Shown: positions 1 to 64,000, counted from the first letter of the stretch. The stretch: 64,000 nt of DNA from an uncultured Planctomycetaceae bacterium (GCA_963813715.1 CAWFAK010000009.1:32001-96000), one strand, 5' to 3'. Notes: generated from the letters alone by a model not told the origin. Numbers and translations are program-made.

Positions 1-11
1 ACGCCGTTCAC

Positions 12-26
12 GCAAACCGCGTGCCC
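12..26 (-). promoter_or_regulatory. Candidate sigma-54 (-24/-12) promoter pointing out of the window
   Basis: Minus strand reads GGGCACGCGGTTTGC (GG-N10-GC), divergent from the sigma-54 activator gene. Confidence 0.55.
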
Positions 27-249
27 CCATCCTGAGGGCTGCATAAACCGGCACAATCGGCCGGTTCGCACCGACAAAACGGACAAATAGGCAGACTGGG
101 GCCCCAAACGGCTCGCCTCCGCAGTCAGAAAATCCAGGAAGGCACGGAAAATCTGTTATATTTCCTGGGAATGGCTCATCGGCTGGATGCGCCTTTTGGA
201 TCCCCGGCTGATCGATGCCTACAGGACGAGTCGCGAGGGAAACCCGAAC

Positions 250-1881
<1,632 letters not shown>

Positions 1882-1921
1882 CGGATAAGCGAATCGCCGG
1901 GCTCGAACTCTCCGACCGCGC

Positions 1922-3329
1922 CTACGCGAAAATCTCCGTCACCACATTGCCGGCGACGTCCGTCAGGCGAAAGTCGCGGCCGGCGTAGCGGTAGGTCAGC
2001 TGCTCGTGGTCGAGGCCCATCAGGGCCAGGAGCGTGGCGTGCAGATCGGTCGTGTGCATGCGGCCGTCGACGGCGCGGATGCCATACTCGTCGGTGCTGC
2101 CGTACGAATAGCCGGCCTTTACGCCGGCGCCGGCCAGCCACATCGGATAGCCGGTGATGTTGTGGTCGCGGCCGTCGGGACCTTGCGCCGTCGGCAGGCG
2201 ACCGAACTCGCTGCCGAAGAGGACGAGCGTATCCTCGAGCAGGCCCCGCTGCTCGAGATCGGTCAGCAGCGCGGCCGTCGGCTGGTCGGTCATGCGGCTC
2301 TGCGAGATCAACCCTTTGTGCAAATTCGAGTGGTGGTCCCAGCCCGACTGGCAGACCTCGACGAAGCGCACGCCCGCCTCGCTCAGGCGCCGGGCCATCA
2401 GGCACTGCCGGGCGAAGCTCCCCTCCGGGCCCGGCTTCACGCCGTAGGCCTCGCGTACGGCTTCCGGCTCGCGGGAGATGTCGAGCAGGTTGGCGACTTT
2501 GCCCTCCATGCGAAACGCCAACTCGAACGATTGGATCACGCCGTCGAGTTCGTCGGGGGCGCCGGGGCTGGCGGCCAGGTCGCGATTCATCGCCTGGATC
2601 AAGTCGATCTGGCGGCGCTGCAGTCCGCGGGCCGTCTGCGCCCGCAGGTTGGGCATCTCGCCCGGTGTCGTTGATCCGCGTGCCTTGAAAGTGGGCCGGC
2701 AGAAACGCGCTGCCGTAGTTGAGGGCGCCGCCGAAATTCGGGGGCGGGTTGATCGTGATGTAGCCGGGCAGATCCTGGTTCTCGGTCCCCAGCCCGTAGA
2801 GCAGCCAGGCCCCCATTGACGGCCGCACGAGCGTGGCGTTCATCGCGCCGGTGTGCAGCTGCACGACGGCTTGTGGATGGGCCGGCGTGTCGGTGTGCAG
2901 TCCGCGAATGAAGCAGAGCTGATCGACTTTCTGCGCCACGTGCGGATAAAGTTCGGAAACCCACGTGCCGGTCTGCCCGTGCTGGGCGAAGCGAAATTTC
3001 GAGCCGGTGAGGGTGCCGCCGCCGGGGCCGACCTTGCCGTGATCAGCCTGCAGCTTCGGCTTGTATTCCCACGTATCGACCTGCGACGTGGCCCCTTCCA
3101 TGAAGAGGAAGATGATCCGCTTGGCCTTCACGCGCAACTGCGGCGGCTTGGGGGCGAGCAGTGCGCCGGCCGATGGACGCGAGACGCCGGCGGTCGCGCG
3201 GCGCGGGGCCGTTTGACCCAAGAGCCCGGCGAGCGCGACCAGACCGAAACCGCCGCTCGCGCTTTTGAGCGCTTGTCGGCGGGAGAAAACAGGATTCGCA
3301 GGCAGCCAGGGAAGCGGAGAACGGGACAT
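1922..3329 (-). CDS. DUF1501 family protein with Tat-like leader; frameshift near 2660
   Basis: SRRQALK leader, KAKRIIFLFMEG, RPSMGAWLLYGLGTENQDLPGY, ARRLSEAGVRFVEV, GWDHH, SEFGRLP, GRDFRLTDVAG; split over two ORFs. Confidence 0.88.
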
Positions 3330-3360
3330 TGCTCGGACCTTTGGCGGATCGAGCCCAGCA

Positions 3361-6124
3361 TTAACGGACATAACGAAACTCGGCCGCGCTCAATAATGCC
3401 TGACAAAAACTCTGCCACGCCACCGTGCGCGGATCGACGGACGACGACGCTTGTGCCGCGCTCGACTGTTCGACGTGCGGTTGTTCGACGCTCAACTGCG
3501 GGCGCGGCCCCGCGGTCGGCTTGCTCGAACGAACCACGGTCTGACTCACTTTGCGAATCGCCGGCCGGGCATTCTTGGACCGATTGGTTTTGGTGGGAGC
3601 CGTCTTGCTCGGCGAGGTTTTGCCGGCGACTTTCGCGGTTCGCGGGGCTTGTTGTCCGTCGTTGACGGCGACGGCGTAGGCCGCGAGGTAATCGGCGGCC
3701 CGCGCGGTCTCGGTTCCGCGGGCCGGGCGACCGAACACGAGGCGATAGGCCCGATCGATCCGCTCGGCGTCGGAGCGTTGCGTGGCGGCGAGCAACTGCG
3801 CGGCGAGTGCCTGCGACTCGGTCCGCACAAACGGATCGTTGAGCAGATAGAGGGCCTGTGGCGCGACGGTCGTCGTGTCGCGGGCGCCGGTCACCATTCC
3901 CTGCTCGGCAAAATCGAAGGCCGCCAGCGAATTGGGCGTCAGCCCGCGCAATAGCGGCAGGTAAACGCTGCGATGACGGCTGGCGGCGGCCGCGGCGGCC
4001 ATGCGTTGTGCCGGCGGGCCGTTGTTGGCCAGCTCGATCACCGGCAACTGCATCGCGGGCGAACCGACGGGCCGCGACAGATCGAGCTGGCCGGCGACGG
4101 CTAGCGTCGCGTCGCGAATTTCCTCCGCATCGAGCCGTCGCGGACTGTGCCGCCAGACGAGCCGATTATCCGGATCGATGCTCTCGGGCTCTGCCGGCGC
4201 GCTCGCGCTCAGCCGATAGGCCCGCGTGAGCATGATCGAACGGACGAGTTTCTTGAGCGACCAGCCGTCGCGAATCAGGCGATTCGCGAGGTGATCGAGC
4301 AGCTCGAGATGCGAAGGGACATCCCCGTTGATGCCGAAGTTGTCGACCGTCTTCACCAGCCCGCTGCCGAACAGATGGTGCCAGACGCGATTGACGATCA
4401 CCCGCGAGACGAGCGGATTCTGCGGACTGGTGAGCCACTGGGCCAGCTCGAGCCGGCCGCTGTGCCCCGGTGCGATCGTGGGCTGGCCGGCGAAGTGGAC
4501 CACGCTCAAGAAGCCGCGGGGAACGACGGCGCCGTGCTTTTCCGCCTCGCCACGAATGCGGATGGCCGCGTCGGCGACGATGGCGGCGTCGCGTGCTCCC
4601 TGCGCCACGGGTCCGTAGCCCGCCGGATCGGTCACGCGGGCCATTTGCGCTTGCAGCTCCTTCACTTTCTGACGGGCCCTCGCGCAGTTTGGCCGGATCT
4701 TTGGCCGCCTTCGCGGCGTCGAGCTCGTCGCGGGCCCGGCCCAGGTCGCGCCGCAAGCTGCGGATCTGCTCCGACGACGGCGGCGCCGCGCCGGTCCGAG
4801 GTGCCAGCGGCAGGAGCAGCCGCGGTTCGTAATAGTCGAGGTTTCCGCCTCCCATCTGGTTGCGGAGGGCCGCGCACAGGTCGCTGCTCTGGAAAATGCC
4901 GGCCAGGGCGTAATAGTCGGCCGTGGGGATCGGGTCGAATTTGTGATCGTGGCAGCGGGCGCAGCTGGCGGTGAGCGCCAGCGTGGACCGCGTCACCGTG
5001 TCGATCTGCTCGTCGATGTTGTCCATCACGAAGCGGACTTTGAACCGCTGGTTGACATCCTTCACGCCGACCGCGAGAAAGCCGGTGGCGATCAGGTGCT
5101 CGGCCCGTTCGGCCGCGGTCTTCCCCGGCAAGAGGTCGCCGGCGATCTGCTCGCGGAGAAATTCGTCGTAGGGCTTGTCGGCATTGAGAGCGTTGATGAC
5201 ATAGTCGCGATAGCGCCAGGCATGCGGATACGGCAGGTTCCGCGCCGAGCCCGTCGATTCGCCGTAGCGGGCCACGTCCAGCCAGTGCCGGCCCCAGCGT
5301 TCGCCGAAGGCGGGCGAAGCCAGCAAGCGGTCGACGAGCCGCTCGAACGCGGTGTCGGACTGATCGGCGAGAAAGGCGTCGATCTCGGCGAGCGTCGGCG
5401 GCAGACCGGTCAGGTCGAAGGTTGCCCGGCGGATGAGGGTCCGCTTGTCGGCGTCGGGCACCGGCTTGAGTCCCCGCTCGGTCATCCGCGCGAGCAGGAA
5501 ACGATCGATGGGGTCGCGCGCCCAGTCGGCGTCGCGGACGACCGGAACTTTTGGATCGCGGAGGGGCTGCCAGGCCCAGTGCTCTTTTCGCAACTTGGCA
5601 TAGTCGGCGACGATTTGCCGATCCGTCGCGACGGCTTCGACGCGGGTCCAGGCGGCCCCGTCACGAATCCACTGCTTCAAGATGGCGACGTCGGCCGCGG
5701 CCAGCGGTCGCTCGGGCGGCATCTTCAATTCGCCAACGCGAGTGACGGCCTTGATCAGCAGGCTCTCGTCCGGTTTGAAGGAAATCACCGCCGGCCCGCG
5801 ACTGCCGCCAGTGAGCAGGCCGTTGCGATCGTCGACGCGAAGGCCGCCGCGGGAATTCGTGTCGGCCGAGTGGCACGTGTAGCAGTTGGCGACCAACAGC
5901 GGCCGCACGCGCTTCTCGAAGAATTCGACAGCCGCTGCGTCGTTCGCGTTCACATCGTTCTTAGCCGCGTGGTGGCGAGCCGGCGGTTTGGCGATCGCCT
6001 GCGCGGGAACGAGAGCCGAGCTCAGCGTGCAAAGCGCGAGCGGAAGCACGGCAGCGAAAATGGAGCGAGTGGACACTCGGCAGCGGAGGCCGGCGTTCGG
6101 CAGTCGTCTTCCGAATTGCCGCAT
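3361..6124 (-). CDS. PSD1/planctomycete cytochrome c protein (DUF1549 + DUF1553); frameshift near 4670
   Basis: FFEKRVRPLL..CYTCH, HWAWQP, GERWGRHWLDVARY, CARCHDHKFDPI, RVIVNRVWHHLFG, PQALYLLN. Confidence 0.9.
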
Positions 6125-6493
6125 GGCAACGCCTTCTGGAAGGCCGCGATCACTTACGGGCGGGACGGACGCGTACGGGTGAGAGCCAGCGCGAGGCAGG
6201 TGAGTCAGCAGGGCTTACCAACAGGATCTTATCAACAGCGTGCCATTGAACAGCTTCCCATTAAACCGTGAGTCAGCCTAAACAGCGAGTCTGCGTCGGA
6301 GGGCACGTCGGAGAGCAACTTGCGGAGCCCCCGAGTGCCCGCGATTTGTCTAACGCCGGCTCGGCTCGAAACCGACCGTGGCTCCGCGGATCTAACCATC
6401 GGCTCTTTCCGCAGGCAGTTTTGGCTCTTCCGATTCGGCCGGCTACGCCGACGCAATTCGTGCGGTTGACGGCCTGGCGATTCGGAAGATAGA

Positions 6494-6524
6494 TTAAATA
6501 TTACCAAGTAGACTAGTGCGATAT
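6494..6524. promoter_or_regulatory. AT-rich candidate operator, shared with 23367-23397
   Basis: TTAAATATTACCAAGTAGACTAGTGCGATAT; 21/31 identical, ungapped, to the box upstream of the encapsulin operon. Confidence 0.45.
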
Positions 6525-6639
6525 ACAATCCCGGGTGTCACTTTTCAGCCTCGGATTGTCCAGATTTCAAAGGAGAAACCATGCAGCCAAAACGACTTGC
6601 GAACAATCAGCCAAAGGAGCCTGGCTGTGCCGCAACTCA

Positions 6640-6998
6640 TGCAATGCAATCAAAATACGGTCAGTTGGGGGCTAGTTTCAACGCTTAAATCGGGCTGGAG
6701 CCCGGTCTTTGCCGGGATCCTGGTCTACGTCGGCGCAGTCTCGTTTTACGACGGTTACCTGGTGATTCGCACGGGCGACATGATTCGCGACATGGAGAAA
6801 AACCCAGTCGGCCTCGCGCTCATCGACTACAACGGCGGCGATCCGTCGCTGTTCCTGGAGGCCAAGGCCGCGGGGACGCTCGTGGTGCTGTTCGCACTCG
6901 ACGTGCTCAATCGGCGGAGTGCACGGATTGCCCGCCCGGTGGCGCTGGCCGTCGCCCTGTTTCAAAGCGGCTTATTGGTTTTTTTGGAGACCTGTTGA
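6640..6998 (+). CDS. Small membrane protein (DUF5658-like)
   Basis: Three hydrophobic segments and an EKNP motif; start uncertain. Confidence 0.55.
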
Positions 6999-7075
6999 CG
7001 CGCCGGCCTGCCGCAGAGAGCCCTAGCGCATTTCTCGAATAGACGCACGCTGCACCCTCGCAGCGCGAATCGTCT

Positions 7076-8055
7076 ATGCAGCCTATGAAGGATCCGGCTA
7101 TGTCCCTATCGACAGAACCTGTCGCGCAGGCCGCGGCGCCTGCGCCTCCCGTTGATCGCACGATGGAGGCCGTGGTGGCCGAACTGCGCGAGCTGCGGAA
7201 CGCGTCGCTCGCCGCGCGGCGTCGCTCTTCGAACCCGCTCAAGCTGCCGTCGCGCAAGTCGCTCAACGCGATCGTCGAGGGGCTGAGCACGGTGCTCTTT
7301 CCCAATCGGCTCGGCTCGCGGCAGCTAGCCCACGAAAGCATCGACTATTACGTCGGCCACACTCTCGACGATTCGTGCCGCGACCTCGTCGAACAGGTCG
7401 CGCTCGAGCTGCAGTTTGTCGGTGAACAGACCGACCCGCGCTGGCGGCCGCAAGGCGGAGGAGCTGGTCCGCGATTTCGCCCGCGGTCTGCCGCAAATTC
7501 GCCGATTGCTCGAGGCCGACATTCTGGCCGCTTACGAGGGGGACCCGGCCGCGCGAAGCATCGACGAAGTGCTGGCCTGCTACCCGGGTATCACGGCCAT
7601 CATCCACTACCGGCTGGCGCACTGCGCTACACGAGTTGGGGCTTCCGCTGATCGCGCGGATGATTGCCGAAATCGCCCACTCGGCAACGGGGATCGACAT
7701 CCATCCGGGCGCGCAGATCGGCAGTAGCTTTTTCATCGATCACGGTACGGGCGTCGTCATCGGCGAGACGGCCGTCCTGGGCGAGCGGGTGCGGCTCTAT
7801 CACGGCGTGACGCTCGGCGCCAAACGCTTCACCGTCGATGAGAGCGGCGTCCTGGTCAAAGGCACGGCCCGGCATCCGATCGTCGAAGACGACGTGGTGA
7901 TCTACGCCGGCGCCACGATCCTCGGCCGCGTGACAATCGGCCGCGGCTCAATCATCGGCGGCAACGTCTGGCTCACGCACAGCATCCCGCCAGGCAGCCA
8001 AATCTCGCAAGCCGCGCTGCGTGTCGAAGTCTTCGACGACGGCTCGGGGATCTGA
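7076..8055 (+). CDS. cysE: Serine O-acetyltransferase (EpsC/CysE type); frameshifts near 7440 and 7625
   Basis: [70 protein letters not shown]. Confidence 0.92.
7915..8055 (+). repeat. 141-bp direct repeat, copy 1 (3' end of cysE)
   Basis: 128/141 identical, ungapped, to 12243-12383 by manual alignment. Confidence 0.95.
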
Positions 8056-8087
8056 AGACCGGACGACACTGCCCTGAACGCGAGCAA

Positions 8088-11000
8088 CTATTTCGGCGAC
8101 CACTCGGCCAGGAAGGCTTTGAGCTTCGGAACCGAGTAGTCGTCGTCGATTTCGAAGGCCTTCGTGTCGTCGTTCTTCAGCACTTTTCCGCTGGCATCGA
8201 GAACCGCCAAGTGGGGGATGCTGTTTTGTTGCCGCTTGGGCACGTACTTTTCTTGAAGTTGGCGGCCGCTTTCCGTACTCGGTGTTGACGAACACCAACA
8301 CGAAGTTTTTCTTTAATGCCGCTGAGACCTCGGCGTTCTCCTTCAAGCACGGACTCCCAGAACGCAACATTCGGAGCACCAATTGGCTCCAAACACAATC
8401 AGCACCCGCTTGTTCGTTTCCCGCGCGAGTTTGAACGCCGCGTCGAGGTCGGCCGTCGCATCGGCAAACGGATCATAAACCAGTTTGTGCTTCGGTTTCG
8501 GGCGTGCTTTTTCCTTCGCTTCCTTCGCCGCGACGATCGGCCTCCGTTTCGCCAGCGCCAAGGCCGCTCGCGCGGCTTTCCGGCGTGCCTCGAGCGGGTC
8601 GATCCGCCAGTCTTGGACTTTCACGTCGGGGGATGCTCGATCTTGAAGATCGGACGCTGGGATCGGTTGATTGATCGTGAAATCGGTGACGGTGTCGGTT
8701 ATCGGGTTGCAAATCGCTCCGCCCATTCCGACGGTCGAATCCGTCCAGCCGGTTGGAGCCCACCCGCACGTCGGATCGGCCCTGTAGGAAATATCCAGCC
8801 GTTCTCGATCTTCGCCGTTGAGCGATGCGGTGCTGCCGCAACGGGATATAGTCGCGGGCCGGATCAAGCCAATACGACAGCTGCATTCCGGGATTCGAAT
8901 CGGTTTCGATGACCACGCACGCAGACGTTGCCGATTTGTCCCCTTTTGCTTGCGGACGCGGAACTTGGCGGGATCCCGCATTTCGGCAACGCCGCATGCC
9001 TCCGAAGTTCGCGTCGAACGGGCGGAATACGAGCATCAGATAACGGTCGCCGGCTGCCCACGTCATTACGCTCCGGTTGGAGCCGGCCGTGATGTTCAGG
9101 ATCCCGCCAGGCCACCGCGGGTTGTCGCTGAGGGACAGCGTCGCCCGTGGCGAAGCCATCGAACACGGTTTTCGATTGATGAATCGGCCACCCTCTTTTG
9201 CCCCAGACATTGCGATCGTCGCGTCCCTTTTGGTCGGGCGGCGACGTGGGCTGCCAGTGCGGCGTTTTGAATTCCGACATGAACTTCTCGCCATCGACGC
9301 AGAAGCGTGTTGATCGTTTTGCTCGCGCCGTCCCGGCGCCAGGTGTACTTGAAGCGCTTCGCTTTGGCTTGTCTTTGCAGCCACGCTTCGGCGATCGCGT
9401 TGAGGGTGCCCCGCGCCTCGTCGGGAGGAAGCATTCCGGACTGGTCGTCACGTCTCGTAAATCGGCAGATCGACGCTCGCGTCGTAAACCTGCGTCCCAG
9501 GGGGATAGTCCGCGGCGAAAGTTGCGTCCGGCAGTTTTTTGTTGACCATGTGGCGGGTCACCGTCGCCTCGAATGATGCCGCCCGCCTGCCGGGGCCCGC
9601 CGCAAGTCGCCACGACCACCGCTCTGGCAGCCATTCGTGGTCAGGACCTTGTTGCACGTCGATGGCGACATCGAGGGGAGCCAATTCGCGTTGTCGTCGC
9701 TCCCAACGCACAACGCTGTAAGTCGCGCTGCGGGTCGACCCAGCACCGCTCGGAATGATCCACTTTGTCCATCTGGAGTTCGATGCAGTGCACATTGCCG
9801 AGGAGCGTGTCCTCGGCGAGGACCCGGCAGTTCTCCGGCGACCAATTGGAAGCGGTACTCGAGGGGCGCAGTGCCAGGCGCAGCGGAGTCAAATCGATCT
9901 CGAGATCCTCGAAGAGGTAATCCCCTGAGCTCGACATATCGGACGGATGCTTGACCGGGACCTTGCGCCAGATGGCGATCCTCGGCGCCTCGCCGAGCGT
10001 GCTGGGCACATGCAAGCGGGAGTTCACGCTGCCCGCCTGGGTAATACGGAAACGTCCAGTCTCTTTCCAACCCTCGACCGCGCTGTAGACGAAACTCAGT
10101 GAAATCGCTTCGCAGGCGGTCCAGCCCCTCGCTCGACCATTCCGACTGCGGGACTGTGAATTCCACGTCGTTGTCTTTATCCAGAGTCACATTCCCTTTG
10201 TCCACGCCGGCAAGCCCCCGTAAACGGACAATTCGGAAACTCATAGCCCTTGGGCAAAGCGACGCGGAGATTCCAGGCAAAGTAGAACGACTTGATGCGT
10301 TCCTCCCGCGCCTTCCAGGCGGCGAAGACTTTGCGCAGGCGTCGCGCGATTTGGCGGCGGGTTGAGCCTCATTCACTCCTTGGGTCGCTGCCGAACCGAT
10401 CGTCGGGGATTCTTGCGGCTTTGTCGGCGCGGGGGAGGGCTGCACTTGCGCGGCGGCCGCTTTCGGAGGGGCCGCTTTCGGCGGCTCCGCTTGCGAAGGG
10501 ACGAACGCCAGTCCGCCCAGGACGGCGATCGCGGCGGTGGCGATGGAAACGGTTAAAGCCGCGCATCGGCGCGACAGGCCGGTCCGAAAGACGTGCCGTC
10601 GCACGGCTGCGATCCGCCTCTCGACCGACGAGACGCGGGCCATCGCCAGGCCGGGAGCGGCGCCGGCCTCTGTAATCCGCAGCGTCAAACGGGCCAACGT
10701 GCGGCCGTAAATGCCGGCGTCTCCCACATAGTCGCTCGCGAGCGCATCGCAGACGGCGTCGCAGGCGTCGGCGTGAGCCAGCCTCATTCGCCAGGCCAGT
10801 GGATGAAACCAGAGCCCGATCGCCAGCGCGTTGAGCCAGGCATTCCAGAAGAGATCGCCCCCTTTGAGATGGGCCAGCTCATGCGCGAGAATCGCCGGCA
10901 GCTCGTCGCTGTATTGCGATTCGCATTGCCGCGTGGGCAGCAGAATCATCGGCCCCAACACTCCGACGAGGCACGGGGTTTGGAGCGACTGCGTCTGCCG

Positions 11001-11702
11001 CAGCTCGAAACGGCGGGCGATCCCCATCGCACTGGCCACGCGGGCCGACTCGCACTGAACCCAATCGGGAACCAAGCCGGCGCTCGCGCGAATGGCTCTG
11101 AGCCGTAACAGACCGATGATTGTCATGAACGCGCACAGCCCCGCGCCCGCGCACCAGAGAGCGAGCAGCCAAAACGCAGATGGCCGCCAGGCAACCCCTG
11201 CCGGTTTGTCGTCCGAAAAAGCCGGCTGCTTTTCCGGCATCGCATCGACTGCGCACGGGGCGGCGAGTGTCCGATCAGCGTGTGCAGTTCGAGGACGAGC
11301 GAGGCGGGGTGTCCCGTCGGCGCCGTCGGGATCGGTCAATTGCTCCGCCTCGGTCGCAGTCGCGTCAGATGCCGCCGGAATGCGGCGGTTCGGGTCGCGG
11401 AGTTCCGCGCGGTCCTCCAGCGACGTCGCAGGATTGGCGGCGTCGCCGGCCGCCAACTCAGGCGTCGGTCCCGGCAGAATCGCCAGACGCACAAAGGGCG
11501 GAGAGATCGCCAAGACGCAAAGCAGCACAATCGCGCTTCCCGTAACGCGCCACACAAGCACGCGCCAGCGCGGATTGAGGCGTCCGAGCGCCGCCTGAAC
11601 GAGCCACGCAGCCGCCAATAGCAGCGTGATCTTGGCGAGCAACATGGGAATCGCCCCCAATTCCGCCGGAACCACAACGAGCCGAGCGAAGTGTGCGTTC
11701 AT
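8088..11702 (-). CDS. BlaR1/MecR1-type M56 peptidase with long extracytoplasmic region and C-terminal thioredoxin-like domain; several frameshifts
   Basis: N-terminal TM helices, ILAHELAHLK, LWFHPLAW; C-terminal KRVLIVFGANWCSEC and IPHLAVLDASGK...LKAFLAEWSPK* (stop 8088-8090); overlaps the blaI-like gene. Confidence 0.78.
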
Positions 11703-12103
11703 CTCGTTCTCCTCGTCCGCGGACGCGTTCGGGCGGGCGGGGATTCCTCTTCCTCCGCCAGCCGCTTGAGCCGCAACAGTTCCGCCTCGGACAGCCGCTC
11801 GGACTTGATGAGGGCCATCAAGAGCGCTTGCGGCGAGCCCTCGCAGTAGCTGTTGATGATTTCCTTGAGCGTGCGGAGAAAGGCCGATTCGCGCTTGGTT
11901 TTGGCCTTGTAGAAGTAGGCCTTGCCGACCTGCCGCCGCGTGACATGCCCTTTTTCGACGAGAATCGAAAGGTAGGACCGCAGCGCGGCGTTCTTGATCG
12001 GCCGGGGAAAGCGGCGTTGAATCTCCGCGGGCTTGAGCTCGCCGTGTTCCCAGAGAATCCGGATCACATCGAGCTCGCCGGTCGTCAACGGAATTGTCGG
12101 CAT
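11699..12103 (-). CDS. BlaI/MecI/CopY family repressor
   Basis: LTTGELDVIRILWEHG, LSILVEKGHVTR, YFY, LSEAELLRLK; GGAGG RBS before ATG at 12103. Confidence 0.92.
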   Translation of the reverse strand: MPTIPLTTGELDVIRILWEHGELKPAEIQRRFPRPIKNAALRSYLSILVEKGHVTRRQVGKAYFYKAKTKRESAFLRTLKEIINSYCEGSPQALLMALIKSERLSEAELLRLKRLAEEEESPPARTRPRTRRTR

Positions 12104-12125
12104 GCGAACCTCCCTAAGGACGACA

Positions 12126-12182
12126 TGCAGGCTAATCTGCACATTGGTGGCAGTCAAGTGATGTGCAGAGCATTCTGCACAT
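12126..12182 (-). promoter_or_regulatory. Sigma-70 promoter of blaI with two palindromic operators
   Basis: TTGACT(12157-12152)-N17-TAGCCT(12134-12129); TGCAG-N6-CTGCA at 12126-12141 and 12164-12179. Confidence 0.7.
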
Positions 12183-12242
12183 TGATGTCTTTGAATGTCG
12201 TGTTGCCTCCATGCGTGGGCTTAAACGTAAGGGCCGACGCGG

Positions 12243-12383
12243 ACCATCCTCGGCCGCGTGAGGATCGGCCGCGGCTCAATCATCGGCGGCAACGTCTGGC
12301 TCACGCGCAGCATCGCGCCACGCAGCCAAATCTCGCAAGCCACCCTCCGCAGCGAAGTCTTCGACGACGGCTCGGGGATCTCA
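12243..12383 (+). pseudogene. Orphan duplicate of the cysE 3' end (direct repeat copy 2)
   Basis: Encodes [46 protein letters not shown] with no upstream cysE sequence; stop TGA changed to TCA. Confidence 0.9.
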
Positions 12384-13012
12384 ACGCTACGGCCGCGCAG
12401 GCGCGGCGGCCGGGATCGCCGCCAGGGCCGAACGCATGCGGCTTGCCGAGCTTGGTCTACGTAGAAGCACCGATGGCGCGGCGGCAAGATCGCAACAGTT
12501 TCCGCAATCTCTGGAATCGCCGCAGCTTCATTGTTGATTTCTGTTCACGGCCGAGTTACGCATGGCAGTCACCATCTCGCGATCGGGAAAGACTCGCGTC
12601 ACTTTGATCGCGCCCTTTCACACCCCAACTCGCGCCTTGCGATTTCCGTCCAACGCGGCGGTTTCGGCGCTCAATTGGAATGCGCAGATGGTCAATCTCA
12701 GTCTGGCCGCGACATTCGGGAGCGTCCCGCCGACGAAACGACGTGATCGCAGTCTCGGAAGCGACTCCCGGCCTGCTCGTTCTCGAGCTCGATGCGGTCT
12801 TCCCGATCGTCGTGTGACTTCCCGCGCGTGCCGGCAACACGCGCCTTTCCGAAGACCAGAACGACGCAGACTTTGGAAAGCTGTCCCTGCCGACTCCGCC
12901 CCAGGCACGTTGCGCATGACGATCTCTGCGGGCCCGACTGATCTGGTGATTGTGTCGTCCATCTTTGCGCTCTTGTTTGTGATGGCTCCGGCCGCAAAAA
13001 GGAAACAGAACC

Positions 13013-14631
13013 GTGTCTAAAAAAGCCGCTTCCACAACAAAACCCACCCGCCGACGTGCGAAGCCGACGCCGAAGAAGAGTGCACAAAGCAGCTCGGCGC
13101 CGTCATCGAAGCTCAATTGCATCGTGCAGTTGATGTTGGAGAACCGATCGTTCGATCAAATGCTCGGGTTTCTGTACCCCAATGGCGCACCGGGGAACCA
13201 ACCGTTCGACGGCCTCACCGGAAATGAAACGAATCCGGACGAGGATGGAAATTCCGTCCAGGTATTCAAAATCGGTCAGCCGAATCCGAAAGTCCCGGCC
13301 GCCACGGGCCATCCCTATCTGATGCCCGGCTGCGATCCCGGCGAACAATTCCAAGATACGAATGAGCAGCTGTTCGGCGTCGATCCTGCTCCCGTGAACG
13401 GCGTCCCGGACAATCAAGGGTTCGTCAAGAACTTTGCCAAGGGCATCGTGACACACCACAAGTTCACTGACACGCTGCCGGGGACGGTGTCGGCGGAGAT
13501 CATGGGCGTGTATCCGCCGGGAATGCTCCCCGTCATGACGGCGCTCGCCAAGGGGTTCGCTGTTTGCGACCGCTGGTTTTCCTCCGTGCCGACACAGACA
13601 TTTCCGAACCGCGCCTTCGCCAGCGCGGGGACCTCGCTCGGGTATTTGAAGGACCACAGTGGCATGGTCTTCAACTGCCCCAGCATTTTCGGTCGCCTCT
13701 CCGACGCGAACCTCGACTGGACAATCTACGGATACAACGGTCGACCGCTGACCCGGACCGATTTCCCCGATACGAAGATTGCCGAGAGGACGCATTTCGG
13801 AACATTTTCCGATTTCAAGAATCGGGCCGCGGCGGGCACTTTGCCCCCGTACACCTTCCTTGAACCCGAATGGGGGGCTGCGGGAAACAGCCAGCACCCG
13901 AATTACGACGTCTCACTGGGCGAGCAATTGATGCTCGACACCTACCGAGCCTTGCGGGGCAGTCCTCAATGGAACGAGACGCTGCTTCTCATCACCTATG
14001 ACGAGCATGGGGGCAACTACGATCACGTCCCACCGCCGTCCGGAGCGGTGCCCCGGATGATCACATCGGCGAGTTCGAGTCGTTCGATTTCACGCGGTTC
14101 GGCGTGCGGATTCCCGCCCTGTTGATTTCCCCCTGGATTCCGGAAGGAACGGTGTTCCGCGTGATACAGGGAACAATCGACCACACGTCCGTCCTGAAAA
14201 CGATCGAGGACCGTTGGGGAGTTCCGCCCCTCACTCAACGCGACGCGGCGGCGCCGAGCCTGGCCGGCGTGTTGTCTCTCAGTGCACCACGGACCGACGA
14301 TCCCCTCGAGAATGTTCAAGCACCCGTATCGCATCCCGATGTGCGACGGAATCTCGATCTGCCCTCGCACATTGAGACCATGCATGCTGAGCGAGTCGCC
14401 GCCTTGGATCTGCCGAACGAACATGGGTTTTATAGCGAGCAGGCAGACCCCGATTTGTCGACGAGTGCCAAAATTCACAACTACATCGAGGCTCGAATGC
14501 AGCAGTGGGACAAATACCTCCAGAAGGATGGTCGAGGTAAAGAATTGCGGCGTCGCCGGAGCACGGCAGAGAAGAAATTGGTCGCTGCGGCAGCATTGAA
14601 GCAGCCCCGGCCGCCGGAAAACGGTGATTGA
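13013..14631 (+). CDS. Phosphoesterase / phospholipase C family protein; frameshift near 14050
   Basis: LMLENRSFDQMLG, DRWFSSVPTQTFPNR, LLITYDEHGGNYDHVPPP, GVRIPALLISPW, DHTSVLKTIE. Confidence 0.88.
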
Positions 14632-14704
14632 AAATCCGGCTCCGAACGGGTGATGCCTCAACATCTCCGGTTCGAGCGCCCAGTGGCAGCCAGAGAACGA
14701 CCGC

Positions 14705-17029
14705 CTACGGCCGAGCCCAGACGACGCTGCCTTGCTTCTTGTACCACACGACTGGGTTGCCCGGGTCGCGTTCCCAGGTCTTGCCGTCGATCACGAATTT
14801 GTATTCGTGCCGGCCCTCGGGGAGCTCGAGCGTCGTCGTGTACCAGCCGTCGCGGTCTGGGCCCTGCATCAGGTGCGAGTCGGGCTTCCAGTGATTGAAT
14901 GAGCCGGAAAGCGCGACCGTCTTGCAGGCAGCGGCCGGGTGATAGCGAAACTCGGCGCGGTACTTGCCGTCGCTCGTCTGTGTGACGGTCGGCGGATGAA
15001 GCGGGCCGACCACGACCACGCCGTTGCGATAGACGTTCGTCCGGTCCCGGTTGCCGGGATCGGTCTTCCAGACTTTGCCGTCGATCACGAATTTGTATTC
15101 GTGCCGCCCGATCGGCAACCGCAGCGTCGACATGAAATAGCCTTCCTTGTCGGGGCCCAACATCGCGAGCGCCGTCGGCTTCCACTCGTTGAAGGTGCCG
15201 GCGAGATAGACGGCTTTGGCGGGCTGCGGCGGACGATAGCGGAAGGCCACGTCGTAGCGGCCGTCGTCGGCCCGCGTCACTCGCGGCGGACCAATTGCAA
15301 AATCCTGCTCGGCCGGGCTGTAGTCGTACGAGCCGATCATCATCTCGTCCCAGGTCTGGTCGCCCCAGTGGACCTCGCTCGTCGGGTCGGGATTCAGCAA
15401 ATTGTTCTCGGAGTTGTCGAAGGCGGCGTGGCAGTCGATCCGCGTGCCCGCTGGCAGAACCTTGGGCTCGGCCAGGCGATAGGTGTTCTGCCAGTTGAAG
15501 TCGTAGCGCGGAACGTCGAGCAGAATCTCTTTGCGACCGTCGGGATATGCGGCGGTGAACGAAAACGCTTTGCCGCGGAGGTGCATGTGCGGCACGAGTT
15601 CGTAGAGGAAACGGTCTTCTTCGATCTGTTCTTGCGCGTCGACGCGATAATCGGCCGCGCCCGGCGGGATGGAAAACTGCCAGTTGTAGATGCCGCCGAC
15701 GGAAACTTCGTGCCGCACGGTCTGCGGGTCGGCAAACAGCAGCCCCGCCTCGCTCAGGTCGGTCTGCTCGCTGCCGTTGGGCGTGTAGTGCATTTGAAAG
15801 ACGAGCCGCGAGCCGGCCGGAATTCGCCCCGCGTAGCCGAGGGTCGGGGCTGTCGGCGGCAGTCCGGGGGCGAACGCGGCGACCGCGTTGAAGAGCGCGT
15901 CTTCCGGCTTCGGCCCCGCTTGTTCGGGCGGCACGTAGAAGAGCAGCATGTGATGGACGATGCTGCGATTGCCCGGCCGCGCTTCGGCACCGCGAATCCA
16001 CATGTCGTGCGTGAATCCCGGGTCGACGATGAAATACTTGTAGTCGACGACGCCGCTCGCCGGCACCATGAACGGCTCGGGCATTTTGACGATTAAATCG
16101 GGCTTGGGGATGCGCCAGCCGTCGGGAAAGGCGGCTTTGGCCGGCAACTGCGACGCGTCGCCCTCCGGCACGCCGTTGTCGATCCAATCGCGGATCAGCT
16201 GCTTGTCTTTTTCAGCGAGGCGGGCGTCGTTCAAGAATTTGCCGTGGGCGGGGTTCGCGCGCCACGGCGGCATCCGTCCCTGGTCGACCACTTCGCGGAT
16301 CGTCTCGGCCCAGGCGGCGGCGTCCGCGTACGAGGTCAACGCAAACGGAGCCACTTCTCCCGCCCGATGACACTCGACGCAGTTGGCCCGAAAGATCCGC
16401 GCGATCTGATTCGAGTACGTGACGTCCCCTTTCGGCGGGAGGCGATTCACGCGAGCGATGCGACAGCCGACCGACGGCGTCGAAGGCGTCCGCACTTGTC
16501 GCCCGGCGAGAATGTCGGCGAGTGCGTCTTCGACGAACGCCTTCTTGGCTTTGTCATGCGCGTAGCCGATGCCGAACTGGTCGTCGATCAGCCCGCAATA
16601 GCGGACGACGCCGGCGGAGTCGATCACGAAGGCCTCGGGCGTGCGAAGCGCGCCGAGCCGATCGGCGACCTGGTTGCCTGGATCCTTGCAGACCGGAAAC
16701 GGAATCTTATGCAGCTGCACGAAGTGCGAAATCGCGGCCAGCGAATCCTGTTGGTTGGCGTCGATGCCGAAGAACCGCACGCCCTGCCCGTGATATTTTT
16801 GTGAAAGCTCGGCCAGGCGGGTGGTGTAGCGTTGGGCGAGCGGGCACTCGGTCCCCAAAAAGACGACGACGTTGGCCCGGCTCTGCTTCCAGCCGGCAAC
16901 CGCATCGGCCCCCAGACAATCGGTTAACGCCGCCGGTTCGATCCGTTTACCCACCGGGCTCGGCGACGCATCCGTGCCGGCCGTTAACAGCAGGCCGACC
17001 AGGAGCGACGAGCAAGCGAATCCAGACAT
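14705..17029 (-). CDS. Secreted redoxin + c-type heme + type II copper monooxygenase-like protein with two C-terminal CBM48/AMPK-like domains
   Basis: Signal peptide, GTECP, RTPEAFVID, CVECH, MPPW, IVHHM, PHMHLRG, YDFNWQ, DEMM; duplicated LAG(T/S)FN.WKP...GRHEYKFVIDGK.W..DPGN. Confidence 0.82.
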   Translation of the reverse strand: MSGFACSSLLVGLLLTAGTDASPSPVGKRIEPAALTDCLGADAVAGWKQSRANVVVFLGTECPLAQRYTTRLAELSQKYHGQGVRFFGIDANQQDSLAAISHFVQLHKIPFPVCKDPGNQVADRLGALRTPEAFVIDSAGVVRYCGLIDDQFGIGYAHDKAKKAFVEDALADILAGRQVRTPSTPSVGCRIARVNRLPPKGDVTYSNQIARIFRANCVECHRAGEVAPFALTSYADAAAWAETIREVVDQGRMPPWRANPAHGKFLNDARLAEKDKQLIRDWIDNGVPEGDASQLPAKAAFPDGWRIPKPDLIVKMPEPFMVPASGVVDYKYFIVDPGFTHDMWIRGAEARPGNRSIVHHMLLFYVPPEQAGPKPEDALFNAVAAFAPGLPPTAPTLGYAGRIPAGSRLVFQMHYTPNGSEQTDLSEAGLLFADPQTVRHEVSVGGIYNWQFSIPPGAADYRVDAQEQIEEDRFLYELVPHMHLRGKAFSFTAAYPDGRKEILLDVPRYDFNWQNTYRLAEPKVLPAGTRIDCHAAFDNSENNLLNPDPTSEVHWGDQTWDEMMIGSYDYSPAEQDFAIGPPRVTRADDGRYDVAFRYRPPQPAKAVYLAGTFNEWKPTALAMLGPDKEGYFMSTLRLPIGRHEYKFVIDGKVWKTDPGNRDRTNVYRNGVVVVGPLHPPTVTQTSDGKYRAEFRYHPAAACKTVALSGSFNHWKPDSHLMQGPDRDGWYTTTLELPEGRHEYKFVIDGKTWERDPGNPVVWYKKQGSVVWARP

Positions 17030-17257
17030 CGGCAGACTCCCTCGTTCCCTCACGCAGCATTTGATTCTGTGATAGCGCTTCTGCAGGGTGAGATTCTAAA
17101 GCGATCCCGGTCGAAGGACCAAGAGCAGGAGGGACCGGCTTTGATCGGCTAGGTGGCTGGGTCGAGCTGAAGGCTCGCCCCGGGCGGCGATGACGCCGAC
17201 CCCATCCCTGACATTTTGCGGTGAGCCGGAGTAGTTCCCATTGCCCCGCGCGGCGGC

Positions 17258-17860
17258 TCAGGCGGCGCACTTCGGGGCGCTGTCCGTGGTCGCACTCGGC
17301 GACGAAGTGCTGGGGGCCGTGCGAGTGTTCCAGGGCATCTTGGCGAGCATCATGCCCATGCCGCAGGTGTCGGTCACGCCGGCGAAGACCAGACCGGCTC
17401 CGATGAAGGCCGACAGTCCGTACAGATAGGGATGGACGAGCGAACCGAGCGCGACGCCGACGAGTACCAGCGAACCGGCGGTGATCCGCACTTGCCGCTC
17501 GAGCGACATCACTTTCTTGCCGCGAACGAGGGGCAGCCCGGCTGTTTCACAAGCCGCCGTTCCGCCTTCGATGTTGATCACGTTGGCAAAGCCGGCTTTG
17601 GCAAATCGGTCGCACGCCTGCTGGCCGCGGCCGCCGGCCTGACAAATCACGTAGAGCGGCTCGTTGGCCGAGCCGTTCCGGGTCCGCACGACCTGCGCGG
17701 GGTCGAGGTCGGAGAGCGGGATGTTCCGCGCGAACTCCACGTGAACTTGCTGAAACTCGGCCGGTGTCCGCACGTCAATCAGGTCGATGCCTTGTCCCGA
17801 GCGGTGGAGCTGGGCCAGCGCCTGGGGAGAAATTGTTCCGAGAGAAGTTGACGCAGCCAT
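17258..17860 (-). CDS. Rhodanese + DUF2892 membrane sulfurtransferase (YgaP-like)
   Basis: LIDVRTPAEF, active loop ICQAGGRG, SLERQVRITAG, AGVTDTCGMGMMLAKMPWN. Confidence 0.92.
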   Translation of the reverse strand: MAASTSLGTISPQALAQLHRSGQGIDLIDVRTPAEFQQVHVEFARNIPLSDLDPAQVVRTRNGSANEPLYVICQAGGRGQQACDRFAKAGFANVINIEGGTAACETAGLPLVRGKKVMSLERQVRITAGSLVLVGVALGSLVHPYLYGLSAFIGAGLVFAGVTDTCGMGMMLAKMPWNTRTAPSTSSPSATTDSAPKCAA

Positions 17861-17873
17861 CGTGCTCGCTCCT

Positions 17874-19682
17874 TCACCTGCGTTGGATCCGGCGGATTGC
17901 GTCCGCCAACCGGTCGATTTCGTCTTTCTTATTATAGAAAGCCAGGGAGGGACGAACTGTAGCCTCAAGTCCAAAACGCCTCAAGGAGGGTTGTGAGCAG
18001 TGGTGGCCGGCCCGCACGGCGATCCCCTCCAGGTCGAGGAGCCGTCCCACTTCGATCGTGGGGCGATCCTGAAGCACGAAGGACAGCACGCCGACCTTTT
18101 CCCGGGCCGTGCCGATCAGCCGCAGGCCGTTGATCCGCGACAGGGCCTCCGTTGCGTAAGCCAACAGCTCGTGCTCGTACTGGGCGATATTGGGCAGGCC
18201 GAATTGGCGGACGTAATCGAGCGCGGCCCCCAAGCCGACGGCGTCGGCGATGTTGGGCGTGCCCGCCTCGAACTTGGCCGGCGGATCGGCATAGGTGGTG
18301 TCTTCGAAGGTGACGTTCTTGATCATGCTGCCGCCCCCCTGCCAGGGAGGCATGATGTCGAGCAGCTCTTCGCGGGCCTGCAGCACGCCGATGCCTGTTG
18401 GGCCGAAAATCTTGTGGCCCGAGAAAACGTAGAAATCGGAGCCCAGCTGCTGCACGTTCACCGGCACGTGGGCGACCGTTTGCGCCCCGTCGATCAGCAC
18501 GCGGGCCCCGTACCGCTTGGCCATCTGCGTCATCTCGGCGATGGGCAAGAGCGTGCCGATGCTGTTGGAGGCGTGGGCCAACGCGACCAGCTTGGTCCGC
18601 GGCCCGAGAATCTTCTGGTACTCCTCGAGAATGATTTCGCCCCGATCGTTGACGGGAATCACCCGCAGGCGAGCGCCGGTCTCTTTCAAGATCAGCTGCC
18701 AGGGGACGATGTTGGCGTGATGTTCGAGCGTCGAGAGGACGATTTCGTCGTCCGGCTGCAGGAACTTGCGGCCCCACGTTTGGGCCACCAGGTTGATCGC
18801 TTCGGTCGTGCCGCGGACGAAGACAATTTCTTTGGACGACGACGCGCCCAAGAAGTCGCGGACCTTGTCGCGAGCCTGCTCGAAGCCTTCGGTCGCCCGT
18901 CCGGCCAGCGTGTGCGCGCCGCGGTGGATGTTGGAATTGTCGTGCTCGTAAAAGTACGAGAGCGCGTCGATCACGCTTTGGGGCTTCTGCGTGGTGGCCG
19001 CGTTGTCGAGCCAGACGAGCGGCCGGCCGTGCACGCGCTGGTGCAGAATCGGGAAGTCGCGACGGACCGCGTCGACGTCGAGCGGCCGCGCGCCGTAGCC
19101 GTTGGCCGCGTCGTCGCGCGGGTAAGGGGCCGGCTCGAACGTCGGGAACTGCGGCGCGGCCGGACGCGAGTTGCCCGGAGCGTGGTTGGTTGTCGCCGAG
19201 GCGGCCGTCGGAGCCGAAGTCGATTTGGGCTCGCCGTTGGGAAACGCCTCGGTCGACGAGCGAAAGTCGGAGCGACGAATGCTCTGGACGAACGCGCGCA
19301 GTCCATCCGTTTGCGATCCGCTGCTTGATGTCGCGGGGAAACCGGACGGACTCGGTGATGACCCCGCGCCGAACGACGGCGCGTGCCCGCCGAATTGGCT
19401 GCCAAATTCCGTCGGCCCGCGGAACGCCTCGACCGGAGCTGCCGAGGCGACGGGAGCCATGGCCGGAGCCTGGCTCTGAAAGATCGGACTGTCGAACGCC
19501 GGCAAAGTTTCCGGAGGCAGCGGCGTTGCCGGCGCTTGCACTTGCTCTCGCGCCATCGAATCGGCGGCCGGATCGACGGGAGGCAGCGGTCCGCCGCCCA
19601 GGCCCGCTCCGTGGCCCCCCGGACTCTCGCTATACAGTCGGCTCGCCAACTGGGCGATGTGATCGGGTGTGAGACTGGTCAT
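17874..19682 (-). CDS. Encapsulin cargo cysteine desulfurase (SufS-like, class II) with disordered N-terminal loading domain
   Basis: WLDNAATTQKP, SNIHRGAH, EHHANIVPWQ, SGHK (PLP Lys), RAGHHCSQP; ~200-aa Pro/Ala/Ser-rich extension. Start 19682 (GGAG RBS) or 19712. Confidence 0.93.
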   Translation of the reverse strand: MTSLTPDHIAQLASRLYSESPGGHGAGLGGGPLPPVDPAADSMAREQVQAPATPLPPETLPAFDSPIFQSQAPAMAPVASAAPVEAFRGPTEFGSQFGGHAPSFGAGSSPSPSGFPATSSSGSQTDGLRAFVQSIRRSDFRSSTEAFPNGEPKSTSAPTAASATTNHAPGNSRPAAPQFPTFEPAPYPRDDAANGYGARPLDVDAVRRDFPILHQRVHGRPLVWLDNAATTQKPQSVIDALSYFYEHDNSNIHRGAHTLAGRATEGFEQARDKVRDFLGASSSKEIVFVRGTTEAINLVAQTWGRKFLQPDDEIVLSTLEHHANIVPWQLILKETGARLRVIPVNDRGEIILEEYQKILGPRTKLVALAHASNSIGTLLPIAEMTQMAKRYGARVLIDGAQTVAHVPVNVQQLGSDFYVFSGHKIFGPTGIGVLQAREELLDIMPPWQGGGSMIKNVTFEDTTYADPPAKFEAGTPNIADAVGLGAALDYVRQFGLPNIAQYEHELLAYATEALSRINGLRLIGTAREKVGVLSFVLQDRPTIEVGRLLDLEGIAVRAGHHCSQPSLRRFGLEATVRPSLAFYNKKDEIDRLADAIRRIQRR

Positions 19683-19721
19683 CGTCGACGCTCCGCTGGC
19701 CGCTGATTTCAAAGCCGCTCA

Positions 19722-19775
19722 TTCGAACGGGGGCTTATTTTTCGAGCAGGGCTTCTTTCGAACTGGGGCTTATTT
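19722..19775 (-). repeat. Short imperfect triple tandem repeat between shell 2 and the desulfurase
   Basis: AAATAAGCCCCAGTTCGAA / AGAAGCCCTGCTCGAA / AAATAAGCCCCCGTTCGAA. Confidence 0.6.
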
Positions 19776-21209
19776 GAATTTCGTCATGCGATGCTCGTAG
19801 TCGTGGTAGTAGCCCACCTCGACGTTTTCGAGGATGCCCAGCGCGTCGTCGGTCAACACGGCGCACGAGAAGTAGAGTGTGAGCAGGTACGAGGCGACGC
19901 CCAGGCTGTCCAAGCCCATCAACCGGGCCGACAGGCTCGGCTTGATCTCGCCCGGAATGCCCGCTTGGTGCAGGCCGACGACTCCCTGGTCTCCCTCGCC
20001 GATCCGCAGCAGCAAGATGTTGGTCGTGCCGAACCACTGGTTCGACTGGTTGCGGCTGTAGACCTCGAGCTTGTCGCAGGGCACCAACGGCACGCCGCGC
20101 CACGTGATCACCGACGTACCGAACAGGTTGATCGTCACCGGCGGCACGCCGCGCCACGTGCACTCCCGCTCGAACGCGGCGATCGCCTTCGGATGGGCGA
20201 GGAAGAACGCCGGCTTCTTCCAGACGAGGGCCAGCAAATCGTCGAGATCGTCGGGCGTCGGCGCTCCGTAACGCGTGCTGATCCGCATGGCCGGGTCGGC
20301 CGAGTGCAACAGGCCGAACTTCTTGCTGTTGACGATCTCCCACTCTTGGCGTTCCTTGATCCCCTCGATCGTCAGCCGCATCTGCTCTTCAAGCTGATCG
20401 TAGGGGCCGTTGTAGAGATCGGACACGCGCGTATGCACGCGGACCACCGTCTGCACGGCGGAGAGTGAATATTCCCGCGGGTTGGCCGAGTAATCGACGA
20501 AGGTCTCGGGGATCTCGACGTTCTCGGCAAAGCCTGACACGAGGTCGATGTTGCGTTCGCCGTACCGATTGACGGTCGAGCGCAGCTCTTGGTGTTCCTC
20601 GATCGCCTTTCTGAAATCGTCCTGCAGGTTGGGCTCTTCGGCCAGCACGGCGTCGAGGTCTTTGCGGGACAGGGTGAGCAGCACGCATGGCGTGTTCGTG
20701 CGAACGGTGACGTCCGACGGCTTGTCGGAGACGAGATCGGTCTCGCCGAAGAACTCGCCTTCGCTCAAGAGGGCGATCCGCAGGTCGGACCCGTGAATGC
20801 CCTTGCTGAGCACCTCGACCTGCCCCTGGGCGATGATGAAGAACTTGCTCAGATCCTCGCCTTCGACGAGGAGCTTGTTGCCCAGCGACACGTCTTCCGT
20901 CTTAAAGCGGCTGGCCATTCGCGTGATGATGGCCTCGGGCAGCTTGGAGAAGAGGGGCACGCTTCGCAGCGATTCGGACGGGAACGAGGCCGTCTCACCC
21001 GACGCATCCACGCCAATCCGCTCTGCCTTGGGCAGCTCGACCTTCGTGCGATTGACGCGGTACACGCCGCCGTGCACGTGCACCCACGGCAGCAGGCTCA
21101 AGAGCCAGCGCGGGGTGATCGACATCATCTTGGGCGACGTTTTGGTCGTATCCGCCAGGTTCCTGGCGACCGACGTCGTCACACTACGCTGCAACAGACC
21201 GTTCGACAT
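19770..21209 (-). CDS. Family 2B encapsulin shell protein with cNMP-binding-domain insertion, copy 2
   Basis: ARNLADTTKT..ITPRWLL.LLPWV..GG.YRVNR, cNMP domain (VPLFS, GEFFGE), PREYSLS, HTRVSDLYN, PTPDDLDDLL, WRGVPL.PCDK, SYLLTLYFS. Confidence 0.92.
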   Translation of the reverse strand: MSNGLLQRSVTTSVARNLADTTKTSPKMMSITPRWLLSLLPWVHVHGGVYRVNRTKVELPKAERIGVDASGETASFPSESLRSVPLFSKLPEAIITRMASRFKTEDVSLGNKLLVEGEDLSKFFIIAQGQVEVLSKGIHGSDLRIALLSEGEFFGETDLVSDKPSDVTVRTNTPCVLLTLSRKDLDAVLAEEPNLQDDFRKAIEEHQELRSTVNRYGERNIDLVSGFAENVEIPETFVDYSANPREYSLSAVQTVVRVHTRVSDLYNGPYDQLEEQMRLTIEGIKERQEWEIVNSKKFGLLHSADPAMRISTRYGAPTPDDLDDLLALVWKKPAFFLAHPKAIAAFERECTWRGVPPVTINLFGTSVITWRGVPLVPCDKLEVYSRNQSNQWFGTTNILLLRIGEGDQGVVGLHQAGIPGEIKPSLSARLMGLDSLGVASYLLTLYFSCAVLTDDALGILENVEVGYYHDYEHRMTKFK

Positions 21210-21340
21210 GGCCTCTCCTCAACCTTTTTCCGTTCGGTTATTCCGTTCCGTGATTTCAGTCGTCCGCTAATTCACTCGTCCGCTAACCGCCGTGCAAATC
21301 CCCACCGCCCCCAACAGAAAACTCAAACCAATCGCTTCAC

Positions 21341-22798
21341 TTAGATCCCCAGCCCGTCCGCGAATCGTCGGGGCTCGCGACTTTCGTAATCGTGGTAGTA
21401 GCTGACCTCGACGTTTTCCAGAATTCCCAGCGCGTCGTCGGTCAACACGGCGCACGAGAAGTAGAGCGTGAGCAGGTACGAGGCGACTCCCAGGCTGTCC
21501 AAGCCCATCAACCGGGCCGACAGGCTCGGCTTGATCTCGCCCGGGATGCCCACCTCGTGCAGCCCGACGACTCCCTGGTCGCCCTCGCCGATCCGCAGCA
21601 GGATAATGCTCGTGGTGCCGAACCATTGGCGAGCCTGGTTGCGGCCCTGGATTTCCAGCTTGTCGCAAGGGATCAGCGGCACGCCCCGCCATGTGATCAC
21701 CGACGTACCGAACAGGTTGATCGTCACCGGCGGCACGCCCCGCCACGTGCACTCGCGCTCGAACGCGGCGATCGCCTTCGGATGGGCCAGGAAGAAGGCC
21801 GGCTTTTTCCAGACGAGGGCCAGTAGGTCATCGAGATCGTCGGGCGTGGGCGAACCGTAACGCGTGCTGATTCGCATGGCCGGGTCGGCCGAGTGCAAGA
21901 GGCCGAACTTCTTGCTGTTGACGATCTCCCACTCCTGCCGTTCCTTGATCCCCTCGATCGTGAGGCGCATCTGCTCTTCGAGCTGATCGTAGGGACCGTT
22001 GTAGAGATCCGAGACGCGCGTGTGGACCCGCACGACCGTCTGCACGGCGGAGAGCGAGTATTCCCTCGGGTTGGCCGAGTAGTCGACGAACGTCTCTGGA
22101 ATCACGACGTTCTCGGCAAAGCCCGAAACGAGGTCGATGTTGCGTTCGCCGTAGCGATTGACGGTCGAGCGCAGTTCAAGGTGGTCCTCGATCGCCTTCT
22201 TGAATTCGTCCTGCAGGTTGGGCGTTTCGGCGAGGACAGCTTCGAGGTCTTTCCGCGAAAGCGTCAGCACGACACAGGGCGTGTTCGTGCGGACGGTGAC
22301 GTCGGACGGCTTGTCGGAAACGAGGTCGGTCTCGCCGAAGTATTCGCCTTCGCTCAACAGGGCGATCCGCAGGTCGCTGCCGTGCACGCCTTTGCTCAGC
22401 ACTTCGACCTGCCCCTGGGCAATGACGAAGAACTTGCTGATGTCTTCGCCTTCAACCAATAGCTTGTTGCCCATCGACACGTTTTCGGTCTTGAAGCGGC
22501 TGGCCATCCGCGCGATGACCGCTTCGGGCAGCTTGGAGAAGAGAGGCACGCTCCGCAGCGCCTCGGGGGCGAAGGAGGCCGTCTCGCCCGACACGTCGAC
22601 GCCGATCCGCTCCGCCTTGGGCAGCTCGACCTTCGTGCGGTTGACGCGATAGGTTCCGCCGTGCACGTGCACCCAGGGCAGCAGGCTCAACAGCCACCGC
22701 GGGGTGATTGACATCATCTTGGGTGACGTCTTGGTCGTGTCGGCCAGGTTCCTGGCGACCGACGTCGTCACGCTGCGCTGCAACAGACCGTTCGACAT
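21341..22798 (-). CDS. Family 2B encapsulin shell protein with cNMP-binding-domain insertion, copy 1
   Basis: Same motifs as 19770-21209; about 90% aa identity by eye, with a different C-terminal tail. Confidence 0.92.
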   Translation of the reverse strand: MSNGLLQRSVTTSVARNLADTTKTSPKMMSITPRWLLSLLPWVHVHGGTYRVNRTKVELPKAERIGVDVSGETASFAPEALRSVPLFSKLPEAVIARMASRFKTENVSMGNKLLVEGEDISKFFVIAQGQVEVLSKGVHGSDLRIALLSEGEYFGETDLVSDKPSDVTVRTNTPCVVLTLSRKDLEAVLAETPNLQDEFKKAIEDHLELRSTVNRYGERNIDLVSGFAENVVIPETFVDYSANPREYSLSAVQTVVRVHTRVSDLYNGPYDQLEEQMRLTIEGIKERQEWEIVNSKKFGLLHSADPAMRISTRYGSPTPDDLDDLLALVWKKPAFFLAHPKAIAAFERECTWRGVPPVTINLFGTSVITWRGVPLIPCDKLEIQGRNQARQWFGTTSIILLRIGEGDQGVVGLHEVGIPGEIKPSLSARLMGLDSLGVASYLLTLYFSCAVLTDDALGILENVEVSYYHDYESREPRRFADGLGI

Positions 22799-23366
22799 GG
22801 TGGGAATCTTTTTCTTGTTGCCCGCTTATCGGTGTTTGAGAAATCCCAGGTTGGTTGCTGACGACAGCCGTCGAGCCCGCGAGGAATCGGCGCGAGCCCA
22901 CGGACTCGGCAGACTGCGGTTGAAGCGGCGTGGCGCGAACCGCGCGTCGAATGACGACCCGAGCGTCGGCTCGGCGATCAGCAGTTGGGGCTGCAAACGG
23001 GCATCCATTTCCGCGGCCCAAATCAGGGTCGTGCCACAAGGGCACGGGCACGAGTTCAGACCCGTGCCGCTCGGGCACGAGGCGCTTCCCGGCGCGGGCC
23101 TCTGCTTTGTTCCGCTTGGCGTGCGAAACGCGTGCAGCAGCGCGCGGCCGGCCGACTCCAGGTTCTCTGCGAAGACCGACAGGAATGTCTTCTCCCAAAT
23201 CACCAGTCGTTCCCGCTTGCCGCGTCGCGCATGCGCGAAGTGTCGAAGCCAGTGGTTGACGAGAAGACAAAGTCTGCCAGGGCTGCGAGGATACCCCGTT
23301 TGACCCAAACACGCATCGAATAGAGCCCCCATTGAGACAAGATTTCGAGAATTTCCGGCCTCACGC

Positions 23367-23421
23367 TTAAATATTCTCGATCAAATGAGTGATATATTAG
23401 AGCGAAGCGAGGGTGTGTCAA
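23367..23421 (-). promoter_or_regulatory. Candidate promoter and operator of the encapsulin operon
   Basis: TTGACA-N16-TAATAT on the minus strand, overlapping the 31-bp box (23367-23397) shared with 6494-6524. Confidence 0.5.
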
Positions 23422-23631
23422 GCAGTAAAGCTGGGAGGGCGGGAATATTGGGCGATGGATGGAAGTTCTCAGCGAAGGGCGCGGACGGGTGGCCCGGGGT
23501 GCTCCGCATCGCGCGGAAGCCACCGTCTCGCTCATCGATTCGCCCAACAATCCGGATCTTCCGGGGCTTCCGCTGCACGGCCACCCTGACACTTAGCGGC
23601 ATACCCACCCCTGCAAACCACGCGGCTGCCG

Positions 23632-24348
23632 TCACTCGTTGTCGAGGGCCAGGTCGCGGAGTTGGCTCAGGGCTTCGTCGAGCTCCGGCACCTTAGCGCC
23701 GGGGACGCGGCCGGCCAGGTCGCATTTGGCGAGCAGAATCAGCTCGTCGTAGTCGGCCGATTGTTGCAGCCGGCGGCGGGCGCGCACGCCGATCCGACCG
23801 TCGAGCAGATCGAGGGCCAGCGAGTGCTGTTCGATCAGCCAGGCCGTGCGCTCGGAGATTGCATCGCCGAGTGCCCTCAGGCCGGCCGTCACGTGCTCGT
23901 GCGGATCGATGCCTTTTCCCACGTCGTGCAAGAGGGCGGCCAGGCGGAATTCCTCGTCGTAGGGCAGCAGGTCAGAAGCCAGCGTGAAAACCTGCAGGCT
24001 GTGATAGAGCACGTCCCCCTCGGGGTGCCGCCTGTGGTCCTGCTCGATCTTGGCCAAAGGCGCCAACAAGTTGCGATAAATGCGAAAGCGGTCCGTGCTT
24101 TCGGACAGTGGCCGCTCGGGATCGTCCCGCTGGTCGGCCAAGAGCGCGGGGCAGGCGTAACCGTTTGAGAGCCGCTCGAGCTCTTCGCGAATCTCGCGAT
24201 TGGTCGGTAGTTCGGAGGGCCGCAGCCTTTGGCGACAGAGCGTGCGGGCCGCCCGCTGCCTGGCCCGGCCGTATTCCTGCTCCTGCCGCTGATGCATCAG
24301 GCGAGCGGCCTCGAACAGAATCAGTTGGCGCAGCTTGTCGGCGGACAT
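23632..24348 (-). CDS. HD-domain phosphohydrolase (resembles the HD domain of CCA-adding enzymes)
   Basis: HPEGDVLYHSLQV, AALLHDVGK, D..GR. Confidence 0.85.
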   Translation of the reverse strand: MSADKLRQLILFEAARLMHQRQEQEYGRARQRAARTLCRQRLRPSELPTNREIREELERLSNGYACPALLADQRDDPERPLSESTDRFRIYRNLLAPLAKIEQDHRRHPEGDVLYHSLQVFTLASDLLPYDEEFRLAALLHDVGKGIDPHEHVTAGLRALGDAISERTAWLIEQHSLALDLLDGRIGVRARRRLQQSADYDELILLAKCDLAGRVPGAKVPELDEALSQLRDLALDNE

Positions 24349-24447
24349 GATTGAGGGCGAGGCCCCGGGCGCAGGCGAGTGAAAGAAGTGGTTCGCCGCG
24401 GAATTATATGCCGAGAGCCGCGCCCAAACCTGAGCAAGAGGCGGCTA

Positions 24448-25044
24448 TTACGGATCGAGCTCGACGTTCCAGTAGGCTTCGCTGATGAATTTAGACCAGC
24501 TGTCGATCCGCGTGTGCTGCGTCGCGTAGAGCGGTTTCCAGTCGGGCCGGCAGGGCTGCTTCTTGAGCGGCATCTTGGCTCGCTCGGGGGTTTTATCGGC
24601 CTTCCGCTTGTTGCAGGAGACGCAGGCCAGCACGCAGTTTTCCCAGGTCGACAGGCCCCCTTGCGAGCGGGGCATCACGTGGTCGATCGTCAGCTCTTCG
24701 CTGCCGGGCTGAATGCCGCAGTACTGGCAGGTGTAGCGATCGCGCTTATAGATGTTGCGGCGGCTGAAAGTCACCGCGCTCGTCGGCATACCCGAGTAGT
24801 GGATCAGGGCGACGACTTCGGGGACGCGGATGCGGCTGCGGACTGTGGAGACGAACAGTTCGCCGGCCCGAGGCGCCAGCTTCGACCAGTCGAGCCAGCC
24901 GTACAGTTGATAGTCATCCGGGTCGACGACGCGAGCCGTCTCGTTCCAGACCATCACGAGAGACCGGGCCACGGAGGCAACCCCGACGGGTTGCCAATTC
25001 CGGTTCAGGACCAGTGTCGGTCGTTCCAAGACCATCGAACTCAT
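24448..25044 (-). CDS. HNH endonuclease (McrA-like, Zn-binding)
   Basis: LVLNRNWQP, FSRRNIYKRD.YTCQYCG, TIDHVMPRSQGG, WENCVLACVSCNKRK; GGAG RBS. Confidence 0.92.
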   Translation of the reverse strand: MSSMVLERPTLVLNRNWQPVGVASVARSLVMVWNETARVVDPDDYQLYGWLDWSKLAPRAGELFVSTVRSRIRVPEVVALIHYSGMPTSAVTFSRRNIYKRDRYTCQYCGIQPGSEELTIDHVMPRSQGGLSTWENCVLACVSCNKRKADKTPERAKMPLKKQPCRPDWKPLYATQHTRIDSWSKFISEAYWNVELDP

Positions 25045-25321
25045 CGTGGTTTCTCCGGCGCTCTGGGCGTCGCTCGGGGGATTGTTCGGGTTGGTTCGCC
25101 TGGCTTTCTCTCGAGTTGCGGCTCCGTCCGTTTGATCCGTCGCTGTCACAAGTCAGTCGCTGTGCCCAGCGAGTCCCTGGGACGTTCGATCTCGCACTCC
25201 CCCGGAGGCACGCGATCGAACCGGCATCGGCCTGTCACAACTCGGCCGACCTGCATCGGCCGTCACAAATCGGGCCGAAAATCAGCCTCTGAATAATAAG
25301 TGTGCGCGATTGGGTTGTCGA
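25045..25321 (-). promoter_or_regulatory. Promoter plus long structured 5' leader (candidate ncRNA) of the HNH-HD pair
   Basis: TCGACA(25321-25316)-N17-TATTAT(25298-25293), then consecutive hairpins, three containing GANTTGTGAC. Confidence 0.5.
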
Positions 25322-25467
25322 GCGCGGACGCGCTTTGCAGGGTCAAAGGCGCGTTAACTTTCCGTGAAGCGCGGCGCGCGTCAACACACGACGGGCGTGC
25401 AACTTGCGTTGAAAGACATGCGGCGAATCGCGAGCTTAACGGCCGAGCGCGGGCCACGATTCGACGC

Positions 25468-25887
25468 TCAGGACGTGCGCGGGTCGCGGCGATTGATCAG
25501 CGGCGGCTCGGGGCGAATGACGAATTGGGCGAAGCGTTCGTACCCGCCGGACGTCAGTCGATCGCACACGAGCTGCCGCCGTTCCGCTTCGGGCAGGCCG
25601 TTCAACACGCCGAAGACCAGGCACCCCAGCACGATGGTCGCCACGTCGACGACGGCGGCCGGCAGGCGAAACTCCTTGAGGTCGGCGAAGATCTCGTCCT
25701 TGCTGCAATACTCGCCGAATTTCTTGCCGGCATACATCAATTCCACGCCGGCGAAGTCCTGGCTCCACTCGTAGTCGAAGGGGCCGTAGTCGCGCCGCCG
25801 GTGCAGCACCCAGAAGCGGCCTCCCTCGAAGAGGATGCCATGCGTCGGCGCCGAGTCGGGGGCGGGGGCGGGGGCGGGCGGATCCAT
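25468..25887 (-). CDS. Hypothetical protein
   Basis: Protein-like composition (YGPFDYEWS..GVELMYAGKKFGEYCS..EIFADL) and GC3-rich codons; start uncertain. Confidence 0.65.
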   Translation of the reverse strand: MDPPAPAPAPDSAPTHGILFEGGRFWVLHRRRDYGPFDYEWSQDFAGVELMYAGKKFGEYCSKDEIFADLKEFRLPAAVVDVATIVLGCLVFGVLNGLPEAERRQLVCDRLTSGGYERFAQFVIRPEPPLINRRDPRTS

Positions 25888-26550
25888 CCGTTGCCTTGTG
25901 GTCGGGGCCTTGTGGCCCGGATCTTTTGGCCGAGGCCTTGTAACCGAAGGCTGGTGCGGCCCGATTCCCGAAGACGATCCGCCGCGCAGAGTGGCGCAGA
26001 CAGTTCGCCCAAATGAAACCGGGAACGCCAAATCATTGCGAAAGGACGCAAGCCGGGCAAGATCTGCATGGCCGAGATTCGACGATACGGTGGACGAATC
26101 GTGGCCGTCTTCTTATATCTTCGCCGACCGGCTTCGGTCGCAGAACCGGAGTTGGGGGCAGGCTTTTCACGATAACGGCCGCCGAGCTGTGCTCAAGAAA
26201 GCAGGCCGGGGAGTCGATGGATTTTTGCCGGGTTGACGGCCGCCGGACCGGCGGTGGAATTCCGCGAGAAATGGCGTGCCAAGCCGGGAATTCTGCGCGT
26301 CGAACAATTCGCGAAAAACGCCGCACCCAGCCGACTTGGGCGCTTGACAACCGGGAAAAACTTTAATACTTGAAGGGGCCGTTCCTCGGCCAAAGGGACC
26401 GGGCACGACGCCGGGCCGCTTCGATTGGCGTACTAGTCCATAGGTTTCCGGTTCGAGTGAGTGCGAACCGGTGCCTCCGCCCGCGAGTGATTTCTCAGGA
26501 CGACCGTTTTACAGAACGATCGCTTTACCGACAGTGAGGGGCTCACACAG

Positions 26551-26871
26551 ATGGCATGGCAACGGAGCGACGAGCAGTCGTGGTCAGGAACCCTGTTCGC
26601 AGAGGGGCAGGCGTCGGTGACTTTCCCAGGCGTGGAGCAGTTTCCCGTCTGGACTTCGACCTTCGACGTGCGCCTGGCCGACGAAGAGGAAGAAGCAGAA
26701 GAAGTCGAAGACGACGATGACGACGAAGAGGACGACATCGACGACGAAGAATTCGATGACGAAGAACTCGACGACGAAGAGTTCGACGACGAAGAATTCG
26801 ACGACGACGACGACCTCGACGAGGATGAGGACGAGGAGGAAGAGGAAGAGGAGGAAGACGAGGATTATTGA
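26551..26871 (+). CDS. Small, extremely acidic protein
   Basis: GAGGGG upstream of the ATG; last ~63 aa almost all D/E; stop overlaps the punA start. Confidence 0.7.
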
Positions 26872-27791
26872 GCCTCCCTCGATCATCGTCGGCTGGACCA
26901 CCTGCAGCAGGCGCATCTGAAGCGGACGCCACCGCAGCCGCGCGGCCTGCCCACACTCTCGACGACCAGCTGCTGCACGACCAGATCGGAGCCGCCGCCA
27001 CGGCCATCCGCGGGCGGTGGGCTTCGGTCCCCAGGGTGGGGCTGATCCTGGGGACCGGGCTGGGGCGGTTCGCCTCGTTGATCGAGACCGACGCGCGGAT
27101 CCCTTACGCCGACATCCCGCACTTCGCCGCCTCCACCGTCGCTTCGCACACGGGTCAGCTCGTCTGCGGACGGCTGGCCGGCGTGCCGCTCGTGGCGCTC
27201 GAAGGACGCGTCCACTTCTACGAGGGCTACACGATGCGCCAGGTCACCTTCCCGGTGCGCGTGATCAAGGCCCTCGGCGCGGAAACGCTCATCGCCACCA
27301 ACGCGGCCGGCGCGATGAATCTCGACTACGAGCTGGCCGACGTGGTGATCGTCGACGATCACATCAACCTGATGCCCGACAATCCGCTCCGCGGCATCAA
27401 CGACGACCGCCTGGGACCGCGCTTTCCCGACATGAGCGGCCCCTACGACCGCGAACTGACGAACGTCGCCCGCCAGGCCGCCACCGAGCTGGGTGTGCCA
27501 ACGCGGACCGGCGTTTTCGTCGCGGTGCCCGGGCCGAACCTGGAGACGCGGGCCGAATATCGCATGCTGCGGAACCTCGGAGCCGACATTGTGGGGATGT
27601 CGACGGTGCCCGAGGTGATTGTCGCCGCCCACGCCGGCTTGCGGACGCTCGTGCTGTCGATCGTCACTGATTTGTGCGATCCCGATTCGCTCGAACCGGC
27701 CACGCTGGAAAAAATGCTCGCTGTCGCGGAACGCGGAGCCGGCCACCTGGAACGGCTGATCCCGCGAATCGTCGCCCACCTGGGGCCATGA
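26868..27791 (+). CDS. punA: Purine-nucleoside phosphorylase (trimeric type)
   Basis: [50 protein letters not shown]. Confidence 0.93.
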
Positions 27792-27799
27792 GCGATTTC

Positions 27800-27886
27800 G
27801 GGTGGCACTGGCGGCTCGTCCGCCAGTGGCGTTCTTCGCGACGAGAACAACACCAGACACTGGCGGACCAGCCGCCAGTGCCACCC
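27800..27886. repeat. REP doublet (REPIN-like) element, copy 1
   Basis: GGGTGGCACTGGCGGCTCGTCCGCCAGTG...CACTGGCGGACCAGCCGCCAGTGCCACCC; inverted arms, each itself a hairpin; second copy at 53013-53100. Confidence 0.85.
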
Positions 27887-27968
27887 CGGACGAATCGCCA
27901 AGAGACTAAAACTGCCAGAACCGGCGGGCTTACACCCGCCGCTCGCCTTGGCATATCATCGGCCAATC

Positions 27969-30900
27969 ATGTTTGAAAAAGTCACCAGTTCCGAATTCGT
28001 CCGTGGCGAGCATCACGTGCTCCGCTTCTGGCGGGAGCGCGCGATCTTCCAGCAGCTCCGCGCGAAAAATGCCGGCAAGCCGCGGTGGAGCTTCATCGAC
28101 GGGCCGATCACCGCCAACAACCCGATGGGCGTGCACCACGCCTGGGGACGCACCTACAAAGACGTCTTCCAGCGCTACTTCGCGATGACCGGGCACGACG
28201 AGCGCTACCAGAACGGCTTCGACTGCCAGGGGCTGTGGGTCGAAGTCGAGGTCGAGCGCGAGCTCAAGATGGGAGCCAAGGCGGCGATCGAGGCGTACGG
28301 CATCGACAAGTTCGTCAACGCCTGCAAGCAACGCGTGCTGCAGTTCGCGGCCCGGCAAACCGAGCAGTCGATCCGCTTGGGCTATTGGATGGACTGGGAC
28401 GATCCAACCACGCTGCGAAAACTTTCCGAGACCGTCGGCACCGAGCAAACCGTCAGCATCACGACGCCGTCGGGCCAAACAGTGAGCGACAAGGCCGACG
28501 CGATTGTGGCTCGGCTCGGCAACCCGCAGTGGGGCGGCAGCTACTTCACGTTCTCCACCGAGAACAACGAGACGATCTGGGCGTTCCTCAAGAAGTGTTT
28601 CGAGCGGGGCAAGCTCTACAGCGGTCACGACGTGATGCCTTGGTCGGGCCGCGCCGGCAGCGCGTACAGCCAGATGGAAGTCGCGGACGGCCGGCGGCTC
28701 ACCATCCACCGCTCGTGCTTCGTGCGGTTTCCGCTGGCAGACGCGGAGAACGAATACCTGCTCGTCTGGACGACGACTCCCTGGACGCTGACCAGCAACG
28801 TCGCCTGCGCGGTCAATCCCGACCTCGACTACGTGCAGCTCAAAACGAACCGCGACGGCGCCACTTATTACTTCGCCAAGGACAACCTGCACTTTCAGCG
28901 GCTCGAGCGCGAGTTCAAAGAGGGATTCGGTCGACCCGAATGGGGTTGGCCGTCGAACGTGCCCAAGCTCAAAACGATTTCGCAAATCTTCAAGGAGCAG
29001 GGCGGGTTCGAGATCGTCGCCGAAATCAAAGGGGCCGCGCTGGTGGGACGGCCGTATCGCGGACCGTTCGACGATTTGCCCGCGCAAAACGCGAAGGGAG
29101 GCATTCCCGAGGATGCCAATCTCAAGAACCGGACGGCGGCCGAGTCGCACCGCGTGATCGACGGCGGCCGCGATTCTCGCGGCAATCCCAACGTGGTGGC
29201 TGGCGAGGGAACGGGCATCGTCCACATCGCGCCGGGCTGCGGCGACGTCGACTATGTGCTCGGCAAGCAGCAGGGCCTGGTCGGGCTGGCGCCGCTGGAT
29301 GAGGCGGGGCAGTTCGTCGCCGGTTTCGGGCCGTTCGAAGGGCGCGAGGCCAACGATCCGCGAGACGGCCCAGCTCGTTTTCGATTCGCTCAAGGCGAAG
29401 CATCTGCTGGTCAACGTCGAAGAGTATCCGCACATCTATCCGTTCTGCTGGCGGACGGGGGACGAGCTGGTCTTCCGCCTCGTCGACGAGTGGTTCATCA
29501 ACATGGACTGGCGGGACGAGATCAAGGACGTCACGCGGCAGATTCGGTGGCTGCCGCCCAGCATCGACGGCGAAGAGCGCGAGGTCGAGTGGCTCACGAA
29601 CATGCGCGACTGGCTGATCTCCAAGAAGCGATTCTGGGGGCTGGCGCTGCCGATCTGGGTCGACGAGAAAACGGGCGAATTCACCGTCATCGGCTCCCTC
29701 GCCGAGTTGAAAGAGCGGGCCGTCGCAGGCTGGGACGAATTCGCGGGGCACACGCCACACCGGCCCTGGATCGACCGCGTGAAGATCAAGAACCCGAAGA
29801 CGGGCAATCTGATGTCGCGTGTGCCCGACGTCGGCAATCCGTGGCTCGACGCGGGAATCGTTTCGTTCTCGACGCTCGAATACAACACCAACCGCGACAA
29901 CTGGCGGAAGTGGTATCCGGGCGACCTCGTGCTCGAGTGCTTTCCCGGCCAGTTCCGCAACTGGTTCTATTCGATGCTCTCGATGGCGACGATGATGGAC
30001 AATTCGCCGCCGTTCAAAACCCTCTTCGGACATCGCCTGGTGATGAACGAAGACGGGAAGCCGATGCACAAGTCGGACGGGACGGCCATCTGGTTCGAAG
30101 AGGCGGCCGAGCAGCTGGGCGTCGACACCATGCGCTGGATGTACCTGGCGCAGAATCCGGCGTCCGACCTGCGGTTCGGCACGCGGCATCCCAACCATCC
30201 GGTCGTGCTGCAGACACCCGAAGGTCCGATCGAGCAAACTCGCGAAGGCGTGCCGACCTGCGAAGTCGTCAGCAAGCCGGCCGACGAAATCCGCCGGCAG
30301 GTGCTGATCCCGCTGTGGAACACGTACGCGTTCTTCGTCAATTACGCGCGGCTCGACGAATTCGATCCGCACGCGCCGGCTGTGCCCGTTGCCGAGCGGC
30401 CGGAGATCGACCGCTGGATCCTCTCCAACCTGCAGTCGCTGATCGCCGTCGCCAACAAGGGATTTCAAGAGTTCGACACGGCTTCGGTTTGCCGACAGGC
30501 GGCCGAATTCATCGACGACCTGTCGAACTGGTACATCCGCCGCAACCGCCGCCGCTTCTGGCGCTCGCGTGACGCGGGCGATCGCGACAAGCTGGCCGCG
30601 TATCAGACGCTCTATTCCGTGCTGGTCGAGCTGACGAAGCTGCTCGCGCCGATGATTCCGTTCCTCACCGAGCGGATGTACGCGAACCTCGTGAAGAGCT
30701 GGCGGCCCGACGCGCCGGAGAGCGTGCACCTGTGCGACTATCCGCAGCCGGACCAGAAACTGCTCGACCCGGAGCTCAACACGCGGATGGCCGCCGCCCA
30801 GCGGCTCGTGCGTCTGGGTCACAAGCTGCGCGACGACGCGAATCTCCGCGTGCGGCAACCACTGGCCGAGTGCCGCTTCGCCTGCGCGACGCAGCAGTCG

Positions 30901-31533
30901 CCGACTCGATCGAGCGACTGGCCGACGTCGTCGAGGACGAGCTCAACGTCAAGCAGCTCACCCGTTGCGACCACCTCGACGGCCTGGTGAGCTATACTTA
31001 CAAGCCGAACCTCAAAACGCTCGGGCCGAAATACGGCAAGCTGCTCGGCGCAGATCGGCAAGGCGCTCGACCGCGCTCGCCCGCGAGCGAGTTCGATCCG
31101 CTCCGCCGGGGACGAATCGATGCACGATTGCCGGTCGGCGGAACCGAGGTCGCTACTCGCTCCGACCGGACGTGCTGGTCTCGACGCAGCAATCGGCCGG
31201 CTGGGTGACGGCCGAAGACCGCGGCCTGCAGATCGCGCTCTCGACCGAACTGACGCCCGAACTCGTCCGCGAAGGAATGGCTCGCGACTTCGTCCGGCAG
31301 GTGCAGCAGCTGCGCAAGGATGCCGATCTCGAGATCGAGGACCGCATCCGCATTTGCTCATCCAGGCCGACGATTCCGATGTGAAGCAGTCCCTCGCCGA
31401 GTACCGCGAGTACATCGCGAGCGAGACGCAGGCCGATGCGATCGAGTCGTCGGCAAGCGTTCCCGACGGCGTCAAGGCCGTCTCGATCGGCAACGCCAAG
31501 GTCTTCATCTGGATCGCCAAGGTGTCGAAGTGA
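27969..31533 (+). CDS. ileS: Isoleucine--tRNA ligase (type 2-like); frameshifts near 29360, 30890, 31050-31160 and 31355
   Basis: [92 protein letters not shown]. Confidence 0.93.
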
Positions 31534-31569
31534 CGCACGTCGACGTGACCGGCCGAGCCCCTGCTGCAC

Positions 31570-32022
31570 GTGGTGCTGCATCAGCCCGATATTCCGCAGA
31601 ACACGGGGAACATCGGCCGGACGTGCGTCGCCGTCGGGGCCAAGCTGTGGCTGATCCGGCCGCTCGGGTTTCGGCTCGACGAGAAGTTGCTCCGCCGCGC
31701 GGGCATGGATTATTGGGAGCTGGTCGACTGGGAAGTCGTCGAGAGTTGGGAGGAGCTGAAGCAACGACTCGCGGGCCGTCCCTGGTGGGCGCTCACCAAG
31801 TCGGGCACGCGGCTGTTGTGGGACGCCCCCTTCGCCCGCGGCGACGTGCTGGTCTTTGGCAGCGAGACCCGCGGACTACCGCCGTCGATTTTGGCCGAGC
31901 AGCCCGAACGGAATCTGAAGCTGCCGATGCGGAGCGAAGTCCGCAGCCTCAACCTCGCCAGCACGGTCAACACCGTCGTCTACGAAGCGGTGCGACAGTT
32001 CGGCGGATTGCCGGATGCCTGA
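31570..32022 (+). CDS. trmL: tRNA (cytidine(34)-2'-O)-methyltransferase
   Basis: [37 protein letters not shown]; true start slightly upstream. Confidence 0.93.
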
Positions 32023-32075
32023 CCGGCAGTCTGAGCTGCCGAGCGGCTGGGCAGTAGGGGCGAAAATCGGCGGTG

Positions 32076-32104
32076 TTGCTGATTTGCAGTCTCCAAGTTA
32101 GATT
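32076..32104 (+). promoter_or_regulatory. Sigma-70-type promoter for the small basic ORF
   Basis: TTGCTG-N17-TAGATT. Confidence 0.55.
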
Positions 32105-32153
32105 GTCGTTCGCCAAAAGCCACCGGGGGAAGCACTGAGGAGACGCGAAGGAC

Positions 32154-32243
32154 ATGGGAGTTAAGAAGAGCGGCAAGGGACGACGGAAACTCGGCCGAAA
32201 GAAGCGGCGCAACCGCAGCAAGATCCGACATCGCAAGGGTTAG
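32154..32243 (+). CDS. 29-aa Lys/Arg-rich protein (not in the ORF track)
   Basis: MGVKKSGKGRRKLGRKKRRNRSKIRHRKG*; GAGGAG upstream and its own promoter. Confidence 0.75.
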   Translation: MGVKKSGKGRRKLGRKKRRNRSKIRHRKG

Positions 32244-32563
32244 TGCCGCACGCGGCGGCCGGGAGCCGACACGCGTCGGCAGTCTCGGCCCTGCGGGCAC
32301 TCGCGCCCGGACGCGGCTGGCAACCCATCTCAGGCTCGCCGCATCGTGCGCGCCCGTCCAATCGCCAATCGCCGCTCGTGCGCTCCGGCCCACCCGTCAC
32401 GCGGGCAGCGACACAGTTTTCTCGCACGCTTCGCTCGCCGCGTCTCTCGCCAACATCTTGTGCGGCGTCCACGAAAGCCTTAGCCTAAAACGGCAGAAAC
32501 CTCGCAAAGTTCCGTGCCGCAGCCCCTGGCAATCTGCGGTGCCCTCTCCGCGGATCCGATTCG

Positions 32564-33723
32564 ATGGGCCTGTCGGTTTCCTGCGTCAACTGCCACCGCA
32601 CCGTACAGGTCAAAAGCGAGCTGGCAGGCAAGACCGTGCGCTGTCCGCGCTGCGGCTCGCCGGTCAGCGTGCCGGCGGCGGCGCAGGCCGAGGAACCGTC
32701 GAACGACCGTCCGAGCCGGTCGGGTGCGACTCCCGCGCCCCCTCGCGACGCAGCAGCCATGAAATGGCCCAGCGCAGTTCGTCGAAAAGCGACGCCGGTC
32801 AGCGCATTTCCGGCCGGTCTGACGCCAACCAACGTGTTTCCGGCAAGCGCGACTCAGGCAAGTTCGGCGCCGCCAAGGCCGACAGCGCCGCGCACGATCT
32901 GGACGACAACGACGAACCCTACATGCCCCGCCTGAAAAAGCGGCGCGGCCCCAACGTGATCGCGACGGCGTTTGTCGGTGCGTGGGAAAGCCTGGGCGAC
33001 CGGCGGCGGGAGTACGCGGTCGGCCTGGCAATCGTCCTCGCCCTCGTCGCGTTGCAACTCGCGTACGGCGGTTGGTTCAGCAGCACGAAGCCGGCACCGC
33101 CTCCCGTTGGTGCCACAGAAGAAGCGACCGACAACGTCGAGCTGCCTGCCAACAAGGGCCCCGTCCCCGTCGTGATCGTCGACGCTGAGAAGAAAAAGGA
33201 CGAGCCAGACAAAGACGCGGACGCCACGGCGCCGCTCAAGCGCACCAAGCCGGTCGCGGGGCAGGACAGCGTCGGGAAGGACAATGCCGCCAAGGACAGT
33301 GCGACTCGAAAGAACGCCGGCCGAATGATCGGGGGCAATCGGCCGGCCCTCTCGGCATTCGGTGCTCGCCAGGATCCGCAGCGCACCCTGCAGCCACCGG
33401 AACATGCAGGACCCACGCAACAGACCATTCCCACGGTCAAAACCGATCACGCCGGGGCGTATAACGCAGCCTCGCCGCCGGAGGTGGGGGAAGTGGTCGT
33501 CGTGCGTCTCAGAGACGGTCTGCACGTCGCCAAGGTGGCTTCGGTCGACGTCTCCGAGTTGCAATGCGATATCGTCGTGCTCGATGCGGGCGCCTATCAC
33601 AAGCGGGGACAAATCAAAGAAACGAGCCGGACCGACACCGTCCGCTTCGGCCAGATGCGGCCGCCGACGTTCTTGAGGTCCAACCGCAACCTGCCGCCCG
33701 ACTTCGGCCCGCCCGCGATGTAG
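32564..33723 (+). CDS. Zinc-ribbon single-pass membrane protein; probable frameshift near 32700-32760
   Basis: N-terminal CVNC...CPRC; TM segment (YAVGLAIVLALVALQLAYGGW) in the adjacent frame. Confidence 0.65.
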
Positions 33724-33879
33724 TTGTTAGTGCAATCTCGTCCGTGCGAAGTGCTCGGCGCCGATCTTGGCGGTGTGATGTGCATCGGCGCGAGCCCATC
33801 GACACGCGACCCCAGGCGGCACGCGACGTCGGCGGCACGAGCGATACGTTCCGCCCCTGGGGGCCATGGCCCCCCCGCG

Positions 33880-34643
33880 TCATTCGAGGTCGAGCTTCAT
33901 GACCTTCAGGCGCGGATCGAAGAGTGACGGTCCGTGCGTCACGCGGATCTTCTTGCCGGCCGCGGTGACGATCCGCGGCCGTGCCGGATGCGGGCGCCGC
34001 TCTCGAGGATGCCCCGCACGGTGGGATAACAAATATCGAGTAGCTCTTCGCGATCCATGCGCGCCCGCTCGACCTCGATCTCGAGCTGGCCGAAGGCCCA
34101 CATGCCGTTGGTGTAGAAGCGGTGAATGCCTTCGTCGATCGTGTCGGACCGCATGTCGATCCACAAGTTGGGGACGAGCTTCTTGAAGGTCAGCGCGGCC
34201 ACTTGCCGCTGAAACGTGGCCGGCTCGTGCACGAGTCCGCCGTTCTCCCAGAAGATGCCCAGCGTTTCCGCGTGCCGGGCGACGGCCGCCACCAGGTGCG
34301 TGAGGCGGACGTGCTTCTCCTGCATCGTGCCGTGCTCGCCCATCAGCGTGACGACAGCGTGCCGCGGGTGACGGCGGAGGCGGGCCGTCGCCTGAGGCCA
34401 CCACCAGGCGGCCGCGCAGGCGGCCTCGAGTTCATCCCCGAGAATGGGCCCCTTCATCGCGGCGACGACGGCCATGTTGCCGCCGTAGGGAAAAATGATT
34501 TCGGTCTTCGTGAGTTTGACGCTGCCTTCGCTGGGGCAGTCGGGAAAGCGCCGGCTCAAGGTGGCCAGAATTTGTCGCGGCGCGGGGAGCGACGGGGAGG
34601 CCATCGCGATCTTCGCGGAGAGGACCGTCGACCCGTTCGACAT
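33880..34643 (-). CDS. DUF4261-like hypothetical protein; frameshift near 33960
   Basis: AWWWPQA..HPRHAVVTL, GIFWENGG, PNLWID, YTNGMWAFGQLEIE. Confidence 0.65.
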
Positions 34644-35002
34644 CGCGCTGGTTTCCGGAAACTGGCTGCGACCGGGGAAACAGGAACAACCTTCGCGCCC
34701 ATTCTTCCGCGAGCCCCGGCGAGGCGAAAGTCAGCCGGCAAAAGTTGACCGTGCGGGGACCGTCGCCCCGCCCCAGCCCGCCTTGACACCGCCGGCACGG
34801 GGCGGGATGCTGGAGTTTGGGTCGCGTGCGGATCGAGCTCTGCGCCCGGCCTCCTTGCCTCGTCCTACCCCGATTTTGCCCGCCCTGACGCTGCCTCCAA
34901 AAGCCGGTTGACCGCGGCTGTCACCAGAGCCGCCCGCCGGCTGGTTTTCCGATCGCTTCCCGCCATTCGAAACGACTCGCAGAAATTCGCGGAGATTCGT
35001 CG

Positions 35003-37181
35003 ATGCGCTTTCGCAAGACGGCAATGATTGCCCGGCCGGCGGGAATTGTCGGCTGTTTGCTGGCCCTCTCAGGAATATTGGGGACAGGCGGCCTGCGGAC
35101 TGGCAACGTGCGGGCCGACGACATCAAGCGCGAGCAGATCGAACAGCTGCAGAAAGCCCGGGACGACGCGCGGGCCACTCGCGAGTCACTGGAAAAATCG
35201 CTCAAGCAGGCCGAGGAGAAGGCCCGCACGCTCGGCAAGCTGATCACAAAGTTGAAGGGCGACCTGGAGACGACCAAATCGGCGCTGCATGTGACCGACG
35301 AGGAACTGACCAGGCACGCCGACGCCGTCCGCAAATTCAATGAGGAGCGTGCGCAGGCGCTGGTGAAGGCGGCCGGCGAAGCCAAGGCCAGGCGCGATAC
35401 GGCCGCGGCCCTCGTTAAAGCGGCGCAGGATAAAATTCATGCCGAGCAGGACTCGCTCCTGCACTTGAAGGCCGATCAAACGAAGGCGCAAGCTGCCGCC
35501 GTTGACGCGGAAAAACATCTGAAGGAGCGTCAGACTGCCGCAACCAAGGCCAAGGAAGCCGCCGCTGCTGCCAAAGCGGTCGCCGACGCCGCCGCCAAGA
35601 GAGCAGTCGAGGCCGCGCAAGCCGCCGAGAAAGCGCTCGCCGACGCCAAGAAAACCGAAGAGACGATCACCGCCTCGCACGCGGCCGAAAAATCCGCCGG
35701 CGAAAAGATCGCCGCCAACGCAGAAAATGCTCGCGGGCGACGAAAAGGAAGCGGCCAAGTCGCGGCAGTCGCTGACCGAACTCAGTGCGACCGCCGTCGC
35801 CCGCCAGATCGAAGCCGAAAAATCGCTGATCGCGCTGGGCAAGCTCGAATCGTTCGCCCAAAAGGTCGCGCCGATTCTGGCCAAACGGTGCCTCGCCTGT
35901 CACGACGCGAAAACGGCGAAGGGCCGCTTCAGCATCGAAACGTTCGCCTCGCTGACGCGCGGCGGCGAGTCGGGTCTGGAAATCGTTCCGGGCCAAAGCG
36001 CCAAATCGAACCTGGTGACGCTGATCGAAGACGGCACGATGCCGCAGGACGCCGATCCGCTCACCAAGTCGGAGATTGCTGTGATCCGTCACTGGATCGA
36101 CACGGGGGCCACGCTCGATGCGGGGCTCAATCCGGCTGATCCGCTGATTGCCGATATGCCGAGCCTGCCGCAGCCGTTGCCGCCGAACAACTATCGCGTG
36201 CCGATCCCGGTGACGGCCGTCGCATTCAGCCCGGATGGCGATCAACTGGCGACCTCCGGCTATCACGAAATTCTGGTGTGGAACACGGCCGACGGCACGC
36301 AACTCCGCCGCATCACCAACGTGGCCGAGCGGGTCTATGCGCTGCAATACAGCCCCGACGGCAGGTTGATCGCCGTCGGCGCGGGAACGCCGGCCCAGCT
36401 CGGCGAGGTGAAGCTGTTTAGCGCGGCCACGGGCGATCAGGTCGCCGACCTGGCTCGCACGAGCGATGCCGTGTTCACCGTCGCCTTCAGCCCGGACGGC
36501 AAGCGGCTGGCGACGGGCGGGGCCGACCGCGCGATCCGCGTTTACGACGTGGCGACGCGCAAACAGCAACTGGCGATCGAGGATCATGCCGACTGGGTGA
36601 TGGACCTGGCGTGGCTGCCCGACGGTTCCAAAATCGTCTCAGCCAGCCGCGACAAAACTGCCAAGGTCTTCGACGCCCGCACCGGCGATTCACTGATCAC
36701 GTTCAACGGTCATGCCGAGCCGGTCTTCGGCGTGGCCATCGCGCCGGACGGCGTCACCGCGATCACCAGCGGACGCGACAAACATCTGCGGCGGTGGAAC
36801 ATCGCCGACGGCCGCGAGGTCCAGCGGATCGACGGCTTCGGCGACGACGTGCTCCACGTCAGCGTGACGAAGGACGGCCGCATCTTCAGTTGCAGCGCCG
36901 ATCGGACGGCCCGGCTGCACGCACTCGACGGCAAGCTGCTCAAGACCTTTTCCGGGCATAGCGACTGGGTCTACGCACTGGCCTTCTGCACAGCCACCAA
37001 TCGCCTGGCCACGGGGGCGTTCGACGGCGAAATTCGCATGTGGAACGTCGCCGACGGCAAGAATTTAATCAAATTCGTCGCCGCCCCCGGCTACAAAAAG
37101 CCTCAACTGCGGACAGCCGCCCTCTCGAAGCCGAAGAAAGCCGCCGCTCCGGCGGTGGCTCGCTCGACGGACAAAAAGTAA
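35003..37181 (+). CDS. Secreted coiled-coil + planctomycete cytochrome c + WD40-repeat protein; frameshift near 35725
   Basis: Ala/Lys/Glu coiled coil, VAPILAKRCLACH, repeated AFSPDG/GH..WV/D..IR.W units. Confidence 0.82.
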
Positions 37182-37355
37182 TCCGAGCGCGCGAATGATC
37201 GCTACCGCACCAGCCCCTCCCCTTGTCCCCCGCCTCGCAGCCCGACATAGTTAGGTTACGGGCAGTGTGAGATGCAGACAGTGTTAAATTGTCGGGCAGT
37301 GTCAGATCGGGCGGAGATCGACGCCAGTCCGGCAATTGCACAATGGGGGTGCCTT

Positions 37356-38006
37356 ATGGCGCGCCGCGCTTTGCTCTTGGGTCTTGGATCGATTCTCGCG
37401 GTGGTTGTGACCAGCGGCGTGCTCGCTGCTGCGGTGACCGTCAAGTCGGGCGTCTTTGAAAAAGTTTCGCCGGACGGCAAGACGATCACCGTGAAGTTCG
37501 GGCACGCCGAGGAGTCGACTGAGCTTTCGGTCGCTGCGAACATCAATGTGCGCTACGACGGCAAGCCCACGGAATTGACGGCGATCAAGCCGGGCATGTC
37601 CGTTACGGTGCAGATCGACGGCAAAGAGGCCCAACTCATCATCGCCCGCGCTGCCCGGGACGAAGAGCCTCGGGTGGCCAAGCCGTCCAAGCCGAAGACG
37701 ACGTCAAAGTCGACGAGCAAAACGGCCCTTGCCCGCAAATCGAAGGCAAACGCGCGCAAATCGAGTAAGGCCTCCAGCAGCAGGCGGGACCCGGGTCCGC
37801 TCGACGACATGCCGGTGGCGACGACTCCCTTGGCATCAATGGGAAGTGCCCCGGGCACCAATGCGAACGGACCAAGCCCGCTCGACTCGATGCCCACTGC
37901 CACGACTCCCCTGGCCGGATCGAGAACCAGCAACGGAAACAGGAACGGACCAAGCCCGTTGGACTCGATGCCCGCGGCAACGACTCCGCTGGCCAGCGGA
38001 AGATAG
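37356..38006 (+). CDS. Secreted hypothetical protein with three C-terminal PLDxMPxATTPLA repeats
   Basis: Signal peptide, small beta-rich domain, K/S-rich linker, three repeats. Confidence 0.7.
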   Translation: MARRALLLGLGSILAVVVTSGVLAAAVTVKSGVFEKVSPDGKTITVKFGHAEESTELSVAANINVRYDGKPTELTAIKPGMSVTVQIDGKEAQLIIARAARDEEPRVAKPSKPKTTSKSTSKTALARKSKANARKSSKASSSRRDPGPLDDMPVATTPLASMGSAPGTNANGPSPLDSMPTATTPLAGSRTSNGNRNGPSPLDSMPAATTPLASGR

Positions 38007-38056
38007 CCCCGAACAGCCGTTTCCGTCGGCAGCGCTGTTGCCCGCCGTCGGAAGAG

Positions 38057-39043
38057 TCACGCGGTGCGGGTGCCCATCATGTTCACGCCGCTGCCGACGA
38101 GCAGGTCGTGCTCGTAGATCCAGCGATAGACTCGTCCCGATTTTTCCGGCGGCAGTACCACGAGCTTCTCGAACCCTGCCGCCTTGAACCAGTCGCATAG
38201 CTCGGCCACCGTGTGGTGGTGCTGATAGGCCGGCGCGTACCAGTCGAACGTGTCGCAGACGCGATTCTCCCACGCCGGATGGGCGCTGAAGTTCACGATC
38301 TTGTTGAGCGTTTTGTTGACGAGCGGCACGCCGCCGAGCGCGGCCCCCACGCGGCACCAGCGTTCGAGTTTCTCCGGCGGCATCCGCACGCTGCGGCGTC
38401 GCAGCGCGTCGTTGAGCCATTCCTGCCACGCCTGGTTACGGCGATAGAGCCAAACCGCGAACCGTCCGCCGGGCCGCACGAGGCGGGCAACCGAGTCGAA
38501 CACGGCCCGCGTGTCGACGTCGTGGTGCATCACGCCGATGGAAAAAACCGCGTCGAACGATTGCGGCTCAAACGGCAAATGCTTGAGGTCGGCCTGGGCG
38601 AAGGCGACGTTTGGCAGATGGGCACAAAGCGCGGCCGCCTTGTCGACGGCCGTCGTATGGTCGACGCCGCGGACGATGGCCCCGGCCTCGCCGGCTACCT
38701 TCGCATAACGCCCGCCGCCGCAGCCCGCATCGAGCACGCGCAAGCCGGCGAGCGACGCGCGGGTCATGCCGGTTTTCGCCTCGAAGGTCGCGCGGTCCTC
38801 GTCATCGTGGGCCACTTCGTAAGTGTTCCACTGCCGGCCGAAGCTCGCCAGGTGTTCTTGTTCGACGAAGCGGGGAATGCCGCCGACGACCGGAAAGCTT
38901 GCGCCGCAACGGCAGACGAGGCGCTCGCCGCTCGCCGCGCTGTTCCCGTCCCCGCCGAAGGGGCTGCCGCAAATCGGACAGCGCAGCTCGGCGGCTAGCG
39001 TGGGATTCAGCGTGGTCTGTGAGGAGTCAGTCACCGAGGACAT
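38057..39043 (-). CDS. Class I SAM-dependent methyltransferase with Trm112-like N-terminus
   Basis: LRCPIC..C.C..FPVVGGIPRF, VLDAGCGGGR, FDAVFSIGVMHH, TFDWYAP. Confidence 0.85.
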   Translation of the reverse strand: MSSVTDSSQTTLNPTLAAELRCPICGSPFGGDGNSAASGERLVCRCGASFPVVGGIPRFVEQEHLASFGRQWNTYEVAHDDEDRATFEAKTGMTRASLAGLRVLDAGCGGGRYAKVAGEAGAIVRGVDHTTAVDKAAALCAHLPNVAFAQADLKHLPFEPQSFDAVFSIGVMHHDVDTRAVFDSVARLVRPGGRFAVWLYRRNQAWQEWLNDALRRRSVRMPPEKLERWCRVGAALGGVPLVNKTLNKIVNFSAHPAWENRVCDTFDWYAPAYQHHHTVAELCDWFKAAGFEKLVVLPPEKSGRVYRWIYEHDLLVGSGVNMMGTRTA

Positions 39044-39425
39044 CGTTGCAAGAAACCGCCGCGGCGAGGTGTACACTTTGTGCGGACCGTACGGCCGTCG
39101 TCGGATGCAAACGGTCTTGTGCGGCGCGCGGTCGGGGATGCGCAGGTGTGAACCGAATGAACGCCACCAAAAATATCACAAACCCAACGAGGTAGACACA
39201 CAGAAACGCGCGCATCAGCTGGCAGGCAATATTGAGAGATGGATCGTCCAGCGATTTCCACTGGGCACCAAAGAGGAATTTGGCAAACAGCCAGTTGTTG
39301 CGCGGCGAATTGTTCCAGAAGAGCGTCGGTGAACCGATCGATTCATAGGTCGCTGGATGGTCGTTCCGCAGACGACGGAAGAGCCAAGTCACCGCCGCGA
39401 ACCAGACGACGACCATGACGAGCAT
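39027..39425 (-). CDS. Small membrane protein
   Basis: Two hydrophobic helices flanking LRNDHPATYESIGSP; both ends uncertain. Confidence 0.5.
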   Translation of the reverse strand: MLVMVVVWFAAVTWLFRRLRNDHPATYESIGSPTLFWNNSPRNNWLFAKFLFGAQWKSLDDPSLNIACQLMRAFLCVYLVGFVIFLVAFIRFTPAHPRPRAAQDRLHPTTAVRSAQSVHLAAAVSCNDVLGD

Positions 39426-39504
39426 GATCGCCCAGGCGGTAATGAAGATTGCCGGAATTTCGTCGATAGGCGTGCCAGCATGGTTCGCCCGCCCTCGAAC
39501 CGCC

Positions 39505-40239
39505 TCAGAACTCGACAGCCATCAGATCTTCGGCCAGCTCGGTCTTGGGGAAGATCTTACGGGCTTTTTCCACGCCAATGGGGTCGGCGTCTGTGCGGCG
39601 CGGGTCGAGATGAATCAGGAAGAGGCGGCCGACTTTGGCGTGGCGGGCCAGCTCCGCGACGGGCGTGGTGTTGCTGTGGCCGGTGGTGGTGGCCGCCTCC
39701 GCCAGCTCGTCCGGGAAGTAGCATTCGTGAATCAGGATATCGACGTCGCGGACGAAATCGGTGTAGGTGCCGTCGACGGTGGTGTCGGTGATGAAGGCCA
39801 GCGAGCGCCCCGGCCAATCGATGCGAAAACCGATCGAGCCGCCTGGATGGCCGAGCGCCCGATGCGACACCGTTCCCTGCCCGCGGATCGACACCTTGTC
39901 CGCCAGCGGCTCGAACACGTAGGGCGGCAGCAGCGGAAAGATGGGCGGGGCGAAGATGTGCTCCTTCACGGCGGCCAAGGTCGGCGGCGTGGCGTGCACC
40001 GTGGCTCGCGACGGCTTGCCCGAGAGGAGGCCCGTCAGCAAAAACGGCAGGCCCACCACGTGGTCCAGATGGGCGTGCGAGAGAAAGATGTCGAGCTCGG
40101 CCGTCTCGAGCCGCCCGATCACGCGAAAGAAACCGGTCCCCGCGTCGAGCACCACTCCGGCTTCCGGCAACAGAATGCACGTCGTGTGGCGGCGCTCGTT
40201 GGGGTAAAAACCCCCCGTCCCCAAAAACTCGACGCGCAT
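39505..40239 (-). CDS. MBL-fold metallo-hydrolase (RNase Z-like)
   Basis: FLGTGG, DAGTG, SHAHLDH, TDT, LIHEC, GHS. Confidence 0.88.
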   Translation of the reverse strand: MRVEFLGTGGFYPNERRHTTCILLPEAGVVLDAGTGFFRVIGRLETAELDIFLSHAHLDHVVGLPFLLTGLLSGKPSRATVHATPPTLAAVKEHIFAPPIFPLLPPYVFEPLADKVSIRGQGTVSHRALGHPGGSIGFRIDWPGRSLAFITDTTVDGTYTDFVRDVDILIHECYFPDELAEAATTTGHSNTTPVAELARHAKVGRLFLIHLDPRRTDADPIGVEKARKIFPKTELAEDLMAVEF

Positions 40240-40524
40240 CAAGCCGTCTCCGGCGCCCCAGCCCGGCGACACAGTCCGGGCAAATCACGTGCGGCTCTCT
40301 GCATCATAGGCCAGCCGCCGAAACCCGCAAAGCGGACGGCCCAGCCTGCCCCCTCATCGGCCACTTCTCGCGGAACGCTCTGAAAAAACTGTAATCGGCA
40401 CGGCAAATTCGGGCCGCCTGGCGATTCCCGGCGAGCTAGGCTTCATCTGTGGGTGCCGCGCGCCGGGAGTGGACACAGTCCGTTCGCCGATTCGAGGGCT
40501 GCTGGTTCTTTGCGGAGTGCTTTC

Positions 40525-40794
40525 ATGATTCGCAGGCTGTGTGCGTTGCTGTCAGGCCGTCAATGTCCCCCCGCTTTAATCTTGAGCCTGGCGTTCCTCG
40601 CCGAGCCGTGCCTGGCCATCGCCGACAGCCAGACGAAAAAGCCGCCGCAGAAGCCGACTCCGCCCCCGCAACAGCAGCAGCCGACGACGCCGAGCCACTC
40701 GTCCAGAGGCTACAAGTACCAGTCGCTCGACAAGTATCACCCGCACGCCAAGTCGGGGAGCAAGTCGAAGCGTGGTTCGCACGGCTCGACGTAG
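40525..40794 (+). CDS. Small secreted low-complexity protein
   Basis: GGAG RBS, hydrophobic leader, P/Q/K/S-rich mature part. Confidence 0.45.
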   Translation: MIRRLCALLSGRQCPPALILSLAFLAEPCLAIADSQTKKPPQKPTPPPQQQQPTTPSHSSRGYKYQSLDKYHPHAKSGSKSKRGSHGST

Positions 40795-40842
40795 CCGGCC
40801 AGTTCGTGGGCGGACGCAGGGCGTGCAAGGCGGCAATCGTTG

Positions 40843-45267
<4,425 letters not shown>

Positions 45268-45367
45268 CACGGTACAGAGGGTCAATCACGGGAGAAGGGC
45301 ACGTCCAATCGCGCCGCTCCTTCCTTTATAGCAGGCCGGACCAGGCGCACGGACGGCCGTCTTTTGG

Positions 45368-45382
45368 GCAACTCTTGTGCCC
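45368..45382 (-). promoter_or_regulatory. Candidate sigma-54 promoter upstream of sucA
   Basis: Minus strand GGGCACAAGAGTTGC (GG-N10-GC), ~100 bp before the start. Confidence 0.5.
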
Positions 45383-45587
45383 GCTCGCAATCATTATTTC
45401 GCGAGCGAGCTGGGCTAGACAGCCCTCAGATTACGTTCCACAACGTACGGTGTGACCAGTCCGCAAAGCGGACGCCGGCACGCCAGCTTTGACGATCAGC
45501 AGTGGTGTGCGTGCAGGCCCGACGCCCATTCTAAATCCGAGCGTTTGCGGCGACAAAAATGTGAGAATCATGACTTGACCTTCCATG

Positions 45588-45605
45588 TAGTTGTATATAC
45601 AAATA
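45588..45605. promoter_or_regulatory. MarR-type operator 1
   Basis: TAGTTGTATATACAAATA near-palindrome just downstream of TTGACC (45575-45580). Confidence 0.75.
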
Positions 45606-45618
45606 CCAGGAGGCGAAA

Positions 45619-46071
45619 ATGGCGGACGACAAGCACAATCGTGACATCGACGTCGTGGCTCGCGACTGTATCGCCTTGCGGGTGCGGATGCTCAATCGCA
45701 TCGTGACCAACATCTACGACGAGGCCCTGCGACCACTGGGACTCAAAGCGAGTCAGTTCAACGTCCTGGTGGCGGCGGCCAAGCTCGGTCTGGCTCGGCC
45801 TCAAAGGGTGTGCGAGATTCTTCAAATGGACGTATCCACGCTGAGTCGCAACGCGGAACGAATGATCGCCAAGGGCTGGCTGGAGGCCGTGCCCGGCGAG
45901 GATGGCCGGATGCAGTCGTTGCGTGTTACGGCGCGTGGTTCTCGCCTCCTTGAGCAGGCCATTCCGGCCTGGGAGCAAGCCCAGCGCCGGGCGAGAGGTC
46001 TCTTGGGCCGGGAGGGAGCGGCACTGCTTGCCAAGACGACGGAGAGACTTGGGAAGCAGGCCGTTTCTTGA
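45619..46071 (+). CDS. MarR family transcriptional regulator
   Basis: CIALRVRMLNRIVTNIYDEALRPLGLKASQFNVL, MDVSTLSRN, DGR, WEQAQ; GGAGG RBS. Confidence 0.92.
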   Translation: MADDKHNRDIDVVARDCIALRVRMLNRIVTNIYDEALRPLGLKASQFNVLVAAAKLGLARPQRVCEILQMDVSTLSRNAERMIAKGWLEAVPGEDGRMQSLRVTARGSRLLEQAIPAWEQAQRRARGLLGREGAALLAKTTERLGKQAVS

Positions 46072-46086
46072 ATTTTTTTCGTCTGA

Positions 46087-46104
46087 TAGTTGCATATACA
46101 ACTA
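46087..46104. promoter_or_regulatory. MarR-type operator 2
   Basis: TAGTTGCATATACAACTA near-perfect palindrome. Confidence 0.75.
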
Positions 46105-46130
46105 AATCCTCTTGGAAAGTGAAGTGTGTC

Positions 46131-46926
46131 ATGGCTGAATCGCTGCAAATGTCGAACACGAAGGATCAGGACCGAACCGGAATGTTGCGCCGGCCGCTTG
46201 ACGGCTCGCGGCCGCCGCGCGAGAGCGACCTGGCCGGGCTTGCCTTGGCGGGCGGCCGAGCCGCAAAGGCGGACGTCTCTTTACTCCGGGCGATGGTTGT
46301 CGTTGCCTTAGCCGTGTGGATGTCGGCCGTCGTCGTGCTTGGCGCTCGGGGCGCGTTTGTGCGCCCTCCGGGGACGCCGCCGTTGCCGATTGCCCTGGGC
46401 TTCGCCGCGCCTATCGTCGTGTTCTTCGTCGCCTTCCTCGCGTCAGCCTCGTTCCGCGATTTTCTCGCGGGCCGGGATTCTTTCACTCCTGACGGCCATC
46501 CAATCGTGGCGCTTTGCCGGCTTCGGGTTTATCGCACTCTATGTGTCCGGCGTCCTGCCGGGCGCCTTCGCCTGGCCGGCCGGGTTGGGCGACATGGCCA
46601 TTGGGCTGACGGCGCCTTGGGTCGCACTCTGGGTCGCTCACCGACCGGGTTTCGCGGCCGGCCGGCTGTTTGTGATCTGGAACTTGCTGGGGATCCTGGA
46701 TCTCGTCGCGGCGGTCGCCAATGGGGCGTTCAACCAGGTCTTGGCGACCGGCGCCGCCGGCGAGATCACAACCGCGCCCATGGCCCAGATGCCGCTGGTG
46801 CTCATTCCGGCGTTTCTCGTGCCGCTGTTTCTAATGCTGCACGTGACCGCGCTGTTCCAGGCACGGCAGCTGACACGCCCGGCGCTGGGCAAAGCCAGCG
46901 ACGAGTTGGACCTGATCGTGGAGTGA
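46131..46926 (+). CDS. Multi-pass membrane protein; frameshift near 46470
   Basis: QSWRFAG, FAWPAGLGDMAIG, WNLLGILDL, PLVLIPAFLVP; several TM helices. Confidence 0.75.
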
Positions 46927-47004
46927 TTTACCAGGTTCGTGTTTCGCGAGCGGGCCGGCAAGACTGGCGGCTTTTCGGCCGGCGCCTGTCTGGCCGGAAG
47001 AGAG

Positions 47005-49475
47005 CTATCGCGGGCGTTTGCCGTTGCGTTTGCCGGCCGATTCGCGGCGGCGGGAGATGCCGGCTTTCGAGCCCTTGGATGCGTCGGAGTTGGCGGCATC
47101 GGCTGCGTTGAGCAGCTTCTGCCAGAATGACCCGGCCGCCCCGCGAACAGCGCCGGCAGCCTGGGCGGCCGGCTGGCGTCCCTGTTTACCCCCCGCGACG
47201 GCGACCTGAGCATCCTCGTCTGGGGGCCGCTTAGGGTCCGTGCCGGGAGGCGCCGTTGTTGTCGGCTTCCACCAGGTGAGCAGCTTCCGTTCGCCGAAGC
47301 CCCACAAGCTCGACGAGATGTAGTACACGCACAGGCCGGAGGGGAACTTGTAGAACATGGCCCCCATCACGACCATCATGTAGCTCATCATCTTCTGCTG
47401 CATTTCCTGCTGCTCGTCGGTCGGCGGCGGCATGAACATCTTCTGCTGCACCACCATGAGCGCGACCGTGATAATCGGCAACAGGTTGAACGTCGTCCAA
47501 CCCAACCAGGGCACAACGAACGGCAGCTTGAAGAGCGCGTCGGGCGCGGCCAGGTTCTTGAAGTATAAAAACGGCGCGAGCCGCAGATCGACCGAGTACT
47601 GCAGCGCCTGATAGAGCGCGATGAAGATCGGCATCTGAATCAAGAGCGGCAGGCAGCCCGCCATCGGGTTGACCTTGAACTCGCGCATCAGCTCGAGATT
47701 CGCCATCGCGAGCTTTTCTTTGTTGTCGGCGTATTTCTTCTTGATCTCGGCCAGCTTGGGCTGCATCTCCTTCATCCGCTGCGCTTGGGCGGTCTGCCGC
47801 AACGAAACGGGGAACATGCAGGCCCGCACCAGGATGGTGAGGAAGATGATGGCGACGCCGTAAGGCACGCCCATCCCGTGGAACACGTTGAGCACGAGCA
47901 GCATCACGTTGCTGATCTGGGCGAACCAGCCGAAATCGAGCACGCCTTCGGCCTGCAGCGGCGTGAGCAGCGTCTTGCGTTTCGGACCGGCGAACAGCTC
48001 GAAGCCCTGCTTCACCGAGGTCTTGGGCGCCAGCACCACCTTCTTCGAGTCGAGCTGCACGCTCAGGTCGTTCTGCGACTTTTTCGGTAGGCGTTTCGAG
48101 CAGCATCGGCACGCTGCGCTCGATCGTGCGATCCTTGAGCTGGTCGTCAGTCGGCAAGATCAGCGCCGCGAAGTACTGCACGTCGACGCCGATGTACTTG
48201 AGCGGGCTCTTCCACTCTTCGACTTTGTTTTTCTCTTCGTCACTGACGATCTGGCCGATCGTCTTGGTCTGGGCGTTGACTGCTCCGGTGTTGAGCAGAA
48301 AACCCATCTTGAGATCGCGGAACTTCCGCGCGTTGGCCGCGTCTTCCAGCGGCAGGCCGACGGGTCCCTGCAGCGTGTATGAGAGCGTGCGTTCGGCCGG
48401 GCCGGCGTTGGTCAACACGACGTCGAAGTGCAGGAGGTAGCCGTCGGTGTTCGTGTCGCGGACTCCGCGGGCGGCCCGCGTCGAGCCTTCGCCGCCGGGG
48501 ATCGATTCGAGCGAATATCGCTTTTCCAAAACCAGCGTGCCGTCGGGCGAGGGAAACTGAAACGTGACGGCCGAATTCACGCCGGGATGGTTCGGGTCGG
48601 CGGTGACCTGGGCGACTTTCCAGTTGCGGGCCGACAGTCCGCTTTCGCCCTTGGGCAAGAGCGCGTCGAACTCCGGAAAATCGGTGTTGAAGGTGGTCGT
48701 TGCCAGCGAGACGTTGCGGTCGGCCTGCTTGAGTTTTTCGGCGGCCACCTCGAAGCGCGGTGCGCACGCCGTCGATTTCGGCCGACGCTTCGCCGGGCTT
48801 CAGGGTCGACTGCAGCGCTCGCAACCGTTCGGCGGCCATTTCGTGCTCGGCCTGCGCCAGGTCGCGATCTTTGATGGCCTTGATCGTCCGCTGATCGAGC
48901 GAGTTGCCGACAATCTTTAGCGGCACTTCGGTGTTGGAAAGCTCCCGATAGCGCGGATCGTTGAACTCGATCCCGGCGACGGAGCCACCCTTGGTCGTCA
49001 GTTCGGCCTTGAGGAAGTAACCGGTGTCCGGATCGCCGCTGCCCAGCACGATCGTTTGCTGCGGGAACTTGGGAACCGCAGGCTCGCCAGCTTTGGCGGC
49101 AGCGCCCTTCGGAGCGGCGTCTTTCGCAACCGCCTGATCGGCGCCTTTTTTCGCAGCGTCCTTACCCGCGTCTTTAGCAGCATCGTTGGCGGCCGGTTTG
49201 TCACCAGCTTTGACGACCGACGTGTCGGGCTTTTTATCCCCAGCTTTGTCGCCGGGTTGGTCCTTGCCCGCTGCCGCTTTGGCAGCCTCTTTGTCGTGGG
49301 CCGCGCCGGTCTTGCCCACTTGCGCCAGGGCGGCGGCGTCTTTCTTCGCGGCGTCGTTGGCCGCGTTTTGCACTGGCTTGTGAGGGAAGAACCGCGGGAC
49401 AACATAGTTGTTCCACGCGATCAGCATCCCTAACGAGAGCGCAAAGAACAGGACGAGATTGCGAGTCTGCATCAA
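47005..49475 (-). CDS. yidC: Membrane protein insertase YidC; frameshifts near 48750 and 48080
   Basis: DFGWF, YGVAIIFLTILVR, GCLPLLIQMPIFIALY, LAAPD, FPSGLCVYY; N-terminal TM and large periplasmic domain. Confidence 0.93.
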
Positions 49476-49481
49476 GGACCG

Positions 49482-50243
49482 TCACCGACCGTCGCGGAGG
49501 CGGTCGCCCAAAAAATTATCCAGGTCCGGGATTTCGTAAATCTTGGCGATCGTCTTCTCGAAGTCGTAACGGACGCGGCGGAAAGTGATCGTGGTCTTGC
49601 CCGGCGCCTGATCCGACTCGCCGAGAACGATGTAAGAGGCGCGGTTGTCGCTGTTGCGAGGCTGACCCACCGAGCCGACGTTCACCAGGACCTTTTGATC
49701 GCCCAGCGTGTATTTGAAATCAATCTCCTCGGGAGCGAGGAAATTGAGATCCTCCGTGAAGACTCCCGGTATATGCGTGTGACCCTGAAAGCAGTAGCGG
49801 TCCACTAGGGCGAAGATCCGCTCCATCTTCCTCTGATTATAGATGTCTTCCGGAAAGACGTACTCGTTGAGCGGGTTGCGGGCCGAGCCGTGAACGAAGA
49901 GAAATCCCGGCTCCCGGTGCTGGCGGGGCAATTCGCCCAGGAATTCGCAGCGGCGGTCGTTCCCCCGCACTTCCGACGATTCCAGCATCTTCCGCGTCCA
50001 GAAGATGGCCCGCTCGGCCCCGGCGTTAAAGCCTTCCGGGTCGAACAGGGCCCCCTGGTCGTGGTTGCCTAGCAAGCAGATCCGGCTCTGCATGGCCAGA
50101 TCGATGCACTCGCGCGGATTGGGACCGTAGCCGACAATGTCTCCCAGGCAGTAAATCGTGTCTAATCCCTGACTTTTGATGTCGGCGAGGACAGCCTCAA
50201 ACGCCTCGAGATTCGCGTGAATATCGCTGATAACAGCTTTCAA
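49482..50243 (-). CDS. Calcineurin-like metallophosphoesterase
   Basis: [31 protein letters not shown]. Confidence 0.92.
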
Positions 50244-50759
50244 CGAGCCTGGCTCCCCAGTCCGGCCGAATTTTCCGCCCGAATTTACCGGCCTGACTGT
50301 GCCGAATTTGCCTGCCCGGCTAGGCGGATTATGCCTGGACGGCGTGCTTAAGCGCGCGGCGGCCTCGCAGACCGGCGAGACGCAAACCGACCCCTCTACG
50401 GCGGCGCAAATCGATCCAGCAGTCTAGTTTGGATCACGCTGGACGGTCAAGCCGGGGCCTTTCTTCACGTTGCCCCAACTCCCCGCGTTTCCGATTCGAC
50501 ACTTTGTTCGCTCCCGGCGCGTTGACCTTCGGCAACTGTGGCCTATGTTTGCGCACCCCAAAGTCATCGCTCCCGGCAAAGTCTCGCAGAGTGAACAGCC
50601 CGACCGGCTTTTCCCCAGCGGGACCGACCGCACATTCAATCCAAGCGGACGGCCGGCGTTCCTGGTTCGGTTCCACCGTCGTCCTCCGCAGATCTGACCA
50701 ACAGGCTTCACGTGCGCCCAACGGGCGGACGGCAGGCCTGTGGCTGGGAGCGTATTACG

Positions 50760-52150
50760 GTGAGCAAGACCCATCACGGTTCGCTGTTGGTGGTCGACGA
50801 CGACAAGCACGTCTGCGAGGCCATGGCTGAGTTTCTCCGCGGCCGCGGACACCGGACCGAAACCTCTTTCACCTGCGTCGACGCGATTGAGCGGATGCGT
50901 GAACATCCGTTCGAGGTCGTCCTCTGCGACGTCTGCCTTCCCGACGCGGACGGTTTTCATCTGCTGCAGTGGGCCGTCGAGCACAAACCCGACACGTCCG
51001 TCATTCTGATCACGGGCTACGGCACGATCGAAAGTGCCGTCGAGGCGATCCGCATCGGCGCCTTCGATTACGTCACCAAGCCTGTGATCGACGACGAACT
51101 CAGCCTCGCCATTCAGCGGGCGCTGGGCCAGCGCAAGATGGTGGAAGAAAACCGCTCGTTGCGGGCGCAGCTCGACGCCAAGTTCGGCTTGAGCAACATC
51201 GTCGGCCGCGACTACAAGATGGTGCGGATGTTTGACCTGATCGAGAGCGTGGCCGATACGCGGACCACAGTGCTGATCCTCGGCGAAAGCGGGACCGGCA
51301 AAACGGTCACCGCCCGCGCCATTCACCAGCTAAGCTCGCGACGGGACAAGCCGTTCGTCGAGGTCTCCTGCGGATGCTGCCCGATTCACTGTTGGAGAGT
51401 GAACTCTTTGGCCACGTGGCCGGCTCGTTTACGGGAGCCACGCACGACAAGGTCGGAAAATTCCTCCAGGCGGACGGTGGCACGCTCTTCCTCGACGAAG
51501 TGGCGACCGCGTCCCCCGGGCTGCAAGTCAAACTGCTCCGCGTGCTGCAGGACCGCGAATTCGAACCGGTCGGCGGCAACAAGACGCACAAGGTCGACGT
51601 GCGGCTCGTGCTGGCCACCAACCGCGACCTGGAATCGATGGTTCGCCGCGGCGAATTCCGCGAGGACCTCTATTACCGGATCAACGTGATCTCCGTCACG
51701 CAGCCGCCGCTCCGCGAACGGATTGGCGACATCCCGCTGCTCCTCGAGCACTACCTGGCCCACTTCCGCGAGCAGACCGGCAAGAAGATCACCGGCTTTG
51801 ACGAGCAGGCTTTGCAGGCCCTGCAGCGCTACTCGTGGCCGGGCAACGTCCGCGAACTGGTCAACCTGGTCGAACGCAGCATCGTGCTCAGTAAGGGCAC
51901 CGTGGTGTCGCTGCCCGAGCTGCCCGACGCGGTTCGCCGCGAAGAGCTGGCCCGCACCGATCTGGCCGGCTGCGTCGGGGCCAACTTGAAGAGCGCCCTG
52001 GCCATGCCCGAGCGGCAAATCATCCTCGACGCGCTGGCGGCCCACGGCTGGAGCCGTCAGGAAACGGCCAAGGCCCTGGGCATCAACCGCACGACTCTGT
52101 ACAAGAAGATGAAGAAGTTCGGCATCGAGTTCGAGCGGCAGATGGTCTAG
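50760..52150 (+). CDS. Sigma-54-dependent response regulator (NtrC/AtoC family); frameshift near 51373
   Basis: Receiver LVVDDD...[40 protein letters not shown], Fis HTH. Confidence 0.92.
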
Positions 52151-52257
52151 AGGCGCTTTCCATCCAGCTGTAGCGGCTCCGCGGCGTAAATCGTCGGGAA
52201 TCTTGAGGGATTCATCGCGTCACCGGAGTGCTCGCAGCACTAGCGGATTGACACAAC

Positions 52258-52986
52258 GTGGCTGACGGCTGGCAGCGCGAGGAGATCGACGGTCGGCCGG
52301 CGGAACGATTCGACCCCCATCCGGCAGGAGCAGCCGGAGCGGGGGTCGTCCTGTTTCTGCACGACTTCGACGCGCGGCCCCTCTCCGAAAGCCCGGACTT
52401 CACGGCCGAGCTCAAGCGTCGCGGATTGCGGGCCGTGTGCCCGATCGCCGACCGCTGCTGGTGGACGACCGTCGCCTGCCCTGACTTCGATCCAGAGATG
52501 AGCCCGCTGACGTACGTCCGCGACTCGGTCGTGCCGTTCATCGGCCGCACTTGGAACGTCGCGCCGCCCGCCATCGGTCTATTGGGAATTGGGATGGGCG
52601 GGCAGGGCGTGTTGCAGTTGGCGTATCGCGGGGCACGCGAGTTCCCCTGCGTGGCGGCGATCGCCCCGGCCGTCGACTTCCACAGCTGGTACGGCTACGG
52701 CCTGTCGCTCGACCAGATGTTCGCCTCGAAAGAAGCGGCCCGACAGCAGACAGCCACGCTCCACCTGCATCCGCTCAATTGGCCCAAGCACCAGTTCTTG
52801 TGCTGCGATCCTGCGGACGAATATTGGTTCGAGGGGACCGATCGGCTGGCGATGAAACTCTCATCAATGGGCATCCCCTACGAGCGCGACCTGACGACCA
52901 CAGCCGGCGGCCACGCGTGGCCCTATTTTGAACGCATGGCGAGCCCGACGCTGGAGTTTCTGGCCAAGAGCCTGGCGGCGGGGTGA
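52258..52986 (+). CDS. Alpha/beta-hydrolase fold (esterase-like) protein
   Basis: VLFLHD, GIGMGGQG elbow, GGHAWPYF. Confidence 0.78.
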   Translation: MADGWQREEIDGRPAERFDPHPAGAAGAGVVLFLHDFDARPLSESPDFTAELKRRGLRAVCPIADRCWWTTVACPDFDPEMSPLTYVRDSVVPFIGRTWNVAPPAIGLLGIGMGGQGVLQLAYRGAREFPCVAAIAPAVDFHSWYGYGLSLDQMFASKEAARQQTATLHLHPLNWPKHQFLCCDPADEYWFEGTDRLAMKLSSMGIPYERDLTTTAGGHAWPYFERMASPTLEFLAKSLAAG

Positions 52987-53012
52987 GAGGGAGTCTGCTG
53001 AATCCAAGTCAT

Positions 53013-53100
53013 GGGTGGCACTGGCGGCTTGTCCGCCAGTGGCTCTCTCCTGGAGTGCGAGGTAATCAAGACACTGGCGGACGAGCCGCCAGTGGCACCC
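53013..53100. repeat. REP doublet (REPIN-like) element, copy 2
   Basis: GGGTGGCACTGGCGGCTTGTCCGCCAGTG...CACTGGCGGACGAGCCGCCAGTGGCACCC between convergent genes. Confidence 0.85.
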
Positions 53101-53134
53101 GAAGAAGAACAAGAAGAGGCGGAGAGAGCAGACT

Positions 53135-56100
53135 CTACGACAGCAGCTTCTCGAGGTCTTCGACCGTCATGTCTTTCAACAGGTTGGCGTCAGCTTGCAG
53201 GATGGCGTCGGCGAGCGAGCGCTTTTGGTCCTGCAGCTCGGCGATTTTTTCCTCCACCGTGCCGCGACAGATTAAGCGGTAGGCGAAGACTTTTCGCGTT
53301 TGCCCCACGCGATGGGCGCGGTCGATGGCTTGCGCTTCGACGGCCGGGTTCCACCACGGGTCGAGCAGGAAGACGTAGTCGGCGGCCGTCAGGTTGAGGC
53401 CCAAACCGCCCGCCTTGAGACTGATTAAGAACACGCAGCAGTTCGGGTCGGTCTGGAACCGCGTGACGCGCTCGCGGCGGTCGCGAGTCTGGCCGTCGAG
53501 ATATTCGTAGACGACGCCCCGGCGGTCGAGGTGCTTGCGCACGATGGCGAGCATACTGGTGAACTGCGAGAAGACGAGCGCCTTGTGCCCTTCAGAGATC
53601 AGCTCTTCCAGGTCGGGCAGGAGCACGTCGAGCTTGGCGGACGATTCCTCGTCGCTGGCCTGGTTGACGAGGTGCGGATGGCAGGCGGCTTGCCGCAGAC
53701 GGAGCAGCGCCTCGAGCACGTGCATCTTGGTTTTGCCGAGGCCCTGGCGGTCGATTTCACCCAAGAGCGAGGCGCGGTACGCGTCGCGCAACTCATGGTA
53801 GATGCGGCGCTGTTCCTTCCGCATGTCGCAATGGATCGTCTGCTCGAGCTTTTCGGGCAGCTCGCTGGCGACCTCTTTCTTCGTGCGACGCAGGATGAAC
53901 GGCCGCAGCCCCTGCGACAAGAGCCCGCGGGACTGCTCGTCCTGCGTGCCGGCGGCAAACTGCTTGAAGAGCGAACTGCGACCGAGCATGCCCGGGTTCA
54001 AGAACTCGAAGATCGACCACAAATCGCCCAGGTTGTTTTCGATCGGCGTTCCGCTCAGCGCCAGGCGATGACGGGCCGAGAGCAGGCGGCTGGCCTTGGC
54101 GATTTGCGAGCCGGCGTTCTTGATCGTCTGCGCCTCGTCGAGCACGACGTACTCGAAGGGGATGTCCTTGAGAATCGAGATGTCGCGCCGCAGCGTGCCG
54201 TACGTGGTCAGCACGATGTCGTGCTTGACGAGGTCGGGGCGTTGGGCGGCCCGGCCGATGCCGCTGTACTCGATCGTTTTGAGATTCGGCGCGAAGCGGG
54301 TGCACTCGCTGTGCCAGTTGAACATCAGCGACTTAGGCACCACGACGAGCGAGGGGACGACGCCCTTGTGGCGGGTCTTCCCCTCGACAACCACCGCCAG
54401 GAACTGGATGGTTTTGCCGAGACCCATGTCGTCGGCCAGGCAGCCGCCGAACCGCAGATCCTGCAAAAACTTGAGCCAGCCCAGCCCCTCTTTCTGGTAG
54501 CCGCGCAGCTCGCCATGAAATCCTTTCGGCTCGTCGACTGGCTGCACCCGCAGCGGCGAGCCCAAGCGCGAACGCAGCTCGAGGAATTGGGCGTCGTAGT
54601 CGGTCTCGGGCACGGTGGCGAGCAGTGCGTCGAGCATCGTGACCGTGTTCATCGCGTAGCGGACGTGGTCCTCTTCGGCGGTGCCCAGCGTCGCCAGGAG
54701 CGAAAACCGTTCGATCCATTCCTCGGGCAGGATGCCGAGCGAGCCGTCGTCGAGCCGCACGGTCGTGTCGCCGCGGGCGACGGCCGAGAGCAAATCGGGC
54801 AGGCGGATCGTGCGTCCCTCGAAGTCGACCGTCGCGTGCAGCTCGAACCAATCGACGTTCGAGCGGACGCGGAACTTCAGGTCGGTGGGCTGGCGGACGC
54901 GCTTGCCGTCGGCGTGAACTTGCCAGCCTTCGGCGGCAATTGCCCGCACGGCCGGACCGAGCGAGCGGGCCGAAATTTCGATGTCGCGACCGGTGCGGCG
55001 GGGATCGAGCAGCCGGCGAAAGCCCTGTTCGACGAGCTGCTGCCAACGCTGCTCTTCGCGCTCCTTGTTCCGCACGATGCAACGGCCGAGCGCCCGCTGG
55101 ACGATGGCCCACTGCGAGCTGGAGGCCCGCACCTGGGTGCCGACGTAGTCAAACGACACGTCGCCCTGCAGCCGGTCGCCGTGCAAGAGTGCGCCGCGGG
55201 CGCCCGCAGCGTGATATGGGGCACGGGATCGCAGGTGACTTCTTCGAGCCGCAGCTCCTCCGGCAGATCGAGGCGCGGCAGGGCGGGCATGTCGAGCAGT
55301 TGATCGATGAAGTCGTGCTCTTCGCCCACCGGCACGCGCAGCCGCTCGCCGCGTTCGAGCAGCTTGACCCAGGCGAAAGCGCCGAAGTCGCGGAGCCGCG
55401 CGATCCGCTTGGTCGTCAGCACGAGTCCGCCAGGCACTAACAGCACGGTGCGGCCCAGCGGCAGAATCTCATTTTCGCGGCAGAGCTGTCCGTCAACGCG
55501 CCACGAAGCTTTACCGGTGTCCGCCGGCGATTCGTCCGCCTCGGCCTCGATTGCGTCAGGCTCGATCGCGTCAGGCTCCGCGGCTTCGCTGCCGTCGAGT
55601 TCCTCGCCTTCGTCGCCTTCGTCTTCATCGGTGGCGCGGTCCGACGCTGAGTCTTCCAGCGGGTTCTCGGTCGCGCTGTCGTCGTCGGGCGACTCTTCGG
55701 CTACGCCTGCCGACGCGAAGGCGATGGACCGCTTTTGCTCGGCGTCTGCGTCGCCCGGTTCGCCTTCGTCGGGCACGAGCCGTAGCGAGAGTTCCCACGG
55801 CGGACCATCATCCCAGGTCAGCGGAGCGGACGAGCGTTCGTCGCTGTTGAGGTAGCGGACGCGTCCCGTCGCGCACATCAGCGGCATGATCAGTTCGCAC
55901 AGCTCGTGCGGGATACGGAAACGGTGGACCGCGCTTTGGATTTCCGCCTGCTGGGCGTGCCAGTTGGTCCGCTCGGGCGTGCCGCCGGACAAGTAGGCGA
56001 GGATCCGCGCGTCATCGGAGTCGACGGCTTCGTCGATGCGATTGGGCCGCAGCCGCAGCGGCTTGAGCTTGCCCCACTGTCCGTTGCCGCGCCGTTGCCG

Positions 56101-56693
56101 GTGCGAGGTTTGAATCACGATCTGGCCGATGGAGCGGCTCTGATCGACGTCGATCTCGTAGAAGATTTCCTGCTCGCGGGCGCGGAAGGCTGGGCGGTCG
56201 GCTCCTGGGCCAGCGTCTGCCGCACCTGCAGCAATCGCGATTGCCAGCCGGTCGCGGGGATGGAGGGGGCTTCGATCGATCGAGTTGTGCCACCGCCGCC
56301 GGGCTCGAAGAAGTCGCCGGGCAGATCGTCGTCGTCCCCCGTGAGGTCATCGTCGAGAATCAGCGAGGGGCGCGGCTCGGTGAAGAAAGGGGGAACGTGT
56401 CCCGCCTTGATCTCGCCGCTGAGGTAGTTCCCCTCGTCGACGGCGAGCACCGTGCCCCACAGATGCTTGCAGGACGGCTCGGTCTGGGCCGACGCGACGC
56501 AGTTGCAAAACATCTTCAGGCGGCCGTCCTGCCGGCTGAGCTGCGTCTGGTATTCGACGCCGTCGCGAACGACGGCAAACAACTCGTCGGCCGTGACGCG
56601 GGTAATGGCCACGCGTTCGGCCTTCAAGTAAGCGGCGCCGCGGAAGCGGACGTCGGCACGAAACCGGCCTTCCAGCAGTTCCGCCAACGTCAT
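53135..56693 (-). CDS. SWIM zinc finger + SNF2 family helicase; frameshifts near 56150 and 55190
   Basis: CNC..CKH, LADDMGLGKT, DEAQ, SGTPIEN, FSQF, GGLGLNL, DPWWNP, QAIDRAHRVGQ. Confidence 0.92.
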
Positions 56694-56870
56694 GCCTGTC
56701 CCCCCGCGCGGGTTCGAAAAGCCGAGCGCATCCGGTGAGGTTAACGAATCCCGGGACTTTCTGGCCAGTCTGAACGTTCGGAAAGTTCCGCAGGCGAAAT
56801 TCGCGCCGAGGTTTTTCCGTCGAACGCCGTTTCCTTGCCCTGCGCGCTGGGTTAATGCTATACGAGCGCC

Positions 56871-58211
56871 ATGGGTCCGGAGCCGTCACTTTTGAGCGAA
56901 GCTGAAGTGCGGCTCTGGTTTTCCCGCGAAATTCCGCTGGCCGATTTTCGCGGGAAACGGGTGCTCGTCATCGTGCCGGATGCCACGCGCACGGCCCCGT
57001 TGCCGCTGCTTTTTGACGCGCTCTGGTCGCGTCTGGCCGGCGTGGCCGCCCGCGTTCAGGTTTTGATCGCGCTGGGCACGCATCCGCCAATGAGCGAAGC
57101 GCAGATTGCGCGACTCCTGGGATTGGACGAACGATCACCTCAGCGCCACGGCCCACTCGAAATCTTCAACCACGATTGGAATTGCGACGCCGCGCTGTGC
57201 ACTTTGGGACAGCTCTCGGCGGCGGAGACCGCGGAGATTTCCGAAGGGCGGCTCGCGCTCGACGTGCCCGTGCGGATCAATGCCCGCATTCACGATTGCG
57301 ACGTGGCCCTCGTCCTAGGGCCCGTCTTCCCGCACGAAGTGGCGGGTTTCTCCGGCGGCAACAAATATTTCTTCCCCGGCATCTCCGGTCCGGAGCTGTT
57401 GAACTTCTTTCATTGGCTCGGCGCGCTGATCACGAACGTCGAGATCATCGGCGTGGCCGACACGCCCGTGCGACGGGTGATTGATCGCGCGGCCGCGCAG
57501 ATTCCGGTCGAGCGGCGGTGCGTGGCGTTTGTCGTCTCGCCCGAGGCCGGCCTCCACGGGCTGTTTTACGGCACGCCCGAGTCGGCGTGGCGGCAAGCGG
57601 TCGAAATCTCCTCGCGGGTGCACGTGCGGCGCGTCCCCCGGCCGTTCCACACCGTGCTGTCGTGCGCCCCGCCGATGTACGACGAGCTGTGGGTGGCCGG
57701 CAAATGCATGTACAAACTCGAGCCGGTGGTGGCCGACGGCGGCGAACTGATCATCTTCGCCCCGCATTTGAACGAGATCTCGCGGACGCACGGCAAGTTG
57801 ATCGAGCAGGTCGGCTACCACGTCCGCGACTATTTCACTGCGCAGTGGAACCGGTTCCGCGACGTGCCGTGGGGAGTCTTGGCCCACTCGACGCACGTCC
57901 GCGGGACGGGCACCTATGAGCACGGCGTCGAGCGGCCGCGGGTGAAGGTGACGCTGGCCACCGGCCTCTCGCGGGAAACGTGCGAGCGGATCGGTCTGGG
58001 CTATCGGGATCCGGCCTCGATCCGCGTCGAGGATTTCGCCGACCGCGAGGATCAAGGTATTCTGCTGGTGCGGAAAGCCGGCGAGCAGCTGTATCGCCTG
58101 GCGGACGACAGCGCGACCCGTTCTGCCGCCGCGCAAGAACGCGAGGCGGCTGCCGATCGCCCCCTCACTTCCCACAGCCCCCTCATTTCCCACACGAAGG
58201 ACAGGCCGTGA
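56871..58211 (+). CDS. Lactate racemase (LarA/DUF2088) domain protein
   Basis: PDATRT, ALGTH, FPHEVAGFSGGNKYFFPG, GKCMYK, DGGELII. Confidence 0.85.
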   Translation: MGPEPSLLSEAEVRLWFSREIPLADFRGKRVLVIVPDATRTAPLPLLFDALWSRLAGVAARVQVLIALGTHPPMSEAQIARLLGLDERSPQRHGPLEIFNHDWNCDAALCTLGQLSAAETAEISEGRLALDVPVRINARIHDCDVALVLGPVFPHEVAGFSGGNKYFFPGISGPELLNFFHWLGALITNVEIIGVADTPVRRVIDRAAAQIPVERRCVAFVVSPEAGLHGLFYGTPESAWRQAVEISSRVHVRRVPRPFHTVLSCAPPMYDELWVAGKCMYKLEPVVADGGELIIFAPHLNEISRTHGKLIEQVGYHVRDYFTAQWNRFRDVPWGVLAHSTHVRGTGTYEHGVERPRVKVTLATGLSRETCERIGLGYRDPASIRVEDFADREDQGILLVRKAGEQLYRLADDSATRSAAAQEREAAADRPLTSHSPLISHTKDRP

Positions 58212-58997
58212 CCGATGACCTCAAGCCGCGCCTCGAATTCGCACTCGATGTGGCGCAAGGCCGGAGAGCTGATCCTCGGCTACTACCAGTCGAAAGGGCT
58301 GCGGGTCGAGACCAAGAAGGACCACTCGCCGGTGACGGTCGCCGATCGCGAGGCGGAGGCTTTAATCCGCACGAATATCGTCCGCGAGTTCCCCGGCGAT
58401 GGCGCCATGGGCGAAGAGCTGGGCACCTTCCCCAGCTCCAACGGCTTCAATTGGATTCTCGATCCGGTCGACGGCACCAAATCGTTCATTCACGGCGTCC
58501 CGCTGTTCGGCACGCTGATCGGACTGGAATACGAGAAGCGGCTGGTGATCGGCGTCTGCCGCTTTCCCGTCCTCAACGAAGTGGTTTACGCCCAAGAGGG
58601 GGAAGGGGCTTGGTGGCAAAGCGGCAACGGCCACGAGCAGCCGGCCCGCGTGTCCAAGGTGATTCGCCCCTCCGATGCGCTCTTTTGCATCACCACGATC
58701 AGCGGCTTCGAACGGATCGGCCGCTACGAGACCTTCGAGAAGCTGCGCAAATCAGTGAAGCTGACGCGCGGTTGGGGCGATTGCTACGGCCATGCACTCG
58801 TCGCCACCGGCCGGGCCGACATCATGGTCGACCCGTTGATGAATCCGTGGGACGCGGCGCCATTCATTCCCATCATGCAGGAGGCGGGCGGCCATTTTCT
58901 CGACTGGTCAGGTCGGCCCACGATCTATTCGGGCAACGGCGTCTCGGTGAACGACGCCCTCAAAGACACGGTGCTCGACATGCTGCACCCGGACTAG
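58208..58997 (+). CDS. hisN: Histidinol-phosphatase / inositol monophosphatase family; frameshift near 58255
   Basis: SPVTVADREAE, GEE, WILDPVDGTKSF, WGDCYG, PWDAAP. Confidence 0.8.
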
Positions 58998-59041
58998 GCG
59001 TAGCTACGCTTGGTCACGCGTTTCTCTTGCCCTACAAAAGC

Positions 59042-60122
59042 TTAGGCCGCCGATCGCAGCGCGGCCGGGGTGCCGGGCAGCACGAACGGGCCGAGGGGTC
59101 CGGCTGCAGCACCGTTCCAGCTGTGAGCGGCCAGCGATTGCAGCACGCGTTCGGCCGCACGCAGCGCGGCGAGCGCCGCCTTGCCGTCGACCAAGGGCGT
59201 CTGCCGAGCGGTCACGCAGTCGGCGAAGCTCGCCAGTTCCGCCGTCAGCGCGTCCGACGTGGGAACGGCCGGGCGCTCGACGCGGAGGTACTCGGTGAAG
59301 ATTTCGGCCTTGAGCCGGTCGATGTCGGCCCCCGGCTGACGGGCCCGGTCGAGCACGCGTTCGCCGCCGAGCAACCGGGCCGTCGGTGCGTAGTGGATCA
59401 CTTCCCGCGACCCAAAATCGACGCTGACGCAGCCCGTCTCGCTCCAGATCTGCATCGCGCGGCGGGTCGTTGGGTTGACGCGGTTGGCCGCCAGGTCGGC
59501 GATGCAACCGTTGGCAAAGGTCAACCGCGCTTGGGCGCAGTCTTCATTCTCGCCCAGGATCGAGAAACCGAATGCCTCGACTTTTTCCAGCGGCGCGCAG
59601 GCCAGGTCGAGCACGAGGTCCAAGTCGTGGATCATCATGTCGAGCACGACGCCGATGTCCGTCGAGCGAAACGCGTAGGGGCTGAAACGCTCACACTGAA
59701 TGTATTTGGGATGTCGAACCAGGCGACGCGCTTCCTGGTACGCCGGGTTGAAGCGTTCGACGTGTCCCACCTGCAGCGTCGTTCCCGTGCGGGCGGCCGC
59801 AGCCACGATCTCTGCCGCCTTGCGCGGCCGTCGACGCCAGCGGCTTTTCGACCAGCGCGGCGATGCCCCGCTCGAAGAACTCGAGCGCGACCGCGTGATG
59901 AGCGAAGGTCGGCACGACGATCGAGACGGCGTCGACCTGGTCGAAGAGTTGGCGGTAGTCGGCGAGCCAGCGGGTTCCGCACGCTTCGGCCACGGCGCGG
60001 CCCCGTTCGGGACTGGTGTCGGCGACGGCAATCAGCTCGGTCGAGGGAAGCTGGGAGTAGATGCGGGCGTGATGCCGCCCGAGCGCCCCCGAACCCACGA
60101 CGCCCACCCGGAGCCGGCTCAT
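59042..60122 (-). CDS. Gfo/Idh/MocA oxidoreductase (GnnA-like); frameshift near 59820
   Basis: GVVGSGALGRHHAR, EKP, VGHVERFNPA, VVLDMMIHDLD; overlaps the lpxA stop. Confidence 0.88.
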
Positions 60123-60973
60123 GCAGCCCTCCGATGGAACGACTCAGTGGGCGGCGTGACCTGGTTGCGATAGATTTCGCGGGCCCGGCCCATCTTGCCG
60201 CGCCGCTGCTTCTCCAAAAAGTTGAGCAGCGTCGACAGCTCGAAGGGGAAGATGCCGTCGAGTTGCTCGGCCAGCTCGGCTCGCACGGTGTCGAGCGGCT
60301 TCATGTCGCGATAGAGCAGCCGATGCGCCCGCTTGATGACGTCGATCGACTCGGGCGTGATCCCGGCCCGCCGCATACCGACGATATTAATCGTGTTGAT
60401 CACCGGGTTGTCCGAACCCGAGGCAAGCATGAACGGGGGAATGTCGTGCGGCGCCCGGCAGCCGCCGCTGACGAAGGCGAGCATGCCGACGGTCGAAAAG
60501 TGATGCACCGTGACGTTGCCCGAGAGGATGGCCCCATCGTGCACGTGGACGTGTCCGCCCAGCAGGCAGCCGTTGACCAGGATCACCCGGTTGTTCACGT
60601 GGCAGTTGTGTCCGACGTGGCAGTTGGCCATCAGCAGGTTCTGGTGGCCGACCCGCGTGGTGTGATCTTCCTTCTCGGCGCCGCGATTGACGGTGACGCC
60701 TTCGCGGAAGATGTTTTCGTGGCCGATTTCCAGACGGGTCGGGGCACCCTTGTAGCCGGAATCTTGCGGCTCGCCGCCGATCACCGCGCCGGGGAAGAAG
60801 CGGTTGCGTTCGCCGATCGTCGTGTGGCCGGTGATCGTGACGTTCGATTGCAGCTCGCAGCCGTCGCCGAGCGTCACGTCGGGCCCGATGCAGCAGAACG
60901 GTCCGATTTCGACGTTCTCTCCGATGTGAGCCCGGGGATCGACTTGGGCTAAGTGTGAAATCTTGACGGTCAT
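60119..60973 (-). CDS. lpxA: Acyl-ACP--UDP-N-acetylglucosamine O-acyltransferase
   Basis: Hexapeptide repeats, GGEPQD, REGVTVNRG, HVGHNC, GGHV, GMRR. Confidence 0.93.
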   Translation of the reverse strand: MTVKISHLAQVDPRAHIGENVEIGPFCCIGPDVTLGDGCELQSNVTITGHTTIGERNRFFPGAVIGGEPQDSGYKGAPTRLEIGHENIFREGVTVNRGAEKEDHTTRVGHQNLLMANCHVGHNCHVNNRVILVNGCLLGGHVHVHDGAILSGNVTVHHFSTVGMLAFVSGGCRAPHDIPPFMLASGSDNPVINTINIVGMRRAGITPESIDVIKRAHRLLYRDMKPLDTVRAELAEQLDGIFPFELSTLLNFLEKQRRGKMGRAREIYRNQVTPPTESFHRRAA

Positions 60974-61057
60974 GGTCCGCACCCTGACAAAACCGAAGCT
61001 GACAAACCCAACCTGAAAAAAAACCAACGAGGCAAAACGAACTCGACGAAATTCAAT

Positions 61058-61945
61058 TCAGGCCGCCGCGCGGAGGCCGGTGCTCCCTTCGTAGGCCGCT
61101 TGAGCCAAGAGCTGTCGAATGATCTCCCGATTCAGGTGATGCCCTGATCGATACGCGGAAAAGTGACCCTGGATGTCGCACCCCAGCAGGGCGAAATCTC
61201 CCAGGCAGTCGAGAATTTTGTGGCGGGCAAACTCGTCGGCGCTCCGCAGAGCGTTGTCGATGGGGCCGTTCGGCCCGATCACCAGAAGCTCTCTGGGGCT
61301 GGTGCGGGCTCCGTAGCCGGCAGCCCGCAGTTCGTGCGCTTCCCGCTCCAACACGAACGTCCGCGAGAAGGCCAGTTCGCTTTGAAAGCTTTCGGGAGTG
61401 ATCTCGACCGTCAGCTCTTGAGGGGGAATCGGCGAGCGGGGCCCGTAATCGAGATGGTAGGTGATGGCCAGCGTCGGCCGCGCCACGGGCCGATAGGAGA
61501 TTTCGCAGCGATCGCGGCCGCGTCCGGTCACGAGCGAAGCGGGGCCGCTCACGAAGAGCCGCTTGCGGGCCGCCTGCACGGCCGAGCCGGCCGAGAGCAG
61601 CGCCTCGGTGAAGTCCTGCGAGGAGCCGTCCATGCCCGGCGGCTCGGGGGCGTCGAGCTCGACCTGGCAGTTGTCGATCTGCAGCCCAGCCAGGGCGGCC
61701 ATCACGTGCTCGATCATTTCGATCGCCACGCCGTTGCGCTCGATGGCCGTACGACGCTCGCGCGGGGCCGTGAATTCCAGCCGGGCCGGAATGGGGGCGC
61801 TGCCCGCAAGGTCGCTCCGCTGAAACGCGATGCCGTGTCCGGCTTCCGCAGGATGGAAGCGGAGCGTCACATCGCGACCGGTGAGAAATCCGACTCCGCG
61901 GACTTCGACCGGCCTCCGGATCGTCCGCTCGAACCGGCCGTGCAT
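61058..61945 (-). CDS. lpxC: UDP-3-O-acyl-N-acetylglucosamine deacetylase
   Basis: IEHVMAAL, DGSS, SRTF, RHKILDCLGD, SGH.LN. Confidence 0.93.
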   Translation of the reverse strand: MHGRFERTIRRPVEVRGVGFLTGRDVTLRFHPAEAGHGIAFQRSDLAGSAPIPARLEFTAPRERRTAIERNGVAIEMIEHVMAALAGLQIDNCQVELDAPEPPGMDGSSQDFTEALLSAGSAVQAARKRLFVSGPASLVTGRGRDRCEISYRPVARPTLAITYHLDYGPRSPIPPQELTVEITPESFQSELAFSRTFVLEREAHELRAAGYGARTSPRELLVIGPNGPIDNALRSADEFARHKILDCLGDFALLGCDIQGHFSAYRSGHHLNREIIRQLLAQAAYEGSTGLRAAA

Positions 61946-62079
61946 CTCCCGTCCCTAATCAGTCCCGCAAGGATTGAATTGGGAATGCCCGGTCTGCCGG
62001 GCCCGCTCGTCGCGGACCCGGCCACCGCAGTGCAATGGATCAGGCATTCTCCGCCGCCGTTTGACTCACCGCGTAGCGA

Positions 62080-62727
62080 CTACTGGCGAGCCGCGCCGGC
62101 GCCGTCCGCCGCCGGAGCCGCCGTCATCCGCTGGTACTTGCGGTTGAGGAACTCGCAGATGGCATTGGTGATGTCTTCACTGGGGCGGTAGTAGACCACC
62201 TGGCGGTTGAGGCCCCGCATCACGTCCTCGGGATTCTGTTCCGTGCCGAGATCCTCGGCGCTAAACCGCAGGACCAGGGTGATGTGGAAGTGGGTGGCGT
62301 ACTTCTCGACCGCGTCGGAGACCTCCAGATAGATCTGCTTGTAGATCTGGGCCTCTTTGCGGATCAGTTCGCGCTGCTGGCTCTTGCGGAAGGCGTCGGT
62401 CTGCGACGTGTGCGTCAGCAGCGACTTTTCGACGCGGGCGTACTCCTCGCTGCCTTCCTTAAAGCCTTTGAGTTCGACCGTTTCCTTCTTGATGACTTCG
62501 GCCATGGCCTTGAAGCGGTCTTCCGACTTGGTGAGCTCGCCTTTGAGATCCTCCCGGAGGGCCTCGAACTTCTTGTACTGCTTGAAGACGCGGGCCATGT
62601 CGATCAGCGCGATCTTGTGCGGCTCATCGGTGGCCGGGGCCGCGGCACCGTCGCCACGCACCACGGCCGACGGAACGAGGCCGGCGAACAGCGCAAACAT
62701 AGCGGCATTGATGACGAGTTTTTTCAC
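62080..62727 (-). CDS. skp: OmpH/Skp periplasmic chaperone
   Basis: Signal peptide, KIALIDMARVF, coiled coil, DIT; upstream of lpxC. Confidence 0.85.
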   Translation of the reverse strand: MKKLVINAAMFALFAGLVPSAVVRGDGAAAPATDEPHKIALIDMARVFKQYKKFEALREDLKGELTKSEDRFKAMAEVIKKETVELKGFKEGSEEYARVEKSLLTHTSQTDAFRKSQQRELIRKEAQIYKQIYLEVSDAVEKYATHFHITLVLRFSAEDLGTEQNPEDVMRGLNRQVVYYRPSEDITNAICEFLNRKYQRMTAAPAADGAGAARQ

Positions 62728-63272
62728 GGCCTCTGCACTCCTTTGCCTGCCGAAAAGCCCCGATCCTGGGGGCCAATGCGAGCGACGGGGTTAGATTTTC
62801 TTGAAATGCTGAACAGACGTCTTCAGCGCGTCGGCGGAGAATCCGACGAGGGGGGAATTTTGCAAACTGCCCCGATCTCGTCAAGATGAAGTGGGCAGGG
62901 ACGGTTCGGAGGATGCTGGAAGGTGGACGCCGGCTGTCCGGAGGGCGTCGGGCGTACGTCGCAAATCGCTTGTCCGCTAAGGCAATTCGCGACTTTTTTG
63001 GGAATTTGCGGCTTTTCCTCGTTGACAAACTGAAAGGCCAAGTGTGAGATGGCATCTGAACCAATCCGTGTCAAATCGCACATTTTCAGGCCATTTCCAA
63101 GCTGCTTCGGAACTCTTTTTCATCATTCTGTTTACTGCCGGTAAGTCGCCGGTAACAACAAGCAGCGGCGGAACTTACTGGAAAGTCGATTGACGCGTGG
63201 GTTCTTTTACGGGACGGTTCGTTGCCGGCCCAAGTATTTCCACGTCGTTTTCTGAAAAGAGAAGGTGTACGC

Positions 63273-64000
63273 ATGACGAGACGAAAGAAGGGGTTCACGC
63301 TCATTGAGCTGTTGGTCGTGATCGCCATCATCGCGATCCTGATCGCGCTGTTGCTGCCGGCCGTGCAAGCGGCTCGCGAAGCGGCCCGCCGGACCGAGTG
63401 CAAAAACCACATGAAGCAGCTCGCGTTGGCGTGCCACAACTATCACGACACCAACTTCATCTTCCCCTGCGGCTGGATGGCTGAAAACCAGGCTTCGTGG
63501 GGCATGCTGCTGCTGCCGTACATGGAATTCCGTCCGATTTACGACCTCGTGAATTTCAACGTGCTGATGTCGGATGCGACCGGCCAAGCTCCGAACCGTA
63601 ACCTCGACCAGATCGCGTTGCCACTGAACCTGTTCAAGTGCCCGTCGTCGGGCGACGTGAACTTGTCGTCTAACAACCGTTGCGCCGGTGGTGGTTCGAC
63701 GGTCAGTCTCTTCGGCGCCGCTGGCGATATGGCCGATTCCTCGGTCACCCGCGCCGTCTCCAACTACCTGGCAAACTCCGGCATGCCGAACCTGGCCGCC
63801 ACACCTCCTCTGCCCGGTCTGTCGGACGGTATCGGCGTCTACACCCCGACTCTGGGGAACGTCAATCAAGTCAACCAGAATACCAATCCTCCGGTTGACA
63901 ATGGCGGCGTTATGTTCCAGGACAGCCGCATTCGTATCGCCGACATCACGGACGGCACGTCGAACACCGCTCTCTTGTGCGAGCACAAGGGTGCCACCTG
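63273..64000 (+). CDS. DUF1559 prepilin-type N-terminal cleavage/methylation protein (runs off the window; not in the ORF track)
   Basis: [55 protein letters not shown]; later [11 protein letters not shown]. Confidence 0.95.

Follow-up and report, generated by a model that had tools for sequence, protein, structure and literature searches.

A planctomycete two-shell Family 2B desulfurase encapsulin operon, with a shell protein tail that may dock CysK

Four genes at 17258-22798 of the window (the whole stretch of DNA analysed, 64,000 nucleotides from an uncultured Planctomycetaceae bacterium) almost certainly form a Family 2B desulfurase encapsulin operon, as judged from sequence matches and a structure model. 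The operon type itself is already known, both among Family 2B desulfurase operons and among two-component operons. New here, and absent from the earlier note on this DNA, are a dimorphism between the C-terminal tails of the two shell proteins and a link to CysK (O-acetylserine sulfhydrylase). Sequence and analogy give about an even chance that the upstream shell protein, Enc-up, docks CysK at the five-fold vertices via its C-terminal tail; for the direction of the CysK/O-acetylserine regulation that might follow, which is drawn by analogy, our confidence is much lower. The Enc-up tail thus offers a possible way in which the compartment is connected to cysteine metabolism. The features concerned are the following.

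23394..23421, minus strand: sigma-70-like promoter candidate (TTGACA-16-TAATAT), ~595 nt before the first Enc-up codon and upstream of the cysK relic
22952..23316, minus strand: decayed cysK relic directly upstream of Enc-up, found by tblastn with the cysK of a related locus (L041)
21341..22798, minus strand: Enc-up, a 485-aa Family 2B encapsulin shell protein made of an N-arm, a cNMP-binding-like domain, an HK97-fold domain and a long C-terminal tail
22184..22564, minus strand: Enc-up residues ~79-205, the cNMP-binding-like domain, which lacks the cassette arginine
21344..21382, minus strand: C-terminal tail of Enc-up, proposed to dock CysK, residues 473-485, ending R-R-F-A-D-G-L-G-I
19770..21209, minus strand: Enc-down, the other Family 2B shell protein (479 aa), which has a short tail
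19773-19793 (codons), minus strand: C-terminal tail of Enc-down, Lys-rich, ending H-R-M-T-K-F-K
17874..19712, minus strand: SufS-type cysteine desulfurase, 612 aa from a TTG, the conserved Met being residue 11
19089-19712, minus strand: N-terminal domain of the desulfurase, ~208 residues, disordered, putatively cargo-loading
17258..17860, minus strand: YgaP-like membrane rhodanese, 200 aa, with a cytoplasmic rhodanese domain and a two-helix transmembrane hairpin
7076..8055 (approximate), plus strand: cysE-like serine acetyltransferase gene in three reading frames, ending V-F-D-D-G-S-G-I

The four operon genes are open on one strand with intact frames, in the order shell-shell-desulfurase-rhodanese that the earlier note had read, and are separated by gaps of 131, 57 and 13 nt; the rhodanese ATG lies 14 nt past the desulfurase stop, and the longest rhodanese ORF extends to 17974. 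Short-read contigs from three RNA libraries and an independent DNA run match the genes at no less than 95% identity and show no indel wherever they cover the four coding regions. Contigs from the RNA libraries span the Enc-up/Enc-down junction, which is compatible with co-expression of the two shell genes. The promoter candidate is the sole match within 16900-23700 (0.6 expected), and the contigs of one RNA library end at 23416, a position past which the DNA run continues: a weak hint at this promoter. That the host is a planctomycete, as first read, agrees with the nearest related locus, which has a 99% identical shell and belongs to an uncultured Planctomycetaceae MAG, and with the PSCyt/PSD1/DUF1501 genes held by the window.

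Membership of Family 2B rests on several matches, and with those of the cargo and rhodanese genes described below they uphold the initial description of the operon. The encapsulin 2B HMM search that had been proposed placed both shells above the cut-off of 400 for NCBIfam NF041163 'family 2B encapsulin shell' (equivalog; Enc-up 596.6 bits, Enc-down 593.8 bits), and these are the only two such matches in the whole genome. Both also match Pfam SrpI-like and cNMP_binding (for Enc-up, PF19307 383.6 bits and PF00027 56.3 bits). With phmmer, Enc-up aligns to the solved shells 9bje, 9bhu, 9bix and 6x8m at E values of 7e-121 to 2.7e-105, the best being 9bje (residues 8-466). Its AF2 model (pLDDT 82.6) is placed by Foldseek at TM 0.89-0.95 to 8t6r, 6x8m and 9bje (0.95 for 6x8m), with E 1.7e-48 for 9bhu. 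An HK97-type shell domain, the absence of which would have counted against the system, is thus predicted by sequence and model alike, and assembly into a closed icosahedral shell may be expected from solved shells that are 45-50% identical. The pore glycine and proline of SrpI are kept as G354 and P356; its pore arginines R192 and R304 correspond to W352 and E472.

A cNMP-binding-like insertion, the feature that separates 2B from 2A shells, is recognised between the N-arm and the HK97 domain in both proteins (PF00027 56.3 bits in Enc-up and 55.8 in Enc-down, cut-off 27.5, residues ~107-191). In alignments to the cyclic-nucleotide-binding domains of PKG and PKA, the arginine of the phosphate-binding cassette is absent (P-S-D-V versus P-R-[ST]-A), and serine occupies its position in 120/120 shells of the clade. 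The one 2B domain whose assay is described in the available part of PMC11550324 did not bind cAMP. A 'ligand-regulated' shell, as had been proposed, is therefore unsupported, since the domain lacks the phosphate-binding arginine.

The adjacent desulfurase scores 551.8 bits against TIGR01979 sufS (cut-off 475.1) and 477.2 bits against PF00266, and its SGHK and GHHC catalytic motifs are present in 69/69 aligned homologues. Against NF041166 'family 2A encapsulin cargo cysteine desulfurase' it remains under the cut-off (766.2 bits, 800 required); the highest-scoring stretch spans residues 111-609, which leaves the first 110 outside the 2A model. These belong to the long, apparently disordered N-terminal region, whose 208 residues are 62% P/G/S/A/T with two partly conserved motifs (residues 15-32 and 136-146), and which is probably a loading domain. 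Encapsulation of a desulfurase and sulfur storage are known only for 2A systems, as far as the consulted portions of PMC8049743 and PMC10836720 go. The rhodanese matches PF00581 (50.0 bits, cut-off 22.2) and PF11127 YgaP-like_TM (38.4 bits, cut-off 25.3); all 19 rows compared have both its active-site Cys73, in a C-x-x-G-x-R loop, and Cys166 of the hairpin, as would be expected of a YgaP-like membrane rhodanese. Transfer of sulfane sulfur from the compartment to this protein may be supposed. A Ser/Thr/Pro-rich C-terminal extension of 23 residues was seen on the rhodanese only here and in one other locus, L036.

The neighbourhood survey covered the 79 nearest related loci, and two shells occur in 53 of them, in several families and in Geobacterales; such pairs are common in Planctomycetota genomes. 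Downstream of the shell genes, 73/79 loci have a desulfurase, the remaining six contigs ending first, and only 23 loci hold a rhodanese. In published catalogues, as far as the sections available to us extend, 199 Family 2B desulfurase operons from 9 phyla were listed in 2021 (PMC8346489) and the desulfurase type is one of five two-component operon types (PMC12407261), so that 'uncharacterised system' overstated the case for the operon type; the literature covered contains no bench study of any of these operons. Two further statements of the earlier note agree with the latter paper in its accessible part: the desulfurase encapsulins studied so far belong to Family 2A, and catalogued two-component 2B operons are mainly (>75%) actinobacterial.

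What sets the two shells apart is their C-terminus. All 46 upstream copies end in F-x-x-G-[L/S]-G-I, 48/49 downstream copies carry a short lysine-rich K-type tail, and 40/41 complete pairs combine the two in this order; as a point against the docking proposed below, 4/25 single or ambiguous shells carry the K-type tail alone. In all, 68 shells end in G-x-G-I (F at -7 in 61), with G482, G484 and I485 invariant in 34 Enc-up rows; the ending was found in 0/150 representatives of other clusters, 2A-like ones included. The dimorphism withstands gene conversion. In L060, both shell genes encode one and the same protein over their first 465 codons (1343-nt identical run, dS 0.006) and yet the tails differ, and other long conversion tracts were found in L082 (766 nt), L069 (752 nt) and L049 (359 nt). 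Judged from these sequences, selection has preserved no difference between the paralogues other than the tail. Residues 473-485 of Enc-up have pLDDT <50 and are predicted to be disordered, so that the C-terminal Ile would be free and its tail flexible, as in CysK-binding proteins. The C-terminus of the 2A shell SrpI is described at the exterior of the five-fold pore (PMC8049743, in part), and SrpI R304 aligns with Enc-up E472; by this structure, which is of Family 2A and not of a shell from the present 2B clade, the tail would point outward.

The same G-x-G-I-COOH ending is found on CysE and on CymR-like Rrf2 proteins beside the encapsulin operons. CysE and CymR are the two classic CysK partners, their C-terminal Ile entering the CysK active site, and complexes of CysK with such Ile-tailed partners are broken by O-acetylserine. 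The ending is rare: it terminates 15 of the 50,396 ORFs of at least 80 aa in this genome, of which four are recognisable (Enc-up, an Rrf2 regulator, the genuine CysE and the window's cysE-like gene), and 94/3616 ORFs in the 79 loci (73 shells, 10 CysE-type, 7 Rrf2 and 4 others). The profiles of shell tails (F-[ED]-[DHN]-G-[LS]-G-I) and CysE tails (F-[ED]-D-G-S-G-I) match position by position. Since residue -3 is Leu in 47/68 shells and Ser in 7/10 CysE, the affinity of shell for CysK could differ from that of CysE; CysK-partner affinity is said to be set by the last three residues (bioRxiv 10.1101/2024.09.19.614015).

cysK is the commonest neighbour, on the same strand and next to the operon in 43/79 loci, with cysK-shell-shell-desulfurase the commonest layout (17 loci); in 36/79, no cysK lies within the retrieved DNA. 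The relatives' intact genes score 441-446 bits against TIGR01139 (cut-off 350.95). In the window, the same place holds the relic, ~75 codons at 34% identity in two frames with the remainder deleted. The single intact cysK of this genome lies on another contig and, as the operon-linked copy is a relic, CysK would here come from that gene. The 'cysE nearby' of the earlier note is only partly right: a cysE-like gene is in the window, on the plus strand and spread over three frames, and its TIGR01172 score (121.6 bits, with a further 27.5 bits for a piece in a different frame) is under the cut-off of 210.65, with Hexapep at 48.4 bits and SATase_N at 19.6. No intact cysE adjoins the shell genes; this sole candidate in the window is 9.2 kb away, with unrelated genes between, and the genome's cysE above the cut-off is on another contig.

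We propose the following scheme, in which co-assembly, cargo loading and sulfur storage are drawn from studied relatives. The two HK97-fold proteins, their cNMP-binding-like domains facing outward, would form a small icosahedral compartment, and the disordered ~200-residue N-terminal domain should load the desulfurase into it. Cysteine would enter, the desulfurase would make alanine and sulfane sulfur, the sulfur would be stored inside, and the rhodanese would help to move it onward. The two paralogues would exist to give the five-fold vertices two kinds of tail: Enc-up, its tail being of the same type as those of the CysE and CymR-like Rrf2 proteins of these loci, would most likely dock CysK on the outside, and Enc-down, with its short Lys-rich tail and without the Ile, could not. 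Their co-assembly would then set the number of CysK docking sites per vertex. When sulfur is sufficient, CysK might be held and blocked on the shell; a rise in O-acetylserine might release it, active beside the sulfur store. Since O-acetylserine breaks such complexes, docking would tie the store to a signal of sulfur status.

A different role for the Enc-up tail, to which we give perhaps half the weight of docking, is structural or gating: it could latch subunits together, or could plug the five-fold pore or set its charge, with the likeness to CysE and CymR coincidental or otherwise convergent and the paralogues tuning only pore charge and stability. The tails would adjoin the pore by homology to SrpI (PMC8049743, in part), both SrpI pore arginines are replaced, and the Enc-down tail has a net charge of +2.4 versus -0.1 for Enc-up tails; moreover, the differences within the two-component shells of Streptomyces lie in interface and luminal motifs, and the part of PMC12407261 covered proposes no outside partner. 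Such a role leaves unexplained why the exact G-x-G-I-COOH with F at -7 is common to CysE and Rrf2 of the same loci and almost nothing else, and why cysK is the commonest neighbour; the tail is, besides, predicted to be disordered rather than packed.

Alternatively, the two proteins might stay apart and form separate shell populations, for instance CysK-decorated and bare, or loaded and empty. [quoted passage not shown] The bridging RNA contigs, no proof in themselves, would fit with joint expression. That the second gene is a redundant tandem duplicate with no role of its own is already disfavoured and very improbable: the proteins are 93% identical (440/474, BLASTP) and, by the motifs in the available part of PMC12407261, both are Enc1-type at motif 1 with an identical motif 2, but dN/dS is 0.096 (dN 0.043) at a dS of 0.45, which indicates that both are kept, the pair persists in 53/79 loci, and the tail dimorphism survives gene conversion.

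Among known systems, the S. lydicus pair Sl-Enc1/Sl-Enc2 (PDB 9BJE, 9BIX; PMC12407261, in part) shares adjacent 2B shell genes, the cNMP-binding-like insertion and the HK97 fold. The window shells, 131 nt apart, lie well within the 10 kb by which Dutcher et al. 2025 define two-component systems; the A-domain motifs that distinguish Enc1 from Enc2 in S. lydicus (TVWK vs RRRK; AVDFHGHSLP vs GAELHGTDVR) do not differ between them, motif 1 being LVWK (Enc1-like) in both. Their kept difference is the C-terminal tail, which the Streptomyces proteins lack: the solved Streptomyces 2B shells stop short of the Enc-up tail region in phmmer alignments. The S. lydicus cargo is also of a type other than desulfurase. 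Identity in related pairs is 74-99% (median 87%), as against roughly 60% for same-operon pairs (Andreas and Giessen, PMC8346489, in part) and about 70% for the HK97 domains of all two-component shell proteins (PMC12407261, in part). The single-component 2B shell of S. griseus, Sg Enc (9BHU; PMC11550324, in part), resembles the window shells in its outside cNMP-like domain without the cassette arginine, and it takes up its cargo through a disordered N-terminal domain, the counterpart of which is putative here; it has Trp where the window shells have Ser, a 2-methylisoborneol synthase (terpene cyclase) as cargo, and no C-terminal tail.

The Family 2A desulfurase encapsulins of S. elongatus (SrpI/CyD, 6X8M; PMC8049743) and A. 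baumannii (8T6R; PMC10836720), as described in the portions available, share a desulfurase whose disordered N-terminal loading domain spans ~225 residues, and sulfur-linked partners (rhodanese, serine acetyltransferase); their HK97 domain is close to ours (E 2.7e-105, TM 0.95), with G354 and P356 of the pore in common. Unlike the window system, they have one shell gene, no cNMP-like domain and no G-x-G-I tail, their rhodanese was worked with in soluble form (crystal structure, PMC11284452) whereas ours is of the membrane type, and cysK is not among the four 2A operon layouts listed in the consulted part of PMC10836720. E. coli YgaP (PMC4730233, in part) likewise joins an N-terminal cytosolic rhodanese to a C-terminal two-helix membrane domain; it has no known encapsulin link, and the window protein adds the 23-residue extension. 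The tailed partners in CysE-CysK (the cysteine synthase complex), CymR-CysK, CdiA-CT(EC536)-CysK and EGL-9-CYSL-1 (PMC5562914, PMC11724271, bioRxiv 10.1101/2024.09.19.614015) share with Enc-up a flexible C-terminal tail ending in Ile, and the GYGI of CdiA-CT is itself a G-x-G-I. Enc-up further resembles them in being encoded, across these loci, beside cysK, cysE and an Rrf2 regulator gene, with the same ending on CysE and Rrf2. Known CysK partners are an enzyme, a regulator and a toxin; the putative docker here would be a 60-subunit capsid-like shell.

The operon described in the earlier note, with two Family 2B encapsulin shells, a desulfurase and a membrane rhodanese, is confirmed by intact same-strand ORFs, family models, matches to solved shells, and desulfurase and YgaP-type rhodanese features. 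Its four ORFs all lie on the minus strand with short gaps between them:

21341-22798, minus strand: Enc-up, the upstream shell, 485 aa, NF041163 at 596.6 bits
19770-21209, minus strand: Enc-down, the downstream shell, 479 aa, NF041163 at 593.8 bits
17874-19712, minus strand: cysteine desulfurase, SufS-like, 612 aa, TIGR01979 at 551.8 bits
17258-17860, minus strand: rhodanese, YgaP-type, 200 aa, ATG 14 nt past the desulfurase stop

NF041163 is the curated model of the Family 2B shell (cut-off 400), and the two shell genes are the only ones above this cut-off in the 7.49-Mb genome, whose completeness is stated as 82.6%. Both carry SrpI-like and cNMP_binding Pfam domains. Enc-up matches solved 2B shells over its whole length (9bje, E 7e-121; also 9bhu and 9bix), and its match to the 2A shells 6x8m and 8t6r is confined to the HK97 domain. 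An AF2 model of Enc-up based on a diverse alignment has a pLDDT of 82.6, and with it Foldseek ranks 2B and 2A shells first (TM 0.89-0.95) and cyclic-nucleotide-binding domains next; an earlier model of the shell, from a shallow alignment of close relatives (pLDDT 40), was discarded. The desulfurase motifs SGHK and GHHC, which we take to be the PLP-lysine and catalytic-cysteine motifs, occur in 69/69 aligned homologues. The N-terminal domain of this protein (208 residues, 62% Pro/Gly/Ser/Ala/Thr, just two motifs partly conserved) is built like the domains by which Family 2A desulfurases are loaded as cargo (PMC8049743, PMC10836720), and the protein reaches 766.2 bits with the 2A cargo model, slightly below the cut-off of 800. 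In the rhodanese, the active-site cysteine is invariant and the membrane domain is a two-helix one of the YgaP type. Homology thus shows a shell, a putatively loadable desulfurase and a membrane sulfurtransferase. An 8-residue loop insertion at residues ~384-392, missing from every solved Family 2 shell, was rejected as a special trait: several further cluster representatives share it, and it fails to tell the paralogues apart.

As a genuine member of a catalogued type, the operon is ordinary. The catalogue of Andreas and Giessen lists 199 desulfurase operons of Family 2B, spread over 9 phyla (PMC8346489), and planctomycete rows, of whichever encapsulin family, occur in their supplement. Dutcher et al. 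describe five types of two-component operons, the desulfurase type being the rarest and Actinobacteria holding >75% of the systems; they speak of 'five phyla', and their main text and legends do not contain the word Planctomycetota (PMC12407261). Bench work on a 2B desulfurase system did not turn up in our literature search. In an even sample of the phylum, full-length 2B shells were present in 3 of 401 genomes and in none of the 20 from the same family. A targeted scan of species genomes yielded 566 related stretches, and locus counts rest on the best 79 loci among them, 76-99% identical to Enc-up and assigned by title to Planctomycetota (74), Geobacterales (4) and Chitinophagaceae (1). Two shells are found in 53 of these loci and one in 22, while 4 are too short to tell; the desulfurase is present in 73, the remaining 6 contigs stopping before its position, and the rhodanese in 23, immediately downstream in 12. 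Cultured carriers of the operon are Schlesneria sp. T3-172, Planctomicrobium sp. SH664 and Pirellulaceae SH501; loci L053, L082 and L108 come from cultured carriers.

Regulation by a ligand, which the earlier note had also proposed, is unsupported. Where true cyclic-nucleotide binders carry P-R-[ST]-A the window shells have P-S-D-V, and the cassette arginine is replaced by Ser in 120/120 clade shells. The sole 2B cNMP-like domain reported as tested at the bench did not bind cAMP, and the arginine is described as missing from nearly all such 2B domains (PMC11550324). Some other 2B clusters, represented by P0004, P0006, P0011, P0012, P0084 and P0109, keep the canonical P-R-x-A cassette (alignment A4), and because of this retention might be able to bind cyclic nucleotides.

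Enc-up and Enc-down share 88.5% nucleotide identity; 112 codons differ in synonymous ways only and 34 non-synonymously (dS 0.45, dN/dS 0.096). Judged from their sequences, they are not a fresh duplicate. They do not follow the Enc1/Enc2 split published by Dutcher et al., since both carry diagnostic motif 1 in its Enc1-like form and do not differ at motif 2. A tree of 120 shells often pairs the two copies of a genome as sisters, upstream with downstream, and within-pair identity ranges from 73.6 to 98.7% (median 87.3%, 41 pairs). Codon-by-codon comparison covered 28 pairs, 11 further pairs being left out for indels. In the L060 pair (L060:8001-10931), the first 465 codons encode the same protein, with an identical run of 1343 nt and a dS of 0.006; identical runs reach 766 nt in L082, 752 nt in L069 and 359 nt in L049. 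Recent gene conversion between the tandem shells is clear in these four pairs, and the converted tracts end before the 3' parts that encode the differing tails. The downstream copy is the closer to the clade consensus in 38/41 pairs, which are not mutually independent.

One difference outlasts gene conversion, that of the C-terminal tail. All upstream copies (46/46) end in G-x-G-I, and 48/49 downstream copies in a short Lys-rich tail, the exception lying at a contig end; this order holds in 40/41 complete pairs, and single shells are of the G-x-G-I type in 21/25 cases. Such an end is found in only 15 of the 50,396 stop-to-stop ORFs of at least 80 aa in the whole genome. The recognisable genes among them are Enc-up, the true CysE, a cysE-like gene of the window and an Rrf2 regulator; the remaining 11 resemble shadow frames rich in arginine. 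Among 3616 ORFs of the 79 related loci, 94 share this ending: 73 shells, 10 CysE-type, 7 Rrf2 and 4 others (a fragment of an ABC ATPase, one shadow frame and two ORFs with no Pfam match). Shell, CysE and Rrf2 tails agree position by position:

C-terminal tail profiles of the three protein types
Shells (n=68): F at -7 in 61, [E/D] at -6, [D/H/N] at -5, G-[L/S]-G-I
CysE (n=10): F-[E/D]-D-G-S-G-I
Rrf2 (n=7): F-[V/I]-G-G-[E/D]-G-I

CysK has two classic binders, CysE and the Rrf2 regulator CymR, which insert a C-terminal peptide into its active site; the C-terminal Ile of these tails is described as critical and conserved in all cases, and O-acetylserine as disrupting the complex (PMC5562914, PMC11724271, bioRxiv 10.1101/2024.09.19.614015). 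The commonest neighbour of the operon is cysK itself (43/79 loci; TIGR01139 at 441-446 bits, cut-off 350.95), usually on the strand of the first shell and 18-400 nt upstream of it, or right after the desulfurase, and cysK-shell-shell-desulfurase is the commonest layout (17 loci). Also found beside the operon are genes for sulfate ABC transporters (12-14 loci), cysE (12) and the Rrf2 regulator (7), with sigma-54 activators flanking it in just 9. An ORF cluster of 42 loci without Pfam matches was discarded, since it proved to be cysK read in antisense. The 833-nt 'intergenic' stretch of the window ahead of Enc-up contains a decayed cysK relic. The features concerned are:

22952-23316, minus strand: cysK relic in two frames, ~75 codons left (34% identity), remainder deleted
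~7076-8055, plus strand: cysE-like gene in three frames, ending in …F-D-D-G-S-G-I
G000:C9:21363-22076 (L119:464-1177), ~10 kb before the window: CymR-like Rrf2 regulator, PF02082 at 119 bits, ending in …F-V-G-G-E-G-I

L036, the nearest relative, shares the cysK relic, and weaker traces of it occur in L037 and L039; at greater distance, relatives carry an intact cysK at that position. The one intact cysK of this genome is on another contig. The cysE that the earlier note placed nearby exists as a cysE-like gene, but it lies 9.2 kb off on the other strand and scores under the TIGR01172 cut-off; the genome's true CysE (TIGR01172 at 240.9 bits, SATase_N and Hexapep domains) also has a G-x-G-I end. 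In the closest relatives (L037, L039, L040, L041 and L042) an Rrf2 homologue directly follows the rhodanese or desulfurase, and in this genome the regulator has been separated from the operon. What is new here is a CysE-like tail conserved on one of two shells, kept against gene conversion, in a cysK-cysE-Rrf2 context. Two further observations touch on such tails. The two Pfam-less ORFs, beside related operons at L052:1457-2389 (…D-F-G-F-G-I) and L064:4750-5394 (…F-V-G-M-G-I), are possible further CysK partners, or chance. P0021, a 469-aa representative of another 2B cluster, ends in …H-Y-S-N-I, a different tail type with a free C-terminal Ile, which may make it a second, independent case of a shell with a CysK-type tail.

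Signals around the operon are few. A 60-nt block at 23261-23320 (minus strand), just ahead of the cysK relic, is 79-90% identical in L037, L039, L041 and L042, and may be an operon leader or operator. The sole sigma-70-like promoter match (23394-23421, minus strand) lies ~75 nt upstream of this block; the contigs of one RNA library stop at 23416, and a DNA run goes further. The sigma-54 pattern TGGCACG-N4-TTGCW, with at most 2 mismatches, occurs 6 times in the window against 10.4 expected, never upstream of the operon. Rfam gave a single chance-level match on 16900-23800, and a terminator scan 0 hits against 6.0 expected. Three RNA libraries have contigs over the operon; as neighbouring genes are covered as well and RNA libraries can contain DNA, this indicates presence only, and gaps in the coverage carry no weight.

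Many genes are broken into two or three frames at 3361-6124, 7076-9035, 27948-30990, 42291-45285, 50712-52150 and 53135-56118 (PSCyt2/PSD1, cysE-like, thioredoxin-like, class I tRNA synthetase, 2-oxoglutarate dehydrogenase E1, sigma-54 activator, SNF2 helicase), with Pfam profile positions running on from one ORF to the next. Compared with the window, a short-read DNA run has one extra base at each of 17158, 23232 and 23366, and many of these breaks may therefore be indel errors of a long-read assembly, not pseudogenes. Directly downstream of the operon, at 14705-17053 (minus strand), a 782-aa gene combines redoxin/AhpC-TSA, cytochrome c and two CBM48/AMPK-type modules; conserved in L036 only, it occupies the place of the Rrf2 and sulfate-binding genes of relatives, and an RNA-library contig bridges it and the rhodanese gene. 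A BlaR1-type M56 peptidase and BlaI-type repressor pair (9558-12157, minus strand) lies between the cysE-like gene and the operon. A sigma-54 activator at 187-1881 (plus strand), 21 kb from the operon, is 56% identical to the one just upstream of it in L057 and 8 other loci; it sits beside DUF1501 and PSCyt/PSD1 genes, as the operon itself does in some relatives.

By extension from 2A systems, cysteine would enter the shell and its sulfur be stored inside. Enc-up would dock CysK via its C-terminal tail, a step for which we see the case as evenly balanced. A complex prediction of CysK (alignment A6) with Enc-up 436-485 (A5), run with no controls, gave a score of 0.02 against a mark of 0.32 and speaks neither for nor against binding. 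The Enc-up tail is predicted to be disordered in the AF2 model. Because the extended C-terminus of SrpI makes a raised vertex beside the five-fold pore (PMC8049743) and SrpI R304 aligns to E472, one residue ahead of the annotated tail segment 473-485, the tails would project outward round this pore, within reach of a 70-kDa CysK dimer. Five tails per vertex could not all be occupied; a co-assembled tail-less paralogue would thin the docking sites, and selection would therefore keep two genes that differ only at their end. A far less similar pair, from S. lydicus, does co-assemble (PMC12407261). Bound to such a tail, CysK is inhibited until O-acetylserine releases it; the shell would thus hold CysK when sulfur suffices and, with rising O-acetylserine, let it go next to the store. 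Docking may also cap the pore. The joint reading, which we rate a little below an even chance, is that the upstream shell mimics CysE, that the tail-less paralogue dilutes docking sites to a sterically workable number, and that shell, CysE and CymR-like regulator compete for one CysK pool, O-acetylserine and sulfide settling which of them holds it.

Desulfurase encapsulins are widespread sulfur stores, and the questions at stake are how stored sulfur relates to cell sulfur status and remobilisation, what the acetyltransferase and rhodanese do, and why many 2B operons have two shell genes. A CysK-docking tail would answer the last and give a handle on the other two, tying the compartment to the O-acetylserine/sulfide-sensing cysteine synthase switch, of which the encapsulin would be a third regulatory arm; it would also be the first functional reason for two-component shells. 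If the tail idea is wrong, an ordinary catalogued operon type remains. Our literature search found no proposal of encapsulin docking to CysK or cysteine synthase; a paper on the A. baumannii encapsulin rhodanese mentions cysteine synthase in general only and calls the acetyltransferase role unknown. With such a tail, a capsid-like shell would join the 'moonlighting' partners of CysK, where the CDI toxin CdiA-CT of E. coli 536 is described as using the same trick, with a GYGI tail (PMC5562914, PMC11724271, bioRxiv 10.1101/2024.09.19.614015).
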